Part shown: positions 1 through 38,423 of the stretch, one piece after another | How positions within the stretch are numbered: the stretch's first letter is position 1 | Layout of the letters: each line of letters starts with the position of its first letter | Virus record (IMG/VR): IMGVR_UViG_2778261634_000009 | Span: 1-38,423 of that record | Length of the DNA: 38,423 nt | Strand: one strand, 5' to 3' | From: a virus | Taxonomy: Duplodnaviria; Heunggongvirae; Uroviricota; Caudoviricetes | The notes under the pieces: generated by a model | Databases searched by the model: none | Told to the model about the DNA's origin: nothing | The model's input: the letters and a program-made list of their open reading frames with translations, nothing else | Program-made: the position numbers and the translations under genes

Positions 1-192
1 TCAGGAGCATTTCTGATTAACGCCACCGTTAAGAATCCACCCCTCAACAGCTTCACGAAGGTATGATTTGGGGTGGGTTCTGACTGGCTTCGGAAATCCG
101 TGCCGTTTGGTATAGTTCCAGATTGTCTGACGTGATGAAACACCGAGCTTGTTCATCACTTCTTTCTCAGGAATCAGGCTGGTATCGGTCAT
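1..192 (-). CDS. xis: excisionase / AlpA-family DNA-binding protein
   Basis: 63-aa ORF with the AlpA/Xis-type helix-turn-helix pattern (LIPEKEVMNKLGVSSRQTIWNYTKRHGFPKPV); position at the prophage left end next to the expected integrase. Confidence 0.65.
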   Translation of the reverse strand: MTDTSLIPEKEVMNKLGVSSRQTIWNYTKRHGFPKPVRTHPKSYLREAVEGWILNGGVNQKCS

Positions 193-222
193 CTTAATTC
201 TCCAGGCAAAAAGAAACCGCCA

Positions 223-390
223 TCAGGCGGCTTGGTGTTCTTTCAGTTCTTCAATTCGAATATTGGTTACGTCTGCATGTGCTATCTGCGCCCATATCAT
301 CCAGTGGTCATAGCAGTCGTTGATGTTCTCTGCTTCGATAACTCTGTCGAATGGCTCTCCATTCCATTCTCCTGTGACTCGGAAGTGCAT
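223..390 (-). CDS. hypothetical small protein (55 aa)
   Basis: Hand-translated ORF below the track threshold, ATG at 390 and TGA at 223, fills the gap between xis and the next gene; no recognisable domain. Confidence 0.3.
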   Translation of the reverse strand: MHFRVTGEWNGEPFDRVIEAENINDCYDHWMIWAQIAHADVTNIRIEELKEHQAA

Positions 391-484
391 TTATCATCTC
401 CATAAAACAAAACTCGCCGTAGCGAGTTCAGATAAAAGAAATCCCCGCGAGTGCGAGGATTGTTAGTTGCGCTCTGCTGCTGAT

Positions 485-769
485 TTAGCCATCAATATTC
501 ACCTTTATCGCGTACACCTTTAACGGTTTATCGCCGAAGTGGGGATGTGTGATTGTCTTTATTTCATATCCGTCATACGGAACATCAATTCTGCGGCTGG
601 AATCGTCGCGCTTCGGATATCCCTTTGTGATAATCAGGCGGTCATACTCCCGGAACATAATTCGCTTATTCCAGTAGTCATTACACAGGCGATACTCTTC
701 CGTTTTCTCTCCGCGAATCATGGCATCGAAGTATTCACCTTTAACGGCAAGTTGCAGGTTAGCCATCAC
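485..769 (-). CDS. hypothetical protein, possibly ASCH/PUA-like fold
   Basis: 94-aa ORF; N-terminal KGEYFDAMIRGEKTEEYR resembles the ASCH/DUF3850 signature as remembered; start overlaps upstream gene (ATGA). Confidence 0.5.
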   Translation of the reverse strand: MMANLQLAVKGEYFDAMIRGEKTEEYRLCNDYWNKRIMFREYDRLIITKGYPKRDDSSRRIDVPYDGYEIKTITHPHFGDKPLKVYAIKVNIDG

Positions 770-993
770 TCATCATCCTCATCCCAATCATCATCGTTGT
801 CGTCAACCGCCCATAACAGTGGGTTGGTACCTTTGCTTATCTGGCTTGCATATCCGCTACGTCCAAGGCTTCTCAACACGTTGTATATTTCAAACATCTC
901 AGTGCGTTCATCGCCAATGTCTAGCTGGCAGGCCAGTGCGTGACACTCTGAAGCGAGCGAGGCTAACTTTTGGAGGAATTCTTGTTTACTCAC
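766..993 (-). CDS. hypothetical protein with strongly acidic C-terminal tail
   Basis: 75-aa ORF ending WAVDDNDDDWDEDDE; overlapping start/stop junctions with both neighbours. Confidence 0.5.
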   Translation of the reverse strand: MSKQEFLQKLASLASECHALACQLDIGDERTEMFEIYNVLRSLGRSGYASQISKGTNPLLWAVDDNDDDWDEDDE

Positions 994-1796
994 GGATTCA
1001 CCTCCTGCGGTGGTTCTGGTAGCGGCATCCAGTGAGTTACGTCATCCAAGATATTTCCTGATAAATACGTGAAAGCTCTATATTTTTTGTAATCAACTGG
1101 ATTTACAACCCAGTTCCAATATGCGGCCACGATTTCACCTTGACTAAATGCCAGTAACATTTTGGTGTCTTCCGGCATTCGCTCACTACAGCTTATCCAA
1201 CCATCCGGAGTCACCGGAAGCGAGAACGGCAGCACATCTCTGTGAACAAGTTTTTGCTGTGACAGGTTATCCAGAACTTTCTGTACTGCTGCATCACCGA
1301 ATACACCAAGCGCATCTGCCATAACTCCTACAACCTGATAAGCCTCAGCGCATACCGTGGATAAACCATCCGGAATTACCGGAGAGTTGCCGGGTTCTTT
1401 AATGTGCAAGCGAGGCTCACCATCTTTTGGTTCAGGCCACTGGCGCTCCATGTTGATCTTCAATTTATCTTCCATAGCAGCGGTAATTTCAGCATCGCTG
1501 ATGCCAGCACGGCGCTGTGCATCCCACAACAGAAACTGCATATCAGCCCACTCGCTAAGATCGTCTGGTTCGGCTGCGGCTTCCAGTGCCTCTTTTGAGA
1601 GGTGTTTCAGTGGACCAATGGGGCCAACGCAGCCAAATGTGGAGTCAGACCATTTGGCATGCTCGTGGCGAATCTGTTCGCGTTCCAGTGATGCCAGTGC
1701 AATTCGTGCCAGTTCCATTTGTTCGCCACGGGTAAGCCCGTTTTCAAGCGGGGATTTAATGAACAATTCGATACGTTCTTTAGTGATAGTGCTCAT
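990..1796 (-). CDS. DUF551-domain phage protein
   Basis: 268-aa ORF; C-terminal motif WISCSERMPE...THWMPLPEPP is typical of DUF551 proteins of lambdoid early regions. Confidence 0.65.
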   Translation of the reverse strand: MSTITKERIELFIKSPLENGLTRGEQMELARIALASLEREQIRHEHAKWSDSTFGCVGPIGPLKHLSKEALEAAAEPDDLSEWADMQFLLWDAQRRAGISDAEITAAMEDKLKINMERQWPEPKDGEPRLHIKEPGNSPVIPDGLSTVCAEAYQVVGVMADALGVFGDAAVQKVLDNLSQQKLVHRDVLPFSLPVTPDGWISCSERMPEDTKMLLAFSQGEIVAAYWNWVVNPVDYKKYRAFTYLSGNILDDVTHWMPLPEPPQEVNP

Positions 1797-1797
1797 A

Positions 1798-2637
1798 TCA
1801 CTCTCCTTTGATGCGAATGCCAGCTTCAGACATCATATGCAGATACTCAACTGCATCCTGAACCCATTGACCGCCAATCCCGTAATAGCGATGCGTAATG
1901 ATGTCGATAGTTACTAACGGGTCTTGTTCGATTAACTTCCGCAGAAACTCTTCCAGGTCACCAGTGCAGTGCTTGATGACAGGAGTTTTCCCAGGATGGC
2001 GAACAACAAGAAACTGATTTCCGACTTCACGGACTTCGTTGCTTTTCAGTTCTGCAATGCGCTTCTCTGAGGCTTCCAGCTTCTCTCGCATATCGTCAAC
2101 GTACTCGACCAGAGAACCGCCAGCAGGAATTTCGCACTCCTCGACCAGTTGGAAGTAGATATCAGCTGCGGCCCGTGTGTTGCTATGCCTAGCGTCGCCC
2201 ATCTCACCTTCACGAAGAGCATCGCGTTCGGCGGTAAGATTGGCTATTTTGCTGTCTTTGCCTTCCAGCTCAACGCGCAGCTTCCCTACCGTTAGCGCAA
2301 TTTCCTCGTTCTCCTGATCGCGGCGTTTTATGTATTGCTGGTTTCTTTCCCGTTCATCCAGCAGCGCCAGTACGGTAGCCGGATTGGCTGCGGCGATGAA
2401 TTCAGCATTGGCCTGCTGTTCCATTTGGAAATCTTCATCGAAACCGCTTTCTGGATGCGCTCCTTCAATTCTGCAAATGGGAATATATCCAGCAACTTCA
2501 CGATGAATTAGCGCATCATCACCATCAAATCGGCTCTCTCCATATTCGAGCGACCACTCGCCACACGTTGCTTTTTCTGCCGCCTCTCGCAGTGCCTGAT
2601 AGTCAATCTTGCTCACTGTTTGCCTCCTTTGCGCCAC
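1798..2637 (-). CDS. Ead/Ea22-like protein
   Basis: 279-aa ORF; N-terminus [20 protein letters not shown] matches the Ea22-like family as remembered; coiled-coil-rich middle. Confidence 0.65.
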
Positions 2638-2813
2638 ATCGCATTCAGATATTTGTTTTGATTCACTGATGGAAAAGAATTTCTCTTAAGCAATTCCTCT
2701 CTCGATGGCATTGGCTTTACGCGTTGGCGAATAATCATTTCTGCCGGAAGAATGCCGGGATTGTATGCAAGTCCTCTCATGGTAAATTCCTCAGTCATTA
2801 CTGATAGCGCCAT
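2613..2813 (-). CDS. hypothetical small protein
   Basis: 66-aa ORF in the operon; overlaps the start of the Ea22-like gene by about 25 nt, start uncertain. Confidence 0.35.
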
Positions 2814-3087
2814 AGCGTGAGCGGTAATTACGCAGGCGCGGGTCGATATATTCAGGGAATTTGTCTATTGTCGCTTTTCGCAACGGTCGCATTGCTGTTT
2901 CGTTTGTTCGGTCCCTCTCATCTTTTAACGCGAGCTGTATATCGCGTCGGTACATCCGTTCTGCTTTTGTTTCTGGTGTCAGGGCAAGAAACGTGTCGAA
3001 AATGTTTTTGATATTTTCCAGCACCTCCGACTTGGAGCTACCGGAGCAGTTGCGCGGGTCATCCGCACCATATAGAGGCGCTGGCAT
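2791..3087 (-). CDS. hypothetical phage protein
   Basis: 98-aa ORF in the minus-strand early-left operon, tightly packed. Confidence 0.5.
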
Positions 3088-3110
3088 AATGGGAGCCTTA
3101 TTTTCAGTAA

Positions 3111-3698
3111 TCAGAAAGGAGGGTAATCGTTCTGGCTGTAACCATAATCATCTGCATGATTCTGGCTTACGTTTTTAGAGCGATTGTCTTTATCTTTGAG
3201 GCTGGCAACCATGTTGGCGATAGTTTCTGGTTGCTTGCCTTCCGCCTTTTCTTTAAGGGTTTGACCTGTTTGTGCAATAAACGGGATGCGTATTTCCATC
3301 TGGTAGCTGTCTGCGCCAGTCTTTTTGTTTGTGGTTAATACTTTCTGGAGCACTAACCCGATTTTCTTTCCATGAAATTCAGGTGCAACAAATTTACTGG
3401 CTGAAACCATATGTTGCGTTAATTGTCCAATCCCAGCACACCCCATCATGGCGTGAACGACATTTGCGCCAAACTTGTTTTCCGTTCCGTCATTTTTCTG
3501 AACACAGACGCTAAGATATTGGATTTTACGTCCGTCGTCGGATTCGCCAGAAAACTCAATAAATTTGGCTCCTTTTTCTGATTGCTTTAGTTCTGCTTCA
3601 GCAATGGTAATGATATGAGCGCCAGTTTCGTTAATAAAACCACCTTGCCCTGCGGTCAGTGCTGCTTCTTCGTTATAAGTAAAAATCACGTTGCTCAT
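3111..3698 (-). CDS. SSB-like / DUF669-type protein, partner of the Sak4-like ATPase
   Basis: 195-aa ORF immediately downstream of and overlapping the Sak4-like gene; C-terminus ends DDYGYSQNDYPPF, reminiscent of the acidic DDDIPF tip of SSB proteins. Confidence 0.6.
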   Translation of the reverse strand: MSNVIFTYNEEAALTAGQGGFINETGAHIITIAEAELKQSEKGAKFIEFSGESDDGRKIQYLSVCVQKNDGTENKFGANVVHAMMGCAGIGQLTQHMVSASKFVAPEFHGKKIGLVLQKVLTTNKKTGADSYQMEIRIPFIAQTGQTLKEKAEGKQPETIANMVASLKDKDNRSKNVSQNHADDYGYSQNDYPPF

Positions 3699-4375
3699 GC
3701 GGCGTTTTCCTTAATTTGATGAACATTATTGATGCCGTAGTAATCACAAACAGTGGCATCGACGAAAGAGAGATCGTTATCAATCTCATTGGAATCAAAC
3801 ATTCCCATTGGGGATTTAACAGTGTCTGCACCGTTGTTTTTCGTGGTGAAAAAGAACTGGTCATCGCGGGTAAGAGTGCGAAGAACTATAGTAAACATGC
3901 CTTCGACAGTGATTTTCTCGTCCAGCATTTTGCCGATAGTTTTCATTTTCACGCGCCCCATAGGGGTTTCTTCGGTATGTGCAAGAAAATAGACTCTCAG
4001 GTCATCAGGTGCATCCTGTGCAGCCTTAATCACCTCCCATGCGTGGCGGCCTATCTCAGTAAATTTATCAAACGATTTTTCTTCTGAGCGGCGCATAAAC
4101 TCATTGCTCATCACATACTGGAAGTCATCAACAATAACGATTCTTTTTCCGTATTCGTGAGCACGCTTAATTACAGCAACTATTACGTCCCATTTGTCAG
4201 TGGTAACTACGGTTCCTTTTTTTGCTCTGGCATCCCATGCAAGCCAGTCTTTTGATTTAAATGGTAGCGGCTTGCCTATTGGTTTTATAAGTATTGCTTC
4301 CTCTGGATTGATATTTCTCATGCTGGTTGATTTTCCGGTGCCAGATTCACCGAGTATTAATATCGCAGTTCCCAT
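3695..4375 (-). CDS. Sak4-like RecA-fold ATPase (phage single-strand annealing / recombination protein)
   Basis: 226-aa ORF with Walker A GESGTGKS near the N-terminus and hhhhDD Walker B (IVIVDD); sits where erf or bet lie in related phages. Confidence 0.8.
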   Translation of the reverse strand: MGTAILILGESGTGKSTSMRNINPEEAILIKPIGKPLPFKSKDWLAWDARAKKGTVVTTDKWDVIVAVIKRAHEYGKRIVIVDDFQYVMSNEFMRRSEEKSFDKFTEIGRHAWEVIKAAQDAPDDLRVYFLAHTEETPMGRVKMKTIGKMLDEKITVEGMFTIVLRTLTRDDQFFFTTKNNGADTVKSPMGMFDSNEIDNDLSFVDATVCDYYGINNVHQIKENAA

Positions 4376-4383
4376 AATTTGCC

Positions 4384-4584
4384 TCAGAATGGTAATTCGG
4401 ATGAGCAGGAAAGAAACTCGCGCTCATTCATGCGCTCTCTTTGTGCCTGCCATAAACAAAGTTGTTTCTTTGATTTATCTCCCGCCTTACGCCAGTAACG
4501 AGCCTCAGCAATGTGATATTCTCTTTTTAATCGACTTAACTCTGGAGTTTTCGCCAGTTCTACCGGAATCATTTTGACCTCCAT
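4384..4584 (-). CDS. hypothetical small protein
   Basis: 66-aa ORF between kil-like and Sak4-like genes. Confidence 0.45.
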   Translation of the reverse strand: MEVKMIPVELAKTPELSRLKREYHIAEARYWRKAGDKSKKQLCLWQAQRERMNEREFLSCSSELPF

Positions 4585-4682
4585 TTTCTGTAGGCTTCTA
4601 CGGCTTCACGAAACATCTTTTCATCGCCAATAAAAGTGGCGATAGTGAATTTAGTCTGGATAGCCATAAGTGTTTTATCCAT
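4569..4682 (-). CDS. kil: Kil-like host-killing (FtsZ-inhibitor) small protein; start chosen at internal Met with AGGAG upstream
   Basis: MDKTLMAIQTKFTIATFIGDEKMFREAVEAYRKW resembles lambda Kil as remembered; located directly downstream of cIII as in lambda; the ORF track extends the frame upstream to 4808. Confidence 0.45.
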   Translation of the reverse strand: MDKTLMAIQTKFTIATFIGDEKMFREAVEAYRKWRSK

Positions 4683-4815
4683 TTTTGGGAACTCCTGGCT
4701 GATTAAGTATGTCGATAAGGCGTTTCCATCCATCACGTAATTTACGTGTGATTCGTTCAAGTAAAGATTCGGAAGGGCAGCCAGCAACAGGCCACCCTGC
4801 AATGGCATATTGCAT
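4675..4815 (-). CDS. cIII: CIII protein (inhibitor of FtsH-mediated CII degradation)
   Basis: MQYAIAGWPVAGCPSESLLERITRKLRDGWKRLIDILNQPGVPKNG matches lambda CIII as remembered; AAGGAG Shine-Dalgarno 6-7 nt upstream of this ATG; the track ORF 4675..4917 is an upstream extension. Confidence 0.8.
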   Translation of the reverse strand: MQYAIAGWPVAGCPSESLLERITRKLRDGWKRLIDILNQPGVPKNG

Positions 4816-4997
4816 GGTGTGCTCCTTATTTATACATAACGAAAAACGCCTCGAGTGAAGCGTTATTGGTATGCATATAAAAAAGCCCTCACACTGGAGG
4901 GCAAAGAAGATTTCCAATAATCAGAACAAGTCGGCTCCTGTTTAGTTACGAGCGACATTGCTCCGTGTATTCACTCGTTGGAATGAATACACAGTGC

Positions 4998-5186
4998 TTA
5001 TTCGTCATGCATTTCAGGTAATTCTTCGTATTCGACGCCCCATACGTTTTCACACCAACTAACTCGCTCATATCTTTTACAGAAATCAGACCACATAACT
5101 TGTGTTCCATCATGGTTTGTTATTATTTCTGTAATATCACCAACACTAACAAAACTGGTATTAGAAGCAGTTATTTTTACTTTCAT
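4998..5186 (-). CDS. hypothetical small protein
   Basis: 62-aa ORF in AT-rich stretch of the early-left operon. Confidence 0.4.
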   Translation of the reverse strand: MKVKITASNTSFVSVGDITEIITNHDGTQVMWSDFCKRYERVSWCENVWGVEYEELPEMHDE

Positions 5187-5476
5187 TACTCATCTCCAAG
5201 AGCTTTGCTAATTGCTGACTGTGCTTTCGATACTTCATCAGGATAATGGTCATTCCAGTTTTGCTTGTATGCCTTGTTTAGCATCGCTTTCATGGCATTT
5301 AAAAGGTCAGGTGCTGCCGCTATTAGATTGGCATCTTCAATGCATTGAACTTCCTCACAGATTGCAATATACGAACGCCAGCCTGTGCCATTTTCAAGTG
5401 AGTCTGCCTGGATGATTTTAATCTCATCGCCATCCATCATTATTTCCCACTTACCTTCAGTACCTTTAAATTCCAT
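5186..5476 (-). CDS. hypothetical protein
   Basis: 96-aa ORF, early-left operon. Confidence 0.5.
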   Translation of the reverse strand: MEFKGTEGKWEIMMDGDEIKIIQADSLENGTGWRSYIAICEEVQCIEDANLIAAAPDLLNAMKAMLNKAYKQNWNDHYPDEVSKAQSAISKALGDE

Positions 5477-5515
5477 GTTAGCCTCTGTTGTTTATGCCAA
5501 AAATAAAGGCCACCA

Positions 5516-5767
5516 TCAGGCAGCCTTGTTGTAAATGTTGCAGGTATCAAGTAAGTAATTAGATGGAGCGCCATAAATTATGAATTCATCGTTTGTCGGG
5601 TCCATCTCCATCTCTTGGCCTATTGCCATTCTTGCGTCAGTGTCATCAGAGGCGAAGCATAAAACAGCCCACGCACCCATTGTTTTAAAAAGAACTGCAA
5701 TTGGCTGTGGTTTTACTGAATTTGCGTTAGCGCGAAAATCACAAATCGCACTTTCATGAAATTCCAT
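5516..5767 (-). CDS. hypothetical protein
   Basis: 83-aa ORF, early-left operon. Confidence 0.5.
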   Translation of the reverse strand: MEFHESAICDFRANANSVKPQPIAVLFKTMGAWAVLCFASDDTDARMAIGQEMEMDPTNDEFIIYGAPSNYLLDTCNIYNKAA

Positions 5768-5880
5768 ATATCACCCCTCATACAGTGGTTTGCTGCTTAA
5801 TTTAATTTTCTGGCGACCAACACAAGTCACACCCATTTCACTGCGTGGCTTGCGGTAGTAAATACGGTTATTTATGTAAT

Positions 5881-5903
5881 AAAAAACCCGCCTTAGCGGG
5901 TTA
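5881..5903 (-). terminator. intrinsic terminator immediately after the first pL gene (tL1-like)
   Basis: Minus-strand RNA reads UAA UAA CCCGC-UAAG-GCGGG UUUUUU: GC stem, 4-nt loop, U6 run, starting right at the stop codon. Confidence 0.6.
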
Positions 5904-6347
5904 TTATTTCTTTGGATTTAGCTTTTCCATGTTCTCTGCGATCGTACCTATTCTTGACCTTATTGTTGGAACATCAATTCCTCTCTGTATGTCTACATTT
6001 AAAGACATAAGCTCTCTGCTCCATCCTGCGATCGCATCGTGAAATTGCCTTGCCCTGCTTGCTTGTCTACGTCTGCTGCTTTCAAGCTCTGTAAGCATTT
6101 GCTTTGCTTCGATCTGAGACTTGCCTTGCCCAACTCCCAATGCATCGATTGCACATTGCTTCATCTCTGCTTTTATCAAAGGGTGAAGATTTTCAGCGCC
6201 AATAAAAATTACCTCGTCTATGCTTTTAAAAAGCAGAAGGCAATCAGTAACAACTTTGGTTCTTTTATCATCACACCTTACCTCTACCGAAGGTACGCCG
6301 CCATATTGCTTAACTCTCATTGCCGTATAAACTGTAGCACTCTTCAA
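5904..6347 (-). CDS. hypothetical 147-aa protein, first gene of the leftward early operon (N position), TTG start
   Basis: TTG start at 6347 preceded by AAGGAGG with 5-nt spacer; followed directly by an intrinsic terminator; no N-terminal arginine-rich motif, but an internal arginine-rich segment SSRRRQASRARQFHDAIAGW. Confidence 0.6.
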   Translation of the reverse strand: MKSATVYTAMRVKQYGGVPSVEVRCDDKRTKVVTDCLLLFKSIDEVIFIGAENLHPLIKAEMKQCAIDALGVGQGKSQIEAKQMLTELESSRRRQASRARQFHDAIAGWSRELMSLNVDIQRGIDVPTIRSRIGTIAENMEKLNPKK

Positions 6348-6504
6348 ATCAGCCTCCTTTTTCTTTTTCTATATCAAAAAGCTGCTTTGCTTTTTGTGAC
6401 TAAAAGCAAAAAAGCCTTCTCGCTAATGAGCAGCATTGCCGTTCATCCTGAACCCGCCGCGCTCCCGACGCATGGTTTAATGTCGCGCCGTTCGACATGG
6501 CTTA

Positions 6505-6538
6505 ACTATATCCAAAGCTATTATTGCTGTAAATAGCT
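6505..6538 (-). promoter_or_regulatory. OL operator and candidate pL promoter
   Basis: Inverted repeat AGCTATT-N9-AATAGCT at 6516..6538; on the minus strand a -35 TTTACA (6533..6528) and -10 TATAGT (6510..6505) with 17-bp spacing overlap it. Confidence 0.5.
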
Positions 6539-6630
6539 ATAGTTATAAAATAACTACTTTGGTTATTTAGTCATTGATATCTAATGTAATTTATTTTTCT
6601 TGTATGTGAGATTTGGTGTTTTTTGGGCAA

Positions 6631-6654
6631 TAAAAAACCCGCAAAAGCGGGTTT
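6631..6654 (-). terminator. intrinsic terminator downstream of cI
   Basis: Minus-strand hairpin AACCCGC-UUUU-GCGGGUU followed by U6, about 20 nt after the cI stop and before OL/pL. Confidence 0.65.
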
Positions 6655-6671
6655 GTTGTGGTGTGATGAGG

Positions 6672-7403
6672 TTAGTAGTCAACTACAGACCACCAGAAGA
6701 TTCTTCCGATGATCTCTATATCGCTTAGATTCTTTTCTTCTTGTGGGTATTCCAGTGAGTTAAAGCTTCTAATGCTTACCTTGTCAGGCCCTGATCGAAA
6801 GAGAATCTTAATGCGTTTCCAGCCGTTCTCGTTAATGGCGTAAATCTTTCCGTCAACTATTTTCTTATCGTTGGTGTTAACAGCAACTGTTGTTCCATCA
6901 GGAATGTTTGGCTCCATGCTGTTGCCACGAGCCGGAAAACAAACAACCCCGCTTCCATCACTGTTCGCGCCAACTCTGCGAAGGGTTGATTTGGAAAAGC
7001 GCAACATAAAGCCGTTGTGATCTTCATCAATCACCCGACCATCCCCGCATGCAAACTCAATATCTTTAAGGTAAGGAATTTCAACTTCATCACCTCTTAA
7101 AGGCGTTCCTCCATCCCATGGGTCCAAATATCCCCACGTGCTTTCATGAGGAATAGAAGATTTTGGATTATAAGGTTCAACTCCCTCATCACGCATTGGC
7201 CCAGTTCCATCGGAAAGCCATTCCGTACGAACTCCAAGCACTTTTGATATTTCAAAAAGTTTGCGCGTATTGCGTGTTTTTCCAGACGTAAGTTTCCAGA
7301 CGCTTGGCTGAGACATGCCAACAGCATTGCCAAGTGAAGCCTGAGTAAAACCAGCCTGATCCATCGCGTATGTAAGCCTTTGAGAAAAAGTATCTAGTTT
7401 CAT
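6672..7403 (-). CDS. cI: CI-type prophage repressor (N-terminal HTH, C-terminal LexA/S24-like autocleavage domain)
   Basis: 243-aa ORF; XRE-type HTH (FTQASLGNAVGMSQPSVWKL) at the N-terminus and a C-terminal S24 peptidase-like region; divergent from cro across an operator region. Confidence 0.9.
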   Translation of the reverse strand: MKLDTFSQRLTYAMDQAGFTQASLGNAVGMSQPSVWKLTSGKTRNTRKLFEISKVLGVRTEWLSDGTGPMRDEGVEPYNPKSSIPHESTWGYLDPWDGGTPLRGDEVEIPYLKDIEFACGDGRVIDEDHNGFMLRFSKSTLRRVGANSDGSGVVCFPARGNSMEPNIPDGTTVAVNTNDKKIVDGKIYAINENGWKRIKILFRSGPDKVSIRSFNSLEYPQEEKNLSDIEIIGRIFWWSVVDY

Positions 7404-7409
7404 TCGGAT

Positions 7410-7483
7410 AACCTATAGCTACAGCTATTATTAGTCAAATACCTAAAGCTATTTACTTTCTGAATAGCTTTGGCTATTATTCT
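7410..7483. promoter_or_regulatory. OR operator region with candidate pRM (leftward) and pR (rightward) promoters
   Basis: AGCTATT-N9-AATAGCT at 7447..7469 mirrors the OL site; additional GCTATTATT repeats; pR -35 TTTACT (7452..7457) / -10 TATTAT (7475..7480); pRM -35 TTGACT and -10 TAGGTT on the minus strand placing the start near the cI ATG (leaderless, as in lambda). Confidence 0.5.
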
Positions 7484-7511
7484 GATTGTGAATTCAGCAG
7501 GAGTTATTTTT

Positions 7512-7742
7512 ATGGTTAACAAGGCTATTAAAGCGGCTATTGACTCAGTAGGAAGTCAGCAAAAGTTAGCTGATGCCTGCGGTGTTAAGCAGCCGTCTGT
7601 ATGGGCTTGGTTGCATGGGAAGAAAAGGGTATCCGCTGAAAATGCCAAGCGCATTGAAATGGCTACCAATGGAAGCGTCCCTGCATACCTGATTCGCCCT
7701 GATTTATCCGCTTTGTTCCCCAATCCGAACAAAGCAGCTTAA
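7512..7742 (+). CDS. cro: Cro-type repressor
   Basis: Start at internal Met of track ORF 7470..7742, AGGAG 9 nt upstream; 76 aa with HTH (QQKLADACGVKQPSVWAW); divergent from cI. Confidence 0.8.
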   Translation: MVNKAIKAAIDSVGSQQKLADACGVKQPSVWAWLHGKKRVSAENAKRIEMATNGSVPAYLIRPDLSALFPNPNKAA

Positions 7743-7861
7743 TAAAGCAAATTTTTATACCGAACGGCCCGGTATACGGTCGGGTGCCCGGCGTGGTCAT
7801 GGATGACTGTCAATGGTGCACAATAAAAAACCAAATTATTTACCTATGGAAATAGTAAGAA

Positions 7862-8158
7862 ATGGAACAAACAAGTTACAGCAAACTATCACAGCGCGAC
7901 GTTGATCGCGCAGAAACAGATTTACTCATCAACCTGTCAACGCTTACCCAGCGCGGTCTGGCAAAGATGATTGGCTGTCATGAATCGAAGATAAGCAGAA
8001 CGGACTGGAGATTTATTGCTTCGGTCTTGTGTGCTTTCGGAATGGCATCAGACATCAGTCCGATTAGCAGGGCTTTTAAGTATGCGCTTGATGGACTCAC
8101 AAAGAAAAAACGCCCGGCGGCAACCGAGCGTTCTGAACAAATCCAGATGGAATTCTGA
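7862..8158 (+). CDS. cII: CII transcriptional activator
   Basis: 98-aa ORF whose C-terminus KKKRPAATERSEQIQMEF matches lambda CII as remembered; HTH in the middle; immediately downstream of cro. Confidence 0.85.
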   Translation: MEQTSYSKLSQRDVDRAETDLLINLSTLTQRGLAKMIGCHESKISRTDWRFIASVLCAFGMASDISPISRAFKYALDGLTKKKRPAATERSEQIQMEF

Positions 8159-8190
8159 GGTCATTACTGGATCAATCCACAGGAGTAATT

Positions 8191-8835
8191 ATGACATACG
8201 AAAATGACAAATTCCAGGTTCTGAAGAGCATGAAGGTGCCAGATGATTTTAAATCAAATGGCTTTGTTTATGTGCTTTCGAATGAGTGCATGCCAGGAAT
8301 TTATAAGATTGGGATGACTAAGCATTCACCAGAAGTTAGGGCTAAAGAAATTTCAGCCTCTACTGGCGTTCCTAAGCCATTTAAGGTGATAGCAGCCTTT
8401 CATTCAAATAATCCAGCATCAGATGAAAAACTCATTCATAAAGCCTTTGCAAAAGAGAGGCTTAGTGATAATCGAGAGTTTTTCAAGCTTGAAGATAATG
8501 AGCTTTCTGAATCTCTAAATGAAATAAGGGCGCTGGTTGGCCCTGAAAGAAATGGCGAGACGGCAGAATACGCAATTTACGACGCATTCATTTCTTTTCG
8601 CCATGAAAATGAGCTTGATCTTAATGAGGAGCTTATAGAGCAAGGTCTGGGTAGTGTAGTTGGTCATCTTCCTGCGGTGAAAAATTTCCTTATTCGCGCC
8701 GGAATTGATTACGCGAAGCAACTGATAAGCAAATATAACTCATCGATAGTTATTAATACAGATGGCAGTGTGGTGATGGTTAAGTCTCTTGAAGCCCAAT
8801 GCTTTGATGCGGAGGTTGGAAATGAGCCTGGCTGA
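8191..8835 (+). CDS. T5orf172 / MUG113 (GIY-YIG-like) domain protein
   Basis: 214-aa ORF; GFVYVLSNECMPGIYKIGMTKHSPEVRAKEISASTGVPKPFKV...NREFFKL fits the T5orf172 domain pattern; visibly AT-rich compared with flanking cII and O; 3' end overlaps the O start. Confidence 0.7.
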   Translation: MTYENDKFQVLKSMKVPDDFKSNGFVYVLSNECMPGIYKIGMTKHSPEVRAKEISASTGVPKPFKVIAAFHSNNPASDEKLIHKAFAKERLSDNREFFKLEDNELSESLNEIRALVGPERNGETAEYAIYDAFISFRHENELDLNEELIEQGLGSVVGHLPAVKNFLIRAGIDYAKQLISKYNSSIVINTDGSVVMVKSLEAQCFDAEVGNEPG

Positions 8836-9664
8836 AGTATTTTACCTGCCGAAGAGTGAACCTGTTGAACAGGAGCGAAGAGTGGCTGATATCGATGATG
8901 GTTACACCAGATTCGCTAACGAGCTGCTGGAAGCTATCGCAAGTGCCGATTTAACCGCTCGCCAGTTGAAAGTTATGCTGGCCTACGTCCGGAAAACATA
9001 TGGCTTCAATAAGAAAACAGATCGAATAGCCGATGAGCAAATTGCTCAGTTAACAGGACTGTCAAGGCAGAATGTTAACAAGGCTAAAAAAGAACTGATT
9101 TCAATGAATTGCCTGTTTATGGATGGAAATCAAATCGGTGTAAACAGGGAGGTATCTGCGTGGCAATTCAGCAAGTGTCTCCAAGTTAGCAACTTTGTCT
9201 CGAAGTTAGAGACAAAAAGTGTCTCCAAATTAGAGACACTCAATGTCTCGAAGTTAGAGACACACAAAAGACATTCTTTAAAGACAAAAGAAAATATTAA
9301 TAAACCCCCTATATCCCCCAAAAAAGTTTCTCAGAAGTTCGACCCGCTAGAAACAGAGTTGCCTGATTGGTTATCAGCAGAAACATGGTTGTCGTGGGTT
9401 ACCTATCGCAAGGAGATAGGTAAGTCGATCAAGTCTAAGCAAAGTGTCACTCAGGCTATCAACGTTCTATGCAGAAGTCTGGAGAAGGGATATACACCTG
9501 AAGAAATTATAAACCAGAGCATCGCCAGTGGTTGGCAGGGTATTTTTGAGCCCAAGACTCCAAAGGGGAAATCTCAACCGAGGCCGCAGCATCGAGCTAT
9601 GCAGGAAAACTTTGCCACCAAAGATTACGGACAAACTGAAATGCCTTCATGGGCGCAGGAGTGA
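8822..9664 (+). CDS. replication initiator protein O-like
   Basis: Start at internal Met (GGAGG upstream) of track ORF 8789..9664; N-terminal region LTARQLKVMLAYVRKTYGFNKK... typical of phage O N-terminal domain; iterons embedded mid-gene. Confidence 0.8.
   Translation: MSLAEVFYLPKSEPVEQERRVADIDDGYTRFANELLEAIASADLTARQLKVMLAYVRKTYGFNKKTDRIADEQIAQLTGLSRQNVNKAKKELISMNCLFMDGNQIGVNREVSAWQFSKCLQVSNFVSKLETKSVSKLETLNVSKLETHKRHSLKTKENINKPPISPKKVSQKFDPLETELPDWLSAETWLSWVTYRKEIGKSIKSKQSVTQAINVLCRSLEKGYTPEEIINQSIASGWQGIFEPKTPKGKSQPRPQHRAMQENFATKDYGQTEMPSWAQE
9177..9263. repeat. origin iterons (four about 18-bp repeats GTCTC(C/G)AA(G/A)TTAGAGACA) followed by an AT-rich stretch
   Basis: Four direct repeats at about 9177, 9197, 9221 and 9246, each with internal inverted symmetry GTCTC...GAGAC, encoding the repeated peptide SKLET; AT-rich 9264..9305 follows; lambda-type ori inside the O gene. 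Confidence 0.65.
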
Positions 9665-9666
9665 AC

Positions 9667-10512
9667 ATGACGCTGGATGAAAAGATCTCCCAACTGGAGA
9701 AAAAACTTGCAGAATTGAGTTCTCCGCCAATTGCTATCGAGCATACAGCTGTAGAAATTGGCACTGGCATCTGTGAAAAACATGGTGAGTTTGAGCAGCG
9801 TAACCGTTACTCGACTGGGCCAATTAAGTTTGCCTCAAGACCTAGCGAATGCCCGGAATGCATGAGAGATGAGCTTATTCGGCTACAGGCAGAGAAGATT
9901 AAAATCGACGAGGAATCACGTAAGCGCAATGTCGAGTTTCTGTTGAATAATCTTGATATTCCTGAACGATTCAAGGGTTGCACACTACAGAACTACGAGC
10001 CAGTCAACGACGATGCAAAGAGAGTGCTCAGGGTGTGTCAGGCATACGCCAGCAAATGGCCTGAGAGGTTACAGAAAGGCGGTGGGCTGGTTATGTGTGG
10101 AAAGCCTGGTACTGGAAAGAATCATCTTGCACTGGCTATCGCCCGGCACGCAATTACGGAACATCAAAGCTCAGCTATTTTCACAACGGCGCTGAAAATT
10201 GCCAGAGAATATAAATCAACATGGTCGAAAAACTCCACCCGCACAGAGGATGAAGTGATCCGACAGTTCACTAAACCTGACCTGCTAATTATCGATGAGG
10301 TTGGTGTGCAGTTCGGAAGCGAGGCGGAAAAGATGATCATGTTCGAAATCATCAACACCCGCTACGAGCGCATGAAGCCAACAATCCTGATTAGCAACCA
10401 GAGCAAAGATGAACTGTCTGCATTCATTGGTGAGCGTGTTATTGACAGGATGAATGATGGCGGCGGATGCACCCTTGCGTTTACATGGGATAGTTACAGG
10501 AGCAGAACGTGA
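9667..10512 (+). CDS. DnaC-like helicase loader / replication ATPase
   Basis: Walker A CGKPGTGKNHLA and Walker B LLIIDEVG; follows O directly; start at internal Met of track ORF 9649..10512. Confidence 0.8.
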   Translation: MTLDEKISQLEKKLAELSSPPIAIEHTAVEIGTGICEKHGEFEQRNRYSTGPIKFASRPSECPECMRDELIRLQAEKIKIDEESRKRNVEFLLNNLDIPERFKGCTLQNYEPVNDDAKRVLRVCQAYASKWPERLQKGGGLVMCGKPGTGKNHLALAIARHAITEHQSSAIFTTALKIAREYKSTWSKNSTRTEDEVIRQFTKPDLLIIDEVGVQFGSEAEKMIMFEIINTRYERMKPTILISNQSKDELSAFIGERVIDRMNDGGGCTLAFTWDSYRSRT

Positions 10513-10799
10513 CTGGAAAAGAAATCATCCTGGAATATCTGAAAACTCATGAACAATTCTCCCCACATGAATTAGCACTGATCACCGGAATACCAAATAA
10601 CAGAATCGCTCAAGCAGCAAGGCATATGGTGAAACAAGGACATTTGAGTGTTGTTGAGCGTAAGTGGAAGACGGTTATTTATGCAAAACGCAAAGTGAAG
10701 AAGGAGCCAATTAAAAGAAATCCAGATGGTACGGGGTGGGGATGTGCAAATCCAATGACGGCGTTTATTAATAGGGCGCTTATGGAGGTAAGGCAATGA
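10509..10799 (+). CDS. hypothetical protein
   Basis: 96-aa ORF with ATGA overlap to the loader gene. Confidence 0.5.
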   Translation: MTGKEIILEYLKTHEQFSPHELALITGIPNNRIAQAARHMVKQGHLSVVERKWKTVIYAKRKVKKEPIKRNPDGTGWGCANPMTAFINRALMEVRQ

Positions 10800-10882
10800 C
10801 CATCTACATCACTGAGCTAATAACAGGGGCTATTTACACAGTAGCCCTTTTTTATTGGATTAAGAGCGAGGGGTAAGTACCG

Positions 10883-11065
10883 ATGGTAAATGCATTTATT
10901 TGTAGTTTATTTCTTGTCGCGATTTTTCATGGATTCCTTCTGATGATGAGTTTTGTTCTCTGGGATAATGCATATCGCATATTGGGGGTAGGTTTTGTTT
11001 TACGGTTTTCAGTCGTCTGCGCGTTGCTACCGATAATTATGGCGACTATCAAATATTATTGGTAA
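10883..11065 (+). CDS. hypothetical small membrane protein
   Basis: 60-aa ORF, two hydrophobic segments, AT-rich. Confidence 0.35.
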   Translation: MVNAFICSLFLVAIFHGFLLMMSFVLWDNAYRILGVGFVLRFSVVCALLPIIMATIKYYW

Positions 11066-11092
11066 CCCAAAAAATCATCGATGGAGAGTGAT

Positions 11093-11401
11093 ATGGACGA
11101 ATCAAGAAAGAAGTTTGAGGAATACGTTGCCAAAAAATTGAAATTACCATTCGAGATGATAACCGAGGCAAGAAATGGTGATAGGTACTTCGCATTTTCA
11201 AGCATGGATATTCGTCACTCCTTAAATGAGTGGTGGACTTTATGGCAGGCATCGCGAGCAGCTATCGAGATTGAGCTGCAAAAGCCAAAGAAAGGCCCAC
11301 TTCCCGGTGATTATCACATTGGCTATGACTCAGGTGCAGAATCGCAATACGAAAGCGATGTAGAGGCTATCTGCGCCGCTGGAATCAAAGTGAAGGAGTG
11401 A
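11093..11401 (+). CDS. hypothetical protein
   Basis: Start at internal Met with GGAG upstream within track ORF 11081..11401. Confidence 0.5.
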   Translation: MDESRKKFEEYVAKKLKLPFEMITEARNGDRYFAFSSMDIRHSLNEWWTLWQASRAAIEIELQKPKKGPLPGDYHIGYDSGAESQYESDVEAICAAGIKVKE

Positions 11402-11589
11402 GCATGAGTCGACGAAGTAGCTTTTTGGGGTTTGTAATATTCCTGTCCTGCACTGGTTACATCGTAATCTGGTCAATTTCGAACATTGACCGTGGCGGGG
11501 AATATCTCATTGTAATGTTCTTTCCTTTGTTTCTTGGGTGGTACGCCGCAAGGTTGCTGGAAGAATGGGGTTACAGGCATAAAAAATAA
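11398..11589 (+). CDS. hypothetical small membrane protein
   Basis: 63-aa ORF with two hydrophobic segments; ATGA overlap with upstream gene. Confidence 0.4.
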   Translation: MSMSRRSSFLGFVIFLSCTGYIVIWSISNIDRGGEYLIVMFFPLFLGWYAARLLEEWGYRHKK

Positions 11590-11600
11590 AGGAGTGTTCA

Positions 11601-12011
11601 GTGAAGCAAACAATATTCCTCCGAACTAAGCAACAACAGCAAGCCGCAATCAACGCCATCCTCGCAACTCCTCTCGATAAAGACAAGCCAGTTACCATCC
11701 GCATTACTGACTACAAGCGCAACCTTGACCAGAACGCAAAATTTCACGCGATGGTCGCAGATATCGCTAGGCAAGTTCAGTGGCGCGATAAATGGTTAAA
11801 ACCAGAACAATGGAAGGTTTTGTTGATCAGCGGTCATGCAGTGGCAACAAAACAGGAAGCTGATGTTTTGCCCGGGCTTGAAGGCGAATACGTCAACATT
11901 CGCGAAAGCAGCGCGCAAATGAGTGTGAAGCGTATGGCAAGTCTGATTGAGTACACGACAGCATGGGCTATTGGTAAGGGTGTCAGATTTACCGACAGGA
12001 GGTACGAATGA
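11601..12011 (+). CDS. ninB: NinB recombination protein
   Basis: 136-aa ORF with DQNAKFHAM motif region matching the NinB family as remembered; AAGGAG upstream. Confidence 0.8.
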
Positions 12012-12184
12012 GACGACAGCGACGAAGTATCACCGACATCATCTGCGAAAACTGCAAATACCTTCCAACGAAGCGCTCCAGAAATAAACGCAAGCCAATC
12101 CCAAAAGAATCTGACGTAAAAACCTTCAATTACACGGCTCACCTGTGGGATATCCGGTGGCTAAGACATCGTGCGAGGAAATGA
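12008..12184 (+). CDS. ninD: NinD-like small protein
   Basis: Hand-translated 58-aa [33 protein letters not shown]...; overlaps ninB stop (ATGA); below the ORF-track size cutoff. Confidence 0.55.
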
Positions 12185-12540
12185 CAATGGATTATTCACA
12201 GTTAAGTGATTTTGAAATTAACAGAATGGTAGGAGACATAATTTTTAAAGGCCTTTGGGCATGTAAACCGGAAACATCAGGGAATAACACCAACAAATGG
12301 TATTACGGAAATGCTGATACAACTTTTGAGCCATTAAACCCTTTACCTGACTACTGCAATGATCCTAGCGCCTCATGGCCGATTATTGAGAAGTACAGGA
12401 TTAGCATTATCAATCTCGATGAAGACGAGTGGGGTGCACGTGGTGTGGCCGACTGTAAATCTAAGCGAGCTATACATGAAAATTCCCTCCGCGCCGCCAT
12501 GATTGTCTTTCTCATGATGCAGGACGCCAATAATGCTTAG
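12181..12540 (+). CDS. hypothetical nin-region protein
   Basis: Start at internal Met overlapping the ninD stop, within track ORF 12145..12540. Confidence 0.5.
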
Positions 12541-12709
12541 CCCATCCCAATCCCTCCAATACCAGAAAGAAAGCGTCGAGCGGGCTTTAACGTGCGCTAA
12601 CTGCGGTCAGAAGCTGCATGTGCTGGAAGTTCACATGTGTGAGCACTGCTGCGCAGAACTGATGAGCGACCCGAATAGCTCAATGCACGAGGAAGAAGAC
12701 GATGAATGA
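12533..12709 (+). CDS. ninF: NinF-like small Cys-rich protein
   Basis: Hand-translated 58-aa [46 protein letters not shown]... matches lambda NinF as remembered. Confidence 0.6.
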   Translation: MLSPSQSLQYQKESVERALTCANCGQKLHVLEVHMCEHCCAELMSDPNSSMHEEEDDE

Positions 12710-13424
12710 GTTAATAAATGGCAATGCCATCAAAATGACAAGCATTGAAATCGCTGAGTTGGTTGGTAAGCGTCATGACAATGTGAAACGTACCATCGAA
12801 ACGCTGGCTAAAAATGGTGTTATCCGGCTTCCTCAAATTGAGGTTTCCGAAAGAATCAATAACTTAGGGTTCAATGTTCAGTACGAGCATTACGTTTTCG
12901 AAGGCGAACAAGGTAAGCGAGACAGTATTGTCGTTGTTGCCCAGTTGTCGCCGGAATTCACCGCTCGCCTTGTTGACCGCTGGCGAGAGCTTGAAGAAGC
13001 TGCGGTTAATATCCCCAAAACGCTACCAGAAGCGTTGCGCCTTGCTGCTGATCTTGCTGAGCAGAAAATGCAACTGGAAAACCAGCTCGCAATTGCCGCA
13101 CCTAAAGTTGAGTTTGCCGATCGCGTTGGCGAGGCCAGCGGAATTTTGATTGGAAACTTTGCAAAGGTTGTCGGTATTGGTCCAAACAAACTGTTTGCGT
13201 GGATGCGCGATCACAAAATCCTTATTGCTTCATGTTCCCGGCGCAATGTGCCAATGCAGGAATATATGGATCGCGGCTATTTCACAGTGAAAGAAACAGC
13301 GGTCAACACAAATCACGGAATACAGATATCGTTCACCACAAAAATCACCGGGCGTGGTCAACAGTGGCTGACCAGAAAGCTGCTCGATAACGGAATGCTG
13401 AAAGTAACAGGTGAGGCTGCTTAA
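12702..13424 (+). CDS. Roi-like antirepressor (Rha/ORF6 N-terminal DNA-binding domain plus KilA-C domain)
   Basis: 240-aa ORF in the nin region; N-terminal region similar to phage Rha-type regulators and C-terminal KilAC-like region as remembered. Confidence 0.7.
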   Translation: MNELINGNAIKMTSIEIAELVGKRHDNVKRTIETLAKNGVIRLPQIEVSERINNLGFNVQYEHYVFEGEQGKRDSIVVVAQLSPEFTARLVDRWRELEEAAVNIPKTLPEALRLAADLAEQKMQLENQLAIAAPKVEFADRVGEASGILIGNFAKVVGIGPNKLFAWMRDHKILIASCSRRNVPMQEYMDRGYFTVKETAVNTNHGIQISFTTKITGRGQQWLTRKLLDNGMLKVTGEAA

Positions 13425-13714
13425 TGGCTAATCTACGCAAAGAAGCACGCGGCAGAGAATGCCAGGTACGTATTTACGGCGTATGCAATGGCAATCCTGA
13501 AACTACAGTTCTGGCACATTACCGGATGGCTGGAATTTGCGGAACGGGAATGAAGCCTGACGACCTGATCGGTGCATGGGCTTGTAGTGACTGCCACGCG
13601 GAGATCGACCGACGCACAAGGATTCTCGACAACAAAGACGCCAGACTTTACCACCTCGAAGGCGTGATCAGGACGCAGTCGATACTACTGAAGGAGGGGA
13701 AGATTAAGTCATGA
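13424..13714 (+). CDS. small Cys-rich nin-region protein (possibly DUF1364-like)
   Basis: 96-aa ORF with CxxC...CxxC...CxxC pattern (CQVRIYGVC, CSDCH). Confidence 0.5.
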   Translation: MANLRKEARGRECQVRIYGVCNGNPETTVLAHYRMAGICGTGMKPDDLIGAWACSDCHAEIDRRTRILDNKDARLYHLEGVIRTQSILLKEGKIKS

Positions 13715-14073
13715 ACGAATATCAGTTTGTGCTTCCGTACCCACCGTCGGTGAACACCTACTGGCGAAGACGGGGAAGCCAATACTACATCAGCGATAAA
13801 GGCCAGAAATACCGAAAAGACGTTCAGCAAATCATCCGCCAACTTAAGTTAGACATTTTCACCAAATCACGACTCCGCATCAAAGTCATCGCAGACGTTC
13901 CAGACTCCCGCCGCCGCGACCTCGATAACATCCTGAAAGGTTTACTCGACTCCCTTATCCACGCCGGATTTGCGGAAGACGACGAGCAATTCGATGACAT
14001 TCGCGTAATTCGTGGTGTGAAAGTACCAGGCGGAAGGCTTGGAATAAAAATCACCGAACTGGAGAACGCATGA
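13711..14073 (+). CDS. rusA: RusA Holliday-junction resolvase
   Basis: 120-aa ORF; LPYPPSVNTYWRRRG N-terminus and acidic catalytic residues typical of RusA. Confidence 0.85.
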   Translation: MNEYQFVLPYPPSVNTYWRRRGSQYYISDKGQKYRKDVQQIIRQLKLDIFTKSRLRIKVIADVPDSRRRDLDNILKGLLDSLIHAGFAEDDEQFDDIRVIRGVKVPGGRLGIKITELENA

Positions 14074-14258
14074 ACGCCACAATTCAAACGATACCAGAGC
14101 TTCTTATCCAGACACGAGGCAATCAGACCGAAGTGGCGAGGATGCTTTCCTGCGCAAGAGGAACAGTGCTCAAGTACAACCGAGACAGCAAAGGCGAGCG
14201 TCACGTAATAGTTAACGGCGTCCTGATGGTCAAACAGGGCAAGAGGGGAAGACGATGA
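14070..14258 (+). CDS. ninH: NinH-like small DNA-binding protein
   Basis: 62-aa ORF; GNQTEVARMLSCARGTVLKY resembles lambda NinH as remembered. Confidence 0.65.
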   Translation: MNATIQTIPELLIQTRGNQTEVARMLSCARGTVLKYNRDSKGERHVIVNGVLMVKQGKRGRR

Positions 14259-14743
14259 GCATAAGAGAACTAAACCTCACCAAAGAACAGCACGAGTGGC
14301 TGAATGGCTGGCTTGAACTGTGGGGCGCATGGGTTTATTCAGGTCGTCTGGAAAAGCGCATGAGCAGCGTAATAGCGAAGTTCATGGAGAGCGTAGAGCC
14401 GGGAAGAATTATGACAAGGCCAATGTGCAATGATGATGATGGAATGTTGATTTCTCAGGTCGTCGATTCCGTCATGTACATTGACAAGAAAGCCTTTGGC
14501 ATCCTCCTCAGCTACTACGCTCATGGATCTTCCAAGCATGCCATTGCATCTTACTATCATCGTGTCGCAAGACCTCGCAAGATGTTATGCCGGGGCGGCG
14601 GGCGTATTCAAAAACCATCGCTCGCAACCTGTCGCCGGGAAGTTGACGAAATCCTCAATGCTTCGTTGTTTATGATTTACCCGGTTCTGGATAGTGCGTT
14701 TAAAAACCGGAAACGTGTAGAGAAAATTAAACATGTAGCATAG
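14255..14743 (+). CDS. late-gene antiterminator Q (phage 21 / P22 gene 23 type)
   Basis: 162-aa ORF at the end of the nin region, followed by a roughly 500-bp non-coding leader and then the lysis cassette. Confidence 0.7.
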   Translation: MSIRELNLTKEQHEWLNGWLELWGAWVYSGRLEKRMSSVIAKFMESVEPGRIMTRPMCNDDDGMLISQVVDSVMYIDKKAFGILLSYYAHGSSKHAIASYYHRVARPRKMLCRGGGRIQKPSLATCRREVDEILNASLFMIYPVLDSAFKNRKRVEKIKHVA

Positions 14744-15270
14744 AACGTGTTGACATCATTGAGCAAATGAGCAACACTATTCGCATAAGCTGCCGTTAGT
14801 GACTCTTAAGTTGCAACGGTGGCTTTTTTTGTTTGCACAACAGGTAAGAGCATTGAACCCGCAGACCTCGCGGAATTGGTGAAAGGTGCCGCGCAGTGCT
14901 CTTATCGTTGTGGTGAATGCACAGGCTGATGTGTAAGGGCAAGAATCTTTCGCTGGATTCGGTGTGGCCACGTAGCCCGCTGTAGGCAGTTGCAGCAAAC
15001 CGGAGATCAGCGCCGGTCGCCACAATCCAAACTGAGCCGTAGCCACTGGCTATCCTGAATTCATCAGTGATAGTTACGCTGCGGCCTTCTACACATGACC
15101 TTCGTGAAAGCGGGTGGCAAGAGGTTGCGCTAACAACCTCCTGCCGTTTTGCCCGTGCATATCGGTCACGAACAAATCTGATTACTAAACACAGTAGCCT
15201 GGATTTGTTCTATCAGTAATCGACCTTATTCCTAATTAAATAGAGCAAATCCCCTTATTGGGGGTAAGAC

Positions 15271-15594
15271 ATGAAGATGCCAGAAAAACATGACCTGTTA
15301 GCCGCCATTCTCGCGGCAAAGGAACAAGGCATCGGGGCAATCCTTGCGTTTGCAATGGCGTACCTTCGCGGCAGATATAATGGCGGTGCGTTTACAAAAA
15401 CAGTAATCGACGCAACGATGTGTGCCATTATCGCCTGGTTCATTCGTGACCTTCTCGACTTCGCCGGACTAAGTAGCAATCTCGCTTATATAACGAGCGT
15501 GTTCATCGGCTACATCGGTACTGACTCGATTGGTTCGCTTATCAAACGCTTCGCTGCTAAAAAAGCCGGAGTAGAAGATGGTGGAAATCAATAA
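15271..15594 (+). CDS. S: class I holin (lambda S type)
   Basis: 107-aa [34 protein letters not shown]... essentially the lambda S sequence as remembered, including the dual-start MKM motif. Confidence 0.9.
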
Positions 15595-16054
15595 TCAACG
15601 TAAGGCGTTCCTCGATATGCTGGCGTGGTCAGAGGGAACTGATAACGGACGTCAAAAAACCAGAAATCATGGTTATGACGTCATTGTTGGCGGAGAGCTA
15701 TTCACTGATTACTCCGATCACCCCCGCAAACTTGTCACGCTAAACCCCAAACTCAAATCAACAGCCGCAGGACGTTACCAGCTTCTTTCCCGTTGGTGGG
15801 ATGCCTACCGCAAGCAGCTTGGCCTGAAAGACTTCTCTCCGAAAAGTCAGGACGCTGTGGCATTGCAGCAGATTAAGGAGCGTGGCGCTTTGCCGATGAT
15901 TGATCGCGGTGATATCCGTCAGGCAATCGACCGTTGCAGCAATATCTGGGCTTCACTGCCGGGTGCTGGTTATGGCCAGTTCGAGCATAAGGCTGACAGC
16001 CTGATTGCAAAATTCAAAGAGGCTGGCGGAACGGTCAGAGAGATTGAGGTATGA
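15578..16054 (+). CDS. R: endolysin, lambda R-type lytic transglycosylase
   Basis: 158-aa [27 protein letters not shown]... matches lambda R as remembered. Confidence 0.9.
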
Positions 16055-16488
16055 GCAGAGTCACCGCGATTATCTCCGCTCTGGTTATCTGCATCATCGT
16101 TTGCCTGTCATGGGCTGTTAATCATTACCGTGATAACGCCATTACCTATAAAGAACAGCGCGATAAAGCCACGTACATCATCGCTGACATGCAGAAGCGT
16201 CAACGTGATGTAGCAGAACTCAACGCCAGATATACAAAGGAGCTTGCTGATGCTAACGCGACTATCGAAAGTCTCCGTGCTGATGTTTCTGCTGGTCGTA
16301 AGCGCCTGCAAGTCTCCGCCACCTGTGCAAAGTCAACGACCGGAGCCAGCAGCATGGGCGATGGAGAAAGCCCAAGACTTACAGCAGATGCTGAACTCAA
16401 TTATTACCGTCTACGAAGTGGAATCGACAGGATAACCGCGCAGGTTAACTACTTGCAGGAATACATCAGGACGCAATGCCTTCGATGA
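16051..16488 (+). CDS. Rz: i-spanin Rz
   Basis: 145-aa ORF with N-terminal transmembrane segment and coiled-coil body; ATGA overlap with R. Confidence 0.85.
16244..16435 (+). CDS. Rz1: o-spanin Rz1 (lipoprotein) embedded in Rz in the +1 frame
   Basis: 63-aa ORF wholly inside Rz; signal peptide with lipobox VVSAC followed by a proline-rich segment. Confidence 0.7.
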
Positions 16489-16662
16489 TAGCGATAATTT
16501 TACTCATCATCCTTCACATCTGGCTCTGCAGACAGGGTGGTGATCACTTCTGGAGTGAATCCAGATTAAACATCTCATTGCTGATGCTTGATATTGAGCA
16601 TCTGGCGCGCGGTAAGGGGCTGCGTTGAGATAAGAGCCAGTCATTACAAATACCAGGATTTA

Positions 16663-16686
16663 GCCTCGCATTTGCGGGGCTTTTTT
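16663..16686 (+). terminator. intrinsic terminator downstream of the lysis cassette
   Basis: GC-rich hairpin GCCTCGC-ATTT-GCGGGGC followed by TTTTTT. Confidence 0.5.
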
Positions 16687-16833
16687 ACATCTGCAGTAAA
16701 CCGCGCATCGCAGCGCGTAACAATCCCGAGTCTTTCAGAAAGCTGAGCCTGAGAATTGCCGTATATGGTGGCGACCATCTCGGGGGCGGCTTTTCTGTGC
16801 GAACAGGCTCATCTTTCTAAAAGGTAAGACGCT

Positions 16834-17358
16834 ATGAATAATCATTCAGTTATTCCAGCCTTCGACTTCCGAGAAATGGTGCAAGCCAAAAACGGAGAGG
16901 TCGTTACCACATCCAGAAAAATTGCCAAGTACTTCGGCAAGCGACACGGTGATGTTCTCAGGAAAATCGAGCAGGTTAAGGCTGATTGCTCGCGTGAGTT
17001 TAGCCAACGCAATTTTGCGTCGGCTGATTATATCGATGAGCAGGGCAAGGTTCGCCCGATGTACAGCCTGACGAAAGATGGCTGGATCATGGTTGTGATG
17101 GGGTTCACCGGGAAAGCTGCTGCGGCAATCAAGGAGAGCTATATCGCAGCATTCAACTGGATGGCAGAGCAACTGAGCCGCCGCATGGCAATTGGCGAAG
17201 AAATGCAGCACCGCTACGCCATCAAAGAAACACGCTCAAAGCTGAAAGGTACGATCGGCAGTCGGTTAATGAACGAACGGAAGAAAGAGAAGCGTGTCTT
17301 GGCTGTCGAGCATGAATACATCTTGCAGGTGACACAGCCTGAACTGCTGATTAATTGA
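16834..17358 (+). CDS. rha: Rha-family phage regulatory protein
   Basis: 174-aa ORF; N-terminal domain similar to phage Rha; position between lysis and packaging genes as in P22-like phages. Confidence 0.75.
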   Translation: MNNHSVIPAFDFREMVQAKNGEVVTTSRKIAKYFGKRHGDVLRKIEQVKADCSREFSQRNFASADYIDEQGKVRPMYSLTKDGWIMVVMGFTGKAAAAIKESYIAAFNWMAEQLSRRMAIGEEMQHRYAIKETRSKLKGTIGSRLMNERKKEKRVLAVEHEYILQVTQPELLIN

Positions 17359-17658
17359 AGATGCCATTACAAAGCCTATCTGCGGGTGGGCTTGATAATG
17401 AAACCGGAGTTAATTTCTGGTCACTAATTAACGGCAGCACAGCGAAACAACCCAAGCCAGTAAGTGGGGAAATAACACTGGCAGCCACTGAAAGATGAAC
17501 CTCCAGCCTTATGGCAAAAAAGATTCTTTGTGGTGGCGGACTGATGGAAAGACATCGGTTATTGCAGAGGCCATTCAATGAGTGGTCTCGACAATGGCTT
17601 ATACCCTACACGGGATAACTTAACTGATATCCCTTTTAACGGATAAACGGAGCCAACA

Positions 17659-17901
17659 ATGGCAGAGATTATTCCCATGACTGAAGAACAGAAATTCCAG
17701 TTAGAGATTTACAAACTGGTCATGAACCAGAACGCAGCCGCAGAGGAAGCATTTCAGTTCATTGGTACTGACGAGCTGAAGCTTGAGCTATTCAAAATTC
17801 ACTTCCAGTCAGGCGGCGCTAATTCAGATATCACGATCCGCACATTTGAAGCGGTGCGTAAATCGAAGGAAGCGTTAGACCTGTTCACCACCGGAGCATG
17901 A
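17659..17901 (+). CDS. hypothetical protein
   Basis: 80-aa ORF upstream of the small terminase gene. Confidence 0.45.
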   Translation: MAEIIPMTEEQKFQLEIYKLVMNQNAAAEEAFQFIGTDELKLELFKIHFQSGGANSDITIRTFEAVRKSKEALDLFTTGA

Positions 17902-17902
17902 T

Positions 17903-18082
17903 GTGAGCCGCGTAATCAATTTGGGTAAGGAGAAGAGATTCCCAATTACTCAAGAGCTATACGAGCGGCTGGAAAGCGTCATCCATGATTACGATGGTGA
18001 AATCAGTTTATGCGAGGCGATTGGTACACTCGAATTGCTGAAGCAGTCACTGATTGAAGGCGCGAAAGAGTCCTTAACCTGA
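17903..18082 (+). CDS. hypothetical small protein (59 aa, GTG start)
   Basis: Hand-translated ORF with GGAG 6 nt upstream of GTG; below the ORF-track size cutoff. Confidence 0.3.
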   Translation: MSRVINLGKEKRFPITQELYERLESVIHDYDGEISLCEAIGTLELLKQSLIEGAKESLT

Positions 18083-18105
18083 AATAACGATTAAGTGAGA
18101 TGAAT

Positions 18106-18594
18106 ATGGCAGCACCAAAGGGCAACCGATTTTGGGAGGCCCGCAGTAGTCATGGGCGAAATCCTAAATTCGAATCGCCCGAGGCGCTGTGGGCTGCTTG
18201 TTGTGAATACTTCGAGTGGGTAGAAGCTAACCCGCTATGGGAGATGAAGGCATTCTCGTATCAGGGTGAAGTGATACAAGAGCCTATCGCCAAGATGCGA
18301 GCGATGACCATTACCGGCCTCACTCTGTTCATTGATGTGACGCTTGAAACATGGCGCACATATCGCCTGCGAGAAGATTTATCTGAAGTCGTTACGCGAG
18401 CAGAGCAGGTCATCTACGACCAGAAATTCTCTGGCGCAGCCGCTGACCTTCTCAACGCTAACATCATCGCCCGTGATTTGGGCCTCAAAGAGCAGTCGCA
18501 AGTTGAAGACGTGACACCTGATAAGGGAGATCGCGATAAGCGGCGCTCTCGTATCAAGGAGCTATTCAACCGTGGAACTGGACGCGATTCTTGA
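18106..18594 (+). CDS. terminase small subunit (P22 gene 3 type)
   Basis: [48 protein letters not shown]... matches P22 gp3 as remembered; 162 aa from the third in-frame ATG. Confidence 0.85.
18373..18394. promoter_or_regulatory. pac site for headful packaging, inside the small terminase gene
   Basis: GAAGATTTATCTGAAGTCGTTA matches the 22-bp P22 pac sequence as I remember it. Confidence 0.5.
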
Positions 18595-20071
18595 TAACCT
18601 GAGCGACGAAGAGCAAATCGAATTGCTCGAGCTACTCGAAGAAGAAGAGAACTACCGGAACACACACCTGCTATATGAATTTACGCCATACAGCAAACAG
18701 CGTGAGTTCATCGACGCCGGGCATGACTATCCAGAGCGCTGTTTTATGGCTGGTAACCAGCTTGGTAAGTCATTTACTGGTGCTGCTGAAGTCGCGTTTC
18801 ACCTTACCGGGCGTTATCCGGGCACAAAAGGCTATCCTGCTGATGGTAAATATGGCGGTGAGTGGAAAGGTAAGCGTTTTTATGAGCCTGTTGTCTTTTG
18901 GATTGGTGGCGAGACAAACGAGACTGTAACCAAAACGACTCAACGCATCCTGTGCGGTCGTATCGAAGAGAATGATGAGCCTGGCTACGGTTCCATACCG
19001 AAAGAAGACATCATTAGCTGGAAGAAGTCTCCTTTCTTTCCGAACCTTGTTGATCACCTTCTGGTTAAGCATCACACGGCTGATGGCGTTGAAGATGGCA
19101 TTTCAATCTGCTACTTCAAACCATACTCGCAAGGCCGCGCTCGCTGGCAGGGTGACACAATCCACGGCGTGTGGTTTGACGAAGAGCCACCATACAGCAT
19201 TTATGGCGAAGGCCTTACCCGTACCAACAAATACGGTCAATTCTCAATTCTGACGTTTACCCCGCTAATGGGGATGTCTGACGTTGTTACCAAGTTCCTG
19301 AAGAATCCCAGCAAGTCGCAGAAAGTGGTCAACATGACCATCTATGACGCTGAGCACTATACCGACGAGCAGAAAGAGCAAATCATCGCATCCTATCCCG
19401 AGCATGAGAGAGAGGCGCGTGCTCGCGGTATTCCTACGATGGGTAGCGGTCGAATCTTCCAGATACCGGAAGAGACGATTAAGTGCCAGCCGTTCGAGTG
19501 TCCTGATCACTTCTACGTAATTGGCGGGATGGATTTCGGATGGGATCACCCACAAGCGCAGGTTCAGCTTTGGTGGGATAAGGACGCAGACACAATCTAC
19601 GTTTCACGCGTGTGGAAGGCGAAAGAAAAAACAGCCGTTCAGGCATGGGGAGCTGTTAAATCATGGGCGCATAAAGTGCCAACAGCATGGCCTCATGACG
19701 GAAACCAGCACGAGAAGGGCGGCGGTGAGCAGCTTAAAGGGCAGTACGCGGACGCTGGTTTTATGATGTTGCAGGAGCATGCGACATGGCCTGATGGCGG
19801 TAATGCTGTTGAGCCTGGCATCACTGAATTGCGAGACATGATGCTCGATGGTCGCTTCAAAGTATTCAACACCTGTGAGCCATTCTTTGAGGAGTTCCGC
19901 CTCTATCACCGTGATGAAAACGGGAAGATCGTCAAGCTTAACGACGACGTTCTCTCAGCCGTTCGCTATGCATACATGATGCGCCGCTTCGCCAAAATGA
20001 TGCGCGACATCAAAAAACCAAAAGAGAAAAAGATACCAGCCCCAATCAGGCCCATCGCACGGAGAACTTAA
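18572..20071 (+). CDS. terminase large subunit (P22 gene 2 type)
   Basis: 499-aa ORF, same length as P22 gp2; ATPase Walker A-like GNQLGKS and nuclease-domain acidic residues; overlaps small-subunit gene. Confidence 0.9.
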
Positions 20072-22237
20072 ATGGCCGACGAAAACAGACTCAATTCCAT
20101 TCTGTGCAAGTTTGACGCGGACTGGATGGCGAGCGATGAAGCCAGAACCGAGGCGACAAATGACCTGTATTTTAGCCGAGTGTCGCAATGGGATGACTGG
20201 CTATCAAACTACACCACCCTGCAATATCGCGGACAATTCGATGTTGTTCGCCCGGTGGTCAGGAAGCTGGTCGCAGAGATGCGCCGGAACCCTATCGACG
20301 TTCTATTCAGACCAAAAGACGGAGCTAATCCTGATGCTGCCGATGTGCTGATGGGGATGTATCGTACTGATATGCGCCATAACACGGCAAAAATTGCCGT
20401 TAACGTTGGCGTTCGTGAGCAGATAGAGTCCGGCGTTGGTGCATGGCGTCTGGTCACGCAGTACGAAGACAACGACCCAACAAGCAACAATCAGGTAATC
20501 CGACGCCTGCCAATCCATGAAGCCTGCTCACACGTCATATGGGACGCCAACAGCAAGCAGATGGATAAGAGCGACGCTAAGCACTGCACGGTGATTAACG
20601 CCTTGTCGCGCAATGGCTGGAAAGAGTTCGCAGAGGATTACGGTATTGATCCGGACACCTTGCCATCTTTCCAGAATCCGAACGACACATGGCTGTTTCC
20701 GTGGGTATCGAATGATGTCGTCTACGTCGCTGAGTATTACGAGGTAGAAGAGAAGAAGGAGAAAGTCTTCATCTACCGCGACCCGCTGACAGGTGAGCCG
20801 GTCAGCTATTACCAGCAGGATATTAAAGACGTTATCGACGACCTGGCTAATCGTGGATTCATTAAGGTAGCAGAGCGTAAGGTGAAGCGTCGGCGTGTAT
20901 ATAAGTCGATCATCACCTGCACGCAGATACTGAAAGACCGCGAGAAGATAGCTGGAGAGCATATTCCAATCGTTCCAGTGTATGGCGAATGGTCATTCGC
21001 TGGTGACAAGGAGTGCTACGAAGGAGTGGTAAGGCTGACGAAAGACGGTCAACGCCTTCGTAACATGATCATGTCATTCAACGCCGATATTGTTGCTCGC
21101 TCACCGAAGAAGAAACCGACCTTCTTCCCTGAGCAAATCGAAGGCTACGAATACATGTACGGTGGAAATGACGACTATCCGTACTATCTGCAGAACAAGA
21201 CCGATGAAAACGGTAACGACCTGCCGATTGGTCCAATCTCCTACATGGAAAACCCTGAAGTACCGCAGGCCAACGCTTACATGCTTGAGGCTGCCACCAA
21301 CGCAGTGAAAGAGGTGGCTAGTCTTGGCGTGGATGCGCAGGCAGCAAACTCTCAGGTCGCTTTCGATACCGTCAATCAACTGAACATGCGGGCAGACCTT
21401 GAGACATACGTGTTTCAGGATAACCTGGCTACCGCAATGCGACGTGATGGCGAGATTTATGCCTCAATGGTCAACGATATTTATGACGTTCCTCGTCATG
21501 TAACGCTGACACTTGAAGATGGAAGCGAGAAAGACGTTCAACTCTATGCGCAAGTTGTCGATTATCAGTCAGGCAATGTGGTCACACTCAACGACATTCG
21601 CGGTCGCTATGAGTGCTATACGGACGTTGGGCCATCCTTCCAGAGCATGAAGGAACAGAACCGCGCAGAGATTCAGGAATTGCTCACCAAGGTTCCGCAA
21701 GGTACTCCAGAGTTCCAGATGCTGATGCTGCAATACTTCACGCTCCTTGACGGTAAAGGCGTCGAGATGATGCGAGAGTACGCGAACAAGCAACTGGTGA
21801 TGATGGGGCTGAAGAAACCAGAAACACCTGAAGAGATGGAGATGGTGCAACAGGCGCAACAGCAGCCGCAGCAGCCATCAGCAGAGCAAATTCAGGCGCA
21901 GGGTATCCTTCTGCAAGGTCAGGCTGAATTGCTCAAGGCAGAGAACCAACAGGCGCAGATTCAGGTTGAAGCCGCCAAGGTTGAAGCCCAAAACCAACTC
22001 AACGCCGCGAAGATTGCGGAAATCTTCAACAATATGGACCTCGACAAGCAGGCAGAACTGCGTGAGTACCTCAAGCTCGTAGGTCAATTCCAGCAACAGC
22101 GCAGCAAAGACGCTCGTGCTAACGCTGAGCTGCTTCTTAAAGATGCAGACCAGACTCATTCACAACGCATGGATTTCGCGAGTCTTATGCGTCAAGTTCA
22201 AACCCCCTCCGGCGGAGTAGCCGAGACACCTCAATAA
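20072..22237 (+). CDS. portal protein (P22 gene 1 type)
   Basis: 721-aa ORF; extensive match to P22 portal as remembered (N-terminus, [29 protein letters not shown]-rich C-terminal barrel region). Confidence 0.9.
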
Positions 22238-22250
22238 GAGAGAGTTAATC

Positions 22251-23162
22251 ATGGACCAAACCACCGACATTCAGGCTTCTGAAGAATTAACCCTGCCCGG
22301 CAATCATGCAGCGGCATCTGCTGATGGCTTAGTTGTCGATAATGCCAACGACAACGCAGGTCAGGAAGAAGGCTTCGAGATTGTCCTGAAAGACGATGAG
22401 AAACCAAAACAAGACCCGGCAACTAATGCTGAATTTGCCCGTCGCCGCATCGAACGCAAACGCCAGCGTGAGCTTGAGCAGCAGATGGAAGCGGTTAAGC
22501 GTGGAGAATTGCCGGAGCACCTGCGGGTGAACCCTGAGTTACCAAAACAACCAGACCCTAACGATTATCTTTCCGAAGATGCGCTGGCTAAGTACGACTA
22601 TGACCAGAGCCGCGCACTGGCTGCCTTCCAGCAGGCAAACAGTGAATGGCAGATCAAGGCTATGGACGCACGAAGCCAGGCTGTCGCCGAGCAGGGTCGC
22701 AAAACTCAGGAGTTCACCCAGCAATCAGCGCAATACGTCGAGGCAGCCCGTAAGCACTACGACGCAGCGGAAAAGCTCAATATCCCTGACTATCAGGAGA
22801 AAGAGGATGCATTCATGCAACTGGTGCCGCCAGCAGTCGGTGCCGACATCATGCGCCTCTTCCCGGAGAAATCCGCCGCTCTCATGTATCACCTTGGTGC
22901 TAATCCTGAGAAAACACGCCAGTTGCTGGCGATGGACGGGCAATCCGCGCTGATTGAACTCACTCGACTGTCAGAACGTTTAACTCTCAAGCCTCGAGCC
23001 AAACCTGTTTCAGAAGCCCCGCTACCTGATGAACCCATTCAGGGACACGCTGTTGCTGCAAATATATCTGCGATTGAAAAGCAGATGGAAGCGGCAGCAA
23101 ACAAAGGGGATGTAGAGACATACCGCAAGCTCAAGGCGCAACTGAATAAAGGAATTCGATAA
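22251..23162 (+). CDS. scaffolding protein (P22 gene 8 type)
   Basis: 303-aa ORF, same length as P22 gp8, helical and charged; between portal and coat. Confidence 0.8.
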
Positions 23163-24457
23163 TGGCATTAAATGAAGGTCAACTGGTCACGTATGCTCTG
23201 GATGAAATCATCGAAACCATCCAGAACCTGACGCCAATGGCGTCCAAAGTGACAAAATACACCCCTCCGGCAGAATCCATGCAACGTTCAAGCAACACCG
23301 TGTGGATGCCTGTTGAGCAGGAAGCGCCAACTCAGACTGGCTGGGATTTAACTGGCAACGCTACCGGTATTCTGGAACTGTCCGTGAAATGCAACATGGG
23401 CGATCCGGATAACGATTTCTTCGAGCTTCGTGCAGATGACCTGCGTGATGAGCGTTCTTACCGTCGCCGCATCCAGGCATCCGCCAAAAAACTGGCGAAT
23501 AACATTGAGTCAGCAATTGCCAAACAGGCAACTGAAATGGGCTCACTTGTTGTTCACGATACCCGCGCAATTGGTCCATCTACTGGCCTGTCTGGCTGGG
23601 ATTTTGTGTCTGATGCAGAGCGCCTGATGTTCTCCCGTGAGCTAAACCGCGATATGGGCATCAGTTACTTCCTGAACCCTGACGATTACCGCAAAGCAGG
23701 CCGCAATCTTGTAGATGGTGACATCTTCGGGCGCGTTCCTGAAGAAGCGTATCGCAACGGTACTATTCAGCGTCAGATTGCTGGCTTTGATGAAATTCTT
23801 CGCTCACCGAAACTTCCGGCAGTTACCAAGTCAACCGCTACTGGTGTAACTGTGTCTGGTGCGCAGAAGTTTAAGCCGCAGGCATACACCCTTGATACCG
23901 ATGGTAACAAAGAGAACGTCGACAACCGTGTTGCAACGGTGACCGTATCCTCCACCACCGGATTTAAGCGCGGCGACAAAATCAGTTTCACTGGTGTGAA
24001 ATTCCTGTCTCAGATGGCGAAGAACGTGCTAACTGATGATGCGACTTTCTCAATCACCCGTGTGATCGATGGTACTCACATCGAAATCACGCCGAAACCG
24101 ATTGCACTGGATGACGCGTCACTGACAAAAGAAGAGAAGGCTTACGCTAACGTAAACACCTCTCTTGCTGATACCACTCCGGTAAACGTTCTGAACGTGG
24201 CAACAACCACCGCTAACGTGTTCTGGGCTGATGACTCAATCCGTCTGCTGTCTCAGCCGATCCCGGTAACCCATGAACTGTTTGCTGGCATGAAAACGTC
24301 TTCCTTCAGCATTCCTGGCATTGGTGTTAACGGCATCTTCGCAACGCAGGGTGATATCAACACTCTGTCTGGTAAGTGCCGTATTGCTGTGTGGTATTCA
24401 GCATGTGCTGTACGACCAGAGGCAATTGGTGTTGGTCTGCCTAACCAGACCGCGTGA
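23162..24457 (+). CDS. major coat protein (P22 gene 5 type)
   Basis: 431-aa ORF directly after scaffold; size and position as P22 gp5 (430 aa). Confidence 0.9.
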
Positions 24458-24500
24458 TAACCAGAGGGAGCTTCGGCTCCCTTTTCTATTGGAGATACCA

Positions 24501-25094
24501 ATGAGCGTAATGATTTTTCAGGCTGGCGGAGATACCAAAATCTGGGGACGCAAGCTGAAAACGAAAACCGTTGATCCTGATGATGTAGCTGTGCACTTAG
24601 CAAATGGCTGGTATAAGCACCCTGACGATGTTCCTGATGATCCTCTTGTTGGTGATCAAATTGGGAGTGTTGGCGGAGGTGAAACTTCCCCAGTTGATAT
24701 GGGCGAAGTGTCCGACGGTTATCACACTTTTAACGAGCTTTACGCTCACCGAGTGCGCCTCTTCTCATCGCTGATGCATGCTTACGCTGAGCTTTCGTGG
24801 TGGTCTCGCAAACACAGTGACGGTGAAGAGTGGGATGGCTGGATCATTGCTGGTATCACCACTCCAGAAGGCGAAATCACTTATCACCTACCTGTTGAAG
24901 AAATCGAGTTCCTTCCTGAAGGTACTGAGCTTGAGTTCGGGAAAGAGTGGGATGGTCATGAAGCAAATGATGTTCTTGGACGACTCCTGAGTTTGCGTCC
25001 GGCTATTGCAGAGCCAGAGCCAGAAGAAAAACAGCGTAAAAAGCCTGGTCGAAAACCTAAGGCGGCAGCAGATGAACCTGACAACGAAGGGTGA
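24501..25094 (+). CDS. hypothetical protein between coat and head-tail adaptor genes
   Basis: Start at internal Met with GGAGA upstream, within track ORF 24321..25094 (whose 5' extension overlaps the coat gene); acidic 197-aa product; 3' end overlaps gene 4 start. Confidence 0.5.
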
Positions 25095-25572
25095 TTTAGT
25101 TCTTGCGGCATTACGTAAGCTCGGTGTGGCATCAAATGCCACGTTAACCGATGTCGAACCGCAGTCCATGGAAGATGGCGTCAACGACCTTGAAATGATG
25201 ATGGCTGAATGGCTTGGCGGTGATGTGTCACCTGGGATCAACGTTGGCTACATTTTTGCTGATGCAGATGTCGCTCCAGATCCTGGCGATGAGCACGGCT
25301 TATCAAATAACGCTATAAATGCCGTCATTTTCAACCTTGCCTGCCGCATTGCTCCAGATTATGCGCTGGAAGCGTCTGCAAAACTTATAACCACTGCCAG
25401 ATACGGGAAAGAGCGACTCGTCAAACTGTCTGCAATGGACAGAGCAAAAGCTGCTAAATGTAAGTCCGGTTATCCAAACCGTATGCCTGTTGGTAGCGGT
25501 AATCAGTTGGCGAAGTGGAACGGTTGGAATTACTTCCACCGGAAGGAACCTTGCGATAACGGGAGCGAATAA
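25072..25572 (+). CDS. head-tail adaptor / tail accessory factor (P22 gene 4 type)
   Basis: 166 aa from internal Met; [43 protein letters not shown] matches P22 gp4 as remembered. Confidence 0.8.
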
Positions 25573-26991
25573 ATGCCGATTCAGCAACTTCCGCTTATGA
25601 AAGGTGTCGGCAAAGACTTCCGAAACGCCGACTATATCGACTATCTGCCAGTGAATATGCTGGCAACCCCCAAAGAAATCCTTAACAGCAGCGGATATCT
25701 TCGTTCATTCCCGGGCATTGCCAAACGTTCTGATGTGAACGGCGTATCGCGCGGCGTCGAGTACAACATGGCGCAGAGTGCTGTTTATCGCGTGTGTGGC
25801 AGCAAGTTGTATAAGGGCGAAAGCGAAGTCGGTGACGTCGCCGGAAGTGGTCGCGTATCAATGGCGCATGGTCGAACATCTCAGGCTGTAGGCGTTAATG
25901 GTCAACTGGTCGAGTATCGCTATGATGGCACGGTTAAAACAGTCTCAAACTGGCCTACAGACAGCGGATTCACGCAGTATGAGTTAGGTTCGGTTCGTGA
26001 CATTACGCGCTTACGTGGGCGTTATGCGTGGTCAAAAGACGGCACTGATTCATGGTTTATCACTGACCTTGGAGATGAATCGCACCCTGACCGATACAGC
26101 GCACAATATCGCGCAGAATCGCAGCCTGACGGCATCATCGGCATCGGAACATGGCGAGACTTCATCGTCTGCTTTGGTTCATCGACGATTGAATATTTTT
26201 CCCTGACTGGTGCAACCACTGTTGGTGCCGCTTTGTATGTCGCCCAGCCATCGTTGATGGTGCAAAAAGGAATCGCCGGAACCTACTGCAAAACGCCGTT
26301 TGCTGATTCGTATGCGTTCATCAGCAATCCGGCAACAGGTGCGCCGTCTGTTTACATCATCGGCTCCGGTCAGGTATCACCAATCGCCAGCGCGAGCATT
26401 GAGAAAATACTACGCTCCTACACTGCTGATGAACTGGCTGATGGCGTGATGGAATCGTTGCGGTTTGATGCTCATGAGTTGCTGATTATTCACCTGCCGC
26501 GCCATGTTCTTGTTTACGACGCATCTTCAAGCGCCAATGGTCCGCAATGGTGTGTGCTGAAAACAGGCTTGTATGACGATGTGTACCGCGCTATCGACTT
26601 CATTTACGAAGGCAATCAGATAACGTGTGGCGATAAGCTGGAATCGGTGACCGGGAAATTGCAATTCGATATATCTTCACAATACGAAAAACAACAAGAG
26701 CATATTTTATATTCCCCTCTAATAAAGGCTGATAACGTTTTAATAAATGACCTTGAATTAGAAACATCTGGCGGCGTGTGTGATAGAATAGATAGAATAT
26801 TTATATCAGCCACTACAGATGGGATTAATTACGGTCGTGAGCAAATGGTCGTATTACAAAAACCATTTGTATATGACAATCGCGTTTTATGGCGAAAAGT
26901 TGGTCGAGTTAGACGTCTCATTGGATTTAAATTCAGAGTTATTGCAAAAGGTCCTGTTACATTATCAGGCCTTTCTATTCGTGTAACATAA
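25573..26991 (+). CDS. tail hub protein (P22 gene 10 type)
   Basis: 472-aa ORF, same length as P22 gp10, following gene 4; last roughly 110 codons visibly AT-rich. Confidence 0.8.
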   Translation: MPIQQLPLMKGVGKDFRNADYIDYLPVNMLATPKEILNSSGYLRSFPGIAKRSDVNGVSRGVEYNMAQSAVYRVCGSKLYKGESEVGDVAGSGRVSMAHGRTSQAVGVNGQLVEYRYDGTVKTVSNWPTDSGFTQYELGSVRDITRLRGRYAWSKDGTDSWFITDLGDESHPDRYSAQYRAESQPDGIIGIGTWRDFIVCFGSSTIEYFSLTGATTVGAALYVAQPSLMVQKGIAGTYCKTPFADSYAFISNPATGAPSVYIIGSGQVSPIASASIEKILRSYTADELADGVMESLRFDAHELLIIHLPRHVLVYDASSSANGPQWCVLKTGLYDDVYRAIDFIYEGNQITCGDKLESVTGKLQFDISSQYEKQQEHILYSPLIKADNVLINDLELETSGGVCDRIDRIFISATTDGINYGREQMVVLQKPFVYDNRVLWRKVGRVRRLIGFKFRVIAKGPVTLSGLSIRVT

Positions 26992-27012
26992 ATCGAAACT
27001 CAAGGAGTAGAT

Positions 27013-27546
27013 ATGTTAAGTGAAAACGCAAAAGATATCGAAGGATATGAAGGACTGTACGCCATCACTAATGATGGTAGAGTTTACTCGCATTCAAGAG
27101 TAAATTTGAGGGGGCGTCTTATTAAGGGGAGGTGGCTGAAGCATAATCATAACGTAAATGGATATAAGTATGTGTGCTTATATAAGGATGGCGTAAAAAA
27201 GAACATACTAATACATAAGCTTGTTGCATCTCACTTTGTCGGTGGATTTGCTGAAGGGTTACAGGTTAATCATATAGATGGTGATAAGTATAATAATAAC
27301 TATCTAAATCTTGAATGGGTTACTCCATCAGGAAACATCTCACACTCATATGGATTGGAATCGAGAGGTAATGTAAAAGGAGAAAGGAATGGTAATTCTA
27401 AAATATCTAATGATGATGTCATAAAGATAAAAGAAATGGTTGCCAATGGATTTCCTCAGTGTGAAGTTGCTAAATTATTTGGAATTCACAATTCAAAGGT
27501 TAGTAGAATTGTAAATGGCAAGGCATGGAGGCATGTTAATGGCTGA
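27013..27546 (+). CDS. HNH homing endonuclease (NUMOD4 N-terminal motif plus HNH_3 core, C-terminal HTH-like region)
   Basis: [16 protein letters not shown] is the NUMOD4 signature; [11 protein letters not shown]...[20 protein letters not shown] is the HNH core; AT-rich; inserted between tail genes 10 and 26. Confidence 0.8.
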
Positions 27547-28492
27547 TTCGAATCTCAATGTGCCGGTAATCATTCAGGCTACACGGCTCGATACATCAAT
27601 ACTTCCACGCAATATCTTCTCTCAGTCGTATCTGCTTTACGTTATTGCACAGGGCACTGATGTTGGTAACGTAGCTAACAAGGCCAACGAGGCCGGACAG
27701 GGCGCTTATGACGCACAAGTCAGGAACGATGAGCAGGATGTCACCCTTGCAGACCATGAATCCAGAATTGAAGCTGCTGAAGCAACTATCATCAATCATG
27801 AACATAGAATTGCAGCAGCGGAAAGCACTCTTGCAGATCATGAAACAAGGATTACGGCTGCTGAAACAGAGCTGGCTGATCACGAGACGCGAATTGCTGC
27901 CAATGAATCTGAGTTAGCAGATCATGATGCGCGCATAACTCAGAATACAACCGATATCGACGCACTTGATACCAGGCTCACAGCGGCAGAGGGGAGTATT
28001 TCGACGCTACAAAGCACAGTTGGTGATCACTCAACAAGAATATCTGCGCTTGAGTATGCCACCACGCGCAAGAAATCAGAGGTTGTTTACTCAGGGGTAT
28101 CGGTAACAATTCCGACAGCGCCTACCAACCTTGTTAGCCTGCTGAAAACGCTCACGCCGTCATCCGGCACGTTGGCACCATTCTTCGACACCGTTAACAA
28201 CAAGATGGTTGTGTTCAACGAGAACAAAACCTTGTTCTTCAAGCTGTCGATTGTCGGGACGTGGCCCAGCGGAACCGCCAACAGGTCAATGCAGCTAACC
28301 TTTTCCGGCTCTGTTCCTGACACGTTGGTCAGCAGTCGTAATGCGGCGACAACAACCGACAACATCCTGTTAGCTACGTTCTTCAGCGTGGATAAAGACG
28401 GATTTCTTGCCACAAATGGCAGTACGTTAACCATTCAGTCAAATGGGGCGACGTTTACTGCCACAACCATCAAGATAATCGCGGAGCAGTGA
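27539..28492 (+). CDS. tail needle (P22 gene 26 type) with divergent C-terminal knob-like domain
   Basis: N-terminus [43 protein letters not shown] matches P22 gp26; central heptad repeats ADHE(S/T)RI; C-terminal about 120 aa unlike P22, Thr/Ser-rich beta-type sequence; start overlaps HNH stop. Confidence 0.85.
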
Positions 28493-28947
28493 TGATTCAG
28501 TTCAAACCAACGCGAAACATCGACCTGATAGAAGCAGTCGGAAATCACCCTGACATTATTGCCGGGAGCAACAACGGTGATGGATACGACTACAAACCTG
28601 AATGCCGTTACTTTGAAGTGAACGTGCACGGGCAGTTCGGCGGCATTGTTTACTATCAGGAGATTCAGCCGCTGACATTCGATTGCCACGCCATGTACCT
28701 GCCAGAGATTCGTGGATTCAGCAAGGAAATCGGGCTGGCGTTCTGGCGATACATTCTGACTAACACCACCGTTCAGTGCGTCACATCGTTCGCTGCGCGC
28801 AAATTCCGCCACGGTCAGATGTATTGCGCAATGATTGGCCTTAAGCGTGTAGGAACCATCAAGAAATACTTCAAAGGCGTGGATGACGTGACTTTTTACA
28901 GCGCCACACGCGAAGAACTAATCGACTTCCTGAATCACGGGAGATAG
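28489..28947 (+). CDS. virion assembly protein in the P22 gene 14 position
   Basis: 152-aa ORF with ATGA overlap to the needle gene; assigned by synteny only. Confidence 0.5.
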
Positions 28948-28949
28948 CC

Positions 28950-29642
28950 ATGTTATATGCATTTAAGCTGGGCAGAAAACTGCGCGGCGAGGAACCTTAT
29001 TGCCCTGAAAAAGGCGGGAAAGGTGGCAGCTCTGATAAAAGTGCAAAGTATGCCGCAGAAGCTCAGAAGTATGCAGCAGACCTGCAAAATCAGCAGTTCA
29101 ACACCATCATGAACAACCTGAAGCCGTTTACTCCTCTGGCTGATAAGTATGTCGGCAGCCTCGAGAACTTATCGTCTCTGGAAGGGCAAGGTCAGGCACT
29201 TAACCAGTATTACAACTCTCAGCAGTACAAAGATCTTGCTGGTCAGGCTCGCTATCAGAGTCTGGCGGCAGCGGAAGCAACAGGTGGATTGGGTTCCACT
29301 GCAACCGGTAATCAGTTAGCAACAATCGCACCAACGCTTGGTCAGCAGTGGCTGTCTGGTCAGATGAACAACTACCAGAATCTGGCAAACGTTGGGCTTG
29401 GTGCTCTGCAAGGTCAGGCAAACGCAGGGCAGACATATGCTAACAACATGAGTCAGATTTCGCAGCAAAGTGCGGCTCTTGCAGCGGCAAATGCCAACAG
29501 ACCATCAGCAATGCAATCTGCTATTGGCGGAGGTGCGTCTGGTGCTATTGCTGGGGCAGGACTTGCGAAATTAATTGGTTCATCAACTCCGTGGGGGGCT
29601 GCGATCGGCGGCGGTCTTGGTCTGCTTGGCTCGTTGTTTTAA
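28950..29642 (+). CDS. ejection (internal virion) protein, P22 gene 7 type
   Basis: 230-aa ORF; N-terminus MLYAFKLGRKLRGEEP and Gly/Ala/Gln-rich body with C-terminal hydrophobic GLGLLGSLF match P22 gp7 as remembered. Confidence 0.75.
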   Translation: MLYAFKLGRKLRGEEPYCPEKGGKGGSSDKSAKYAAEAQKYAADLQNQQFNTIMNNLKPFTPLADKYVGSLENLSSLEGQGQALNQYYNSQQYKDLAGQARYQSLAAAEATGGLGSTATGNQLATIAPTLGQQWLSGQMNNYQNLANVGLGALQGQANAGQTYANNMSQISQQSAALAAANANRPSAMQSAIGGGASGAIAGAGLAKLIGSSTPWGAAIGGGLGLLGSLF

Positions 29643-29652
29643 GGGGTAATCA

Positions 29653-31017
29653 ATGGCTACGTGGCAACAGGGTATTAATTCTGGTGGTTTTCTGGCTGGC
29701 ATCGGTACGCAAAATGAGAATGCGCCAAAGGCAAGCGACATTAACGCAACGCTTGGTCTGATCCGCGAAAACAATGAACTGGCTCGCTCAGGTGCAAATA
29801 ACGTTGGCCTGACCGCGTTACGTGGTCTGGCTGGAGTTGCTGATATTTACAATCAGGAACAGCAACAGAAAGCGATTAGTGCGTTCAATAAGGTTCACGC
29901 TGATGCATGGGCTTCTGGTGATCCATCGGGACTATTTAAGTTTGCCCAGGAAAATCCAGCGTTTGTTGCACAGGCACAACAGGCGTTTTCCGGTCTTAAT
30001 GATCAGCAACGCAACGATATGGGCGATTTAGCCATGAGGGCTAACGTCGCTCTTTCTCAGGGACCGGAAGCCTACAGTAAATTCATTACTGACAACAAGG
30101 ACAGGTTAAATCGCGTTGGTGCTAATGCTGACTGGATGATTCAGACAGGTATCCAGAATCCAGAGCAGCTATCACACATGCTGACTACTATGTCTCTCGG
30201 TGCGCTTGGACCAGAAAAGGCGTTTGCTGTTCAGGACAAGATGGCTGGTCGTGAGATTGACCGAGGCAGACTGGCAGAGACAATCCGCAGCAATCAGGCT
30301 GGCGAGGCGCTAACAGCGCGTGGTCAGAATATCACGATGCGCGGTCAGGATTTATCGATGCAGAGAGCATCAATGAAAGGGGCGGTTGGGAATAATGAGC
30401 GTACAGTTCAGTTAGCAGATGGCAGAACTGTAACGGTAGGCGGGAAGCTTCACGGCGCTGGGGCTAATGCGTTCTACGAAGGTATCGACAACGAGGGGAA
30501 TATGGTTCGCGTCCCTGCTGGCTCTATTGCCGCTCCGGCTACATCGGCAGCAAGCGCGCAGAATTACGCAATGAAGAAAGATCTTGATGCAATTTCTGGT
30601 GCATCAATTGACGATCTTGGCTTCATGACTGGCATTACAGGCTCTTCAGGTTCTCCTGCTCTTGGTGCAGATATTCGTAGCCGTGCATCTGGTGGTGATC
30701 AGAGGAAACTATACAACGCTGCACAGCGAATCCAAGGAAAGATGCAGAATCAGGGCATTGCAGCAGCCAGAGACATGGGGGCATCCGGTATCAACACCGT
30801 TGCAGAAGCAAAGATGTATTTTCAAGGTATGCCACAGGTTGATTTCTCAAGCCCTGAAGCACTGCAACAATCAATGCGCGACATTCAGCAATATACCGAC
30901 AATTACAACCAGCAATATAACGTTAATGTTGGTAAATCTCAGCGGCAGCAATCTCAACCTACACAGGTATCACAGCCAGCAGCCAGCAGTAATTTTTCTT
31001 CACTATGGGGTGATTAA
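29653..31017 (+). CDS. ejection protein, P22 gene 20 type
   Basis: 454-aa ORF, position and size as P22 gp20. Confidence 0.75.
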
Positions 31018-32891
31018 TGGCTAAAGCATGGAAAGATGTTATCGCCTCTCCACAGTATCAGGCGTTAACTGAAGAACAGAAAGCACAGGCTCAAGCGCAA
31101 TATTTTGATGAGGTTGTTGCCCCTAAGGCTGGTGACAAATGGGCTGAAGCAAGAGATCAGTTTTATGCAGCATACCCTCCGCCTCAGCAGCAGAAAGAAG
31201 AACCATCATTGATGCAACAAGCTGGCGATTGGCTCACAGGTGGTCAAAGTGCCGGGCAAATTGCAGAACAGGCTGGTCGTGGTCTGGTAAACATACCATT
31301 TGACGTATTGCAGGGTGGCGCAAGTCTGATTAATGCTATCAGCCAGGGGCTTGGTGGCCCAAAGGTTTTGGATGATGTTTATCGCCCTGTCGATCGACCG
31401 ACAGACCCCTACGCACAAGCCGGTGAAACAATTGGTGGGTATTTAGTTCCAGGAGTTGGAACGGCAGGAAGCATGGCTATTGGATCACTGGCAGAGGCCG
31501 CAAATCAGAAAGGCGATTTCGCACAAAATGCAGCTAAAAATGCCGGAGTTAACCTTGCCGCTCAAGGTGTTCTTTCCGCAGCAGCAAAGGGAATAGGGCG
31601 TGGAATAACGGCTATAAAAGGTGATATTGCGCCAGAAGTGGCGAAGAAAATTGCCACATCAGAATCGATGGGCGTGACACCAATGACATCTGATGTTATC
31701 CCGCCGAAAAATGCTTTCACTCGCGGCCTTACTCAGGATGCCGAGGGGGCTTTGCTCGGGACGGGCTCAAAGCGAGCAGAGCAATATGCAACGCGTAGTA
31801 AGCTGGTAAGCAATTATTTTGACCGTTTTGGTGAGTACAACCCTGATGATGTGGTGAAATCTCTGACCACCACGTTAAGGGGACGGAAGGATACTGCTGG
31901 CGCTGTTATCAATGACGTCACCAATAAAATGGGTAATGCCGCAGTTGATACCACAAATACCATGAATGCTCTGAATACAGCGATCGCAAGACAGGAACGG
32001 CTTGGGACTTCAGCCAATCAAAGCCTGCTTACATCCTTGCGTAACCTACGTGAAGAATTAGCAAACCCTGCAACTGATTTGGATGTTACGTTTGATCTCT
32101 TGCGTCAGCACAGAACAGCCTTTAGATCTAATGTTCAGGGAGATGCTATGGTCTTCCCCAACCAGGCAAAAGCAGCTACCAATATGGTAGAGAATGCAAT
32201 GTCAAAAGACCTTCGTAACGCAGTTGCTAAAAACCTCAGTGCATCAGACGCAGCAAAATACCTTAAAGCAAATTCCGATTATGCAAACGTTTATAATAAG
32301 GTGCTTAATAAAAACATTGCTAACAAACTCAACAAGGCAAGCAGTGAAGCCAGTCCTGAACTTATAAATACCGTTGTATTAAGCAGAAAACCATCTGACG
32401 TGAAACGAATCTGGAGCGCACTGGATGATAAAGGGAAAGATGCTATGCGTGCAGCTTACGTCAGCAAAATAGCGGAAAAGGCCGGTGACTCTCCAGCCAA
32501 GTTCATCACTGAAGTTAATAAGCTGAAATCTCAGTCAGGCGGTGAAATTTACAACACTATTTTTTCTGGAAAGCACATGAAAGAACTTGATGCTCTTAAT
32601 GAAGTTCTACAGCAAACAGCAAGGTCAGACACCGCAAATGTAGTAACTCAGACGGGGCAATCGCAAGCCAACAGGATAAGGACGATTGGCGCAACTGCGA
32701 CTCTTGGCGTATCAATGGGGCTTGAGGCTGGTTTCGGTGCAATGATGCGCTTGTATGAGTCCAAAGCAGCAAGGAATGCGCTCTTACGTCTGGCAAACAC
32801 CAAAGCAGGAACGCCAGCCTATGAAAGAGCATTAAGTAACGCTGCAAATGCCATCAGACCGCTGCTTGCCACTGAGGCAACACAGCAGTGA
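31017..32891 (+). CDS. ejection protein, P22 gene 16 type
   Basis: 624-aa ORF, position and size as P22 gp16; start overlaps gene 20 stop. Confidence 0.75.
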
Positions 32892-32908
32892 CTAAATGCC
32901 ATGGATGG

Positions 32909-33097
32909 TTATTTCCCTAGCACATGAAACAATGTTTGCTTTAATTCCACCCATACAATTATGACCACTATAGACAGACAAAAGAAACTGAATGCATTGG
33001 CATCACGATCGAAACCTTCTCCGGCACTAAATCCGTAAAAGGTCATAAAAAATATAAAAATTGCGCACTTTGCAACGTTTACAAATTTTTTCTTCAC
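32909..33097 (-). CDS. small two-segment membrane protein (moron), GTG start
   Basis: 62-aa ORF with two hydrophobic helices; GTG start preceded by TAAGGAGGT with 5-nt spacer; AT-rich; convergent with gene 16 and divergent from the lipoprotein gene. Confidence 0.5.
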   Translation of the reverse strand: MKKKFVNVAKCAIFIFFMTFYGFSAGEGFDRDANAFSFFCLSIVVIIVWVELKQTLFHVLGK

Positions 33098-33214
33098 ACC
33101 AACCTCCTTAGTTTTTAGCAGGATACCATGAAAAAAGTAAACATCTTTTGCCTACTTCACATTTGAATGGTTTGTCATTAGGATGTTTCCGGTTTTTTAA
33201 ATATGGAAATTGAT

Positions 33215-33634
33215 ATGAAGAGGATTATTGGCGTCGTTGCTGGCGCTATGATGTTATCTGGGTGCGCAACTATTGTTGGTGATGAAACGCAACTTGTGCA
33301 AGTGAACAGCAACCCTTCCGGTGCGAGCTTTAAGGTAAAAGATGAATCAGGCGTGATTGTTGCGCAAGGCAAGACTCCACAAGGAGTAACTCTTGCCAAG
33401 TCAGATGGTAGTTATTTTGGCAAAAAGAGCTACCAGATCACTATGGAAAAGGATGGGTACGAACCAGTTACCCTGCCAATCAAAGCCAATGCTAATGGTT
33501 GGTATATTGGTGGAAACCTTGTGTTTGGTGGGTTAATTGGTTGGCTTGCTGTTGATCCATTTAATGGTGGGATGTATACATTGAAGCCAAAAGAGGCAAA
33601 TGCATCTCTTATACCTTCCACGAAGCAAGATTAA
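33215..33634 (+). CDS. PEGA-like domain lipoprotein (moron)
   Basis: Signal peptide MKRIIGVVAGAMMLSGC with lipobox L-S-G-C; PEGA-like beta-domain pattern (NSNPSGASFKV...GKTPQGVTL...YQITMEKDGYEPVT); glycine-rich C-terminal segment; own terminator. Confidence 0.7.
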   Translation: MKRIIGVVAGAMMLSGCATIVGDETQLVQVNSNPSGASFKVKDESGVIVAQGKTPQGVTLAKSDGSYFGKKSYQITMEKDGYEPVTLPIKANANGWYIGGNLVFGGLIGWLAVDPFNGGMYTLKPKEANASLIPSTKQD

Positions 33635-33641
33635 GAAATGA

Positions 33642-33667
33642 AACCCACCGTCAGGTGGGTTTTTTAT
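33642..33667. terminator. intrinsic terminator between convergent lipoprotein and ClpP-like genes (likely bidirectional)
   Basis: 8-bp GC-rich stem AACCCACC / GGTGGGTT with 4-nt loop followed by TTTTTAT on the plus strand; T-rich flank also on the minus strand. Confidence 0.7.
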
Positions 33668-33690
33668 AAGGAGTAATCATGATTTACCCA

Positions 33691-34227
33691 TCAAACAACC
33701 CACCAGTTTGCCTGATTGGATACCAGCCTTGCAGTTTTTATGGAATTAATTATGCCATGCTCAAGAGCCTTGTTAGCATCCAAAATGGTCGAGTCTGCTA
33801 TCAGGGATGCCCACCTAATATGGGTTCCGATGTCGATATTGAACGTCTCAACGAAGCGATCAAGATCGTTATCGAGGCATTTCCCGTACTCTCTCAATCT
33901 GGCATGGTCGGCGGCTGGGGTGGCAAAGCCCCATAATAGAGGATGTAACAGGAATCTTGATAATGGGTTTGCGAAACGCTCTGAGCCAGCCAGGAAAACG
34001 ATATTAGCTATGGATTCAACATTGCTTATGTTGTGAGTTCTAACGGTAACAGGGAGTGACTTAAGAAAGTTATACGCAGTAAAACCAGCGGCAGTTTCCC
34101 CTCCCTGACTTGATATATGGATATTTAATTCAGTTGCGCCTTGAGATAATGCGGTGAGACAGTGGTTCTGAAGTTGCCCAACAGTGGCGGTGTTAACGGG
34201 GCATAAGAAATGAATTGTGTGCAGCAT
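33691..34227 (-). CDS. ClpP-family (S14) serine protease-like protein, stand-alone
   Basis: 178-aa ORF; IHISSQGGETAAGFTAY and SIANIVFLAGSERFANPLSRFLLHPLLWG align by eye with E. coli ClpP YINSPGGVITAGMSIY and [31 protein letters not shown], conserving the catalytic Ser and His positions; start codon overlaps the mnt stop (TAATG). Confidence 0.75.
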   Translation of the reverse strand: MLHTIHFLCPVNTATVGQLQNHCLTALSQGATELNIHISSQGGETAAGFTAYNFLKSLPVTVRTHNISNVESIANIVFLAGSERFANPLSRFLLHPLLWGFATPAADHARLREYGKCLDNDLDRFVETFNIDIGTHIRWASLIADSTILDANKALEHGIINSIKTARLVSNQANWWVV

Positions 34228-34481
34228 TATTTATCATCCTTGCCATAAATCTTTTTAAGTGTCTCAAATACAACAGTCTTGAACTGCTCTGCCTGCTGAT
34301 CAGCCAAGCGTTCAGCTTCGTCGCGATAGCCAGTCACAGGCGATGGTTTTGATAGAGCATCTTGGACGATTTGTAACAACTCGGAGTTCATTGATCTCCC
34401 ATTCGCCTCCGCCCTGAATTTTAATTTCTCCCTTACTTCCATAGGCATACGGAAGTTAAAGTGCGGATCATCTCTAGCCAT
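34227..34481 (-). CDS. mnt: Mnt repressor (ribbon-helix-helix), maintenance of lysogeny in immI
   Basis: 84-aa ORF MARDDPHFNFRMPMEVREKLKFRAEANGRSMNSELLQIVQDAL... matches P22 Mnt as remembered. Confidence 0.9.
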   Translation of the reverse strand: MARDDPHFNFRMPMEVREKLKFRAEANGRSMNSELLQIVQDALSKPSPVTGYRDEAERLADQQAEQFKTVVFETLKKIYGKDDK

Positions 34482-34503
34482 GCCATCACTCCAAGTTAGT
34501 GTA

Positions 34504-34555
34504 TTGACATGATAGAAGCACTCTACTATATTCTCAATAGGTCCACGGTGGGCCT
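34504..34555. promoter_or_regulatory. immI control region: Pant promoter with Arc operator and Mnt operator (divergent Pmnt)
   Basis: -35 TTGACA (34504..34509) and -10 TATATT (34527..34532); Arc-operator-like TGATAGAAGCACTCTACTATA between them; 17-bp near-palindrome AGGTCCACGGTGGGCCT (34539..34555) resembling the P22 Mnt operator. Confidence 0.6.
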
Positions 34556-34571
34556 ATATTGTGAGGTGAAT

Positions 34572-34733
34572 ATGAAAGGAATGAGCAAAATGCCGCAGTT
34601 CAATTTGCGGTGGCCTAAAGAAGTATTGGATTTGGTCCGCAAGGTGGCGGAAGAGAATGGTCGGTCTGTTAACTCTGAGATTTATCAGAGAGTAATGGAA
34701 AGCTTTAAGAAGGAAGGGCGCATTGGCGCGTAA
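34572..34733 (+). CDS. arc: Arc repressor (ribbon-helix-helix)
   Basis: MKGMSKMPQFNLRWPKEVLDLVRKVAEENGRSVNSEIYQRVMESFKKEGRIGA, essentially P22 Arc (53 aa) as remembered; track ORF 34509..34733 is an upstream extension into the promoter. Confidence 0.9.
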   Translation: MKGMSKMPQFNLRWPKEVLDLVRKVAEENGRSVNSEIYQRVMESFKKEGRIGA

Positions 34734-34802
34734 AGTTGAAGCCCCAACTGCTGGAACAGTCAGGGCTTCGGTATCGTAAAACCACGCATAGGAATTAACG
34801 AC

Positions 34803-35726
34803 ATGAAAAGTATAGCAACAGCAGTATCTACTATCAATGTACCATTCCACGGCGCAGAGCTTTATGTTGTCAATCACAACGGCGAACCGTATACCCCAAT
34901 GAAACCTATCGTTGAGGGAATGGGTATGGATTGGGCTTCACAGTTTACAAAGTTAAAACAAAGATTTGCTAAAGGTATTGTGGAAATCGCAATACCTTCA
35001 GTTGGCGGTGTGCAGACCATGATTTGCCTTGCTTTACGTAAACTGAATGGCTGGTTGCAAACCATCAGCCCTAACAAAGTCCGCCCTGAAATCCGCGACA
35101 ATGTAATCCAGTATCAAGAAGAGTGTGACGATGTGCTATACGAGTACTGGACTAAAGGCCATGTAGTTAACCCACGCAAAGCTAAAAAGGCGTTGCCTGG
35201 TAAAATCACTACTGAACAGCAGGAAGCCATTAAACAACTCGTCATGAGTCGCGGTCAGTCTCTGCCAAAAGAAAAACAGGCTAAGGCGATGATCACCATG
35301 TGGTCGTCACTGAAATCCCATTTTGGATGTTCGTACAAAGAAATCAGTGAGGAGCAGTTTACCGAAGCACTGTCACTTGCAGCTCGAGTTCCGCTTGAAG
35401 GTGAGTTCATCGGCAAACAAGAGAAGAAAACCAACGAGCTTTCTGCAAAAGAAGCAAACAGCCTTGTATGGTTATGGGATTATGCCAACCGCTCACAGGC
35501 ATTATTCCGCGAACTGTATCCGGCGCTAAAACAAATTCAATCGAACTATTCCGGCAGATGTCATGACTGCGGTTATGAGTTCTCCCGTATTATCGATATA
35601 GCGAGAGATGTTTTAATCAATCACACACGAGATGTTGATATCAATGAGCCAGACGGACCAACGAATCTTTCCGCATGGATGAGACTTAAGAATAAAGAAT
35701 TACCTCCTTCAGTTCATAACTACTGA
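34803..35726 (+). CDS. ant: antirepressor Ant
   Basis: 307-aa ORF immediately downstream of arc, size and position as P22 Ant. Confidence 0.85.
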   Translation: MKSIATAVSTINVPFHGAELYVVNHNGEPYTPMKPIVEGMGMDWASQFTKLKQRFAKGIVEIAIPSVGGVQTMICLALRKLNGWLQTISPNKVRPEIRDNVIQYQEECDDVLYEYWTKGHVVNPRKAKKALPGKITTEQQEAIKQLVMSRGQSLPKEKQAKAMITMWSSLKSHFGCSYKEISEEQFTEALSLAARVPLEGEFIGKQEKKTNELSAKEANSLVWLWDYANRSQALFRELYPALKQIQSNYSGRCHDCGYEFSRIIDIARDVLINHTRDVDINEPDGPTNLSAWMRLKNKELPPSVHNY

Positions 35727-35744
35727 CAGATAACCAACGCAACG

Positions 35745-35768
35745 ACCCAGCTTCGGCTGGGTTTTTTT
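35745..35768 (+). terminator. intrinsic terminator after ant
   Basis: Stem ACCCAGC / GCTGGGT with loop TTCG followed by TTTTTTT. Confidence 0.75.
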
Positions 35769-35826
35769 ATGCCCAAAATTCACCGTAGCCCCGCTGCGGC
35801 GATTCCTTGTATCTGGAGCAAATTAA

Positions 35827-37929
35827 ATGACAGACATTACAGCCAATGTTGTTGTTAGCATGCCTTCGCAACTCTTCACTATGGCGCGTTCTTTTAAAGC
35901 CGTAGCCAATGGCAAAATTTATATCGGTAAAATTGACACGGACCCTGTAAATCCTGAAAACCAGATTCAGGTTTATGTAGAGAATGAAGACTGTTCTCAC
36001 GTTCCTGTTTCTCAACCAATCATCATTAATGCTGCTGGTTATCCGGTATATAACGGGCAGATTGCCAAATTCGTAACCGTGCAAGGCCACTCTATGGCTG
36101 TTTATGATGCGTACGGTGTGCAGCAGTTCTATTTTCCAAATATTTTAAAGTACGATCCTGACCAATTGAGACAGGAATTAAGCAATCCTGCAGATGGCGT
36201 CGGCGATGCTTTGATCGCTGTAAAACAGCCTGTTGATGGCTCGATTGCTGTAACTCAGCATGATAAAAACGCTGAGAACATCAGTGCGATTGATTTTGGT
36301 GCTAAGGGTGATGGTGTCACTAACGATGTTGCGGCTTTGCAACTGATGGCTACCAAGGTAGGTTATATCCGCCTCACGAGAGGAAGTTACTTCCTTACCA
36401 CCTCTACCCTTGATGCTCCAGTCATCTTCGAAGATGGTGCGGCTTTAGTTTCGGCGAAGAACAACACTGTCACCATCACTGGCGCTATCACCTCGATTCG
36501 TCAGTGGATATTTAAAGGTGATGGCCTGTACTCGCTGAGTAATGACACTAACAGCGGTGAAAACTCCAGGGAGATTCACGCGTCATGGTTTGGCGTATTT
36601 CCAACCGGCACAACCGAAATAGACCAGTCAACCGCGCTTAATAAGGCACTGTCCTCTCTTGGTACATCACGAGAGGGAGTCGTTCATTTTGATATTGGTC
36701 GCTATACGCTGGGAGCTGCCGTGCAGGTTCCCCGTGCGATTGAGATCAGAGGGAAAGGAAGTCGCAGGACAATTTTTAACGTAACAGCCAACGACTTCGA
36801 CGTTTTCACTCCTCAGGCTAACGGGGTTAAGTTCACTGGAATTCAGTTTGAGCCATCACCAAACCTGTCGACAGGATTCCGAAGCTCTGGACACTGGATA
36901 AACCTGTCTCAGCAACTTTGCGAGGTAGATGATGTCTGGATGGGAAGGGCATTCCAGAGCCTGAAAGTTACCGCAGGGCAGTGCAAGCTGCGACGTATAT
37001 CAGCGACCTATTCAGAGAGCGTGGGTTCTGGTTCTTATCTGATTTCAATTCAGGGATCAGATTGCTCGCTGGAAGGCGTGCACGTTGCCAGTTCAAACTT
37101 TGGTCCAACGAGGATAGTTGAGGTTGGTGGTGAAGAAACATCAAACGTGTCAAATGTCCTGGTTGATAATGTCACCTTCAATAACCCATCCATTGGCATT
37201 TCAATCAACACCACCGTGAGGGTCATATCAGGAATAATCATTCGTGCTATTCGCTGCAAAGGTAATGCAAACTATCCTGCGATTCGTTGTGTTGAGCTGA
37301 CAACATCAGGGACCGGAACAGGCAATATTAATAATGTGGTGATTGATGGAGTGACGGCTAATGAATACGTTACTCACTGCCTGCTTATTTCCCAGGGGAA
37401 TAACGGGTCAATCACCAAGGTGTCCGCGAGCAACTTTAAGGTAAATGGATCCACAGGTGTTGGGATTAACTTTGTTCAAACGCTTGGCAGACTTTCAACA
37501 ATAGTCATCGGTGACACTGTGGATGTTTCGGCATATGCAACTCCTTACCAGTACAGCGGAACAATGAGTAATGTTGTGGTGGCTGCGGAAGCTAACCCAA
37601 TTACTAACACTGCTCTATGTTACGACTACACAATTAATGATGACTCAGTTGTTTCCATTGATCTTCACAGACAAATGTTTACTGGATTCCTGATGGTAAG
37701 TGTGGGTACCGAGGAGTATGCAATTCTCGTTATAAGAGCTGCGGCAAGCCAGAGAATATTGACTGTGCAGGTTTCAGGGAACGTCAATACAACAACAGGC
37801 GTATTAACTGGAACAACCGGTGCTGATGGAAAATTTACTGTTGGGATAGCGAACAGCGCCCTCTATTTTGAGAACAGGCTTGGCAACTCTCAGCGAGTAA
37901 GTGTTTCAACACTATTTGGCATTCGTTAA
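35827..37929 (+). CDS. tailspike protein: P22-type N-terminal head-binding domain fused to a different right-handed beta-helix receptor-binding/depolymerase domain
   Basis: First about 115 aa ([34 protein letters not shown]...KYDPDQ) match the P22 gp9 N-terminal domain as remembered; remainder unlike P22 gp9 and contains a pectate-lyase-like motif [21 protein letters not shown]. Confidence 0.85.
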
Positions 37930-38423
37930 CAAGGCGACTAAGTCTTCTTTTTTATTTGGAGATAGAAATGCCTTAATTCTTTAACTCTTCTACGCCTGTC
38001 ACGTCTTATGTCGCGTATCTGAGCGGCATCGTAGCACCATCATTCCAGCTGTCGGTATCAGGACCTGGCACCCAACCGACTGGTCACTGCACCAACCGGC
38101 GGCGCGAGCGCCATCATGGGGTACAACGGCGCGACACAACTGCCGATCCACTGGAGCATTGGCAGCGGCGAAGTGGAGGCAGACTATATAGGGGATTACT
38201 CCCCATCAATCCAGTCTGCCCACCACTGCATCATTTCTCTGCGCTTATCGTAGTTGATGCATCACTATCACACTGTAATAGCTTATTACTGGTTTGCAGA
38301 CAGGTAGGCATGCAGATACCTGCGCATGAAGACGGAACTAATCCAGATGTGATATTTGTGGTGATCACATACATCATCAACGATGCTCGTTATGGTGAGT
38401 TTGATGGCTACCCACTGAAGTGA

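Follow-up and report, generated by a model that had tools for sequence, protein, structure and literature searches.

An HK620-type Sak4/SSB gene pair beside a divergent abc2 allele in a mosaic P22-like phage genome

The closest described relative of the locus studied here is the recombination region of phage HK620, in which the genes follow each other in the order hkaM-hkaL(sak4)-hkaK(ssb)-hkaJ(abc2) (Clark 2001; Lopes 2010; Hutinet 2018, PMC5928155). Two of these genes were at first mis-annotated, hkaK as abc1 and hkaL as erf (PMC5928155). The HK620 Sak4 protein needs ATP both to bind ssDNA and to act as a single-strand annealing protein (Hutinet et al. 2018, PMC5928155). HkaK, on its part, is a true ssDNA-binding protein, apparently a tetramer, with an affinity for ssDNA that is about 4-fold below that of E. 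coli SSB (PMC5928155). It strongly stimulates Sak4 annealing in vitro and also recombineering in vivo: relative to the empty vector, sak4 alone gives a 15-fold effect and sak4 with ssb one of about 210-fold, and the SSB alone gives no recombineering (PMC5928155). [quoted passage not shown] For oligo recombineering, hkaM is dispensable and abc2 is without effect, and the HK620 proteins also promote low-level recombination after conjugation (PMC5928155). The same study reports an HHsearch homology of the HK620 SSB to gp45 of phage N4, and a frequency of sak4-ssb pairing of up to 80% is given in the literature (PMC5928155).

In this study, we analyse a gene pair of this kind in a stretch of viral DNA of 38,423 nucleotides, referred to below as the window. 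A first-pass annotation of this DNA had proposed a Sak4-type ATPase with an SSB-like partner, located downstream of cIII and kil and together making up a functional recombination system. Both open reading frames lie on the minus strand, exactly where that annotation had placed them, and the pair has the following features.

3695..4375, minus strand: sak4 (hkaL allele), RecA-core-only ATPase by its predicted fold, 226 aa, putative single-strand annealing role
3111..3698, minus strand: ssb (hkaK allele), atypical phage SSB of 195 aa, DUF669 / N4 gp45-like type ('SSB-2')
4328..4351, minus strand: Walker A motif GESGTGKS, Sak4 residues 9-16, read from the sequence
4124..4141, minus strand: Walker B motif IVIVDD, Sak4 residues 79-84, read from the sequence
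3695..3698, minus strand: ATGA overlap of the sak4 stop and the ssb start, the sequence reading ...gccgcATGAgcaac
3279..3623, minus strand: predicted OB-fold core of the SSB, approximately residues 26-140
3114..3131, minus strand: NDYPPF tip of the SSB, putative Sak4-recruiting element, residues 190-195, the same tip as in HK620

The 226-residue Sak4 product starts with MGTAILILGESGTGKS, and the 195-residue SSB product closes with ...HADDYGYSQNDYPPF, that is, with the final letters DDYGYSQNDYPPF. The four nucleotides ATGA are common to the sak4 stop and the ssb start, an overlap which suggests that the translation of the two genes is coupled.

The two proteins were found to be almost the same as those of HK620, Sak4 being identical to HkaL at 224 of 226 residues and the SSB to HkaK at 193 of 195, with DNA identities of 98.4% for sak4 and 98.5% for ssb. 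The ratio of synonymous to non-synonymous changes is 9:2 in sak4 and 7:2 in ssb. The substitutions, T5I and E43D in Sak4 and T33A and V153E in the SSB, all spare the Walker motifs and the tip; each falls at a column that varies within the family, or at one where the residue of the window is the consensus. The mostly synonymous changes, together with profile matches at 2.3e-108 and 5.5e-66 (see below), indicate that sak4 and ssb are real genes and not chance ORFs. The proposal of a functional Sak4/SSB system is supported through the HK620 proteins, which are 99% identical, and the recombineering assay by which it could be checked has already been published for the HK620 pair (PMC5928155), with the outcome that had been predicted. 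For the alleles of the window, an annealing activity that the SSB stimulates by way of its tip would then follow by transfer from the HK620 proteins, each of which has two residues changed.

Turning to the families of the two proteins, the ATPase matches PHROG 2872 (phrog_2872, 'Sak4-like ssDNA annealing protein') at 2.3e-108 over profile positions 1-218 of 219, and it scores 31.9 bits in Pfam AAA_24, above the gathering score of 27. Residues G9, S11, G12, G14 and K15 are invariant in 33 homologues, and so are D83 and D84, the former also across nine distant phage Sak4 proteins. When the PDB sequences were searched with HMMER, either with the single sequence (phmmer) or with a 9-sequence profile (hmmsearch), Sak4 gave generic P-loop matches only. 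The corresponding searches with the partner (phmmer; 7-sequence profile) returned no SSB, only chance-level matches such as annexin. Because these searches were uninformative, the structures of both proteins were predicted. [quoted passage not shown] Profiles and predicted fold thus agree with the proposed Sak4-type RecA-fold ATPase. A scan of all four module proteins against NCBIfam gave none above the cut-offs.

The partner matches PHROG 743 (phrog_743, 'single strand DNA binding protein') at 5.5e-66. Its relation to DUF669, which had been suggested along with an SSB family, is of a more indirect kind. The phage SSB family was indeed recovered, but Pfam gave zero direct match to DUF669 (PF05037) or to any other entry, even at E <= 10, and the tie goes solely via the NCBI name of the homologues, 'DUF669 domain-containing', and via structural matches. 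For the canonical bacterial SSB family, PF00436, there is no Pfam or NCBIfam match either, and the protein is for this reason not filed there; what it shares with that family is only the SSB-like working and the fold class.

The SSB model consists of strands at residues 26-39, 45-53, 58-67, 92-99, 112-123 and 130-140 and a helix at 75-88, with pLDDT values in the core of mostly 82-95. Compared by Foldseek with predicted viral structures, it matches DUF669 proteins at 1.4e-12 and the SSBs of N4-like phages at 3.5e-8 and 6e-8. We favour an OB fold for this protein, on the basis of a predicted model and not of an experiment. The prediction bears on a small disagreement in the literature, namely whether HkaK is related to SSBs or not. 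The SSB-like nature of the partner is in any case borne out by the PHROG profile and the predicted fold. Residues 177-195 have pLDDT values below 50 and are predicted to form a disordered tail. The terminal F is invariant in 31 homologues, and the C-termini found among homologues are DDIPF, DLPF or DAPF, several closing with DDIPF as E. coli SSB does. The likeness of the C-terminus to an SSB tail, which had been pointed out previously, is hence well founded, NDYPPF being the HK620 tip with a proven role and the tail a predicted disordered one.

The pairing was followed in a sample of eight phage Sak4 homologues with identities from 70% to 27%. In six of the eight, a homologue of the partner comes directly after sak4; these are Hafnia, Vibrio, Pseudomonas, Aeromonas, Ruminococcus and N4-like Roseovarius phages. 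In the crAss-like and Fusobacterium phages of the sample, no partner homologue was found directly after sak4. Across the six paired phages the partner identities lie between 54% and 18%, and in four of them an acidic-x-P-F motif closes the partner protein or stops one residue short of its end. Hafnia phage Meifeng has the same overlap arrangement of sak4 and ssb. Of 5426 complete E. coli genomes, 195 carry the 1265-bp pair; all of these copies are chromosomal, and most are 95-99% identical. The usual RefSeq labels are 'ATP-binding protein' for one gene and 'hypothetical' or 'DUF669' protein for the other. The gene identities, the Walker motifs, the tip, the conserved pairing and, as predictions, the two folds are established for the window itself.

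The genes on the two sides of the pair are the following.

2791..3087, minus strand: abc2, anti-RecBCD protein 2, 98 aa, 23 nt downstream of ssb, same module
4384..4572, minus strand: hkaM orphan, 62 aa, PHROG 1723 at 1.5e-32, at the position of P22 arf
4569..4682, minus strand: kil, Pfam Lambda_Kil at 5.7e-21, 97% nucleotide identity to HK620 kil, pL operon neighbour
4675-4815, minus strand: cIII ORF, beginning MQYAIAGWPVAG..., 96.5% nucleotide identity to HK620 cIII
4675..4828, minus strand: cIII with its 5' thermoregulator RNA, Rfam RF01804 at 4770-4828, 88.5 bits

The matches to Lambda_Kil and to the cIII thermoregulator confirm the cIII-kil context upstream of the pair. Between kil and the pair lies hkaM, which precedes sak4 and belongs to the block; its product is identical to HkaM at 60 of 62 residues, its ATG overlaps the kil stop (ATGA) and a GGAGG is found upstream of it. 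On the other side, Abc2 is recognized by Pfam PF11043 (1.5e-35, positions 1-97 of 97) and by PHROG 656 (5.2e-44). The first-pass annotation had described the module as being neither of the Erf/Abc nor of the Red type. The second half of this statement stands, as there is no Red-beta, Exo or Gam among the ten larger ORFs of the leftward operon. The first half is right in that Erf, Arf and Abc1 are absent, but the abc2 gene is located directly downstream of ssb, beyond the coordinates which that annotation had given. In Pfam and PHROGs, the ten larger ORFs from 990 to 6347 have no match to Erf, RecT, Red-beta, Exo or Gam.

The abc2 gene differs from its neighbours in its identity to HK620. The 23-nt spacer between ssb and abc2 is 100% identical to that of HK620, whereas Abc2 itself has only 62% protein identity and abc2 74% DNA identity. 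With spacer and ssb near-identical to HK620 and abc2 divergent, the start of abc2 marks a sharp mosaic joint. The same combination of alleles is present at 97.6-97.9% identity in many Stx1a-/Stx2a-converting phages, in TL-2011a and in JEP4.

Two further genes of the leftward region can be mentioned. The gene at 5904-6347 (minus strand, 147 aa, phrog_13686 at 4.1e-92) is the first one downstream of a pL-like promoter (6533-6505) and occupies the usual position of lambdoid N; no N-like ORF was seen. Its homologues are in six phage records, among them Wanchaivirus PDP110P2, Salmonella MG40 and Erwinia phiEt88, all unannotated or 'hypothetical', and the product may be an alternative antiterminator or early regulator. 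The other one, at 990-1796 (minus strand), encodes a 268-aa protein in which a dATP/dGTP pyrophosphohydrolase domain (PF04447, 5.2e-42) is fused to DUF551 (2e-21), and belongs to the ea region, with an Ead/Ea22-like gene (1798-2637) upstream of it.

A scan of 2500-8000 for promoters and terminators gave no promoter-like site on the coding strand within the module or just ahead of it. This fits, but does not prove, a transcription of the module by read-through from pL. Chi (GCTGGTGG) is absent from both strands of the whole 38.4-kb window, a count which is uninformative since only about 1.2 occurrences are expected by chance in 38 kb. It does not conflict with the published observation that Chi is scarce in lambdoid phages which carry Rec modules and anti-RecBCD genes (PMC12315714).

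We consider it very probable (about 93%) that the locus is a homologous-recombination module of the HK620 type and belongs to an E. coli phage or prophage with a mosaic, P22-like (Lederbergvirus) genome. In the mechanism we propose, the module would be expressed as part of a leftward early pL operon with the order cIII, kil, hkaM, sak4, ssb, abc2. The phage SSB, an atypical OB-fold protein and reportedly a tetramer, would coat ssDNA, and the flexible NDYPPF tip of the DNA-bound SSB would recruit Sak4. The latter, a RecA-core-only ATPase, would with ATP bind the ssDNA and anneal complementary strands. Abc2, whose function is taken from the literature, would bind and redirect the host RecBCD, such that the resection is carried out by the host enzyme. 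An Abc2-redirected RecBCD that supplies end resection would also explain why the module has no nuclease of its own. In our inference the pair would cooperate with Abc2-modified RecBCD and have a role in phage growth.

One way to extend the HK620-type reading is to take all four genes as a unit acting in the recombination of dsDNA ends, in which the divergent Abc2, at 62% identity to the HK620/P22 type, and the orphan HkaM would have roles that are invisible to oligo recombineering. Abc2-modified RecBCD might in that case hand the resected ssDNA directly to SSB-Sak4, and the swap of the abc2 allele might be an adaptation to host RecBCD variants or defence systems. We put this forward tentatively, as a possibility that is more likely wrong than right.

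It is also conceivable that the main task of the pair in vivo is replication, in the form of recombination-dependent replication, fork restart or the switch from theta to rolling circle, with annealing as the means. The Rec modules of lambdoid phages have been linked to the theta-to-sigma switch (PMC12315714), and in N4-like and crAss-like phages sak4 is found among replication genes, with an N4 gp43-like gene upstream and helicase and primase genes as neighbours. N4 gp45, the relative of the SSB, is furthermore a replication protein. In the window, however, the pair is found where pL operons have their recombination genes, a long way from replication (O and DnaC-like genes, 8789-10512), and what the HK620 proteins promote is recombineering and, at a low level, recombination following conjugation. 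We judge this reading unlikely, and it is in any case more of an extension of the main explanation than a true alternative to it.

Much less probable, in our opinion, is a scenario in which the SSB acts mainly by competing for, or hijacking, the partners of the host SSB through its tip, or works as a transcription factor in the manner of N4 gp45, and lies next to sak4 only incidentally. The tip does resemble DDDIPF of E. coli SSB, with some homologues ending exactly in DDIPF; N4 gp45 is a relative of the protein; and SSB_HK620 reportedly stimulates RecA strand exchange in vitro (PMC5928155). In HK620, on the other hand, it is for the binding of Sak4 to SSB-coated ssDNA that the tip is required, and the SSB alone does not give recombineering (PMC5928155). 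The ATGA overlap and the adjacency of sak4 and ssb that is conserved in distant phages speak for a dedicated pair.

Finally, there is the idea that the ATPase comes from another, unrelated P-loop family, for instance the packaging ATPases or helicase loaders, and that its neighbour has no OB fold. The generic P-loop matches in the PDB and the empty NCBIfam scan would agree with it, but its probability is negligible in view of the Sak4-like PHROG match at 2.3e-108 and the AAA_24 profile, the identity to HK620, the structural matches to Sak4, RecA and RAD51, the OB-fold model of the partner, and the separate locations of the terminase genes (18100-20071) and the DnaC-like loader (9649-10512).

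The window as a whole represents a mosaic P22-like phage. Its left half is covered to about 40% each by N7, HK620 and JEP4, and its right half to about one half each by Louie, IME10 and UPF_BP1. The replication module at 8789-10512 (plus strand) consists of an O-like initiator and a DnaC/IstB-like helicase loader (PF01695, 1.8e-18). HK620 has instead a DnaB-type P helicase, which illustrates the mosaicism around the HK620-like recombination block. Located between cII (7862-8158) and O (8789-9664) is a gene at 8191-8835 (plus strand, 214 aa) with a T5orf172/MUG113 (GIY-YIG-like) domain (1.4e-15 and 5.7e-16), the 3' end of which overlaps O. No tRNA genes were found in the window.

In the right half, an HNH homing-endonuclease ORF is present at 27013-27546 (plus strand; NUMOD4 5.1e-13 and HNH_3 5.1e-10), between a gene-10-like head-closure gene (25573-26991) and an Sf6-type tail-needle gene (27515-28492). 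Relative to HK620 this region has about 550 extra bases (26892 to 27537 in the window vs 27835 to 27932 in HK620), the GC content goes down to 0.41 in 27001-28000, and the ORF looks like a mobile endonuclease that has been inserted into the structural operon. A ClpP-like serine protease ORF (PF00574, 4.3e-12) at 33691-34227, on the minus strand and thus opposite to its surroundings, is found on the way from the DNA-injection genes to the ant/sar immunity-I region, and is an unusual cargo for a P22-like phage. This is followed by the sar antisense RNA at 34734-34801 (minus strand; Rfam RF00262, 81.2 bits), directly upstream of ant and antisense to its leader, and by the gene for the P22-type antirepressor Ant at 34803-35726 (plus strand; P22_AR_N 2.8e-44). 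As both sar and ant are present, the window has kept an intact immI, of which only annotated remnants exist in HK620.

The gene pair is already known and well characterised, and the finding is in this sense ordinary. As a discovery it carries little weight, the pair being the published model for Sak4-type recombinases and common, also in many Stx-converting phages. A practical consequence is that the many database records still labelled 'ATP-binding protein', 'DNA binding ATPase' or 'hypothetical/DUF669 protein' can safely be renamed to Sak4 annealase and cognate phage SSB.

Among the known systems, the Sak4 of a staphylococcal phage (ORF016; PDB 8rc5, with the SaPI2 Stl repressor; PMC11846896) has only 14% identity to Sak4 of the window. 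Its host is Gram-positive, and it is known as both inducer and target of a phage satellite, a role that is not known for the E. coli protein. On the SSB side, E. coli SSB (PF00436) has no detectable sequence-profile similarity to the protein of the window, and the tips read DDDIPF and NDYPPF, respectively; PrgE of plasmid pCF10 (PDB 8s4s; PMC11137577) is listed alongside E. coli SSB as a comparison. Coliphage N4 (gp44/gp45) and the N4-like phages have a Sak4-like ATPase followed by an atypical SSB, in the same order as in the window. Their pair is 18-28% identical to that of the window, their SSB is longer, the one sampled does not have the ...PF tip, and the genes are part of a replication cluster of a lytic phage and not of a lambdoid pL operon.

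The arf-erf-abc1-abc2 genes of P22 and gam-bet-exo of lambda fill the same early leftward slot after cIII-kil and serve the same general purpose, and Abc2 is common to P22 and the window. The annealing protein is however of a different kind, RecA-fold and ATP-dependent in the window and Rad52-like in P22 (Erf) and lambda (Beta). The window has, in addition, a dedicated SSB in place of Abc1, and neither a phage exonuclease nor Gam. HK620, in turn, differs from the window in its abc2 allele and in the immunity and replication genes, and accounts for only the 40% or so of the left half given above. Within the module itself the correspondence is very close: the HK620 record (AF335538) has hkaJ, hkaK, hkaL and hkaM in identical order and with identical lengths, the two central genes likewise overlap by ATGA (hkaL 5065-5745, hkaK 4481-5068), and the cIII-kil context upstream is common to both.

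Follow-up and report, generated by a model that had tools for sequence, protein, structure and literature searches.

The window analysed here, a 38,423-nucleotide stretch of DNA from a tailed phage (Caudoviricetes; IMG/VR record IMGVR_UViG_2778261634_000009), contains an early region whose features are collected in the table below. Reading leftward from a pL-like promoter, one meets a two-stem RNA of the HK022 putL type, a long AU-rich hairpin, a gene for a protein of 147 amino acids and an intrinsic terminator, and a putR RNA lies on the opposite strand. The first-pass annotation had placed pL upstream of the 147-aa gene, and a recognizable pair of promoter hexamers bears this out. The transcript would start at about position 6498, 6 nt past the -10 hexamer, which is where putL begins, and the placement of the promoter agrees with the pL annotated in O276, an HK022-type record. 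A promoter scan between pL and the 147-aa gene returned no additional promoter-like site.

Table 1. Features of the early region, given as positions in the window.
Feature	Position	Strand	Remarks
pL-like sigma-70 promoter	6505..6533	-	TTTACA, 17-nt spacer, TATAGT; 10/12 consensus matches
putL antiterminator RNA, HK022 type	6424..6498	-	~75 nt, two stems; sequence identity and covariance model
Long AU-rich hairpin plus U-run	6376..6420	-	just 3' of putL; core stem 6410..6386
Shine-Dalgarno AAGGAGG	6353..6359	-	5-nt spacer to TTG
147-aa protein gene, PHROG 13686	5904..6347	-	TTG start at 6347..6345
Intrinsic terminator, tL1 equivalent	5878..5902	-	directly 3' of stop codon
Second intrinsic terminator, pL operon	5506..5527	-	3' of 83-aa phrog_2471 gene
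putR antiterminator RNA	7757..7825	+	between cro (7470..7742) and cII (7862..8158)

The 147-aa open reading frame is almost certainly a real protein-coding gene. It had been described as starting with TTG behind an excellent Shine-Dalgarno sequence and as being followed immediately by a strong terminator, and each of these elements was found in its place. The terminator (AACCCGC-TAAG-GCGGGTT and a T-run, 5902..5885 on the minus strand) has a 7-bp stem with five G-C pairs and folds at -12.9 kcal/mol (z = -3.55 relative to shuffled sequences). TTG is the start in 26 of 32 homologous loci, with ATG or GTG in the remainder; a GGAG-type Shine-Dalgarno is visible ahead of most homologues, and residues 2-9, which precede the first internal ATG, are mostly conserved. 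The dN/dS analysis revealed strong purifying selection on the family, with dN values of 0.06-0.34 where dS is saturated and omega values of 0.04 and 0.11 in the two pairs that have a finite dS at real divergence.

It seems appropriate to question whether a gene of this kind is a decaying or dispensable hitch-hiker without current function, given that many E. coli contigs (164) carry an allele truncated to 89 aa, which is also present at locus L034, and that the gene is rare in genome and phage collections, occurring in 21 of 5426 complete E. coli genomes, in 1 of 185,579 species-representative genomes and in 5 distinct phages among 50,697 records. We consider this very improbable. Amino-acid identity has been retained at 60-99% where dS is saturated (omega about 0.04-0.11 where measurable), at least 55 residues are invariant in the alignment of homologues, the start, Shine-Dalgarno and terminator are conserved, and a fold is confidently predicted for the protein. 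The commonness of the truncated allele does imply that the gene is dispensable for prophage maintenance, which is compatible with an accessory role and carries no indication of mechanism.

The first-pass annotation had reported no canonical N in this phage, and this holds: the scanned ORFs listed for the leftward operon (2791 to 5767) include no match to an N or Nun family in PHROGs, and one of them, of 55 amino acids, has zero PHROGs matches. The genes kil, Sak4, SSB and abc2 are reachable only by transcripts that also pass the second terminator. One of the earlier suggestions was that the 147-aa gene is an accessory gene and that antitermination is provided some other way; our analysis supports this suggestion and points to HK022-type putL and putR RNAs as the supplier.

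Several lines of evidence identify these RNAs. The segment 6504..6367 is 96.4% identical to the pL-putL region of HK022, HK75 and O276, in whose records putL is annotated, and positions 20-74 of putL match HK022 putL without a mismatch. The 5' end is shifted by one base relative to HK022, and stem I differs from that of HK022 by two compensatory pair flips (3-19 and 5-17, A-U to U-A), a variant that is also found in Erwinia phage phiEt88. Bases A9, U28, G35, G45, A64 and U68 are the same as in HK022, where mutations at U28, G35, G45, A64 and A9 inactivate put (PMC9378689). Like putL, the putR sequence can be aligned base by base with its HK022-type counterpart; it is nearly identical to the annotated putR of O276, whose annotation runs in the order pL, putL, nun promoter and nun, with putR between cro and cII. 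A covariance model searched over the window yielded exactly two matches, namely putL at 101 bits (E = 9e-20) and putR at 81.9 bits (E = 1e-15). Compensatory changes occur in 10 of 16 consensus pairs among 15 putL and putR sequences, such that the two-stem structure is supported by covariation. Single-sequence minimum free energy folding of putL and putR is no better than that of shuffled sequences (z about 0), and thus the case for put rests on homology and covariation rather than on folding energy. Rfam 15 gave no put match in the window at gathering thresholds.

The closest known system is that of the put RNAs of HK022, HK75 and O276, with which we also count the putL-like RNA of HK639. HK022 has the same two-stem architecture, the same placement of putL at the start of pL and of putR between cro and cII, and no N gene. 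The two phages differ in other respects. The operator and promoter sequences are unlike those of HK022, and therefore the immunity type is different, with repressor, operators and promoter of another type in the window; in addition, the gene that follows putL is not nun. Several public records place a spurious small CDS or ‘regulator’ on top of putL. In our own case, the RNA falls within the coordinates of the first-pass annotation and was overlooked there. Given the near-identity to HK022, in which put RNAs alone suffice for antitermination (PMC9378689), we have very little doubt that an HK022-type put mechanism serves this phage, and we expect put function and readthrough to occur here as well.

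The distribution of the 147-aa family is informative about its relationship to antitermination. Across 32 related phage loci the gene is the last before the position of the first pL terminator, whatever antitermination system precedes it. It follows putL in 15 of these loci, putL and then a Nun-like gene in one (L022), and an N-like gene (PF25694, phrog_271) directly in the other 16, where the neighbouring N proteins score 39-63 bits on PF25694. A G+C-rich stem-loop with a T-run can be seen by eye within about 70 nt past the gene in most of the 32 loci; L021 has no clear example, and L034 is the locus with the truncated allele. In Salmonella phage MG40 the homologue lies directly 3' of an annotated ‘N-like transcription anti-termination protein’. 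Homologues are labelled ‘hypothetical protein’ in MG40, in Erwinia phage phiEt88 and in Flyfo siphovirus Tbat2_3, and a 99% identical copy resides in the unannotated record of Wanchaivirus PDP110P2. There is no fixed downstream partner gene, as neighbours differ even between loci with about 99% identical copies. A literature search on accession numbers and the PHROG identifier returned no relevant paper, the single match merely naming phage PDP110P2. The family is a narrow, enterobacterial and orphan one.

These data bear on the proposal that the 147-aa protein acts as an N-like antiterminator of atypical structure, in which an internal arginine-rich helix would bind the leader hairpin as a boxB analogue beside a boxA-like site and so modify RNA polymerase. 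The layout invites this idea. As in lambda N and P22 gp24 with nutL and tL1, a promoter is followed by an RNA element, a first gene and an intrinsic terminator, the arginine-rich helix has conserved residues (R92, R94, R98 and R100), and the leader has a boxA-like TGCTCATTAGC at 6432..6422, which we take to be similar to the rrn-type boxA consensus, ahead of a stable hairpin with the core TTTGCTTTT-AGTCACA-AAAAGCAAA at 6410..6386. Both leader elements had been noted in the first-pass annotation and are present at these positions. However, N or gp24 would be the sole antitermination factor with a nut site upstream, whereas a separate N accompanies the family in half of the loci and put RNAs, which are sufficient in HK022, are already present here. 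Because 16 of the 32 loci have a genuine N-like gene directly ahead of the gene, the family is unlikely to be the antiterminator, and its coexistence with a Nun-like gene in one further locus points the same way; the proposal is largely refuted by co-occurrence. The protein also lacks similarity to N or Nun at the sequence or profile level, and Pfam returned no match at E <= 10, N_peptide and N36 included.

The leader elements likewise appear to belong elsewhere. The boxA-like motif shares bases with the 3' arm of putL stem II, this arm co-varies with its pairing partner, and the ATTAGC tail of the motif varies among other putLs. The extended leader hairpin (-16.5 kcal/mol, z = -2.5 relative to shuffles) is identical in sequence in HK022, where the same hairpin was labelled ‘put. 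nutL equivalent’ (1989) in record X16093. A hairpin occupies the post-putL position in every distinct put leader that was folded, with three unrelated sequence families and z values of -2.5 to -5. The hairpin is found without the gene, preceding nun both in HK022 and in L022, and the gene is found without the hairpin at N-type loci such as L013-L019, where its start lies 16 nt past the N stop codon. The leader hairpin is thus part of the put leader and not of the 147-aa gene, and the idea that motif and hairpin form a nut-like site for the 147-aa protein is not supported. The lambda N leader has an RNase III-sensitive hairpin that separates the antitermination RNA element from the ribosome-binding site of the first pL gene. 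The put leader hairpin has a similar placement, although the sequences are dissimilar and the put hairpins fall into the three unrelated families. Speculatively, the hairpin behind putL may be a functional component of the put module that has escaped notice, such as a processing, pausing or insulating element. Taken with the alternative supply of antitermination, we judge it very likely that the 147-aa protein is not the antiterminator, and we give an atypical antiterminator acting through the leader hairpin hardly any credence.

What, then, is the protein? Its sole PHROG match is phrog_13686 (E = 4.1e-92, residues 1-147 on profile positions 1-147), of which it is a full-length member and for which no function has been described; homologues form 15 clusters with amino-acid identities of 65-99%. 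As had been stated, the arginine-rich stretch (SSRRRQASRARQFHDAIAGW) lies at residues 90-109 and there is no N-terminal arginine-rich motif, residues 1-30 being devoid of an arginine cluster. The protein has a pI of 9.4 and a C-terminal half that is basic and helical. An AlphaFold2 model (mean pLDDT of 85) predicts a four-stranded beta-sheet (residues 5-49), a helix (56-72), a long helix (76-121) and a final helix (126-143), in which the arginine-rich segment 92-100 would be exposed and F102 and W109 would occupy heptad core positions of the long helix. N protein alone is largely unstructured, and the beta-sheet domain and helices predicted for the 147-aa protein constitute a fold unlike that of N; the protein further differs from lambda N and P22 gp24 (N_peptide PF25694, N36 PF11438) in its lack of an N-terminal arginine-rich motif and of a Pfam match.

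Pfam, NCBIfam, PADLOC and PDB sequences were searched with the single sequence as well as with a profile, and no match was meaningful; the best of them, TIGR03623 (E = 0.043), reached 12 bits where the cut-off is 300 and was dismissed. When 1.84 billion cluster representatives were searched exhaustively with an HMM, only the family itself and three short proteins came up, of which two are probable fragments and one is an N-ARM fusion. Foldseek against BFVD found nothing below E = 0.02, with TM scores of at most 0.4. The model is a confident one without a specific structural relative, and the possibility of clear homology to N, gp24 or another characterised family, searched by sequence, profile and fold, came to nothing beyond PHROG 13686. 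An AIAGW pentapeptide held in common with the cIII N-terminus was dismissed as occurring at roughly chance frequency.

The arginine-rich stretch had also been read as containing an R-x4-H pattern like that of HEPN RNases, which would make the protein a toxin or abortive-infection effector. The pattern exists in this allele (R98-x4-H103), within a C-terminal half whose basic and helical character would suit such an assignment, but it is limited to this allele: R98, invariant in 15 close homologues, gives way to Ile in phiEt88, and homologues have H, N, S or R at position 103, next to residues that are invariant. HEPN domains are larger, all-helical bundles. The C-terminal half of the model is instead a two-helix hairpin attached to an N-terminal beta-sheet domain, which is not an all-alpha arrangement. 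No HEPN structure is among the fold-search matches listed, and the defence profiles of PADLOC-DB gave no match at E <= 10. We regard a HEPN-like RNase as most improbable.

A somewhat better case can be made for a Nun-like exclusion factor that has replaced nun and blocks the transcription or growth of competing phages. Homology to HK022 stops just after GATATAGAA, ahead of the nun promoter, and the 147-aa gene thus sits in the exact slot of nun as the first gene past putL and the leader hairpin. Both proteins are small and basic with an arginine-rich segment, here on a helix, and the cargo of this slot differs between put phages. However, similarity to Nun (phrog_5632) is absent, with an hhalign probability of 0.2%, the arginine-rich segment of the 147-aa protein is internal rather than N-terminal, and the gene coexists with a Nun-like gene in L022. 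Nun has a functional C-terminal Trp, unlike the W109 and F102 of our protein, which are expected on the heptad core. Unlike nun, the 147-aa gene has no predicted promoter of its own, and it should therefore not be expressed in a lysogen as long as pL stays repressed. On balance a Nun-like factor is unlikely. Unrelated cargo is carried in this slot by other put phages, and comparison with HK639 gp44, CobraSix gp50 and Nun, which are encoded there, detected no homology.

We therefore favour, as a likely explanation, that N is absent since HK022-style put RNAs override the terminators, and that the 147-aa gene is a real early accessory gene that is neither a substitute for N nor a HEPN RNase. The phage is a lambdoid mosaic of P22 and HK022 types without an N protein, whose pL and pR transcripts each carry a put RNA. 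By analogy with HK022, the two stems of each RNA would fold and bind the zinc-binding domain of the beta' subunit of RNA polymerase in cis, and the polymerase so modified would resist pausing and termination with no phage protein required. The terminators at 5902..5885 and 5527..5506 would be read through in this manner, and readthrough should be independent of the 147-aa protein. The gene itself fills a slot for variable cargo that lies past the antitermination device and ahead of the first pL terminator; in HK022 this slot is occupied by nun. Because the gene lies upstream of that terminator, it would be transcribed as soon as pL fires, without a need for antitermination, and hence would be expressed as an immediate-early gene. 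Gene and terminator move as one unit, which occurs behind putL, behind putL and nun, or behind a true N.

With regard to activity, we suspect that the protein, with its small beta-sheet domain and helical hairpin, has no enzymatic activity and works as a stand-alone binding protein. Its role would probably be to take over the host, to counter defences or to compete with other phages at the outset of lytic growth. An immediate-early effector of this binding type is a tentative assignment to which we give somewhat less than even weight. Contacts of the conserved basic helix with RNA or RNA polymerase, and hence some modulation of transcription, could nevertheless escape the co-occurrence statistics. 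More speculatively, PHROG 13686 would constitute an undescribed class of immediate-early effectors stationed behind any antitermination device, be it a put RNA, Nun or N, and the post-putL hairpin would separately be a part of the put module; this broader proposal is rather doubtful. The target of the conserved basic helical hairpin in such a class might be a competing phage, a defence of the host, or the host machinery for transcription or termination.

The antitermination system described here is of an already known type, HK022 put, and the 147-aa protein is a member of the existing PHROG 13686. No long-standing question is opened or closed. The findings indicate that lambdoid genomes seemingly without N should be checked for put RNAs, and that cargo is exchangeable at the nun slot of HK022-type phages. 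Moreover, they single out a small orphan family that is unusually strict in where it lies, as the last gene ahead of the first pL terminator, which suggests an immediate-early function worth testing.

Homology and covariation indicate that antitermination in this phage would be RNA-based, through putL and putR. In a BLASTN comparison with phage genomes, positions 6504..6367 share 96.4% identity with the corresponding pL-putL stretch in HK022, HK75 and O276. The putL element is annotated there in the HK75 and O276 records, and the latter has the full HK022 layout, with pL, putL, the nun promoter and nun, and with putR between cro and cII. The cro-cII gap of the window holds a putR that is almost the same as the annotated element of HK022 type. 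Base-for-base alignment shows that the putL of the window equals HK022 putL at positions 20-74, with a one-base shift at the 5' end and two compensatory flips in stem I (A3-U19 and A5-U17, each to U-A), the second of which also occurs in Erwinia phage phiEt88 and several IMG/VR loci. The bases A9, U28, G35, G45 and A64, reported as essential from mutational data (PMC9378689), are unaltered, as is U68. Given that the cryo-EM structure from HK022 places the stem I region within a short RNA triple helix (PMC9378689), the flips may change third-strand contacts.

We aligned 15 sequences of putL and putR, drawn from the window, HK022, phiEt88, HK639 and IMG/VR loci. RNAalifold folded this alignment into the two stems of put, and 10 of the 16 pairs show compensatory changes. 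The covariance model derived from the alignment yields exactly two matches across the 38-kb window, and Rfam 15 at gathering thresholds gives no put match there. It is established that HK022 reads through intrinsic and Rho-dependent terminators with cis-acting put RNAs alone, without a dedicated phage protein, and that put RNA binds RNA polymerase at the zinc-binding domain of beta' (PMC9378689). Because these RNAs suffice in HK022, and because no scanned ORF of the leftward operon matches an N or Nun family among the PHROGs, the known HK022-type mechanism would account for the ‘missing N’ on the strength of the sequence. The put elements here add one more example to a well-described system, and the suggestion in the first-pass annotation that the 147-aa gene is an accessory gene with antitermination supplied otherwise is borne out in this respect.

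A 32-aa ORF (MSNGATLNHASGARRVQDERQCCSLARRLFCF; 6400..6498, minus strand) overlaps putL. Its equivalent is annotated as a coding sequence elsewhere, namely as a ‘translation protein’ in Salmonella phage UPF_BP1, a ‘hypothetical protein’ in S9-5, ABTNLsp11242 and CobraSix, and a ‘regulator’ in one E. coli genome. These calls are probably put RNAs mis-annotated as protein-coding.

Features of the immunity region, the start of the pL operon and the distal sar RNA (window coordinates)
Feature	Position	Strand	Remarks
lambda cIII thermoregulator element	4770..4828	-	Rfam RF01804, 88.5 bits; at cIII start
83-aa gene	within 5506..5767	-	phrog_2471, unknown function; next after 147-aa gene
Second terminator of pL operon	5527..5506	-	
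Intrinsic terminator	5902..5885	-	G+C-rich stem-loop and T-run; directly behind 147-aa ORF
147-aa ORF	5904..6347	-	TTG start, AAGGAGG five bases upstream
TTG start codon of 147-aa gene	6345..6347	-	
9-bp AU-rich hairpin	6410..6386	-	
Long leader hairpin, extended	6376..6420	-	just 3' of putL
boxA-like motif TGCTCATTAGC	6432..6422	-	
putL	6498..6424	-	covariance model, 101 bits; begins at inferred pL +1
putL stem I	6480..6498	-	two flipped pairs, 3-19 and 5-17
pL-like promoter	6533..6505	-	TTTACA-17-TATAGT
CI-like repressor gene	6672..7403		PHROG transcriptional-repressor matches
cro	7470..7742	+	
putR	7757..7825	+	covariance model, 82 bits
cII	7862..8158	+	
sar RNA	34734..34801	-	Rfam, 81 bits; antisense RNA of P22 immI (ant) region

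All the features originally described from the sequence (the TTG-started ORF, its AAGGAGG, the terminator, the arginine-rich stretch at residues 90-109, the boxA-like motif and the hairpin) are present. The reading of motif and hairpin as a nut-like site is not supported. The first bases of TGCTCATTAGC, UGCUC, are the 3' arm of putL stem II, whose positions co-vary with the 5' arm across put sequences (for example, GAGCG...GCUGCUC becomes GUGCU...GAUGCAC in L033, an IMG/VR locus), and the ATTAGC tail is not conserved among them. The hairpin is base-for-base the HK022 sequence, which a 1989 record (X16093) already labels ‘put. nutL equivalent’; the nut-like view is thus an independent repeat of an early interpretation that later put work made unnecessary. 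The homology to HK022 ends just past GATATAGAA, at about 6369, and the Shine-Dalgarno sequence and 147-aa ORF stand where HK022 has the nun promoter and nun.

The leader hairpin belongs with putL and not with the 147-aa gene. Among the distinct put leaders that were folded (from the window and loci L012, L020, L022, L024, L027, L032, L033 and L036), every one showed a long hairpin of 14-18 bp 10-15 nt past putL stem II. By sequence these hairpins form three families unrelated to one another (z = -2.5 to -5 relative to shuffled sequences), and in two of the three UGAUAGA or UGAUAUAGA comes next. The hairpin may serve as a processing site, akin to the RNase III hairpin of the lambda N leader, as a pause, or as an insulator for put folding.

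The 147-aa protein is genuine, though uncharacterised, and is a member of an existing PHROG (13686, unknown function; full-length match, E = 4e-92). A search of 5.8 billion proteins returned homologues in only 15 clusters (65-99% identity), those with a named source coming from Escherichia, Salmonella, Cronobacter and Enterobacter. A further homologue, from an Erwinia phage, came to light separately, and scanning 1.84 billion cluster representatives exhaustively with a profile added just three short proteins. All named homologues are annotated ‘hypothetical’. The gene is rare, occurring in five distinct phages among 50,697 records and in one of 185,579 species-representative genomes, with the whole module present in 21 of 5426 complete E. 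coli genomes. It is under strongly purifying selection (dN 0.06-0.34 with dS saturated; omega 0.04 and 0.11 for the two informative pairs), and more than 55 residues are invariant. Since TTG is kept in 26 of 32 loci (ATG or GTG in the others) and residues 2-9, which precede the first ATG, are mostly conserved, this comparison argues that the TTG start is very probably used. This rare codon is retained despite saturated synonymous divergence among the homologous IMG/VR loci (L005-L036), usually behind a GGAG-type Shine-Dalgarno sequence, and may reflect selection for limited or regulated translation.

Two altered forms were also encountered. An 89-aa truncated allele (protein P0021; locus L034, 4001..4270), which stops after ...TELES, is found on 164 E. 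coli contigs, so prophage carriage does not depend on the gene. In the 98-aa protein P0018 an N-type N-terminal arginine-rich motif (MNAQERRRERRKTQQDEWKKENP...) is fused to the central part of the family (roughly residues 49-107), which stops just short of the invariant G108-W109. A deletion in an N-type phage probably gave rise to this protein by linking N to the gene that follows.

To survey context, we analysed 32 IMG/VR loci encoding a homologue, taking the upstream 1.2 kb for put motifs, the upstream ORFs (representatives compared with Pfam and PHROGs), the downstream sequence, and the whole locus for the put covariance model. The loci divide cleanly among three layouts. The gene follows putL and the leader hairpin in 15, and in one (L022) putL, a hairpin and a Nun-like gene (phrog_5632, E = 1e-40). 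In the remaining 16 it follows a genuine N-like gene (PF25694, phrog_271) with a P22 gp24-like or 21-like N-terminal arginine-rich motif, and none of these 16 has a put match with the model. At L013-L019 and L035, which are Salmonella loci, 16 nt separate the end of the N-like gene from the homologue, and in Salmonella phage MG40 the homologue lies directly behind an annotated ‘N-like transcription anti-termination protein’. Standing behind both N and Nun, the protein is very probably not the atypical antiterminator initially proposed. In most of the 32 loci an intrinsic terminator, judged by eye, lies within about 70 nt past the gene (in the window, -12.9 kcal/mol, z = -3.55), and the genes beyond it vary even among loci with ~99% identical copies. 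Given these interchangeable upstream elements and variable downstream genes, the gene and its terminator are a stand-alone cassette, the last before tL1 whatever the antitermination mode. The same slot carries unrelated cargo elsewhere: nun in HK022, a 74-aa ORF in APC_JM3.2, gp45 and gp44 in HK639, gp50 in CobraSix and an HNH endonuclease in UPF_BP1. Profile comparison detected no homology of the family to HK639 gp44, CobraSix gp50 or Nun.

The window has a lambdoid immunity region on the minus strand. The phrog_2471 gene is flanked by intrinsic terminators on both sides, such that the pL operon starts as a row of single-gene cassettes, each ended by a terminator. The PHROG scan found phrog_2471, phrog_1273, phrog_10407, kil, Sak4, SSB, abc2 and a small ORF matching a PHROG labelled ‘recombinase’ in the leftward operon. 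A pentapeptide, AIAGW, common to the cIII N-terminus and residues 105-109 of the 147-aa protein was dismissed, as ~0.5 matches are expected by chance. With its sar RNA, the window joins a P22-type immI to HK022-type put antitermination. Escherichia phage APC_JM3.2 (Lederbergvirus) is 96.5% identical over the pL-putL leader (query bases 1-230), and its repressor gene matches that of the window in length.

The AlphaFold2 model of the protein, made from the family alignment, is confident (mean pLDDT 85), with a four-stranded sheet (residues 5-49) and helices at 56-72, 76-121 (the long helix) and 126-143; the N-terminal domain modelled by itself gives a pTM of 0.72. Along the long helix, hydrophobic side chains (L85, L88, A96, A99, F102, I106, W109, L113, L116 and I120) recur at a spacing of 3-4, so F102 and W109 are probably core residues, with the arginines at 92-100 probably exposed. 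The C-terminal half has a pI of 10.5. Fold searches returned generic matches only, and Foldseek comparison of the full model with BFVD found nothing below E = 0.02. The proposal that R-x4-H marks a HEPN RNase was rejected: position 103 varies among homologues (H, N, S or R) while its neighbours are invariant, and no HEPN entry is among the fold matches listed.

Lying upstream of the first terminator, the gene should be transcribed once pL fires. No promoter-like site separates it from pL, so that, in contrast to nun, no expression is expected while a lysogen is repressed. This lack of a lysogenic promoter makes a Nun-like exclusion role less likely, as does the coexistence of the gene with Nun. 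The context of the gene suggests an immediate-early accessory protein that would not be needed for readthrough. Given its small size, fold, conserved basic surface and lack of a catalytic signature, we tentatively favour action by binding a macromolecule at the very start of lytic development, at somewhat short of even odds. Candidate targets are host factors, nucleic acids and the components of rival phages or defence systems, and the role could be anti-defence, host takeover or inter-phage competition. The puzzle of the absent N is settled by known biology, and what is novel is the strict position of the orphan PHROG 13686 family, behind putL, Nun or N and ahead of tL1.

Follow-up and report, generated by a model that had tools for sequence, protein, structure and literature searches.

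A 16-bp dyad as the probable operator unit in the immunity region of an HK022-like prophage of uncharacterised specificity

Two copies of a 23-bp inverted repeat, AGCTATT-N9-AATAGCT, lie on either side of a cI-type repressor gene in the 38,423-nt stretch of viral DNA analyzed here (the window). The preliminary description took this repeat to be the operator of an immunity region, which raises the question of what a repressor dimer would recognize at this locus. We consider it very probable that the locus is an HK022-like prophage switch with an uncharacterised specificity, in which the unit bound by a dimer would be a 16-bp dyad and the 23-bp repeat would consist of the inner halves of neighboring dyads.

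The immunity region and its HK022-like surroundings

The cI gene on the minus strand is divergent from cro on the plus strand, which is followed by cII, the gene order expected of a lambdoid switch.

6635..6654, minus strand: terminator-like hairpin and T-run after cI
6672..7403, minus strand: cI-type repressor, 243 aa, with a 434-like helix-turn-helix (HTH) domain and a Peptidase_S24 autocleavage domain
7512..7742, plus strand: Cro, 76 aa, YdaS / P22_Cro HTH family; helix 3 starts with QPSVW like that of cI
7862-8158, plus strand: cII (Pfam Phage_CII)

The Pfam domains of cI are HTH_3 and Peptidase_S24. Its N-terminal domain matched the 434 repressor in a phmmer search (PDB 2r63, 1per and 1r69; E = 3e-8 to 1.5e-7), with residues 6-68 spanning the match to residues 2-63 of the latter, and Q17, Q28 and R43 of 434 correspond to Q21, Q32 and R47. 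Autocleavage is predicted from an Ala/Cys-Gly cleavage site and a Ser/Lys dyad: all 29 homologues in the alignment keep A118, G120, S162 and K199, and C119, which sits between A118 and G120, is not listed among the invariant residues. The serine and lysine are 37 residues apart, as they are in LexA and UmuD.

A promoter scan located pL on the minus strand (TTTACA-17-TATAGT, 10/12, 6533..6505) and pR on the plus strand (TTTACT-17-TATTAT, 7452..7480), and a putative pRM reads toward cI.

6505..6510, minus strand: pL -10, TATAGT, at the position of the annotated HK022 pL -10
6528..6533, minus strand: pL -35, TTTACA, corresponding in position to the annotated HK022 pL -35
7410..7415, minus strand: putative pRM -10, TAGGTT, 6 nt upstream of the cI ATG (leaderless)
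7433..7438, minus strand: putative pRM -35, TTGACT, abutting OR2
7452..7457, plus strand: pR -35, TTTACT
7475..7480, plus strand: pR -10, TATTAT

The flanks of this region resemble HK022. Nucleotide homology to HK022 ends at 6504, beside the pL -10, and resumes at 7753, and three elements annotated in HK022 are present outside the divergent segment.

6428..6490, minus strand: antiterminator RNA element putL, downstream of pL; 63 nt align with the annotated HK022/O276 putL at 96.8% identity
7765..7821, plus strand: putR antiterminator RNA element, 98.2% identical to the annotated O276/HK022 putR
7871..7884, minus strand: cII-binding box and pRE -35, TTGC-N6-TTGT, identical to the annotated HK022 oE / pE -35

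Thus putL (97%), putR (98%), the cII/pRE region (91%) and the TTTACA -35 of pL are shared with HK022 (X16093), in which TGTAAA is present at the pL -35 position, and the OL sites described below lie where those of HK022 do with respect to the pL -10 and -35. In contrast, the annotated 15-bp TGAAC-N5-GTTCA operators of HK022 are replaced by a different operator sequence, and cI and cro are replaced as well. HK022 encodes Nun, whereas no Nun homologue is found here, the 147-aa ORF at the nun position showing no similarity to Nun. The locus therefore has the put elements of the HK022 type and lacks its operators, cI/Cro and nun. An Rfam scan of 5800-8300 returned two sub-threshold chance matches, with no put family in the library.

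Two 23-bp repeats and six 16-bp dyads

The repeat is present as an exact copy on the OL side, AGCTATTATTGCTGTAAATAGCT at 6516-6538, and on the OR side, AGCTATTTACTTTCTGAATAGCT at 7447-7469. These are the only two matches in 38.4 kb, even when up to 2 mismatches are allowed (0.15 expected), and none of 100 shuffles of the window reached two copies. With 12 copies in the window, the half-site AGCTATT exceeds the 5.1 expected, and 5 of these copies lie inside the two intergenic regions. GCTATTATT is found at 6517-6525, 7424-7432 and 7473-7481. The preliminary description was right that the half-sites recur at both positions and that further copies lie nearby, and its reading of AGCTATT as the recognition element is supported. 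The promoter scan also bore out its statement that the repeats overlap the -35 hexamers of pL (TTTACA) and pR (TTTACT). Its word "mirrored" is apt, since the minus strand of OL and the plus strand of OR align without a gap in one block order: operator 2, TTTAC, a gap and operator 1.

However, the operator unit itself probably has to be redrawn. The half-sites pair across two nucleotides into 16-bp dyads, and the binding unit is most likely WATAGCY-N2-RGCTATW with the 14-bp core ATAGCY-NN-RGCTAT. Six such candidate sites can be placed, and each 23-bp repeat joins two of them.

6507..6522: OL1, AATAGCT-TT-GGATATA on the pL strand, overlapping the pL -10 and spacer
6532..6547: OL2, AATAGCT-AT-AGTTATA, overlapping the pL -35, 25 bp from OL1
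6552..6567: OL3 (weak), AACTACT-TT-GGTTATT, 20 bp from OL2, placed by position
7414..7429: OR3, TATAGCT-AC-AGCTATT, within the pRM spacer and -10
7438..7453: OR2, AATACCT-AA-AGCTATT, overlapping the pR -35, centered 42.5 bp upstream of the cI ATG
7463..7478: OR1, AATAGCT-TT-GGCTATT, overlapping the pR spacer and -10
6516..6538: 23-bp repeat at OL, inner half of OL1, 9-bp gap and inner half of OL2
7447..7469: 23-bp repeat at OR, right half of OR2, 9-bp gap and left half of OR1

These sites, their spacing and their overlap with the promoters are read directly from the DNA. The OR centers are 24 bp (OR3-OR2) and 25 bp (OR2-OR1) apart and the OL centers 25 bp (OL1-OL2) and 20 bp (OL2-OL3). At ≤1 mismatch the dyad has 3 matches in the window, all at OR (0.02 expected); at ≤3 mismatches 5 of 9 matches are OL and OR sites. 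The remaining dyad-like matches, at 10819, 17777, 18621 and 34964 (2-3 mismatches), lie outside regulatory regions, are near the chance level (1.84 expected in the whole window) and were discarded. OL1 is identical to OR1 at 14 of 16 positions, and OL3 of the window has 5 mismatches to the dyad. With three dyads each at OR and OL, which overlap pR, pRM and pL, the arrangement is that of a lambdoid switch. The preliminary assignment to an immunity region, in which OL/pL and OR/pR/pRM accompany a cI-like repressor and Cro, is thereby supported.

Nor would the operator spacing be unusual, as had been supposed: a dyad of 14-16 bp is of ordinary size among lambdoid phages (434, 933W, HK022). The operator of 933W is 15 bp, and in that phage consensus strength need not match affinity (PMC3317979). 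The outer half-sites overlap the -10 hexamers of pR, pL and pRM, and their conservation could for this reason be partly promoter-derived.

Conservation in related prophages and the choice of binding unit

For comparison we collected 12 loci whose cI proteins are 62-82% identical to that of the window and carry helix 3 QPSVWKL. A contig search with cI gave 4 loci only, and the set was built through twelve exact-protein look-ups; the Serratia symbiotica locus L013 no longer has an OL side and does not enter the OL statistics. Three OR dyads are present in 12 of 12 loci, with centers 24 bp (25 bp in L007 and L017) and 25 bp apart, and three OL dyads in 11 of 12, with centers 25 and 20 bp apart. 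The third OL dyad is 20 bp from OL2 in 10 of the 11 loci having OL and 18 bp in L011, and OL1 is the same site at the same position in 11 related loci. The N2 spacing is constant in the 12 prophages, the gaps between sites being 4, 8 or 9 bp. The repeats are conserved where the repressor is shared, so the proposal survived the test that it had set for itself, namely loss of the repeats in phages with the same repressor.

The putative pRM is conserved as well. TTGnnn-17-TAnnnT lies 6-7 nt from the cI ATG without a Shine-Dalgarno sequence in 11 of 13 loci, in agreement with the leaderless-style pRM proposed earlier; the exceptions are L007 (18-bp spacer) and L017 (16-bp spacer, 8 nt from the ATG). 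TAnnnT is found 6-8 nt from the ATG in 13/13 loci, and the 13 loci conserve pRM together with an OR2 whose center precedes the cI ATG by 42.5 or 43.5 bp.

To what extent the half-sites are paired as 16-bp dyads can be judged from the spacings in 25 regions, allowing ≤2 mismatches per half. The pairs AATAGCT-Nn-AGCTATT number 60 at n=2 and ≤11 at every other spacing. The opposite pairs, AGCTATT-Nn-AATAGCT, peak at n=9 with 24, and the counts for n=14, 8, 15 and 4 are 17, 10, 10 and 7, respectively. Across 140 pooled half-sites the information content is 1.85, 1.94, 1.61 and 1.35 bits at A, T, A and C, respectively, with little at the central and flanking positions. The 14-bp operators of 434 show this same pattern, their outer bases being conserved and their center variable (PMC1636474).

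A single dimer spanning the whole 23-bp unit, with its reading heads 16 bp apart and one operator each at OL and OR, is very improbable. It would fit the two exact copies, unique in the window, the repeat at OR, to which 10 of the 12 related loci have at most 1 mismatch, and the similarity of OR2 to the reverse complement of OR1 (14/16 positions, against 12/16 in direct orientation), by which the OR2+OR1 block is nearly palindromic. Two further observations count against the N2 pairing: the OR2/OR1 and OL1/OL2 pairs show no variation in their N9 spacing either, and at OL the window has no mismatch to the 23-bp repeat but 3 (OL1) and 2 (OL2) to the idealized dyad. Yet the 23-bp unit leaves the conserved half-sites at 7414-7420 and 7472-7478 and the outer halves of OL unpaired, and the other pairs would need spacers of 4, 8 and 9 bp, whereas N2 covers 60 pairs with one spacing. 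In L008, L012 and L015 the repeat at OL decays to ≥3 mismatches because OL1 reads AATAGCT-TT-GGATATA (GGGTATA in L015), and the dyads are kept. In the Pantoea locus L006, OR3 (TATAGCC-TC-CGCTATT) stands isolated, distant from OR2, as an N2 dyad of its own. Moreover, centers 16 bp apart would face opposite sides of the helix, ill-suited to a compact 434-like HTH dimer, whose sites are 14 bp long, and one operator per promoter could not yield lambda-type autoregulation of pRM. The N9 gap is most likely held by the promoter and by the operator pitch between the consensus inner half-sites of neighboring pairs. Adjacent palindromic sites always yield a longer apparent inverted repeat from their inner halves, and this would account for the earlier reading, a plausible one.

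We think it improbable, if less so, that on top of the 16-bp sites the OR2+OR1 block (7438-7478, ~41 bp) is itself a selected composite dyad for a two-fold-symmetric repressor tetramer. OR2 is closer to the reverse complement of OR1 than to OR1 in 11 of 13 loci (a tie in L011 and L013), the central dinucleotides are complementary (AA, TT) in 12 of 13 and flip jointly to TT/AA in L007 and L017, and the inner half-sites of the window are exact consensus with weaker outer ones. But the symmetry of the pair is not conserved at OL, where OL1 and OL2 are direct copies in L008, L014 and L015, and the asymmetries under the pR -35/-10 and pRM -35 could be explained by the promoters. The OR2-OR1 block is also mostly shared by descent, leaving two or three independent lineages only. 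Many of the related loci have this block by common ancestry and are accordingly not fully independent of one another.

That the repeats are not protein operators at all, being conserved as promoters alone or as an RNA or DNA hairpin (terminator or attenuator), is scarcely credible. A terminator scan did flag 7443-7473, where a 13-pair stem precedes a T-rich tail, and the folding energy of the OR repeat as RNA is -13.3 kcal/mol for the plus strand (z = -5.3) and -11.1 for the minus strand. However, the OL copy is weak (-5.6 kcal/mol, z = -1.0, plus strand; -8.1, z = -3.0, minus strand), and the predicted starts of pR, pL and pRM are all downstream of the repeats, so that the OR copy would be transcribed only by read-through from pRE. 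After the scan and the RNA folding, a hairpin or terminator role was rejected. Promoter hexamers alone leave OR3, OL3 and the outer bases ATA...TAT unexplained. Furthermore, the half-sites covary with the recognition helices of cI and Cro, as expected of protein sites and not of hairpins.

Recognition helices, the predicted switch and related systems

Beyond the QPSVW group, the half-site changes with helix 3 of both proteins, and the N2 dyad architecture is kept. The pairs of helix 3 and half-site are as follows.

cI QPSVW / Cro QPSVW: ATAGC
cI QPAIQ / Cro QPAVH: ATAAC, two loci (L005, L020)
cI QANIQ / Cro QAAVG (phiEt88): ACAAC
cI QAGIQ / Cro QAAVQ (L021): ACAAC
cI QSSVW / Cro QSTVS: ATCG-N6-CGAT

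The prophage set could thus serve as a small natural dataset for the recognition code of 434-like repressors. A bolder reading, which we hold to be unlikely though less so than the alternatives above, would combine a specificity series on a fixed 434-like scaffold (QPSVW/ATAGC, QPAIQ/ATAAC, QA(N/G)IQ/ACAAC, QSSVW/ATCG) with the ~41-bp tetramer dyad at OR2+OR1. If true, the 23-bp repeat would be a functional signature of symmetry at the level of the pair, not a by-product.

With the 16-bp dyad as the preferred unit, the switch would work as follows. Each dyad would be read by the 434-like HTH domain of a repressor dimer. By analogy with lambda and 434, we infer that dimers bind OR1 and OR2 cooperatively and occlude the pR -10 and -35, and that dimers at OL1 and OL2 occlude pL in like manner. 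Repressor at OR2, 42.5 bp upstream of the leaderless cI start, would abut the pRM -35 and may activate pRM, and OR3 in the pRM spacer and -10 would allow pRM to be shut off at high repressor concentration. Cro, whose helix 3 starts with the same QPSVW, would also bind these sites and so repress pRM, with repression of pR and pL following later, and RecA-stimulated self-cleavage of the S24 domain would lift repression. The predicted architecture of this bistable immunity switch is otherwise textbook lambdoid.

Lambda shares with this locus the divergent cI/cro pair, a tripartite OR at 24-25-bp pitch and a cII/pRE box, as well as the position of OR1 over the pR -10, of OR2 over the pR -35 and abutting the pRM -35, of OR3 within pRM, and of OL1 and OL2 over pL. 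The OR2 center is ~42 bp upstream of a leaderless cI start in both. These lambda positions are textbook. Lambda has 17-bp operators and an OL-OR distance of ~2.4 kb. Here the operator is 14-16 bp, OL and OR are ~0.9 kb apart, the OL2-OL3 pitch is 20 bp, and the N-terminal domain is of the 434/HTH_3 type and not that of lambda cI.

Phage 434 has six 14-bp operators, ACAA...TTGT, three each at OR and OL, as there are three dyads per region here; the homologous N-terminal domain of cI, the 14-bp core and the C-terminal S24 cleavage domain are shared, and in both phages cI and Cro have the same start of the recognition helix. In contrast, neither the C-terminal domain nor the remainder of the phage is related to 434 at the nucleotide level, and Cro belongs to the YdaS / P22_Cro Pfam family. 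The half-site is ATAGC with helix 3 QPSVWKL instead of ACAA with QQSIEQL, and immunity specificity therefore differs. The locus thus has the N-terminal homology and the 14-bp dyad pattern of the 434 class without its specificity, and the repressor would work like that of 434 in another immunity group.

No characterized phage with the same cI N-terminal domain turned up in a search; the repressors of BTP1, ST104 and HK639 are among the next best from phages, which are ≤58% identical in this domain. The same immunity region, with all six sites, is present at 98-99.5% identity in Escherichia phage APC_JM3.2 (MG197996) and Wanchaivirus PDP110P2 (OZ035745). Neither record annotates operators, the genome announcement does not mention them, and a literature search on this immunity type and on the operators of the two phages found no operator analysis. 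The specificity thus appears to be a previously uncharacterised one of a well-known kind, for which probable operators, promoters and a recognition helix are now defined. Of 50,697 phage records, 2 carry an immunity region of this group, as do 31 of 5,426 complete E. coli genomes.

Inverted repeats and probable operator dyads around the repressor gene

The preliminary description proposed that the immunity-region operators are built on a 23-bp inverted repeat, AGCTATT-N9-AATAGCT. Both elements are exact (AGCTATTATTGCTGTAAATAGCT at 6516-6538 and AGCTATTTACTTTCTGAATAGCT at 7447-7469), and a search of the 38.4-kb window tolerating up to two mismatches yields no further match (0.15 expected by chance). 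AGCTATT itself is over-represented as a 7-mer (12 copies versus 5.1 expected), five of the copies lie within the two intergenic regions, and the additional GCTATTATT copies reported nearby are present. The minus strand of OL and the plus strand of OR, left and right of cI, are aligned without gaps, as expected from the described mirroring. Each repeat also overlaps a -35 hexamer because the consensus scan places TTTACA-17-TATAGT (pL) and TTTACT-17-TATTAT (pR) there. Read in the other register, the half-sites form the dyad AATAGCT-N2-AGCTATT, of which the window has three copies at up to one mismatch (0.02 expected), every one of them at OR.

Predicted operators, promoters and regulatory genes
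6507-6522: OL1, dyad
6532-6547: OL2, dyad
6552-6567: OL3, weak, placed by comparison with relatives
7414-7429: OR3, TATAGCT-AC-AGCTATT, dyad search with up to one mismatch
7438-7453: OR2, AATACCT-AA-AGCTATT, same search
7463-7478: OR1, AATAGCT-TT-GGCTATT, same search
6533..6505, minus: pL, consensus scan
7452..7480, plus: pR, consensus scan
6672-7403, minus: cI-type repressor, 243 aa, HTH_3 and Peptidase_S24 domains
7512-7742, plus: Cro, 76 aa, YdaS / P22_Cro family

The OR dyad centres are spaced 24 and 25 bp apart. At OR, the 23-bp repeat is made up exactly of two facing half-sites, the right one of OR2 and the left one of OR1, with the 9-bp gap between them; at OL, the inner halves of OL1 and OL2 combine in the same way.

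Two GGCTATT half-sites in the same orientation (7523-7529 and 7535-7541), 12 bp apart, are located in the first cro codons (K-A-I-K-A-A-I) and are conserved among relatives, probably via the protein sequence. The cro ribosome-binding region reads AAAAGCA-GG-AGCTATT in the related loci L004, L009, L010, L015, L016 and L017, with two or three mismatches to the operator dyad and ~31 bp from OR1; the window counterpart of this dyad-like Shine-Dalgarno sequence (7493-7508) is degenerate, with five mismatches. The resemblance could be a chance product of AGGAG beside GCTATT.

Conservation of the proposed operator unit in related prophages

A database search with cI returned 816 homologues, many of which keep the helix 3 sequence QPSVWKL at overall identities of 62-82%. 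We retrieved 12 QPSVWKL loci from Pseudocitrobacter, Citrobacter, Yersinia, Serratia, Shewanella, E. coli and others. Three N2 dyads are found at the same OR positions in all 12, and three OL dyads in 11, where the centre distances are 25 bp for OL1-OL2 and 20 bp for OL2-OL3 (18 bp in L011); the Serratia symbiotica locus L013 has lost OL. The 20-bp OL2-OL3 distance, a 4-bp gap, is shared by the window and 10 of the 11 related loci, against 24-25 bp between every other pair of neighbours. Gap sequences and central dinucleotides vary across loci, and the ATAGC...GCTAT bases are invariant. In the Pantoea locus L006, the OR3 dyad is isolated, far from OR2.

The 23-bp repeats are likewise kept in prophages with the same repressor, whereas the preliminary description had named their lack of conservation there as a ground for refutation; the original observation is therefore robust. 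As the operator unit itself, however, the 23-bp repeat is disfavoured: its half-site centres lie 16 bp apart, on opposite helix faces, and N2 pairing dominates the spacer histogram of 25 regions, where AATAGCT-Nn-AGCTATT pairs number 60 at n=2 and at most 11 at every other spacing (in the opposite orientation n=9 has the largest count, 24, ahead of n=14 with 17, n=8 and n=15 with 10 each, and n=4 with 7). At OL of L008, L012 and L015 the repeat has at least three mismatches, yet both dyads persist; OL1 reads AATAGCT-TT-GGATATA in L008 and L012, and its right half is GGGTATA in L015. Judged from sequence comparison, the conserved unit is the 16-bp dyad. The preliminary interpretation is partly supported: the repeats belong to predicted immunity operators, but the spacing of 23 bp that seemed unusual is an artefact of the register chosen.

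At OR there is some support for the OR2-OR1 pair as a symmetric unit, as OR2 matches OR1 at 14/16 positions as reverse complement versus 12/16 directly, and the block spanning both (7438-7478, about 41 bp) is nearly palindromic. The central dinucleotides, AA in OR2 and TT in OR1, complement each other in 12 of 13 loci, and in L007 and L017 both are reversed at once. This pair-level symmetry is not conserved at OL, however, and the independent lineages are few. That the repeats act as a hairpin is unlikely, given that the start points predicted for pR, pL and pRM all lie downstream of them and that the OL copy folds weakly.

Predicted switch and half-site recognition

OR1 covers the spacer and -10 of pR and OR2 its -35, and pL is covered likewise by OL1 and OL2. 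A putative pRM on the cI strand, TTGACT-17-TAGGTT, lies 6 nt from the ATG without a Shine-Dalgarno sequence. The pattern TTGnnn-17-TAnnnT at 6-7 nt from the cI ATG is found in 11 of 13 loci, the exceptions being L007 (18-bp spacer) and L017 (16-bp spacer and 8 nt). The centre of OR2 precedes the cI ATG by 42.5 or 43.5 bp in these loci; OR3 falls inside the putative pRM spacer and -10. By analogy with lambda and 434, and following the general account in PMC3317979, cooperative occupation of OR1+OR2 and OL1+OL2 would repress pR and pL, repressor on OR2 would activate pRM, and OR3 would serve its autoregulation. Cro would act on the same predicted sites, and RecA-stimulated cleavage at C119-G120 by S162 and K199 would lead to prophage induction. 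The immunity switch is a standard lambdoid, 434-like one on an HK022-type backbone, with binding predicted; its specificity is new and uncharacterised.

The N-terminal 68 residues of the repressor align with the DNA-binding domain of phage 434 repressor (E = 3e-8). Phage 434 has three 14-bp sites each in OR and OL, whose outer bases are contacted and conserved and whose centre is uncontacted (PMC1636474). The pooled half-sites (n=140) follow the same pattern of conserved outer bases and variable centre: A, T, A and C of W-ATAgCy-w carry 1.85, 1.94, 1.61 and 1.35 bits, and the centre and flanks little information. Residues Q17, Q28 and R43 of 434 repressor correspond to Q21, Q32 and R47 in the alignment, and Q32 presumably reads the outer adenine. 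QPSVW begins helix 3 in both cI and Cro. Among more distant relatives, changes in the half-site go along with changes in both cI and Cro, and the three-dyad N2 architecture is retained.

Helix 3 starts and half-sites in more distant relatives
L005, L020: cI QPAIQ, Cro QPAVH, half-site ATAAC
phiEt88: cI QANIQ, Cro QAAVG, half-site ACAAC
L021: cI QAGIQ, Cro QAAVQ, half-site ACAAC
L019: cI QSSVW, Cro QSTVS, ATCG-N6-CGAT

HK022-like flanks and distribution of the module

Features flanking the immunity module
5904-6347, minus: 147-aa ORF, TTG start, strong AAGGAGG upstream
6428-6490, minus: putL
7765-7821, plus: putR
7862-8158, plus: cII
7871-7884: ACAAGTTACAGCAA, cII-binding box / pE -35, TTGC-N6-TTGT on minus strand
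8191-8835, plus: T5orf172/MUG113-domain gene

HK022 homology ends at 6504, adjoining the pL -10, and restarts at 7753, so the cI-cro-operator cassette is a distinct immunity module; OL1 and OL2 sit where the annotated OL sites of HK022 sit. Since putL and putR are 97-98% identical to annotated HK022/O276 elements, antitermination in this phage is probably RNA-based and independent of N. Instead, the left arm of several relatives with the same cI has N-like genes (N_peptide Pfam matches in L012 and L016). ACAAGTTACAGCAA, inside the start of cII, is identical to the HK022 annotation, which makes a pRE establishment promoter at 7871-7884 likely.

The 147-aa ORF occupies the HK022 nun position and has neither Nun similarity nor a Pfam match; it matches phrog_13686 (unknown function), and the phiEt88 repressor has a DNA-level homologue (about 65% identity) next to it. 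The T5orf172/MUG113-domain gene is an insertion that separates cII from the replication O-like gene; L008 has a gene of this type in the same place.

Phage records and the literature yielded neither an annotation of its operators nor a paper on the immunity module. Among phage records, only APC_JM3.2 and Wanchaivirus PDP110P2 share it; among 5,426 complete E. coli genomes, 31 do.

Follow-up and report, generated by a model that had tools for sequence, protein, structure and literature searches.

The gene at positions 8191–8835 (+) of the window, the whole 38,423-nt stretch of viral DNA analysed here, encodes an intact two-domain protein consisting of a T5orf172/GIY-YIG nuclease fold and an orphan acidic domain of approximately 100 aa. 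The gene is an optional first cistron of a replication module that also comprises the replication initiator gene O and the gene of a DnaC-type loader, and, as judged from sequence comparisons, its relatives stand in the same position before initiator genes of at least five families. Comparison with many empty sites shows that the gene is an insertion. We tentatively favour, at somewhat less than even confidence, the explanation that the protein is an early nuclease, co-expressed with the initiator and directed by the protein contacts of its acidic domain.

The feature is ordinary in kind, being a phage GIY-YIG/T5orf172 nuclease gene, whereas its architecture and its fixed linkage to the initiator are unusual. 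No paper on a GIY-YIG/T5orf172 gene at the cII–O junction, on its family or on its synteny was found in the literature. Few genetic units have been studied as well as the lambdoid replication modules, but the optional first cistron present here has no described function. The wider pattern of such genes before replication initiators is the main addition to the account given in the first-pass annotation of this DNA.

Locus layout and the encoded protein

The window represents a P22-like lambdoid prophage or phage of E. coli with P22-type structural genes. Rfam matches to the lambda cIII thermoregulator element (4770–4828, −; 88.5 bits) and to the P22 sar antisense RNA (34734–34801, −; 81.2 bits) indicate a lambda/P22 mosaic with an immI region. 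The order of the early region is repressor, cro, cII, nuclease gene, O and DnaC-type loader. The left neighbour, cII (7862–8158, +; Pfam Phage_CII, 5.1e-35), belongs to the immunity module, which differs among the carriers of the nuclease gene. It is followed by a conserved linker, ACTGGATCAATCCACAGGAGTAATT (8166–8190, +), recognised in alignments with the phages mEpX1 and Bas106; the Shine–Dalgarno sequence AGGAG in this linker (8181–8185) serves the nuclease gene here and O in empty sites.

The nuclease gene, supported by the ORF, the Pfam matches, the RefSeq annotation and the AF2 model, is the sole ORF of its kind at the locus; it begins with ATG at 8191, encodes 214 aa and is separated from cII by 32 nt. 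The first-pass annotation had correctly described a 214-aa ORF with the peptide strings that it quoted, located between cII upstream and O downstream, but the start that it gave, 8159, is the base after the cII stop codon. The replication initiator gene O (8822–9664, +; Pfam Phage_rep_O, 4.3e-36; PHROG 678) overlaps the nuclease gene by 14 nt (8822–8835), as had been stated there. O is followed by the gene of the DnaC-type helicase loader (9667–10512, +; IstB_IS21; PHROG 50), for which RefSeq coordinates were transferred from locus L012.

Two further details of the neighbouring genes were observed. Four 19-nt iterons (TGTCTCGAAGTTAGAGACA and variants, with a spacing of 20–24 nt) are located in O at 9176–9262; they make up a lambda-type ori embedded in the initiator gene, and the peptide VSKLET recurs in their translation. 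In the loader gene, the N-terminal portion (9670–9941) is a mosaic segment of its own that cannot be aligned with mEpX1 and Bas106, although both of its flanks align with these phages at 88–99%.

No promoter-like site was found in the 32-nt gap upstream of the nuclease gene start. Promoter prediction gave 3 sites with 4.0 expected by chance, that is, nothing beyond chance, and a promoter or terminator of the gene's own was rejected since the predictions were within chance. The Rfam search of the nuclease gene region returned no family match. The position of the gene implies early expression from pR, in line with the original proposal; transcription would proceed from pR after N antitermination, together with O and the loader, and the gene would be silent in the lysogen.

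The layout bears on the suggestion, also made in the first-pass annotation, that the protein has a defence role. A nuclease that protects the lysogen or excludes superinfecting phages, as a PDC-S57-like single-gene system, would agree with the PADLOC matches to the PDC-S57 model PDLC05041 (4.5e-29) and to PD-Lambda-1 (4e-12). However, the PDC-S57 match is confined to the nuclease domain (profile positions 3–94 of 212), likewise in ten relatives; the gene lies inside the repressor-controlled pR operon without a promoter-like site in front of it, and it always accompanies lytic replication genes. A defence function in the lysogen is thus very improbable. The literature search found nothing on PDC-S57.

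According to the Pfam search, residues 24–112 of the protein (8260–8526, +) match both MUG113 (PF13455; 5.7e-16, 59.3 bits with a cutoff of 22.3) and T5orf172 (PF10544; 1.4e-15, 58.1 bits with a cutoff of 20). The T5orf172/MUG113 pattern noticed earlier from the sequence alone therefore holds at the profile level, and the lack of a profile match, which had been named as a sign against it, did not occur. The AF2 model (pLDDT 87) indicates that a GIY-YIG alpha/beta fold is present in the 214-aa protein. Profile scores above the gathering threshold, the predicted alpha/beta fold and the catalytic set all agree with membership in T5orf172/MUG113 (GIY-YIG clan).

Ten residues (Y27, Y38, K39, G41, R50, E53, E79, H83, R95 and E96) are invariant in 40 homologues, R95 and E96 being part of the REFF motif, and the Tyr...Tyr...Arg...Glu catalytic set (Y27, Y38, R50 and E96) is unchanged in all of them. 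Judging by motif order, this set is probably equivalent to that with R27/E75 in I-TevI and E180 in Odn. The equivalent Glu is required for cleavage in Odn (E180A; PMC8263062) and in SNIPE (E414A; PMC13190303). The protein is predicted to be an active DNase.

As for residues 113–214 (8527–8832, +), which form the orphan acidic C-terminal domain, the predicted order of elements is beta-alpha-beta-alpha, a long helix (160–182), a beta-hairpin and a final helix. The domain has no Pfam match at E ≤ 10, no match among PDB sequences and no fold match, in agreement with the earlier statement that this part belongs to no obvious family; among 1.84 G representative proteins, only its own family was found. 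Residues 101–214, after the REFF motif, have a pI of 4.3 and a net charge of −13. An acidic C-terminal region (pI 4.05–5.07, net charge −6 to −17) was found in 23 of the 24 members examined, the exception being a near-neutral Verrucomicrobiales protein (pI 6.5, net charge −0.9). Family members have this stretch of ~100 C-terminal residues in conserved form, and purifying selection acts on both domains (dN/dS of about 0.11–0.28 for the C-terminal domain). The 214-aa sequence contains no Cys motifs of the CxxC type, and no DNA-binding domain was found in it. An identical allele is present in E. coli JNE120393 (WP_047083737.1), annotated in RefSeq as “GIY-YIG nuclease family protein”.

Filled and empty sites

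In phage mEpX1, which has the same O allele, cII runs straight into O. The homology of the window with mEpX1 stops at 8196, corresponding to ATG ACA, O's own start in mEpX1, and resumes at 8867; the segment 8197–8866 (670 bp, +) takes the place of 42 bp, namely, O codons 3–16 (AATACAGC...AACTTTGCC). The comparison with relatives lacking the insert, recommended in the first-pass annotation, thus defined the boundaries 8196/8197 and 8866/8867. All filled sites that were examined in detail have these two junctions, with which the genome-wide match boundaries agree, and a 111-bp stretch at the right junction is 99–100% identical across all 19 carrier genomes. The replaced 42 bp are identical in all six empty sites examined.

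The incoming segment puts the former Shine–Dalgarno sequence and ATG of O to the use of the nuclease gene. The new start of O is supplied by the 3′ end of the segment, where a replacement translation-initiation region (8811–8866, +), located within and 3′ of the nuclease gene end, contains GGAGG at 8811–8815 and ATG at 8822. The new N-terminus of O (15 residues) is MSLAEVFYLPKSEPV in filled sites, and that in empty sites is MTNTAKILNFGRGNFA. At position 8186 (−5 from the ATG), all filled sites have GGAGTAATTATG and all empty sites examined have GGAGTCATTATG; this difference places the left recombination boundary at or upstream of −5, within the conserved linker.

No direct or inverted repeats flank 8197–8866, and a transposon-like or repeat-flanked insertion was ruled out on this ground. 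The GC content of the nuclease gene is 40.6% (38.0% in the nuclease half), compared with 47.1% in cII, 43.9% in O and 47.0% in the window. The gene is therefore AT-richer than its neighbours, as had been claimed, but the deviation is mild: the gene lies at the 6th percentile of 645-bp windows, whose minimum in the window is 35%, and a strong compositional anomaly was rejected.

The cII–O junction has a match in 1,673 of the 5,426 complete E. coli genomes, and the matches end at 8196 in the records listed from a spread sample of the ranking. The nuclease gene is present in 19 of these 1,673 junctions and absent from about 99%; universal presence at this position with uniform composition, which had been put forward as evidence against an insertion, is not what was found. 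The recoded 5′ end of O was found only in the 19 genomes with the nuclease gene. The O allele of the window (at least 98% identity over 798 bp) is present in 46 genomes, 19 with a filled and 27 with an empty site, and the nuclease gene is thus dispensable since the same O allele works without it. The description of the gene as inserted stands in view of the empty sites and the sharp boundaries, but not as an idiosyncratic event, as the family holds the same position across many temperate phages.

Between carriers, which have six or more different cII alleles, the gene copies share at least 98.6% identity. Filled loci have in common a block from 8166 to ~10827 (nuclease, O, loader and Ren-like genes), in which the nuclease gene is leftmost; the cII and immunity genes to the left of it differ, and homology to the window begins among filled loci only at 8166 or 8096. 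The nuclease gene, O and the DnaC-type loader gene travel as one module, up to about 10827. The O alleles of filled and empty loci are intermingled, and no clear co-conversion gradient was seen in them. With only 33 variable sites and obvious recombination, an O phylogeny does not distinguish gains of the nuclease gene from losses and was rejected as a means of counting gains. Other occupants of the cII–O junction include a gene of a DUF2740 family protein, unnamed hypothetical genes and HK022-type putR/orf48 (HK022/O276), indicating that the site is a general hot-spot for accessory elements.

These data are relevant to the main rival of the protein-contact explanation, namely, a free-standing homing endonuclease, to which we give somewhat lower confidence. 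Such an enzyme would cut lambdoid genomes or prophages that lack the gene at or near the linker and the O start, repair would copy the gene, often together with the adjoining replication module, and the recoded 5′ end of O would protect the carriers from self-cleavage. T5orf172 genes have been proposed as homing endonuclease genes in many phages, where they are located beside essential genes, including replisome genes, at the boundaries of genetic exchange (PMC10448857). The nuclease gene lies exactly at the immunity/replication mosaic boundary, its presence is patchy (in 19 of the 46 genomes with one O allele), near-identical copies occur in the at least six cII backgrounds, the junction is identical in every filled site examined in detail, and the 42 bp replaced are invariant in the six empty sites. 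The intermingling of filled and empty O alleles is also expected from homing, although general recombination predicts the same. In its distribution, sporadic among close relatives and with precise filled and empty sites, the gene thus behaves as a homing endonuclease gene.

The architecture of the protein does not follow this pattern, since no separate sequence-specific DNA-binding domain, Cys motif or Pfam hit was found outside the nuclease domain, and the second domain is acidic (pI 4.3, net charge −13); zinc-finger domains are carried by 87% of the surveyed T5orf172 homing endonucleases (PMC10448857). The earlier description of the gene as homing-endonuclease-like is therefore supported by distribution but not by domain composition. 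In addition, some relatives consist of the nuclease domain alone (Burkholderia phage KL4 and locus L031), the position is kept beside non-homologous N-terminal domains of initiators that the C-terminal type does not track, a clear co-conversion gradient in O is lacking, and lambdoid recombination at the conserved linker accounts for the mosaicism without a nuclease. Should homing prove to be its function, the protein would be a tangible force behind the classic mosaic boundary between the immunity and replication modules.

Among 50,697 phage records, only Bas106 (CurroJimenez; L001, PQ850599) has the gene, annotated as hypothetical. Clear plaques and a lack of temperate behaviour on K-12 have been described for this phage, the sole cultured carrier (PMC11990801). 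Its lysogeny genes look intact. Three Bas106-related isolates without the gene make turbid plaques, and the authors suspect a missing attB (PMC11990801).

The insertion also alters the region of the presumed pO promoter. Its −10 sequence (CATAAT, 8188–8193, overlapping the ATG at 8191) is kept in the window. In place of the −35 sequence present in empty sites (TTGAGT, 17-nt spacer), the insert brings TGGAAT (in the region 8197–8225), so that only a TGn extended −10 remains, and carriers may accordingly have a weaker antisense oop promoter. An oop-like terminator hairpin is located antisense in the 3′ end of cII (8107–8134, −). A domesticated, non-cutting T5orf172 regulator similar to CapR, modulating, for example, the expression of O or the displaced oop/pO region, would be compatible with this loss of the −35 region, with the clear plaques of Bas106 (PMC11990801) and with the finding that PLE CapR is a T5orf172-related repressor (PMC10448857). 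We nevertheless consider a purely regulatory role most unlikely: the catalytic Arg, Glu and both Tyr residues are invariant in the 40 homologues, a DNA-binding domain is missing, and 19 natural lysogens carry the gene.

Association with replication initiators

Homologues with 34–98% identity fall into type A (~214 aa), which includes the protein of the window, and type B (225–238 aa), which has a different acidic C-terminal domain. In every context examined, genes of both types are located directly 3′ of cII or of a YdaT-type regulator gene and directly 5′ of the gene in the initiator position. The gene abuts an initiator gene in 19 of 19 E. coli genomes, in nine metagenome or genome loci, in all 11 evaluable Enterobacterales loci and, with an initiator homologue, in 71 of the 79 evaluable best loci of IMG/VR. 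It also adjoins an initiator gene in loci of Paraburkholderia, Janthinobacterium and a Verrucomicrobiales MAG, where only the nuclease domain is shared, and relatives that have only the nuclease domain in common directly precede the initiator gene in Salmonella phage S107, Proteus phage Brookers and Burkholderia phage KL4.

The spacing between the gene and the initiator gene is mostly −4 to +12 nt, and the initiators belong to PHROG families 678/2365, 17247/16167, 4617/8540/1032, 3729, 2514 and 9773. Most of the loci examined, some distant ones among them, have the conserved linker ACTGGATCAAT[C/T]CACAGGAGTAATTATG in front of the gene. Some relatives are reduced to the nuclease domain (132 aa in KL4 and 144 aa in L031). 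The position rule does not extend to more remote T5orf172 proteins of different architecture, one of which, for example, adjoins HamA. An apparent nuclease–O fusion (P0032) was left out since it looks like a frameshifted assembly.

Type A pairs only with O-type initiators, and within type B the type of the C-terminal domain is independent of the type of the initiator DNA-binding domain. The idea that the C-terminal type varies together with that of the initiator was accordingly rejected, with no tracking seen within type B. The initiators of phrog_17247 type and HTH_36 type have different N-terminal DNA-binding domains and a common C-terminal domain (phrog_17247 positions 197–273), of which the O protein of the window has only its last ~30 residues in common. 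The C-terminal type of the nuclease (A or B) may follow the C-terminal domain of the initiator rather than its N-terminal domain.

Most type B proteins end, after a conserved GIYGPxQP, in a peptide resembling the C-terminal tip of SSB, for example, ...SDDSDIPF, ...PDFDDAPF, ...PDFDDNPF, ...VDEPIPF and ...NAPEIPF (loci L008, L011, L020–L028 and L032; proteins P0029–P0040). The tip of E. coli SSB is DDDIPF (PMC5872125). The type A protein of the window has no SSB-like tail.

The constant linkage to the replication module also raises the question of an Odn-type weapon, which would destroy the replication origin or replicating DNA of plasmids, satellites or heterologous phages in competition for the same host replication machinery. 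Satellite origins are cut by ICP1 Odn and related coliphage proteins, in which a DNA-binding domain derived from an initiator is joined to a T5orf172 nuclease (PMC8263062; PMC10448857). Such fusions are also suggested by PHROG 8130 (434 positions), in which positions 11–104 match the N-terminal ~90 aa of phrog_17247-type initiators and positions 181–257 match the T5orf172 domain, which points to Odn-like phage fusions of an initiator-like DNA-binding domain and a nuclease. In PHROG 8430 (439 positions), only positions 275–439 are matched by the window protein, which indicates that longer relatives with an unknown N-terminal part exist. For the protein of the window, however, a function of the Odn type is improbable. 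Its C-terminal domain is acidic and resembles neither the neighbouring O nor known DNA-binding folds; the possibility that it is a copy of the O DNA-binding domain was rejected, as hhalign comparison of the alignments gave a probability of 0.1%, and no RepA_N was found. No candidate target element was identified.

The protein-contact explanation assumes that the acidic domain aims or gates the nuclease, most likely via contacts with proteins and not via DNA sequence. It is suggested by the nature of the non-nuclease domain, which is acidic, variable and unlike any DNA-binding domain, and the finding that the C-terminal type within type B does not track the initiator DNA-binding domain argues against the reading of neighbouring DNA sequence. 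The candidate partner would be the C-terminal part of the initiator or host replication or SSB-interacting proteins. The nuclease would act at the time of replication on DNA engaged by replication proteins, the likeliest substrates being competing or host replicating DNA or the replication intermediates of the phage itself.

This explanation accounts better than homing for the synteny, for the close coupling of the gene to the initiator and for the acidic, variable domain, and the SSB-tip-like tails of most type B proteins also speak for it. The same may be said of the matches of the nuclease domain to PD-Lambda-1/SNIPE models, as SNIPE, a membrane nuclease, is aimed by protein contacts of its non-nuclease parts (PMC13190303). 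On the other hand, the type A protein of the window lacks an SSB-like tail, the conserved position could reflect a permissive insertion hot-spot at a module boundary, and the patchy distribution and sharp junctions suit a selfish element equally well. The absence of the gene from ~99% of the E. coli cII–O junctions and from 27 of the 46 genomes with the same O allele means that a role in replication, if any, is non-essential.

A broader and more speculative proposal, which we put forward with low confidence, is that these genes represent a phylogenetically wide, undescribed class of T5orf172 nucleases encoded by an optional leading cistron of temperate-phage replication modules, in which an acidic adaptor docks the nuclease on replication proteins, one subtype using a mimic of the SSB tip, and in which action at forks or origins would be set by these contacts and not by DNA sequence. 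If the nuclease is tethered to replication proteins, temperate phages would have a novel means of manipulating replication or competing for it, and phages would be represented in the emerging picture of nucleases that protein contacts direct. Both possibilities, tethering and homing, are directly testable since the cultured phage Bas106 and near-isogenic filled and empty prophages exist.

Comparison with known systems

The window protein is a member of the T5orf172/GIY-YIG superfamily and has neither the PDC-S57 nor the SNIPE or Odn-type architecture. Its sequence identity to Slx1, the I-TevI catalytic domain and the T4 Seg/EndoII class is 9–13%, and it differs from such proteins in the partner domain, which is RING in Slx1 and Zn-finger/HTH in I-TevI. 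The putative homing endonucleases of the ICP1 Gp53/Gp121/Gp130 type share with it the Pfam nuclease domain, a free-standing gene beside an essential gene, an exchange boundary and a patchy distribution among close relatives (Barth, Dunham & Seed 2023, PMC10448857). Unlike them, the window protein has an acidic orphan domain and no Cys motifs, and its gene occupies one fixed position in temperate phages.

Odn (ICP1 Gp88) is likewise a T5orf172 nuclease with the conserved catalytic Glu and is tied to replication initiators and origins (PMC8263062). Its targeting domain, however, is a RepA_N copy of the initiator of the satellite and is located N-terminal to the nuclease (PMC8263062), whereas the extra domain of the window protein is C-terminal and unrelated to O.

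Among the PADLOC models, PDC-S57 gives the best score for the nuclease domain (99.6 bits) and has a similar length (~212 aa), but the C-terminal half of the model remains unmatched, and the genomic context here is a prophage replication module rather than a defence island. The PD-Lambda-1 profile is matched at positions 355–450 of 496 only, that is, in the nuclease part, and Pfam detects no DUF4041. Membership of PDC-S57 or PD-Lambda-1 was rejected, the nuclease domain alone being matched.

With SNIPE/PD-Lambda-1, the window protein shares a closely related GIY-YIG/T5orf172 nuclease domain (PADLOC, 4e-12) and the combination of a conserved nuclease with a variable non-nuclease part, which in SNIPE gives specificity by protein contacts (PMC13190303). 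SNIPE itself, at ~490 aa, is a defence protein of the bacterial inner membrane and contains a transmembrane segment and DUF4041 (PMC13190303), whereas the window protein, of 214 aa, is soluble and phage-borne and has neither of these elements. If the acidic domain does dock the nuclease on replication proteins, the window protein and its relatives would be the phage-side counterpart of protein-aimed nucleases such as SNIPE.

Follow-up and report, generated by a model that had tools for sequence, protein, structure and literature searches.

The gene between the coat gene and gene 4

The window analysed here, by which we mean the whole stretch of 38,423 nucleotides of the IMG/VR record IMGVR_UViG_2778261634_000009 (Caudoviricetes), belongs to a P22-like (Lederbergvirus-type) E. 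coli phage or prophage and keeps the P22 gene order. Starting with the head genes, it encodes a gp3-type small terminase, the large terminase, a 721-aa portal, a 303-aa scaffold and a 431-aa coat protein. The coat gene is followed by a small gene, called the slot gene in the following, behind which come a gp4-type adaptor, a gp10-like protein, an Sf6-type needle, the ejection proteins, an antirepressor and the tailspike. The features around the slot gene are:

23162-24457, plus strand: coat (gp5-like) gene, the upstream neighbour; 431-aa ORF; in relatives the annotation reads coat or major capsid protein
24463-24484, plus strand: post-coat stem-loop; GC-rich 9-bp stem with a UUCG loop, then a T-rich stretch
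24491-24495, plus strand: GGAGA Shine-Dalgarno sequence, recognised by its sequence, 5 nt before the ATG
24501-25094, plus strand: slot-gene ORF, 197 codons and TGA; orf69/orf186 family, long (WDGH) form
24501-24635, plus strand: N-terminal orf69-type module, aa 1-45 (phrog_1175, AF2, alignment with P22 orf69)
24636-24701, plus strand: acidic, Gly-rich, disordered linker, aa 46-67 (pLDDT, variant codons)
24702-24995, plus strand: WDGH domain, aa 68-165 (PF25311, AF2, conservation)
24996-25091, plus strand: C-terminal tail, aa 166-197 (pLDDT below 50; DNA shared with short-form phages)
25072-25094, plus strand: 23-nt overlap of the slot gene with gene 4 (head-tail adaptor, 25072-25572)

The original prediction, made from the letters of the window, had placed an extra gene for an acidic 197-aa protein in the interval 24458-25094, with its own GGAGA ribosome-binding site and with its last 23 nt overlapping the start of gene 4. 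The reading frame is indeed there, running from the ATG at 24501 to the TGA at 25092-25094, and its product of 197 aa has a mass of 22.0 kDa, a pI of 4.68 and 39 D+E against 20 K+R. The GGAGA sequence lies where it was expected, 5 nt before the ATG, and the overlap is confirmed by the start codon (ATG 25072) of the gene 4 homologue, which was identified by the Pfam profile P22_Tail-4. The end of the interval was also right. Its beginning, 24458, directly follows the coat stop codon, so that the interval includes a 43-nt spacer with the hairpin in addition to the gene.

The stretch of 51 nt which holds this hairpin (24455-24505) has a folding energy of -19.2 kcal/mol (z = -3.5), and none of 200 shuffled sequences was as stable. 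The same hairpin sequence is found in phage APC_JM3.2, and at this place a terminator is annotated in Emek and a stem_loop in P22. The hairpin is a leaky terminator or an RNA-stability element of the late operon. A consensus scan found no sigma-70-like promoter upstream of the slot gene, and the GC content of the gene (0.49-0.50) is the same as that of its flanks. The possibility that the gene is a moron was therefore rejected: there is no promoter-like site and no compositional shift, and the sole hairpin is the conserved post-coat one upstream. At the other end, translation of the slot gene is probably coupled to that of gene 4, with which it overlaps by 23 nt in the window and by 17 nt in P22 and Emek.

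Short and long forms of the slot gene

The protein consists of two folded parts and two disordered ones. In the AF2 predictions, which were made for the single chain, the N-module (aa 1-45) forms a beta-hairpin and a helix with a pLDDT of about 78-89, the linker falls below a pLDDT of 50 for aa 48-63, and the tail is disordered as well (pLDDT below 50). The tail carries a (GAGCCA)2 repeat at 25011-25022, which is translated as (EP)2, and a K/R/P-rich stretch, KKPGRKPKA. The N-module is marked by the motif G-W-x-x-H-P, and its consensus M..M.Y..G...VWG....K.V...E....L..GW..HP, together with the K/P-rich tail with its acidic end, is present in the window protein. Two PHROG families match, phrog_3769 over the full protein and phrog_1175 over the first 44 residues (E = 1.9e-14); both are families without an assigned function. 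With a profile of the N-module 421 proteins were found, and the 120 matches listed are stand-alone proteins of 44-90 aa.

One of the proteins of this type is P22 orf69, whose gene lies in this slot as well, behind the post-coat stem-loop and ahead of gene 4, and which has neither the linker nor the WDGH domain. Its 69 residues consist of an N-module, MKIAIYKPGGSIMVWGV...DGWLDHPSKLL, followed by a tail, KPRKGRKPKAVSDADKD. It aligns with residues 1-45 of the window protein and with its tail, and Emek orf186 and an 88-aa protein of APC_JM3.2 could be aligned in the same way. P22 orf69 and the E. coli short forms of 74-104 aa share with the window gene the slot, the upstream hairpin and ribosome-binding site, the type of tail and the overlap with gene 4. 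Judged by these alignments, the slot gene is the P22 orf69 frame with a WDGH domain inserted, rather than an addition to the P22 plan. The original prediction of an extra gene is therefore to be corrected, as P22 has orf69 in the same slot and only the central WDGH domain is extra.

The long form is known from Salmonella phages. Phage L (orf186), ST104 (ORF54), g341c (gene 6) and Emek (gp06) carry, in the slot between coat and gene 4, proteins with the same three-part architecture as in the window. These homologues, to which one in BTP1 can be added, are about 62% identical to the window protein over aa 1-167. The window gene differs from its counterparts in L, ST104, g341c and Emek in being another allele with a different linker, a longer tail with (EP)2 and an overlap of 23 nt instead of 17 nt. 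In the genome paper of phage L it is stated that orf186 is of 'detailed function unknown' and breaks the synteny between L and P22 (PMC8022706). The genome paper of epsilon34 does not mention the slot gene, and a literature search for P22 orf69 returned only unrelated ORF69s. What is new in the window is an allele of the known but uncharacterised P22 orf69 / L orf186 family which carries the Pfam domain WDGH.

To see how the two forms are distributed we collected, with gp4 as the anchor, 80 viral contigs in which this protein is at least 98% identical, and 75 of them could be assessed. The short form occurs in 62 of these 75 relatives and the long form in 13, and a disrupted gene was not met in any. 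The number of (GAGCCA)n = (EP)n repeats varies between 1 and 15. The slot gene is dimorphic, the short form consisting of N-module and tail and the long form having the WDGH domain in addition.

The nearest sequenced phages (APC_JM3.2, IME10, HZ41, Bas106, Dewey and Louie) match the window in the flanks only. Their slot protein is short: the N-module is followed by an (EP)n repeat and then by a tail identical to that of the window. In the comparison with such short-form phages (APC_JM3.2) the identity ends at the start codon and returns at the repeat around position 25009; the two forms are therefore swapped, as alleles, through recombination. In the E. coli short forms the N-module represents another allele than in the window, with about 35% identity as estimated by eye on the alignment and not computed; the difference between long and short in this lineage is therefore one of allele replacement and not of a simple deletion. 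The recombination takes place in the conserved hairpin and ribosome-binding site on the left and in the repeat and tail on the right.

The gene is widely maintained. A search of the protein databases gave 1,384 homologues at E <= 1e-3, and one cluster of 98% identity comprises 1,929 member sequences from E. coli. A search of 5,426 complete E. coli genomes found the full-length DNA in 42 of them, and no DNA-level copy was found among the phage records of a collection of 50,697 genomes. In 20 distinct close alleles from viral contigs we counted the synonymous and non-synonymous variant codons, which were 3 and 1 in the N-module and 9 and 4 in the WDGH domain; the two folded parts thus add up to 12 and 5, while the linker has 0 and 8. 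Such counts indicate purifying selection on the folded N-module and WDGH domain and drift of the disordered linker. RefSeq/PGAP labels some copies, including identical ones, as two 'partial' pseudogene fragments. Both of the 'pseudogene' copies that we checked have the intact frame of 197 codons, and six of the seven substitutions fall on third codon positions. The pseudogene reading was rejected, because the PGAP 'partial' calls fall on intact frames.

The WDGH domain and its partners

The central part of the protein, for which no domain had been recognised in the original prediction, is a full match to the Pfam family WDGH (PF25311): aa 68-165 cover model positions 1-97 of 97, and the score of 134.8 bits (E = 1.3e-39) exceeds the gathering cut-off of 27. 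Nothing else was found in the window protein by Pfam at E <= 1. All signatures of the family are present: SDGYHTF..LY.HR (S71-R84), W.S..H.DG (W100-G108), YH.P (Y128-P131) and WDGH (W150-H153), spelled in the window protein among others as WWS..H.DG, TYHLP and WDGH. The columns of these motifs are 85-100% conserved among 150 WDGH representatives.

Modelled alone by AF2, the WDGH domain gives a confident fold (pLDDT 93.7), a compact alpha-beta-beta-beta-alpha-alpha arrangement of about 100 aa. The search of the full-length model against the PDB with Foldseek returned no match at E < 1. In the viral structure library BFVD the matches were WDGH family members only, all of them uncharacterised. 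A sequence search of the PDB yielded nothing but noise (E >= 0.24), including a meaningless stretch of PARG. The NCBIfam scan had no match, and no family of the PADLOC defence models was hit at E <= 1.

The family is very widespread. The WDGH profile found 4,521 proteins at E <= 1e-3 among 1.84 billion cluster representatives (50%-identity clusters), and the domain occurs in 198 records of sequenced phages of many morphotypes and hosts. The carriers include A511-like myoviruses of Listeria, large Bacillus phages and temperate phages of pneumococci, staphylococci and lactococci, further the Klebsiella Lastavirus, a cyanophage and actinophages. In 150 cluster representatives, 38 of about 100 WDGH columns are at least 85% conserved, among them five His, four Asp, two Arg, three Tyr and three Trp, and this conservation spans phages of Proteobacteria, Firmicutes, Actinobacteria and Cyanobacteria. 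In the same 150 representatives the net charge of the domain is negative throughout and ranges from -1 to -14. Members of PF25311 are mostly stand-alone proteins of 110-160 aa or have other N- or C-terminal modules, whereas the domain of the window sits in the orf69 frame within a late operon. Literature searches for 'WDGH' and 'PF25311' gave nothing relevant and no published function, and when ten long WDGH proteins with several domains were compared with the PHROGs, the only matches were to families of unknown function.

Among the 150 WDGH representatives six are fused to Sequestin (PF21825), three to the restriction-alleviation domain Lar and one to DUF551. Tad2 and Sequestin are experimentally proven sponges of Thoeris signals (bioRxiv 10.1101/2025.07.12.664507), and Sequestin was discovered by the criterion 'fused to known sponge' in the same study, which reports it in 639 of about 25,000 phage genomes. 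Given this rarity, a WDGH fusion rate of 4% would by our own reckoning mean a strong enrichment. In the supplements of that preprint (10.1101/2025.07.12.664507) the WDGH motifs do not occur. A protein with Tad2, WDGH and Sequestin in a single chain exists as well; its gene lies between the lysis genes and the terminase, hence in a late operon, and the phage that carries it has a P22-type portal. In a Klebsiella-type phage a WDGH-Sequestin gene directly adjoins a Tad2-like gene.

The genetic neighbourhood was surveyed in 27 diverse viral loci, with three genes on each side. The commonest neighbours are DnaB-type helicases (6), glycosyltransferases (6) and dCMP deaminase (2); thymidylate kinase, dUTPase, RecT and a PDDEXK-like domain protein (DUF3799) were also found. 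Sponge domains were met once each: one neighbour has the Acb2/Tad1 hairpin, another is Tad2-like, and a Sequestin domain is fused to one of the scanned WDGH proteins. In one further locus the WDGH gene lies among orphan Dam, N4/N6 and C5 methyltransferases, and in the Klebsiella phage SopranoGao within a run of small early genes. In the loci examined outside the P22-like phages WDGH was not part of structural modules.

Possible functions of the slot protein

Because of its place in the late operon, the gene had been expected to code for a protein with a virion-associated or assembly-related function. This conclusion from placement does not hold, since the WDGH domain is missing in 62 of the 75 relatives and is found in early, replication or accessory contexts in unrelated myo-, sipho- and podophages of Listeria, Bacillus, Streptococcus and Klebsiella, and since the sponges Tad2 and Sequestin, fused to WDGH, also occur in the late operon of a P22-type phage. 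The slot protein is more likely to be a counter-defence or small-molecule-handling protein than a part of the virion. While the observation behind the original prediction was confirmed, its interpretation is only partly supported.

We regard it as a serious possibility, though one short of probable, that the gene encodes a putative late-expressed counter-defence module which acts on a nucleotide-derived signal. Its transcription would be part of that of the late operon, with the polymerase reading through the post-coat hairpin, and coupling of its translation to gene 4 is probable. The WDGH domain may then be an autonomous and portable phage module, not a virion component, which binds or, more likely, chemically converts a small universal ligand. 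With about a third of its positions fixed across four phyla, the domain is more likely to have a small molecule as its partner than a host protein that evolves fast. With regard to the company WDGH keeps in fusions and neighbourhoods, the best candidate for this ligand, and the most probable one, would be an immune signal of the host that is derived from a nucleotide, as in systems of the Thoeris or CBASS type. [quoted passage not shown]

The more detailed version is more doubtful and is put forward only tentatively: WDGH may represent a family with a fold of its own, very widespread (at least 4,500 clusters of 50% identity), which neutralises a nucleotide-derived immune signal, either by metal-assisted catalysis or with a high-affinity pocket, and which was grafted into the orf69 frame. 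The invariant set of His, Asp, Tyr and Trp together with the acidic charge inclines us to a metal-assisted enzyme or a pocket of high specificity, and the acidic charge speaks somewhat against a classical sponge with a basic pocket.

Known sponges and degraders (Tad1, Tad2, Acb1, Acb2, Acb4, Acb5, Sequestin and Lockin) are, like WDGH, small, phage-borne and sporadic. The pockets of the known sponges are positively charged, whereas WDGH is acidic, and no similarity in sequence or fold between WDGH and these sponges and degraders was found by Pfam, PDB or Foldseek. The window protein is not found by the profiles of Tad1, Tad2 (PF11195), Acb2, Acb4 (PF13876), Sequestin (PF21825) or Lockin, and neither Pfam nor PDB searches revealed the folds or motifs of the degraders Acb1 (2H-phosphoesterase), Apyc1 (MBL) and Acb5. 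The His contexts in WDGH are Y-H-T-F and Y-H-L-P, unlike the H-x-T/S-x of 2H enzymes. The T4 protein TadIV-1 was set aside on its published description as a sponge with a distinctive fold of its own.

Several points argue against a counter-defence function. Fusions of the defence type are found in only about 4-6% of the representatives, most of which stand alone or have partners of unknown function. The many neighbours from replication and nucleotide metabolism fit a housekeeping nucleotide enzyme equally well. Furthermore, the proposal assigns no role to the orf69-type frame, which is kept without WDGH in most of the relatives.

WDGH could also be an enzyme of nucleotide metabolism or replication support, for instance a small metal-dependent hydrolase acting on the nucleotide or cofactor pool, which merely rides in the orf69 frame. 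The helicase, dCMP deaminase, thymidylate kinase, dUTPase and RecT-type neighbours in the 27 loci are consistent with this, an invariant set of His, Asp and Glu in an acidic protein would suit a metal enzyme, and conservation across phyla would fit a universal metabolite. However, the domain is dispensable and sporadic even among near-identical phages, and in the 150 representatives it is fused to sponges and to a restriction-alleviation domain and never to metabolic enzymes. In the P22-like phages it would be expressed with the late operon, too late for replication, and the structure searches gave no likeness to known folds of nucleotide enzymes. We consider such an enzyme unlikely, though not far-fetched.

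A virion-associated or assembly factor, that is a gpFI-like chaperone of packaging and head completion or a protein packaged with the DNA, would put the activity into the N-module and the basic tail and make WDGH a lineage-specific embellishment. The order of coat gene, slot gene and head-tail adaptor gene parallels lambda E-FI-FII, and lambda gpFI is, like the slot protein, small and acidic and encoded between the major capsid and head-tail adaptor genes. The architecture of gpFI is bipartite, and the slot protein resembles it in having a charged, flexible (EP)n linker and a tail rich in K, R and P. The slot gene is also intact in all 75 relatives and presumably coupled in translation to gene 4. 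However, homology to gpFI is not detectable and was rejected (BLASTP E = 12; hhalign probability 0.5%), which leaves only the synteny. In addition, WDGH is missing in P22 and in 62 of 75 relatives with the same coat and gp4, and it is found outside of structural modules in unrelated phages. To our knowledge, no product of orf69 or orf186 is among the listed virion proteins of P22 or L. For the long protein with its WDGH domain a role of this kind seems quite improbable, while the orf69-type frame of N-module and tail might still have one.

Equally improbable is a host-takeover or anti-defence factor which targets a protein, whether by inhibiting a conserved protein of the host or by mimicking DNA with its acidic surface. 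In favour of this, all domains are acidic, and WDGH is phage-borne, accessory and sporadic; it is fused to Lar in three of 150 representatives, and orphan methyltransferases are found in its neighbourhood. But with about 38% of near-invariant positions, including His, Tyr and Trp of the buried type, conserved in phages of four phyla it would be atypical for inhibitors or DNA mimics, and the AF2 model is a compact alpha/beta fold of about 100 aa and not of the elongated shape of a mimic. That the ORF is non-functional, either a chance frame or a decaying remnant which carries ribosomes to gene 4, has a negligible probability: in spite of the PGAP labels and of the many relatives without the WDGH part, the 13 long and 62 short alleles are all intact, as are the 'pseudogene' copies, and purifying selection, the 134.8-bit Pfam match and the domain pLDDT of 93.7 speak against it.

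Taken alone, the slot gene is an ordinary and already catalogued hypothetical gene of P22-like phages. Two problems in its annotation could be corrected, namely the pseudogene labels in RefSeq on intact copies and the relation of orf69 and orf186 by domain insertion, which was missing from the annotation. The WDGH gene is a lead, because it represents a large and strongly conserved domain family of phages without a solved structural relative, and the repeated fusion to Tad2 and Sequestin places this family among the candidate inhibitors of signalling immunity. Phages with the slot alleles with and without WDGH make natural near-isogenic pairs. Existing phages suited to a comparison are L and P22, or the E. 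coli prophages on one side and IME10 and Bas106 on the other. As P22-like phages are tractable and the short and long alleles occur naturally in near-identical backgrounds, the question is directly testable.

Start regions of the slot gene and gene 4

The start of the slot gene, the 197-codon reading frame located between the coat gene and gene 4, lies just downstream of the post-coat stem-loop and is itself part of a second predicted structure:

24487-24503, weak second hairpin (predicted fold)

According to this prediction the AUG of the slot gene pairs with part of the GGAGA Shine-Dalgarno sequence, and the hairpin, situated 3' of the post-coat stem-loop, could modulate translation initiation of the slot gene. 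At the other end of the gene, the frame of gene 4, which encodes the head-tail adaptor gp4, is open 5' of its ATG as far as a TTG at 25006 (25006-25071), a codon within the stretch of the slot gene that encodes the protein's tail. The N-terminus of P22-type gp4 starts at ATG 25072, and the upstream opening is probably incidental.

Repeat variation and annotation of the slot gene

The same tail-coding part contains a repeat:

25011-25022 in the window, and in the viral contigs L092-L170, GAGCCA hexanucleotide repeat encoding (Glu-Pro)n

Among 75 contigs whose gp4 is at least 98% identical the copy number is hypervariable, ranging from 1 to 15, and its changes are always in frame. Long and short slot-gene alleles, which are those with and without the WDGH domain (PF25311), respectively, also have their right-hand recombination junction at this repeat.

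Intact copies are found in two E. coli RefSeq chromosomes:

L009, 1742-2137, slot-gene locus
L010, 542-937, slot-gene locus

PGAP labels these intact 197-codon copies as two pseudogene fragments ("incomplete; partial in the middle of a contig"). Because both reading frames are uninterrupted, this label is an annotation artefact.

Additional genes in the window and WDGH fusions

Two further reading frames of the window have recognisable domains:

27013-27546, +, homing-endonuclease-like ORF, 177 aa (domain matches to NUMOD4 and HNH_3)
33691-34227, - (opposite strand), Clp-protease-like ORF, 178 aa (PF00574, E = 4e-12)

The former forms an insertion with the gp10-like gene (25573-26991) on its 5' side and the Sf6-type tail-needle gene (27515-28492) on its 3' side, and its last 32 nt overlap the start of the needle gene; the annotation of the closely related phage APC_JM3.2 has no such ORF between the genes for the DNA stabilization protein (gp10-like) and the tail protein. 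The Clp-protease-like ORF lies in the variable region, with the ejection-protein genes on one side and the antirepressor gene (34803-35726) on the other, and may serve an accessory function or one related to superinfection.

WDGH domains also occur beside or fused to the proven immune-signal sponges Tad2 and Sequestin:

L008, 5071-6870, Tad2-like gene and WDGH-Sequestin fusion gene
L004, 6001-6798, Tad2-WDGH-Sequestin triple fusion

The L008 fusion gene is located directly downstream of a gene whose 293-aa product contains a Tad2-like domain. The triple fusion, from a phage with a P22-type portal, is flanked by lysis genes and terminase. In the related Klebsiella phage SopranoGao, WDGH is part of a 329-aa protein and has another partner on its N-terminal side. 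Taken together, these loci suggest that modules are shuffled at a hotspot for accessory genes.

Follow-up and report, generated by a model that had tools for sequence, protein, structure and literature searches.

A probable mobile cassette of an I-HmuI-like HNH endonuclease gene and a divergent tail hub gene end in P22-like phages

Introduction

The HNH endonuclease I-HmuI (174 residues; PDB 1U3E), encoded within a group I intron of the DNA polymerase gene of Bacillus phage SPO1, nicks one strand and cuts near the intron insertion site. Goodrich-Blair and Shub reportedly described, in 1996, the competing intron endonucleases I-HmuI and I-HmuII, which are diverged homologues located at one site in SPO1 and SP82. 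Intron-less homing is also well documented. In T4-like phages, endonuclease genes lie among conserved essential genes and occur sporadically in relatives, the flank of the neighbouring gene is co-inherited with the endonuclease, and co-conversion tracts are variable in length (PMC2988022, PMC2790892). In lactococcal Skunavirus, free-standing I-HmuI-like HNH proteins occupy several recurrent sites and cluster by insertion site, with variable C-terminal DNA-binding regions and less conserved adjacent core genes, and some of them cause marker exclusion in vivo (PMC12724721).

Here, we describe a comparable locus in a temperate P22-like phage or prophage, within a stretch of 38,423 nucleotides (the window; IMG/VR record IMGVR_UViG_2778261634_000009). 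Its HNH protein resembles I-HmuI in size (177 residues) and shares an identical order of domains, and the two can be aligned over residues 7-174 (phmmer, 8.4e-21), with the catalytic His and both Asn kept. Identity is however only about 35%, the gene is free-standing instead of being carried by a group I intron, and activity is predicted from the sequence. As in T4-like phages, part of a neighbouring gene is co-inherited with the endonuclease, alongside co-converted tracts of variable length. The T4-like enzymes, by contrast, are GIY-YIG or other HNH proteins of virulent phages in which cleavage and crosses have been demonstrated, while the evidence presented here is comparative; moreover, the linked flank is unusually divergent in our case (55% nucleotide identity) and acts as a constant component of the cassette. 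The Skunavirus enzymes belong to another phage group and host, and marker exclusion was seen with some of them, the present cassette being known from its sequence.

The HNH Gene and Its Surroundings

The features on which the description of the locus relies are the following.

25573..26991, + strand: gene 10, whole gene, tail hub gp10 (Pfam Phage_stabilise, 1.2e-280)
26992..27012, + strand: spacer of 21 nt, read from the sequence, with the ribosome-binding site of the HNH gene (AAGGAG, 27002-27007)
27013..27546, + strand: free-standing I-HmuI-like HNH endonuclease gene (177 aa, ATG start; NUMOD4, HNH_3 and a C-terminal HTH-like region)
27268..27336, + strand: HNH catalytic motif N86-H87 ... 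N99 ... N108, aligned with I-HmuI D74-H75, N87 and N96
27527..27558, + strand: right end of the cassette, with the needle Shine-Dalgarno sequence (GGAGG, 27527-27531) in the last HNH codons and the needle ATG (27539)
27539..28492, + strand: gene 26 homologue, tail needle with an Sf6-type knob (Pfam Phage_tail_NK, 8.1e-108)

An initial annotation had placed the HNH gene between the tail hub and tail needle genes, its stop overlapping the needle start, and both statements were borne out: the insertion lies exactly between genes 10 and 26, which are complete and intact ORFs, and the overlap reads ATGGCTGA, with the HNH stop (TGA) at 27544-27546 and the needle start (ATG) at 27539-27541. Not a single Rfam family, intron RNAs included, was matched at E<=1 in 26000-28200, so that the HNH gene is not intron-encoded, a group I intron or other RNA being thereby ruled out as its host. 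Between 26400 and 27800, neither a promoter on the + strand nor a terminator on either strand was found, and the single consensus promoter match was on the - strand. Since the HNH gene has its own Shine-Dalgarno sequence, without such a promoter or terminator, it is probably transcribed along with the late operon and read as part of it.

The NUMOD4 and HNH signatures claimed for this ORF were confirmed, as both peptide motifs quoted at the time were found and both Pfam matches exceeded their cut-offs: NUMOD4 (PF07463; 5.1e-13, 49.5 bits for a cut-off of 23.4, residues 7-57) and HNH_3 (PF13392; 5.1e-10, 39.3 bits for a cut-off of 24.8). The protein also matched PHROG 59, "HNH endonuclease" (2e-49). 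Its C-terminal matches were weak, HTH_23 (18.6 bits) and HTH_38 (16.2 bits) both remaining below their cut-offs; it should be noted that the alignment to 1U3E covers this region, reaching residue 174. Regarding catalysis, the His and Asn residues are present and align with those of I-HmuI: H87, N99 and N108 correspond to H75, N87 and N96, and none of the three varies among six homologues, I-HmuI included. I-HmuI D74 is a metal ligand. The equivalent position is occupied by Asn (N86) in the HNH protein and in all its P22-like homologues, a replacement that is probably tolerated. Purifying selection on the gene was strong, with dN/dS of 0-0.08 among 16 copies, and 23 of its 29 polymorphic sites were synonymous while synonymous sites make up only 21% of all sites, both of which suggest that the gene encodes a functional protein.

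Composition and Divergence of the Gene 10 Tail

Gene 10 itself falls into two parts.

25573..26672, + strand: GC-normal head of gene 10, codons 1-366, ordinary E. coli/Shigella P22-like sequence
26673..26991, + strand: AT-rich 3' tail of gene 10, last 106 codons and TAA, left part of the cassette

GC content dropped from about 0.50 to about 0.36 exactly across 26673-27546. In 200-nt windows, it was 0.46-0.55 upstream, 0.34-0.38 over 26600-27599 and 0.46-0.49 after, and this low-GC run was the longest in the window (300-nt windows: mean 0.47, SD 0.044). Composition is thus not uniform across gene 10: the head has a GC content of 0.55/0.45/0.53 by codon position, while GC3 is only 0.20 in the tail, compared with 0.59 in HNH-free tails. 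With GC1/GC2 values of 0.50/0.36 vs 0.52/0.37 in HNH-free tails, nearly all of the AT shift is found at third positions. The change in composition at the 3' end of gene 10, seen in the initial annotation, is therefore real, but its extent had to be corrected. Alignment to an HNH-free relative set the left edge at 26673 (gene 10 nt 1101) instead of 26640, so that the AT-rich part corresponds to the last 106 codons, and not to about 110.

This edge is also one of divergence. The head shared 94% nucleotide and 99% amino acid identity with phages Gally, HK620 and Sf6, and identity to Gally fell from 94 to 55% at the nucleotide level exactly at 26673. The AT-rich tail was 64-68% identical (about 65%) in amino acids to every HNH-free tail, while HNH-free tails were 93-99% identical among themselves. 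With 35% of its amino acids differing and a dN of 0.34, vs 0.0036 for the head, the tail is a divergent allele, and the term "recoding" initially applied to it does not hold. It represents an old divergent allele class of very low GC3, most likely imported and not synonymously rewritten in place.

We infer that this tail originated in a low-GC P22-like donor. A tblastn search of 50,697 phage records revealed no such lineage, the best non-cassette tails reaching 66-69% (P22, Proteus phage Brookers) and that of APSE 59%. Among 5.8 billion proteins, the donor search returned fragments only, with a best intermediate at 77%, and the GTDB species representatives gave zero tail matches, by protein pattern as well as by DNA pattern. 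In IMG/VR and metagenomes, the degenerate pattern ELETSGGVCDRI retrieved only more cassette-bearing P22-like contigs with GC-normal heads.

Distribution and Spread of the Cassette

The AT-rich tail was found in 52 of 5,426 complete E. coli genomes, about 834 of which matched the cassette flanks, and in one of the 128 matching phage records. About 94% of related E. coli prophages accordingly lacked the HNH gene, as did P22, Sf6, HK620, CUS-3 and Gally, and the statement that such genes are uncommon in P22-like phages stands as far as this cassette is concerned. Wherever the AT-rich tail occurred, an HNH gene followed it, and always lay between genes 10 and 26. This held for 52/52 E. coli genomes, 28/28 contigs from IMG/VR and 8/8 from metagenomes, counts that overstate the number of independent events since clonal relatedness (ETEC, O111) links many of the E. 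coli genomes. The pair was also complete in HZ41 and in loci L021, L022 and L023. IS elements interrupted 3 of the 52 E. coli cases, and insertions of IS1 or IS3 explained the seeming cases, in this species, of a tail without HNH or of HNH without the tail.

The tail was indeed more conserved than the head between distant backgrounds. Compared with a Citrobacter locus (L022), the gp10 head was 80% and the tail 91% identical in amino acids, and compared with a metagenomic locus (L023), these values were 72 and 84%; by contrast, HNH-free phages with a 99%-identical head had a tail identity of only 65%. Nucleotide diversity amounted to 0.066 for the head and 0.072 for the 5' end of the needle gene, but only to 0.024 for the tail and 0.008 for the HNH gene, the diversity of the cassette being about 8 times below that of its flanks. 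Such low diversity points to a recent spread; for the HNH gene, it could partly reflect constraint instead, though it was seen at synonymous sites.

In the P22-type backgrounds (L029, L030 and L031), the switch of the head to E. coli-type sequence lay about 130 or about 800 nt before the tail; on the right, cassette-type sequence was limited to the initial 20 nt of the needle gene and was followed by P22-type sequence. Needle types also varied among genomes with an identical HNH gene. Across more than 40 loci, the left edge of the AT-rich tail took only two positions, about 25 nt apart; an apparent third boundary, in L031, was an artefact due to an in-frame 9-nt duplication which had shifted the ungapped alignment. 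These comparisons, and not a cross, indicate that the cassette spreads horizontally with co-converted flanks. Co-conversion, which the initial annotation had invoked for the AT-rich end of gene 10, is thus retained for other sequences: the variable tracts lie to the left of the tail, in GC-normal sequence, and within the initial 20 nt of the needle gene, while the AT-rich tail is a constant part of the cassette. The two left edges would also fit a few ancestral recombination events, with later mosaic reassortment.

Proposed Intron-Less Homing and Rival Explanations

Taken together, these data make it likely, in our view, that 26673-27558 constitutes one mobile cassette of about 885 bp, in which a homing endonuclease spreads by intron-less homing. 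It would consist of the low-GC last 106 codons of gene 10, the ribosome-binding-site spacer and the HNH gene, in the last codons of which the needle gene has its ribosome-binding site and start codon; gene 26 is otherwise flank, only its first 20 nt or so travelling with the cassette (to 27558). From a mechanistic point of view, a phage carrying the HNH gene would meet an HNH-free relative, by co-infection or in a phage-prophage encounter, and the late-expressed endonuclease would nick or cut the HNH-free gene 10/26 region, the break then being mended from the HNH-carrying genome. As DNA identity between this tail and the resident one is only about 55-60%, crossovers would not occur inside it, and we propose that tail and HNH gene are hence copied together. 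Left crossovers would take place in the conserved patch coding for LQFDISSQY and right ones in the conserved 5' end of the needle gene, at times carrying extra flanking sequence along. The divergent tail would probably remove or alter the target of the enzyme and so shield the carrier. In HNH-free genomes, this target may be the junction of genes 10 and 26 or the conserved patch around 26650-26700.

Ordinary mosaicism with a passenger HNH gene must be weighed against this. A module from a distant P22-like phage may have been gained in one or a few events of illegitimate or homeologous recombination, and then reshuffled by general homologous recombination, the endonuclease playing no active part in its spread. 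P22-like genomes are indeed highly mosaic, SNPs in the flanks reassort freely among HNH-carrying and HNH-free genomes, and both left edges lie within a patch conserved in all lineages. A passenger would however decay, whereas the HNH gene is under the purifying selection reported above and its catalytic motif is intact in all types; furthermore, the deficit in cassette diversity holds relative to both flanks and at mostly synonymous sites, the cassette has reached backgrounds with gp10 heads only 72-80% identical, and at least three diverged HNH types are kept at one site. We consequently regard mosaicism as an unlikely explanation. A change of the resident tail in place after HNH insertion, without import, through selection destroying the target or through AT-biased mutation near the HNH gene, appears very unlikely. 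It would agree with the concentration of the AT shift at third codon positions and with the left-edge peptide DISSQYxKQQEH, which is retained even though nearly all of its codons are altered, including AGC AGC to TCT TCA. It does not account for the amino acid divergence of a protein that phages of Salmonella and E. coli otherwise conserve at 93-99%, nor for the knife-sharp left boundary, nor for the presence of this tail class on Citrobacter-type and other heads; divergence is, in addition, even across 320 nt with no target-sized cluster, and escape of a target of about 25 bp would not call for 140 substitutions.

Finally, the HNH protein might be a working part of the phage, and not selfish, either as a packaging HNH like HK97 gp74 or as an accessory of the tail or of injection. 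Its position inside the virion assembly operon, its translational linkage to the needle gene and purifying selection are in line with such a role, which we nevertheless hold to be highly improbable: the gene is missing from most related E. coli prophages, P22, Sf6, HK620 and CUS-3 assemble and package normally without it, and its architecture is that of the homing nickase I-HmuI, not of a short terminase-partner HNH. Moreover, an HK97 gp74-like gene should be adjacent to the terminase and conserved across the group, whereas some 7 kb separate this one from the large terminase ORF upstream of it (18572-20071), and its occurrence is sporadic.

If intron-less homing is indeed at work, the cassette would be a clear case from nature in which, among temperate enterobacterial phages and prophages, a selfish nuclease carries a portion of an essential structural gene from one lineage to another (here E. 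coli, Salmonella-type and Citrobacter), and would account for one sharp mosaic boundary within the highly conserved tail-hub gene. Specialists of homing endonucleases are unlikely to be surprised by it; no earlier description was found in a literature search, which did not take in Casjens and Thuman-Commike (2011) or Casjens and Grose (2016). The genetics of P22, Sf6 and HK620, and solved tail-hub structures, make this a tractable test of intron-less homing outside T4-like phages. For annotation purposes, the gp10 C-terminal variant marks the presence of the HNH gene, and not another tail type.

Several HNH Types and a Second Site

The invasion event proposed in the initial annotation was not a single one, since at least three diverged HNH types occupy the gene 10/26 site and many relatives have a further HNH site, which lies at the gene 10 5' end. 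Types A, B and C are 43-56% identical and share one common site with nearly the same flanks, and every HNH type at this site terminates in GK[AST]WRHVNG, immediately before the stop. They thus resemble I-HmuI and I-HmuII in being diverged homologues at a single site, and we conjecture by analogy that they may compete here. It is conceivable, if rather doubtful, that the gene 10/26 junction of P22-like phages serves as a shared "landing pad" for competing I-HmuI-like endonucleases. Its left arm would comprise the AT-rich gp10 tail, the spacer and the conserved first 40 nt or so of the HNH gene, and its right arm the last 25 nt or so of that gene and the needle start; enzymes of types A, B, C and others would displace and compete with each other, each carrying a functional, nuclease-resistant substitute for part of an essential virion gene. 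Were this true, and taken with the mirror-image HNH gene at the opposite end of gene 10, homing endonucleases would enter coding sequence without introns or inteins, by way of substitute gene ends, and would drive the turnover of alleles of the apical (N- plus C-terminal) domain of the tail hub.

Given the second site in many relatives, HNH genes within this operon are not rare curiosities. In one locus (L007), the spacer preceding the HNH gene of the gene 10 5' site is nearly identical to the spacer at 26992..27012. The HNH gene of this 5' site is accompanied by its own recoded first 35 codons or so, and leaves a remnant of 93 nt.

An HNH gene between gene 10 and the needle gene

The genome is that of a P22-like (Lederbergvirus-type) phage or prophage of the E. 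coli/Shigella kind, in which the local order is coat, gene 4, gene 10, an extra ORF, needle (gene 26 homologue), gene 14, gene 7 and gene 20.

25573-26991: gene 10 (tail hub)
27013-27546: extra ORF, HNH gene, 177 aa
27539: start of the needle gene, within ATGGCTGA, overlapping the stop of the HNH ORF

As proposed in the initial annotation, the ORF wedged between hub and needle encodes an HNH protein, with NUMOD4 and HNH_3 matches exceeding Pfam cut-offs, a match to PHROG 59 ("HNH endonuclease") and an existing RefSeq annotation as NUMOD4 domain-containing protein. I-HmuI is a homing nickase with a solved structure. Residues 7-174 of the HNH ORF aligned with it (PDB 1U3E, E 8.4e-21), and the catalytic residues were found, H87, N99 and N108 corresponding to H75, N87 and N96 of I-HmuI, with Asn where I-HmuI has D74. 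The ORF has its own ribosome-binding site (AAGGAG); no intron-type RNA was detected around it (Rfam search, 26000-28200), and neither a + strand promoter nor any terminator was found to set it apart from the late operon (26400-27800).

GC content falls from ~0.50 to ~0.36 across 26600-27550, the longest low-GC run in the window. Shorter low-GC stretches (0.35-0.40, 300-nt windows) occur at 4900-11000, in the early region, and at 32900-33200, directly after an ORF ending at 32891. Another extra ORF, of ~197 aa, lies in the coat-gene 4 interval (24500-25094, + strand, in ORF 24321..25094) and holds a WDGH domain (PF25311, 1.3e-39); HK620 and Sf6 have at this position only a small gene of ~60 aa (hkbT / gene 6).

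The end of gene 10 is divergent

Since gene 10 is 1,419 nt long in all relatives, it could be compared without gaps. Its first 1,098 nt (the head) are 94% identical (99% aa) to HNH-free Gally, HK620 and Sf6; past TTCGATAT at 26672, identity drops sharply, to 55-57% nt and 64-65% aa. The AT-rich gene 10 end initially described is thus real, with GC3 of 0.53 in the head and 0.20 in the tail (0.59 in the Gally tail), but alignment to HNH-free relatives sets its left edge at 26673 rather than 26640. This AT-richness is nearly all third-position, GC1 and GC2 not being altered. The term "recoding" had to be abandoned: in addition to the low amino acid identity, dN from the window to Gally reaches 0.34 for the tail against 0.0036 for the head, and synonymous sites are saturated in the tail. 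HNH-free tails share 93-99% protein identity over a range from Salmonella P22 to phages of E. coli, and the AT-rich tail is about equidistant (64-69%) from all of them, including that of a Proteus phage. The AT-rich class is itself under purifying selection (dN/dS 0.06-0.13). These comparisons identify the tail as a distinct gene 10 allele rather than one rewritten at synonymous sites. Most simply, it would be an old allele, evolved in a low-GC genome and then imported; no low-GC donor was found in phage records, a protein search, GTDB species representatives, IMG/VR or metagenomes.

Tail and HNH gene occur together

The flanks of the region had matches in 834 of 5,426 complete E. coli genomes, and 52 carry the AT-rich tail. 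The HNH protein of the window (type A, identical protein WP_000947776.1) was present in 34 of the 52, and a different NUMOD4-HNH (type B, ~50% aa identity) occupied the same site in 16, as in phage HZ41. ETEC6333 and ETEC6334 have an IS3 element between gene 10 and type A HNH sequence; in the type B genome M160133 (counted among the 16), IS1 separates gene 10 from the HNH. IMG/VR searched from the HNH side yielded an AT-rich tail before each HNH at the gene 10/26 site; IMG/VR and metagenomes searched from the tail side yielded an HNH after each AT-rich tail, including type C (43% identical). Tail and HNH thus form one unit.

L003:2501-3046 (HZ41): type B HNH
L083:9677-10219, also L105 and L115: type C HNH
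L022:4001-4546 and L023:1974-2522: further HNHs at the gene 10/26 site

At least three diverged HNH types (43-56% mutual aa identity) share this site and nearly the same AT-rich tail. Types A and B agree in tail and spacer and, within the HNH gene, over the first ~40 nt and last ~25 nt; the stretch between these differs. All types at the site end in GK[AST]WRHVNG, a motif whose conservation is explained by the needle signals within its codons, the GGAGG ribosome-binding site and the ATG.

IS1 or IS3-family insertions between gene 10 and HNH were seen in the two annotated E. coli prophages (L004:2865-3562, L005:1681-2909), and locus L052 has an uncharacterised ~800-nt insert there (between 2194 and 3001); IS elements seem to be drawn to the AT-rich spacer region. 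An apparently different recombination boundary in locus L031 was rejected as such, the AT-rich gene 10 tail there carrying an in-frame 9-nt duplication at about 2760-2790 (CDRIDRIDRIF vs CDRIDRIF).

Evidence for movement of the cassette

A Citrobacter prophage (L022) and two metagenomic contigs (L021, L023) share the architecture, and in each of them GC falls at the matching position. Relative to the window, the gp10 head is 80% (L022) and 72% (L023) identical at the aa level, the tail 91% and 84%, and the HNH, by BLAST, 87% and 60%; the cassette is therefore better conserved than its host gene. When seven type A loci were compared region by region, nucleotide diversity was 0.066 for the head and 0.024 for the tail, 0.008 over spacer and HNH together, and 0.072 across the needle gene's first 200 nt. 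Cassettes that are 99.8% identical sit with different needle and gene 4 types. In 16 type A copies, 23 of 29 polymorphic sites are synonymous, where the synonymous share of sites is 21%, and dN/dS is 0-0.08; the HNH protein is kept functional.

In three contigs (L029, L030, L031), the coat gene, gene 4 and the gene 10 head are P22-type (resembling Salmonella phages), but before the tail is reached the head turns E. coli-type, ~130 nt upstream of it in L029 and L031 and, in L030, ~800 nt upstream. The needle gene of these contigs is cassette-type for its first 20 nt only, then P22-type again. Such switches mark variable co-conversion tracts around a constant core. Co-conversion of the flank, initially suggested, is thus supported beside the cassette, but not for the AT-rich tail itself, whose left edge takes two positions only. 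All type A loci and some type B loci have it at 26673; in most type B loci it falls within 26697-26704. Both edges fall in DNA coding for LQFDISSQYxKQQEH, a peptide that even the most distant lineages conserve, and this DNA is the first homology that a diverged recipient offers.

Passive mosaicism, with the HNH as a passenger gene, fits in part, since edges are few and fixed and P22-like phages are mosaic in general, but it leaves unexplained the purifying selection on the HNH, the low cassette diversity and the upkeep of three HNH types. In-place recoding of the tail also fits in part: the third-position bias agrees with it, against which stand 35% amino-acid divergence, even across 106 codons, the knife-sharp left edge and the fact that distant heads carry the same tail. 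A role of the HNH in the virion or packaging is contradicted by its absence from P22, Sf6, HK620, CUS-3 and ~94% of related E. coli prophages.

A probable homing mechanism

The best-supported explanation is that the cassette would have spread by intron-less homing, by analogy with SegF, SegG and MobE of T-even phages. In those systems the enzyme cleaves the endonuclease-free allele some way off from where its own gene lies, and repair then transfers that gene together with flanking markers (PMC2988022, PMC2790892). Similarly, I-HmuI-like free-standing HNHs of Skunavirus group by insertion site and can exclude markers (PMC12724721). Here the 320-nt tail is too diverged for recombination with the resident tail and therefore behaves as part of the insert; it probably also takes the predicted target away from the carrier. 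One candidate target is the gene 10/26 junction, split by the insertion; another is a conserved patch at ~26650-26700, where nearly every codon is changed in type A carriers (e.g., AGC AGC to TCT TCA). Both are plausible and inseparable on sequence comparison. Enzyme activity, target and carrier immunity are to be read as predictions.

[quoted passage not shown] The cassette therefore swaps an unusually divergent part into a conserved assembly interface, and it works with very different gene 4 types. No description of the cassette was found in the papers searched; we file it as a well-documented free-standing HNH homing endonuclease with a linked flank, a kind already known. Most worth following are the series of HNH alleles found at a single site and a mirror-image HNH located at the 5' end of gene 10.

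A second HNH site

This second site, at the gene 10 5' end, is found in many P22-like prophages and phages (L007:226-1010; L002:2501-3300; IMG/VR loci L054-L079); the window lacks it, its gene 4 running to 25572 and gene 10 following from 25573. Where the site is occupied, gene 4 is followed by 93 nt left over from a gene 10 start (31 codons ending in stops), by a spacer almost identical to that at window 26990-27015, by an HNH gene for 194 aa and, last, by full-length gene 10. This HNH is 43% identical to that of the window and has its first ~47 residues in common with type B. The first ~105 nt of the downstream gene 10 are recoded (GC3 0.34 vs 0.57) and overlap the HNH 3' end. Both sites are occupied in L007, L028, L032 and L044. 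Finally, 172-aa HNH homologues (~47% identical) occur in IMG/VR loci L033-L039 and in phage records N7 (35994-36503), ST-35 and 29485, in P22-like genomes, at a locus without similarity to the coat-to-gene-20 region.

Follow-up and report, generated by a model that had tools for sequence, protein, structure and literature searches.

A tail needle of the HS1/Sf6 knob-bearing type encoded in the late operon of a P22-like element

The DNA analysed in this study, a stretch of 38,423 nucleotides (hereafter the window), encodes at positions 27539–28492 a protein that is almost certainly (probability about 0.97) the trimeric, HS1-subtype tail needle of a P22-like (Lederbergvirus) phage or prophage of Escherichia coli, built of an N-terminal plug, a coiled-coil shaft and a distal knob that would tune the kinetics of DNA delivery. 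The needle is a typical representative of a family that has been described in detail, the Sf6 knob-bearing class (HS1 subtype), and as such is already known. Its architecture, its near-identity to solved structures, the conservation of its ligand contacts and its genomic position were all observed directly in the window. The gene, the parts of its product and the signal for its translation are as follows:

27539–28492, plus strand: tail needle gene of the HS1/Sf6 knob-bearing type (317 codons and a TGA stop, by translation)
27527–27531, plus strand: GGAGG ribosome-binding site of the needle gene, 7 nt 5' of the ATG and within the 3' end of the HNH open reading frame (direct sequence reading)
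27539–27727, plus strand: N-terminal gp26-type plug, or tail-hub-binding domain, residues 1 to ~63 (8EAP_B, 2POH, PHROG 1219)
27728–28063, plus strand: coiled-coil shaft of 16 heptads, residues 64–175 (heptad layout and predicted helix)
28064–28489, plus strand: C-terminal TNF-like jellyroll knob, residues 176–317 (4K6B, 3RWN and Foldseek; L-glutamate and phosphate contact residues conserved)

The pattern that marks this protein as a needle is not due to chance, since it was matched both by Pfam PF16532 Phage_tail_NK ('Sf6-type phage tail needle knob'), with E = 8e-108 (a score of 358 bits, the cutoff being 27), and by PHROG 1030 ('tail needle knob'), with E = 7e-136. The RefSeq entry WP_089583123.1, annotated as 'tail needle knob protein', is exactly the window needle sequence, and its 90%-identity cluster comprises 1430 members, including the HS1 protein ABV04705.1. 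Needles of 317 aa are also encoded by the isolated phages Gally, JEP4 and vB_EcoP-720R6 (97–98% identity). In a search against NCBIfam, the needle gave nothing but coiled-coil noise below threshold, and the HNH protein encoded upstream of it had no match. A suitable annotation would be 'tail needle knob protein (HS1/Sf6 type)', and the gene may serve as a marker of the P22-like late operon.

The mechanical ORF call placed the start of the needle gene at an upstream ATG (27515), which gives a product of 325 aa. We assign the start to position 27539, because all homologues begin with MADSNLN, the GGAGG motif lies 7 nt upstream, and PGAP places the start at the equivalent ATG in E. coli CUVM3. 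Translation from this codon gives 317 aa followed by TGA, in agreement with the length of about 317 aa stated in the first-pass annotation of this DNA, which had set it against the 233 aa of P22 gp26; the latter figure is confirmed by 2POH.

The N-terminus is of the gp26 type, as had been proposed in the same annotation. Residues 3–64 matched the N-terminal fragment of P22 gp26 (8EAP_B; E = 1.7e-27), the 233-aa P22 gp26 of 2POH aligned to residues 1–121 (domain E = 1.4e-41), and PHROG 1219 ('tail needle protein') spanned residues 1–111 (E = 9e-60). In total, the N-terminus and shaft of the needle matched the P22 gp26 structures 2POH, 3C9I, 4LIN, 4ZKP and 8EAP.

The plug is followed by the heptad repeats recognised in the first reading of the sequence, whose extent can now be given: every seventh position from L70 to I168 is hydrophobic, which corresponds to 16 heptads across residues 64–175, and the shaft displays a 14-residue super-repeat, LADHExRIxAAExxL. 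The motif ADHETRI, earlier counted three times, occurs only twice (positions 99 and 113); ADHESRI and ADHDARI are each present once, and the related NHEHRI and GDHSTRI were also found. The heptads lie within a continuous helix (residues 42–175) predicted in a monomer model; to judge from the 97% identity to the HS1 needle and from the trimeric crystal structures, the shaft is probably trimeric.

Threonine and serine account for 16.8% and 10.9%, respectively, of the last 137 residues, and the Thr/Ser-rich strings quoted in the first-pass annotation are indeed present in the C-terminal part. The suggestion that this part is a knob, and not a P22-type tip, was borne out: residues 165–317 are 98–99% identical to the crystallised knobs of HS1 (4K6B; E = 1.3e-89) and Sf6 (3RWN; E = 2.9e-89). 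The tip of P22 gp26 (P22 residues 141–233) consists of a triple beta-helix and an inverted coiled coil. No significant alignment to this tip was found past needle residue ~184 in comparisons with 2POH, 3C9I and 4LIN, and the stretches beyond residue 184 gave i-Evalues of only 9e+03 and 1.5e+04 against P22 gp26 structures, i.e. the window needle does not carry a P22-type tip.

The residues in contact with L-glutamate or phosphate in the HS1 knob (E181, K235, S283, D285, L290, K312 and S266-R267-N268, in HS1 numbering; PMC3741392) are all found at the HS1 positions of the window protein and are thus conserved. Position 305, described as the sole variable position of the knob (alanine in HS1 and serine in Sf6; PMC3741392), is occupied by threonine.

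An AlphaFold2 model of the full needle chain, run as a monomer with a 30-sequence alignment (mean pLDDT 82), revealed a single unbroken helix at residues 42–175 followed by a beta-rich domain, with pLDDT values of 93–98 at residues 61–160. The low values of the N-terminal 40 residues (45–49) are to be expected, as this segment folds only in the trimer or in the complex with the hub. When the model was compared with the PDB using Foldseek, the chains of 4K6B and 3RWN ranked first (E ~1e-23, target-normalised TM 0.86–0.87), followed by TNF/C1q-like jellyrolls and PRD1 P5. The check proposed at the outset, namely structure prediction and comparison with known knobs, came out in favour of a knob: the beta domain superposes on 4K6B and 3RWN, and the C-terminus neither continues as a coiled coil nor shows similarity to the tip of P22 gp26. 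The prediction gave nothing beyond what was already evident from the 98–99% identity to two crystal structures.

Within a late operon of P22-like organisation, the needle gene is flanked by homologues of gp10 and gp14, with an HNH gene intercalated before it. The neighbouring genes, and the tailspike gene discussed below, are:

25573–26991, plus strand: gp10-type tail hub, or 'packaged DNA stabilisation', gene (PF11134, E = 1e-280)
27013–27546, plus strand: free-standing NUMOD4/HNH_3 homing-endonuclease-like gene, 177 aa (PF07463 and PF13392; C-terminal HTH)
28492–28947, plus strand: gp14-like DUF2824 gene (PF11039, E = 6e-53)
35827–37929, plus strand: tailspike gene, 700 aa

The order of the late genes in the window is coat, gp4, gp10, the HNH gene, needle, gp14, gp7, gp20, gp16, ant and tailspike. 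The stop codon of the HNH gene overlaps the needle start by 8 nt, while the stop codon of the needle gene and the ATG of the gp14-like gene have one base in common (TGATG); the latter arrangement is also seen in PGAP annotations.

The HNH insertion is the only element of this neighbourhood that may be worth further work, on the origin of mosaic joints in the virion gene clusters of P22-like phages. Its product was matched by the PADLOC homing endonuclease model HEase PDLC03687 (E = 1e-31), and the GC content of the gene is 35.6%, compared with 47% for the whole window. Sf6, Gally, Louie and HS1 lack the HNH gene at this site, and their gp10 stop codon overlaps the needle ATG (TAATG); the intact, HNH-less gp10/needle junction of HS1 or Sf6 includes …AGGATTGAGTAATGGCGGATTCG…. 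The last ~340 nt of gp10 (26650–26991) are only 53–63% identical to the corresponding parts of HS1, Sf6, Gally and Louie, as against 91–100% for the first 1080 nt, and the identity of the needle gene to that of HS1 returns to 92–99% from the first codon. The divergent 340-nt 3' end of gp10 goes together with the NUMOD4 gene in each of the three elements that were compared, namely the window, E. coli 503440 and E. coli CUVM3.

The HNH gene of strain 503440 is 99.8% identical to that of the window, but it is placed upstream of a 233-aa, P22-type needle, the first 68 residues of which are identical to those of the window needle. A second, unrelated HNH gene of 164 aa occupies the same junction in E. 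coli XJ23PTE1 (L007 2527–3021, equivalent to 26992–27538 of the window); its 3' end recreates the …AGGATTGAGTAATG junction of the native arrangement, and the end of gp10 upstream of this gene is recoded. A search of 5426 complete E. coli genomes detected the NUMOD4 gene in 36 of them, and the exact protein sequence was seen on 922 contigs; among deposited phages, no protein exceeds 50% identity to it. Alignment of the first ~220 nt of the needle gene from HNH-plus and HNH-minus elements revealed no clean co-conversion tract 3' of the HNH gene: the polymorphisms near the needle start are scattered, and the HNH-plus CUVM3 is the most divergent in this part.

This pattern suggests that the gp10/needle junction may be a recurrent target of homing endonucleases, and it has the look of a mosaic joint that serves as a hot spot for them. 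It is further conceivable, albeit rather doubtful in our view, that cutting and repair by such free-standing enzymes helps to shuffle the shaft/tip modules of the needle and the gp10 C-terminus among P22-like phages, and that the HS1-type needle beside the NUMOD4/HNH gene in the window would be the product of such an exchange. In the literature searched, the coverage of which was incomplete, we found no account of a homing endonuclease gene between gp10 and gp26.

As regards the role of the needle itself, we infer trimerisation, plugging, release on infection and an effect on kinetics from the published work on P22, Sf6 and HS1. After packaging of the DNA, three needle chains would assemble into a fibre, whose N-terminal ~60 residues would enter and plug the channel of the hexameric gp10 tail hub, keeping the DNA in the head. 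Residues 64–175 would form a three-stranded coiled-coil shaft of 16 heptads that extends past the tailspikes (the HS1 shaft has been modelled at ~210 Å), and residues 176–317 the distal TNF-like jellyroll knob, probably with one L-glutamate at each of the three subunit interfaces. During infection the tailspikes would bind and cleave the O-antigen, and it is the knob that would first reach the outer membrane. Release of the needle would then open the channel for the ejection proteins and DNA. The knob would tune the kinetics of DNA delivery, and most probably does not decide the host.

The last point bears on a different view of the knob, in which it is a host-range determinant, i.e. a receptor-binding domain by which the phage is matched to the envelope of a given host; the first-pass annotation had likewise taken the needle as probably reflecting host-range adaptation. 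We consider this unlikely. The knob does sit at the distal tip, which should be the first part to touch the outer membrane, and its fold is common to the receptor-binding PRD1 P5 and to TNF/C1q-like lectins. In addition, the knobs of Klebsiella aerogenes and Serratia prophages are only ~76–78% identical overall, and in 2013 the knob was absent from P22-like phages of Salmonella, an absence that was taken by the authors to hint at a selective disadvantage in that host (PMC3741392). However, P22 virions provided with the HS1 knob, or with the Sf6 shaft and knob, are stable and infect Salmonella with normal titre and infectivity, and the rate of K+ release alone is changed: release is slower with the HS1 knob, and a foldon tip slows it far more (PMC3741392). 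The authors concluded that the knob confers no species specificity (PMC3741392).

Comparison of the elements themselves leads in the same direction. The knob is nearly invariant (97–99% identity) across E. coli and Shigella elements, which is the opposite of host-range diversification, and knob-type needles are now known in the Salmonella phages S9-5 and ABTNLsp11242 (58% identity). Because the 700-aa tailspike of the window aligns to that of HS1 over the first 120 residues only, i.e. over the head-binding part, with unrelated bodies, the same near-identical knob rides with unrelated primary receptor-binding modules. A host-range role of the knob is therefore not supported, and neither is the earlier claim; the determinant of host range is the tailspike, and a subtler role of the knob at the outer membrane is possible.

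It is highly improbable that the window carries a defective prophage in which the gene is decaying and no longer makes a functional needle. Remnants of this kind do occur, since more than 100 E. coli genomes carry a P22 remnant of several genes that includes an Sf6-type needle gene (PMC3741392), and a 2-kb query covering the 3' end of gp10, the HNH gene, the needle gene and the 5' end of gp14 matched 1241 of the 5426 complete genomes. In the window, however, the needle ORF is intact, since comparison with HS1 revealed neither a frameshift nor a truncation, and the late operon in which it resides is complete (terminase, portal, scaffold, coat, gp4, gp10, needle, gp14, gp7, gp20, gp16, ant and tailspike).

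The extra length of the needle relative to P22 gp26 lies in two parts of the protein. The first-pass annotation attributed the difference from P22 gp26 to a longer C-terminal domain, which is correct in that the tip is ~49 aa larger than that of P22, but ~35 of the 84 extra residues belong to five additional heptads of the shaft. Relative to Sf6 gp9, the 35 extra residues lie wholly in the shaft (aligned blocks of 28 and 7 residues, i.e. five heptads). Needle length thus changes in heptad quanta via the shaft, and not in the tip domain alone; the indels of the family are blocks of 7 or 14 residues within the repeat region. In a survey of 110 full-length representatives out of the 120 best clusters (proteins P0001–P0120), the knob needles ranged from 254 to 345 aa, with 101 of the 110 on the series 254+7n, of which 317 is a common class.

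These lengths correspond to roughly 7 to 20 whole heptads in the shafts of knob needles, a range wider than the 11–16 cited in 2013. Knob-type needles are now known in Salmonella phages as well as in Klebsiella aerogenes, Serratia, Aeromonas and Shewanella, whereas in 2013 they were noted in Escherichia and Shigella only. A fresh expansion of the shaft by slippage was considered and dropped, as the DNA that encodes the 14-residue repeats has diverged too far for a recent duplication; Tandem Repeats Finder detected no DNA tandem repeats at 27400–28600.

The least likely alternative is that the 317 aa represent a new extension of the shaft or tip, specific to the window element, and not a known allele. 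The excess of 35 aa over Sf6 gp9 and 84 aa over P22 gp26 speaks for it, but it is already refuted by the identity to HS1, whose needle is equal in length and heptad number, and by the RefSeq cluster (90% identity, n=1430). The 317-aa forms of Gally, JEP4 and vB_EcoP-720R6 and the place of this length among the 101/110 representatives of the 254+7n series likewise speak against it.

Some other features of the window deserve mention. The N-terminal head-binding domain of the tailspike (about 120–190 aa) alone matches deposited phage genomes. The receptor-binding body had no match in 50,697 deposited phage records, and none was found beyond the first 28% of the tailspike; since this body is absent from the 50,697-genome collection, the glycan specificity of the tailspike is unrepresented among isolated phages. 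When the right-hand 20 kb (18000–38423) was compared with the 5426 complete E. coli genomes, no match covered at least 80% of the query; the best one reached 78% coverage at 96.6% identity, in 6 pieces. The window element is a mosaic in which P22-like modules, common in themselves, are joined in a new combination.

A 178-aa ClpP-like ORF is located between gp16 and ant (33691–34227, minus strand; Pfam CLP_protease E = 4e-12). Its product is similar to head maturation proteases related to ClpP, with scores below the NCBIfam cutoffs, and PADLOC revealed no defence-system match for this ORF or its neighbour. In P22, the region between gp16 and ant carries accessory genes of the sieA/mnt/arc type.

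Among known systems, the closest counterpart of the window needle is that of the HS1 prophage of E. coli HS (EcHS_A0316, WP_000785558.1), which also has 317 aa and 16 heptads and is identical at 309 of 317 positions (97%) in a gap-free alignment. The two proteins differ by eight substitutions (V21I, L84I, E100D, D107A, N128D, A137T, S269A and A305T), only the last two of which, S269A and A305T, fall within the knob. Leavitt et al. 2013 described the HS1 needle as a protein of 317 aa, whose N-terminal domain is 98% identical to that of Sf6, whose helical core contains 16 heptads, compared with 11 in Sf6 and P22, and whose shaft is 67% identical to that of Sf6 (PMC3741392). From residue ~174 onwards, the HS1 knob is 99% identical to that of Sf6, and its 1.1 Å structure shows a homotrimer with a TNF-like jellyroll fold, in which three L-glutamates occupy the interfaces between subunits and the tip holds a phosphate (PMC3741392). 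The loci are distinguished by the gp10/needle junction, as the gp10 stop codon overlaps the needle ATG in HS1, whereas the HNH gene separates the two genes in the window.

Gp9 of Shigella phage Sf6, for which a knob structure (3RWN) and a cryo-EM structure of the tail (PMC9728967) are available, has the three-part architecture in common with the window needle, and its N-terminal 68 aa and knob are nearly identical. It is a protein of 282 aa with 11 heptads, so that the window shaft is 35 residues longer, and the shaft sequence is more divergent. P22 gp26 (2POH, 3C9I) and the HK620 needle (5BU5) are homologous in the N-terminal plug, the early coiled coil, the gene position and the plug function, but both are proteins of 233 aa, and the C-terminal tip of P22 (residues 141–233) is without similarity to the window knob. 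HK620, which the first-pass annotation had cited as an example of a knob-bearing phage, was a mistaken choice, as its needle ends in a P22-type tip (subtype A; PMC3741392) and has no knob. Finally, the jellyroll knobs of PRD1 P5, EDA-A1, C1QL1 and BclA belong to the same fold class as the window knob (Foldseek E = 1e-5 to 1e-4, target-normalised TM 0.5–0.64), but with a sequence identity of merely 7–17%, which reflects likeness of fold and not membership of the family.

Follow-up and report, generated by a model that had tools for sequence, protein, structure and literature searches.

The variable region between gene 16 and the immI genes of this P22-like (Lederbergvirus) E. coli prophage, its hypervariable 'ant moron' or sieA region, contains two distinct accessory cassettes. 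In the window (the whole stretch of viral DNA that was analyzed, 38,423 nucleotides), one of them is a minus-strand gene, here called small62, placed behind a sieA-type leader, and the other is a plus-strand lipoprotein gene. Both ORFs are genuine accessory (moron-type) genes with envelope-targeted products, and we hold the anatomy of both cassettes, as described below and in Table 1, with high confidence. The variable region has been described before as the 'ant moron' (PMC2629481), so the novelty of the region as such is modest.

Table 1. Features of the variable region and its flanks, with positions in the window.
Feature	Position	Strand	Basis or detail
Gene 16-type ejection ('DNA transfer') protein, 624 aa	31017..32891	+	ORF; left border of variable region
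small62, 62 aa, predicted inner-membrane helical hairpin	32909..33097	-	ORF, phrog_21338 match, conservation
sieA-type leader TGGTATCCTGCTAAAAACTAAGGAGGTTGGTGTG	33095..33128	-	Contains Shine-Dalgarno sequence TAAGGAGGT (33110-33102), GTG, possible extended -10 TGgTATCCT (33128-33120)
Candidate sigma-70 promoter of lipoprotein gene	33156..33184	+	-35 TTCACA (33156-33161), 17-nt spacer, -10 TAGGAT (33179-33184)
Lipoprotein, epsilon34 gp15 family, 139 aa	33215..33634	+	ORF open from 33203 (143 aa); phrog_6823
Predicted signal peptide	residues 1-16	+	N-terminus MKR-IIGVVAGAMM-LSGC
Predicted lipidated Cys17	codon 33263-33265	+	LSGC lipobox; Ala at +2
Beta-sandwich	residues 25-93 (33287-33493)	+	Predicted, pLDDT >90
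Conserved Gly-rich hydrophobic segment and hairpin	residues 94-125 (33494-33589)	+	
Bidirectional intrinsic terminator AAACCCACC-GTCA-GGTGGGTTT	33641..33662	.	U-run on plus strand
ClpP-like gene, 178 aa	34227-33691	-	Pfam Clp_protease E 4e-12; PDB 9uxt_A E 5e-35
mnt	34481-34227	-	Pfam Arc and Repressor_Mnt

Both ORFs were found where the first-pass annotation had put them, the small one on the minus strand (33097-32909) and the lipoprotein ORF on the plus strand (33203-33634). The gene 16-type gene at the left border shares 99% DNA identity with the 'DNA transfer protein' genes of phages JEP4 and UPF_BP1, and mnt, arc, ant and the sar RNA lie downstream of the insert. The proposed location between gene 16 and immI was right at its gene 16 end, but the insert does not directly abut immI, because the ClpP-like gene sits between the terminator and mnt. 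The mnt and ClpP-like genes (33691..34481, minus strand) are co-oriented, overlap by ATGA and end at the terminator that they share with the lipoprotein gene. The divergent spacer, put earlier at about 120 bp, measured 117 bp from the GTG at 33097 to the ATG at 33215. GC content of the whole insert was 0.401, the 2.8th percentile among segments of the same size. Its description as AT-rich suits the small ORF and the spacer, which are clearly low (0.349 and 0.325), but not the lipoprotein gene, which at 0.44 is barely below the window mean of 0.47. An Rfam search over the insert returned nothing but terminator-like noise, and a repeat search found no repeats of note.

The small62 protein begins at a GTG, carries an N-terminal KKK and an acidic GEGFDRD loop, and matched phrog_21338 with an E value of 4e-45. 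Its gene is convergent on gene 16, with the two stop codons 17 bp apart. The suggestion that it encodes a two-helix membrane protein was upheld by hydropathy analysis, which showed two hydrophobic stretches matching the two helices of an AlphaFold model (residues 2-25 and 31-61, pLDDT 69). Relatives of small62 formed 15 protein clusters with at least 76% identity and a common 62-aa core. In P22-like prophages, whether of Salmonella, Serratia or E. coli, its position was always immediately behind gene 16, and the gene 16 that it adjoins is of at least four length types. Four diverged copies had an equal length of 62 codons, only the annotated frame open and dN/dS values of 0.19-0.41; the Serratia copy has ATG as its start codon. 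By these sequence comparisons small62 is under purifying selection and the ORF is more than a chance occurrence, and it is usually left uncalled by the RefSeq and GenBank annotators. Neither small62 nor the lipoprotein matched a PADLOC-DB 2.0 model at E 0.1 or better.

At its GTG, small62 is fused to an invariant 34-nt leader (TGGTATCCTGCnnAAAACTAAGGAGGTTGGTGTG), the same as that found before sieA. As the first-pass annotation had noted, TAAGGAGGT precedes the GTG, at a distance of five bases; the sieA slot and the sieA leader were absent from that annotation. The leader block occurs once in the window and gave 0 matches in shuffles. The same 34-nt block stands before sieA of P22, gene 14 (hkcB) of epsilon34, orf75 of E. 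coli Nord122 and small62 of phiv205-1, and approximately 50 nt upstream of the small62 GTG are nearly identical to P22. In P22, gene 16 is followed after 22 bp by minus-strand sieA with an annotated sieA promoter upstream, and the window has the same layout with small62. Thus, judged by position, orientation, leader, Shine-Dalgarno sequence and GTG, small62 sits in the SieA expression slot. The P22 gene plus 85 bp of upstream DNA in single copy gives full exclusion (PMC10883804), and sieA is carried by 22 of 66 P22-like phages (PMC10883804).

IMG/VR contained at least 119 exact copies of the leader, preceding 12-13 unrelated ORF families that include SieA. The 117 complete ORFs behind the leader fell into 13 clusters, SieA among these; by threshold, 11 of the 13 had a hydrophobic segment at the N-terminus, and by eye a twelfth was signal-peptide-like. 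On this comparison the leader acts like a socket for expression: unrelated ORFs have been swapped behind it, and almost all of them encode membrane or exported proteins. We infer that the leader is itself a putative promoter, on the reading of an extended -10 within it. A consensus promoter scan of the spacer found no leftward promoter. The window lacks a conserved counterpart to the -35 annotated for PsieA in P22, which makes the expression of small62 here uncertain.

Turning to the lipoprotein, the ORF of 143 aa that had been reported is present, but the real start is almost certainly the ATG at 33215, giving 139 aa, because a diverged relative lacks the ATG at 33203 and all homologues, as well as phrog_6823, begin with MKR or MKK. 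The gene has a weak Shine-Dalgarno sequence. The proposed LSGC lipobox was recovered at residues 14-17 of the 139-aa form by a regular expression ([LVI][ASTVI][GAS]C after a positively charged N-terminus and hydrophobic core). In 23 diverse homologues Cys17 and Ala18 were invariant, and the mature N-terminus was CATIVG. Under the Lol sorting rule of Enterobacterales, a lipoprotein goes to the outer membrane if no Asp follows the lipidated Cys at +2; as residue +2 is Ala, sorting to the outer membrane is predicted. The C-terminal segment is only moderately hydrophobic (KD19 = 1.3) and was modeled with low confidence, and for these reasons neither its insertion into the membrane nor even the location in the outer membrane is secure.

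The PEGA-like beta domain proposed earlier held as a fold, a predicted transthyretin/PEGA-type beta-sandwich that is seven-stranded and prealbumin-like, but the Pfam score was under threshold (PF08308, 17.5 bits against a cut-off of 20.8 bits, E 0.004). A distant relative, P0120, carries a precomputed PF08308 match, and a PDB sequence search with the lipoprotein gave weak CnaB-type similarity only. Similarly, the tail that had been likened to a Gly-zipper is Gly-rich and more conserved than any other part of the family, but it matched no curated Gly-zipper family: no match to the Pfam Gly-zipper or Rick_17kDa_Anti families was obtained at E 0.1 or better, and GxxxG spacing is only partial (G95/G99 and G105/G109). 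No curated family scored above threshold for the C-terminal segment, the only match being NCBIfam LEPBI_I2678_fam at 22.8 bits against a cut-off of 240. The invariant motifs of the family are CATIVG and NGWYIGGNxVFGGLIGWLxVDPFNGGMYTLxP, the latter segment being the family-defining part. The dN/dS of the lipoprotein gene was 0.03, and by this measure the gene is under purifying selection.

An independent promoter and terminator had been claimed for the insert as a whole. The lipoprotein gene has a terminator and a conserved footprint of a candidate promoter, whereas for small62 the sequence scan gave neither a terminator of its own nor a promoter, leaving the conserved leader with its possible extended -10 as the putative one. 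The candidate promoter of the lipoprotein gene has 9 of 12 consensus matches in the scan. In a diverged copy, K56-43, both hexamers are kept (TTCACG / TAAGAT) while the spacer sequence is different, and in strain DP051 the -35 is closely preceded by a mosaic junction. The terminator was called strong, and folding agreed: the hairpin gave -16.2 kcal/mol on the plus and -14.2 kcal/mol on the minus strand (z about -4), and 0 of 200 shuffles folded as well. It serves the lipoprotein gene on the plus strand and the mnt/ClpP-like operon on the opposite strand, and epsilon34 has an annotated terminator in the corresponding position. Homology with epsilon34 extends to 33665, past the hairpin, which thus moves together with the lipoprotein gene. 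The Proteus, Pseudescherichia and E. coli siphophage copies each had a terminator-like hairpin 3' of the gene, and the Proteus copy had a promoter-like site upstream as well. Using the moron criteria of Juhala et al. (2000) and Cumby et al. (2012), we found presence in some and absence in others of otherwise syntenic relatives (see also Villafane, 2008). On these sequence features the lipoprotein gene, with its candidate promoter, is a self-contained promoter-gene-terminator moron moving on its own.

The lipoprotein matched phrog_6823 over positions 1-139 of 139 (E 8.8e-86), and the gene has 94% DNA identity to epsilon34 gene 15. Database searches gave 726 close homologues and 5177 cluster representatives of the family, which appear under the names 'hypothetical', 'PEGA domain-containing', 'transthyretin-like domain-containing', 'lipoprotein' and, at JGI, 'YceK'. 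Among ten long relatives, nine had only low-complexity or unassigned extensions, and one was fused to an OmpA-type outer-membrane barrel. Cellular homologues are stand-alone chromosomal genes in non-enteric Proteobacteria, and their operon context revealed no conserved neighbors. By its homologues, then, the lipoprotein descends from a large, uncharacterized and mostly cellular lipoprotein family. All Enterobacterales copies examined were prophage-borne, and the gene moves between P22-like podophage prophages and the tail operons of lambdoid siphophage prophages. In HK97-like E. coli prophages homologues lie between the tail chaperone and tape-measure genes, where HK97 keeps its exclusion gene 15 (PMC3594210); others are located between gpI and gpJ. 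We estimate, from an even sample of the match list, that approximately 110-120 of 5426 complete E. coli genomes have close copies. Mutual exclusion of SieA and the lipoprotein was considered and rejected: 0 of 12 SieA loci carried the lipoprotein when about 2 were expected, which, with some of the loci partial, is not significant. A literature search found nothing on small62 or the lipoprotein beyond the epsilon34 genome paper.

Superinfection exclusion is our best guess for the candidate function, although a tentative one, and a role in superinfection exclusion or envelope modification is plausible from these sequence data. In a lysogen, small62 would probably be transcribed from the PsieA-type leader and the lipoprotein from its own sigma-70 promoter. 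Late antiterminated transcripts toward the tailspike gene should carry the lipoprotein gene too, because it is co-oriented with the late operon. The small62 protein would probably be inserted in the inner membrane as an N-in/C-in hairpin and, like SieA, may disturb the gp16/gp20 conduit through which superinfecting P22-like phages deliver their DNA. The lipoprotein would probably be lipidated at Cys17 and sorted by Lol to the inner leaflet of the outer membrane, where the beta-sandwich may lie against the membrane, tethered by approximately 7 residues, and the Gly-rich helix may dip into the bilayer. There it might act on a conserved component of the host envelope (a porin, a secondary receptor or a periplasmic route) and so block the entry of other phages; the very strong conservation of its sequence suggests such a host target rather than fast-evolving phage proteins.

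The two genes had been taken for a pair, and a single two-component module, with an inner-membrane partner and an outer-membrane lipoprotein under a shared divergent promoter region, is the least probable of the explanations considered. The genes are adjacent and divergent in the window, the spacer holds signals for both, and they are also adjacent in a few otherwise different E. coli genomes, such as JX21CE33, which is without the ClpP-like gene. However, they lie side by side in only 9 of the 206 complete E. coli genomes that carry either, and of the 80 lipoprotein loci in IMG/VR only 3 have small62 beside the lipoprotein. At least six other kinds of gene, or none, are found to the left of the lipoprotein, and in siphophage tail operons it stands alone. 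The companions of small62 elsewhere are a 161-aa lipoprotein, a Rap1a-like gene, CI-like repressors or a P63C-domain gene. The genes assort independently and are therefore not a pair. Taken by itself, small62 might be a membrane-active toxin (holin-like or an abortive-infection effector) or a decaying, poorly expressed remnant, which we consider improbable. A 62-aa two-helix hairpin with charged ends does recall class II holins and small membrane toxins, and the negative scan for a leftward promoter and the usual lack of an ORF call also count in favor. Yet small62 is intact and of equal length in Salmonella, Serratia and E. coli, with the dN/dS of 0.19-0.41, and it has a near-perfect Shine-Dalgarno sequence together with the sieA leader. 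Moreover, the lysis genes of the window are elsewhere, and SieA, behind the same leader, is a membrane protein that is expressed constitutively and is not toxic (PMC10883804).

The strongest competitor to exclusion, though still a doubtful one, is that the lipoprotein serves host fitness as a lysogenic-conversion factor and has no role against phages. Options here include envelope robustness, serum or complement resistance, a stress response (as with lambda Bor) or the ordinary function of its cellular relatives; since the family is mostly cellular, with stand-alone genes, the phage copy may supply such an ordinary envelope function rather than phage exclusion. A family of 5177 cluster representatives that is mainly cellular, a dN/dS of 0.03 that is atypical of proteins in an arms race with phages, the lack of a PADLOC match, and a lipid anchor with a Gly-rich membrane segment that recalls SlyB/Pcp-type outer-membrane lipoproteins all point this way. 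Location beside the injection genes could merely reflect tolerance of insertion (Villafane, 2008). Against a fitness role, the Enterobacterales copies that we examined are prophage-borne at known exclusion-gene sites (the sieA region and the HK97 gene 15 site), and two outer-membrane lipoproteins of phages, Cor and Llp, are exclusion factors (cited in PMC3594210). It is unlikely, if slightly less so than a toxic small62, that the lipoprotein is mainly lytic and, like T5 Llp, masks a receptor or envelope site so that progeny are spared loss to debris or infected cells, with read-through of late transcription as the source of the protein. In every phage context examined the gene points the same way as a late or tail operon, and P22-like late transcripts must cross the region to reach the tailspike gene (Villafane, 2008), but its own conserved promoter footprint and terminator are a hallmark of prophage-expressed morons. 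A lytic role is also compatible with superinfection exclusion, so neither excludes the other.

If superinfection exclusion is taken as the function of both genes, a combined reading can be offered, which we regard as possible but doubtful. The leader would be a socket of P22-like prophages in which at least a dozen unrelated genes for envelope proteins have been exchanged, each with its own exclusion solution, and small62, with its two helices, would be a minimal block to the DNA conduit of gp16/gp20. The lipoprotein would independently be a new, broad exclusion factor whose target, a conserved host component, is reached from the periplasmic side of the outer membrane. Such a host target would explain why the lipoprotein is carried by both podophage and siphophage prophages. 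If the cargo of the leader consists of alternative exclusion proteins, it would offer a natural panel of small membrane proteins for dissecting the trans-envelope DNA channel of short-tailed phages. The lipoprotein is common across E. coli and in very different prophage types, and because it is strongly conserved and its family is large, one phenotype would annotate thousands of proteins. Prophage-borne entry blocks also matter for host-range prediction in phage therapy.

With P22 SieA (Leavitt et al., 2024, PMC10883804), small62 shares its position, orientation, 34-nt leader, Shine-Dalgarno sequence and GTG, and both are small predicted helical integral membrane proteins. However, SieA has 162-164 aa and three transmembrane segments against the 62 aa and two helices of small62, which also lacks the cytoplasmic SieA motif FxRYPxEAxxFNK. 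With P22 SieA (type A) as query, BLASTP and TBLASTN searches of small62 and of the entire window gave nothing below E = 0.5. We therefore rejected small62 as a member of the SieA family, as it has neither the sequence homology (to type A), nor the motif, nor the number of helices. The epsilon34 gene 15 product (phrog_6823), whose function its authors listed as unknown (PMC2629481), has the same family, promoter region and terminator as the lipoprotein of the window; the divergent neighbor in epsilon34 is hkcB (gene 14) in place of small62, and mnt comes directly after the terminator. Homologues of the lipoprotein share an insertion site with gp15 of HK97, a YebO-like inner-membrane exclusion protein (Cumby et al., 2012, PMC3594210). 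The homologues are laid out as morons between a putative promoter and a terminator, and both they and gp15 were captured from cellular families, but gp15 is an unrelated protein, small, single-pass and in the inner membrane, whereas the lipoprotein has a beta-sandwich. The earlier 'Cor-type' comparison failed at the level of sequence, as similarity to the Cor PHROG (phrog_1119) was limited to the signal peptide (residues 5-24, E 0.0036). Cor (phi80/N15/HK022) and Llp (T5) are outer-membrane lipoproteins that inactivate the FhuA receptor. Although they differ from the lipoprotein of the window in fold and size and have no homology to it, all are small phage lipoproteins with a known or predicted place in the outer membrane and action from the periplasmic side, which makes Cor and Llp the best mechanistic precedent for it.

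The window is P22-like (a Lederbergvirus phage or prophage) with E. coli as host, and the insert lies downstream of gene 16 and upstream of mnt, arc, ant and the sar RNA. The first-pass annotation described here a 62-aa two-helix membrane protein (small62) with a GTG start, a divergent lipoprotein with an LSGC lipobox and a terminator hairpin, and all of these were found in place. Four points needed correcting: the lipoprotein start, its PEGA score, the location of the low GC, and a ClpP-like gene lying between the terminator and mnt. Low GC holds mainly for small62 (0.349) and the 117-bp spacer (0.325), the lipoprotein gene (0.44) being barely below the window (0.47). The hairpin had z ~ -4 on either strand, with no shuffle folding equally well, and TAAGGAGGT was located 5 bases 5' of the small62 GTG.

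Coordinates of features in the gene 16 to sar region of the window
Feature	Position	Strand	Remarks
gene 16 ("DNA transfer protein")	31017-32891	+	99% DNA identity to JEP4 and UPF_BP1 genes so annotated
small62 ORF	33097-32909	-	62 codons, GTG start, between gene 16 and mnt
lipoprotein ORF as first annotated	33203-33634	+	product with lipobox LSGC
hairpin	33641-33662	both	-16.2 kcal/mol plus, -14.2 minus
85-aa ORF	33679-33936	+	phrog_7758, E 1e-61
ClpP-like gene	33691-34227	-	178 aa; Pfam Clp_protease, E 4e-12
mnt	34481-34227	-	downstream of insert
Pant/Pmnt-like promoters	34504-34537		overlapping, divergent; 11/12 and 10/12 matches
sar RNA	34734-34801		81 bits

The nearest solved structure to the ClpP-like protein was 9uxt_A "Clp protease" (E 5e-35), and its Ser/His/Asp positions appear conserved as judged by eye, without formal alignment. 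Its gene and the mnt stop codon overlap (ATGA), so in the lysogen a single transcript should carry both it and mnt, which encodes the maintenance repressor. To our knowledge, P22-like phages need no prohead protease. The same cassette (ClpP-like, Arc/Mnt-like and antirepressor genes) was seen within the siphophage tail gene region of an HK97-like E. coli prophage (L009, 10809-12414), so exchange between podophage and siphophage prophages involves the immI-type module as well as the lipoprotein. The 85-aa ORF, which represents a PHROG family of its own, lies wholly antisense inside the ClpP-like gene and is probably a propagated annotation artefact. The arc ORF (34509-34733), listed at 74 aa, probably starts at an internal MKGMSKMPQF, giving a 53-aa Arc of P22 size.

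In P22, sieA lies 22 bp past the gene 16 stop on the opposite (minus) strand, with an annotated promoter directly upstream. The sequence before its GTG is ATGTTAACTTTTTTCATGGTATCCTGCACAAAACTAAGGAGGTTGGTGTG, and the corresponding window sequence is ATGTTTACTTTTTTCATGGTATCCTGCTAAAAACTAAGGAGGTTGGTGTG. A 34-nt leader, TGGTATCCTGCnnAAAACTAAGGAGGTTGGTGTG, was invariant before four different ORFs: P22 sieA, epsilon34 gene 14 (hkcB), a 75-aa ORF of E. coli Nord122 (orf75) and small62. The window has a single copy and the shuffles have none. Scanning IMG/VR by exact match returned at least 119 matches. Among those listed, 117 complete ORFs began at the leader's GTG, in 13 clusters; as the clustering was crude and two clusters have their C-terminal half in common, the count is best given as 12-13 families. 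These matches comprised a 129-aa signal-peptide protein (22 copies), two types of 109-aa TM and coiled-coil protein (13 copies of type a, 12 of type b), SieA (11), the 107-aa hkcB (10), small62 (10), a 140-aa soluble protein (8), orf75 (8) and five other membrane or exported proteins (2-7 apiece). The hydrophobic N-terminal 17-mer exceeded the threshold used in 11 of the 13 clusters, and a twelfth appears by eye to have a signal peptide.

With no type-A SieA in the window and small62 behind the sieA leader, small62 is one of a large set of alternatives carried in the sieA expression slot. A consensus scan found no leftward promoter for small62, and the -35 annotated for P22 sieA is not conserved in the window; on our own reading, the conserved TGgTATCCT of the leader could be an extended -10. 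One IMG/VR contig (L184) carries the leader twice, at 2339-2372 and 4104-4137 (a distance of ~1.8 kb), pointing to sockets in tandem in some prophages.

By homology and conservation, both small62 and the lipoprotein gene are real genes. Small62 matched phrog_21338 over its full length (E 4e-45), with homologues in 15 protein clusters (identity at least 76%) from Salmonella, Serratia and E. coli, and the gene 16 proteins that it adjoins come in four or more lengths. No frame but the annotated one is open in the four diverged DNA copies, each of 62 codons; the start is ATG in Serratia, and dN/dS was 0.19-0.41. The AlphaFold model (pLDDT 69) has two helices (residues 2-25 and 31-61), and the N-terminal KKK and acidic GEGFDRD loop, supported by hydropathy, suggest an N-in/C-in inner-membrane hairpin.

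The lipoprotein matched phrog_6823 (E 9e-86) and its gene shared 94% DNA identity with epsilon34 gene 15, which places it in the epsilon34 gp15 family. The ATG at 33203, taken earlier as its start, is absent from a diverged copy and homologues all begin MKR/MKK; the start is therefore almost certainly 33215, giving 139 aa. Invariant in the family are Cys17 with the following ATIVG, and a C-terminal NGWYIGGNxVFGGLIGWLxVDPFNGGMYTLxP. The AlphaFold model (mean pLDDT 74) contains a confident beta-sandwich (residues 25-93), a low-confidence helical segment in a Gly-rich hydrophobic stretch (96-113; hydropathy KD19 = 1.3) and a short hairpin (121-131). The proposed PEGA domain scored under the Pfam threshold, and PHROG comparison ruled out a Cor homologue. 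Under the established +2 rule of Lol sorting, the family-invariant Ala at +2 predicts sorting to the outer membrane, and with ~7 residues between lipid anchor and first strand the beta-sandwich should lie against the membrane. One distant relative (P0157) carries an OmpA-like beta-barrel as a fusion partner.

The lipoprotein gene has the features of a moron that is self-contained and widely distributed. Epsilon34 homology spans 33095-33665, covering spacer, gene and hairpin. A candidate promoter from the scan (-35 TTCACA, -10 TAGGAT) persists, as TTCACG/TAAGAT around a different spacer, in the diverged K56-43 copy; in the six-locus alignment from which this footprint was read, strain DP051 has a mosaic junction immediately 5' of the -35. 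HK97-like E. coli and Proteus prophages carry the family between the tail chaperone (gpT) and tape-measure genes, the place of the HK97 exclusion moron gene 15 (PMC3594210), and Pseudescherichia carries it between gpI and gpJ. Each of these copies has a terminator-like hairpin 3' of it, the Proteus copy has a promoter-like site upstream, and the gene was co-oriented with the late or tail operon in all phage contexts examined.

We tentatively favour, as the best account, that both genes encode prophage-expressed envelope proteins blocking entry of other phages. From its position, leader and topology, we infer that small62 would share SieA's expression pattern and kind of function, acting at the inner membrane in SieA fashion; single-copy sieA with 85 bp of upstream DNA suffices for exclusion (Leavitt et al., 2024; PMC10883804). 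For the lipoprotein, the proposed site of action is the periplasmic face of the outer membrane and the proposed target a host component, probably a conserved one because dN/dS among phage copies is 0.03 and the family occurs in podophage and siphophage prophages. In the main rival account, which we consider rather unlikely, the lipoprotein would serve host fitness and play no part against phages, comparable to Bor or to whatever function its cellular relatives have. The family has 726 close homologues and 5177 cluster representatives (E <=1e-3) under uniformly uninformative names. Relatives in non-enteric Proteobacteria are stand-alone chromosomal genes, near which no phage genes or conserved neighbours were found, so the phage gene looks like a captured cellular one. 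Many cellular members (P0120, P0108 and P0137 among the distant ones) have a conserved C-terminal extension, ...VxLLxDVPxxLRxKLxxL, which phage copies lack.

That the two genes form a joint module, as the "pair" of the first-pass annotation implied, is very improbable. A close copy of either was present in 206 of 5426 complete E. coli genomes, and the two stood side by side in 9. Across 80 IMG/VR loci, counted as contigs of which many are near-identical and not independent events, the lipoprotein's divergent neighbour was small62 in 3, the 129-aa signal-peptide protein in 20, a 161-aa lipoprotein in 17, hkcB-like TM/coiled-coil proteins in 12 and 11, orf75 in 2 and nothing recognised in 15. 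Small62 in turn is preceded in Salmonella and Serratia prophages by the 161-aa lipoprotein (in Salmonella), a Rap1a-like gene or a CI/LexA-like repressor, and lies opposite a P63C-domain gene in E. coli Survcare253. Small62 and the lipoprotein are not a unit.

The 161-aa lipoprotein (MKKSLLIIPLLLAGC...; L027 1891-2376, minus strand; L016 3483-3968, plus strand) is unrelated to the gp15 type, and lipoproteins seem to accumulate at the gene 16-immI locus. In Serratia P22-like prophages the Rap1a-like gene (type VI secretion immunity fold, PF18602) is directly upstream of small62 within the sieA region (L018 3644-3991; L020 3643-3999), a hint that the hotspot may include genes protecting against attackers other than phages.

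In the literature searched we found no account of an invariant leader common to a dozen swapped envelope cargoes, of the independence of small62 and the lipoprotein, or of the lipoprotein at the HK97 gene 15 site. The region itself was described as the "ant moron" by Villafane et al. (2008; PMC2629481), who noted its rapid flux and gave the function of epsilon34 genes 14 and 15 as unknown; in Leavitt et al. (2024; PMC10883804) it is the sieA locus. Small62 is not homologous to P22 SieA but uses its slot, and in its apparent cellular origin the lipoprotein resembles HK97 gp15, for which capture (YebO) was argued.
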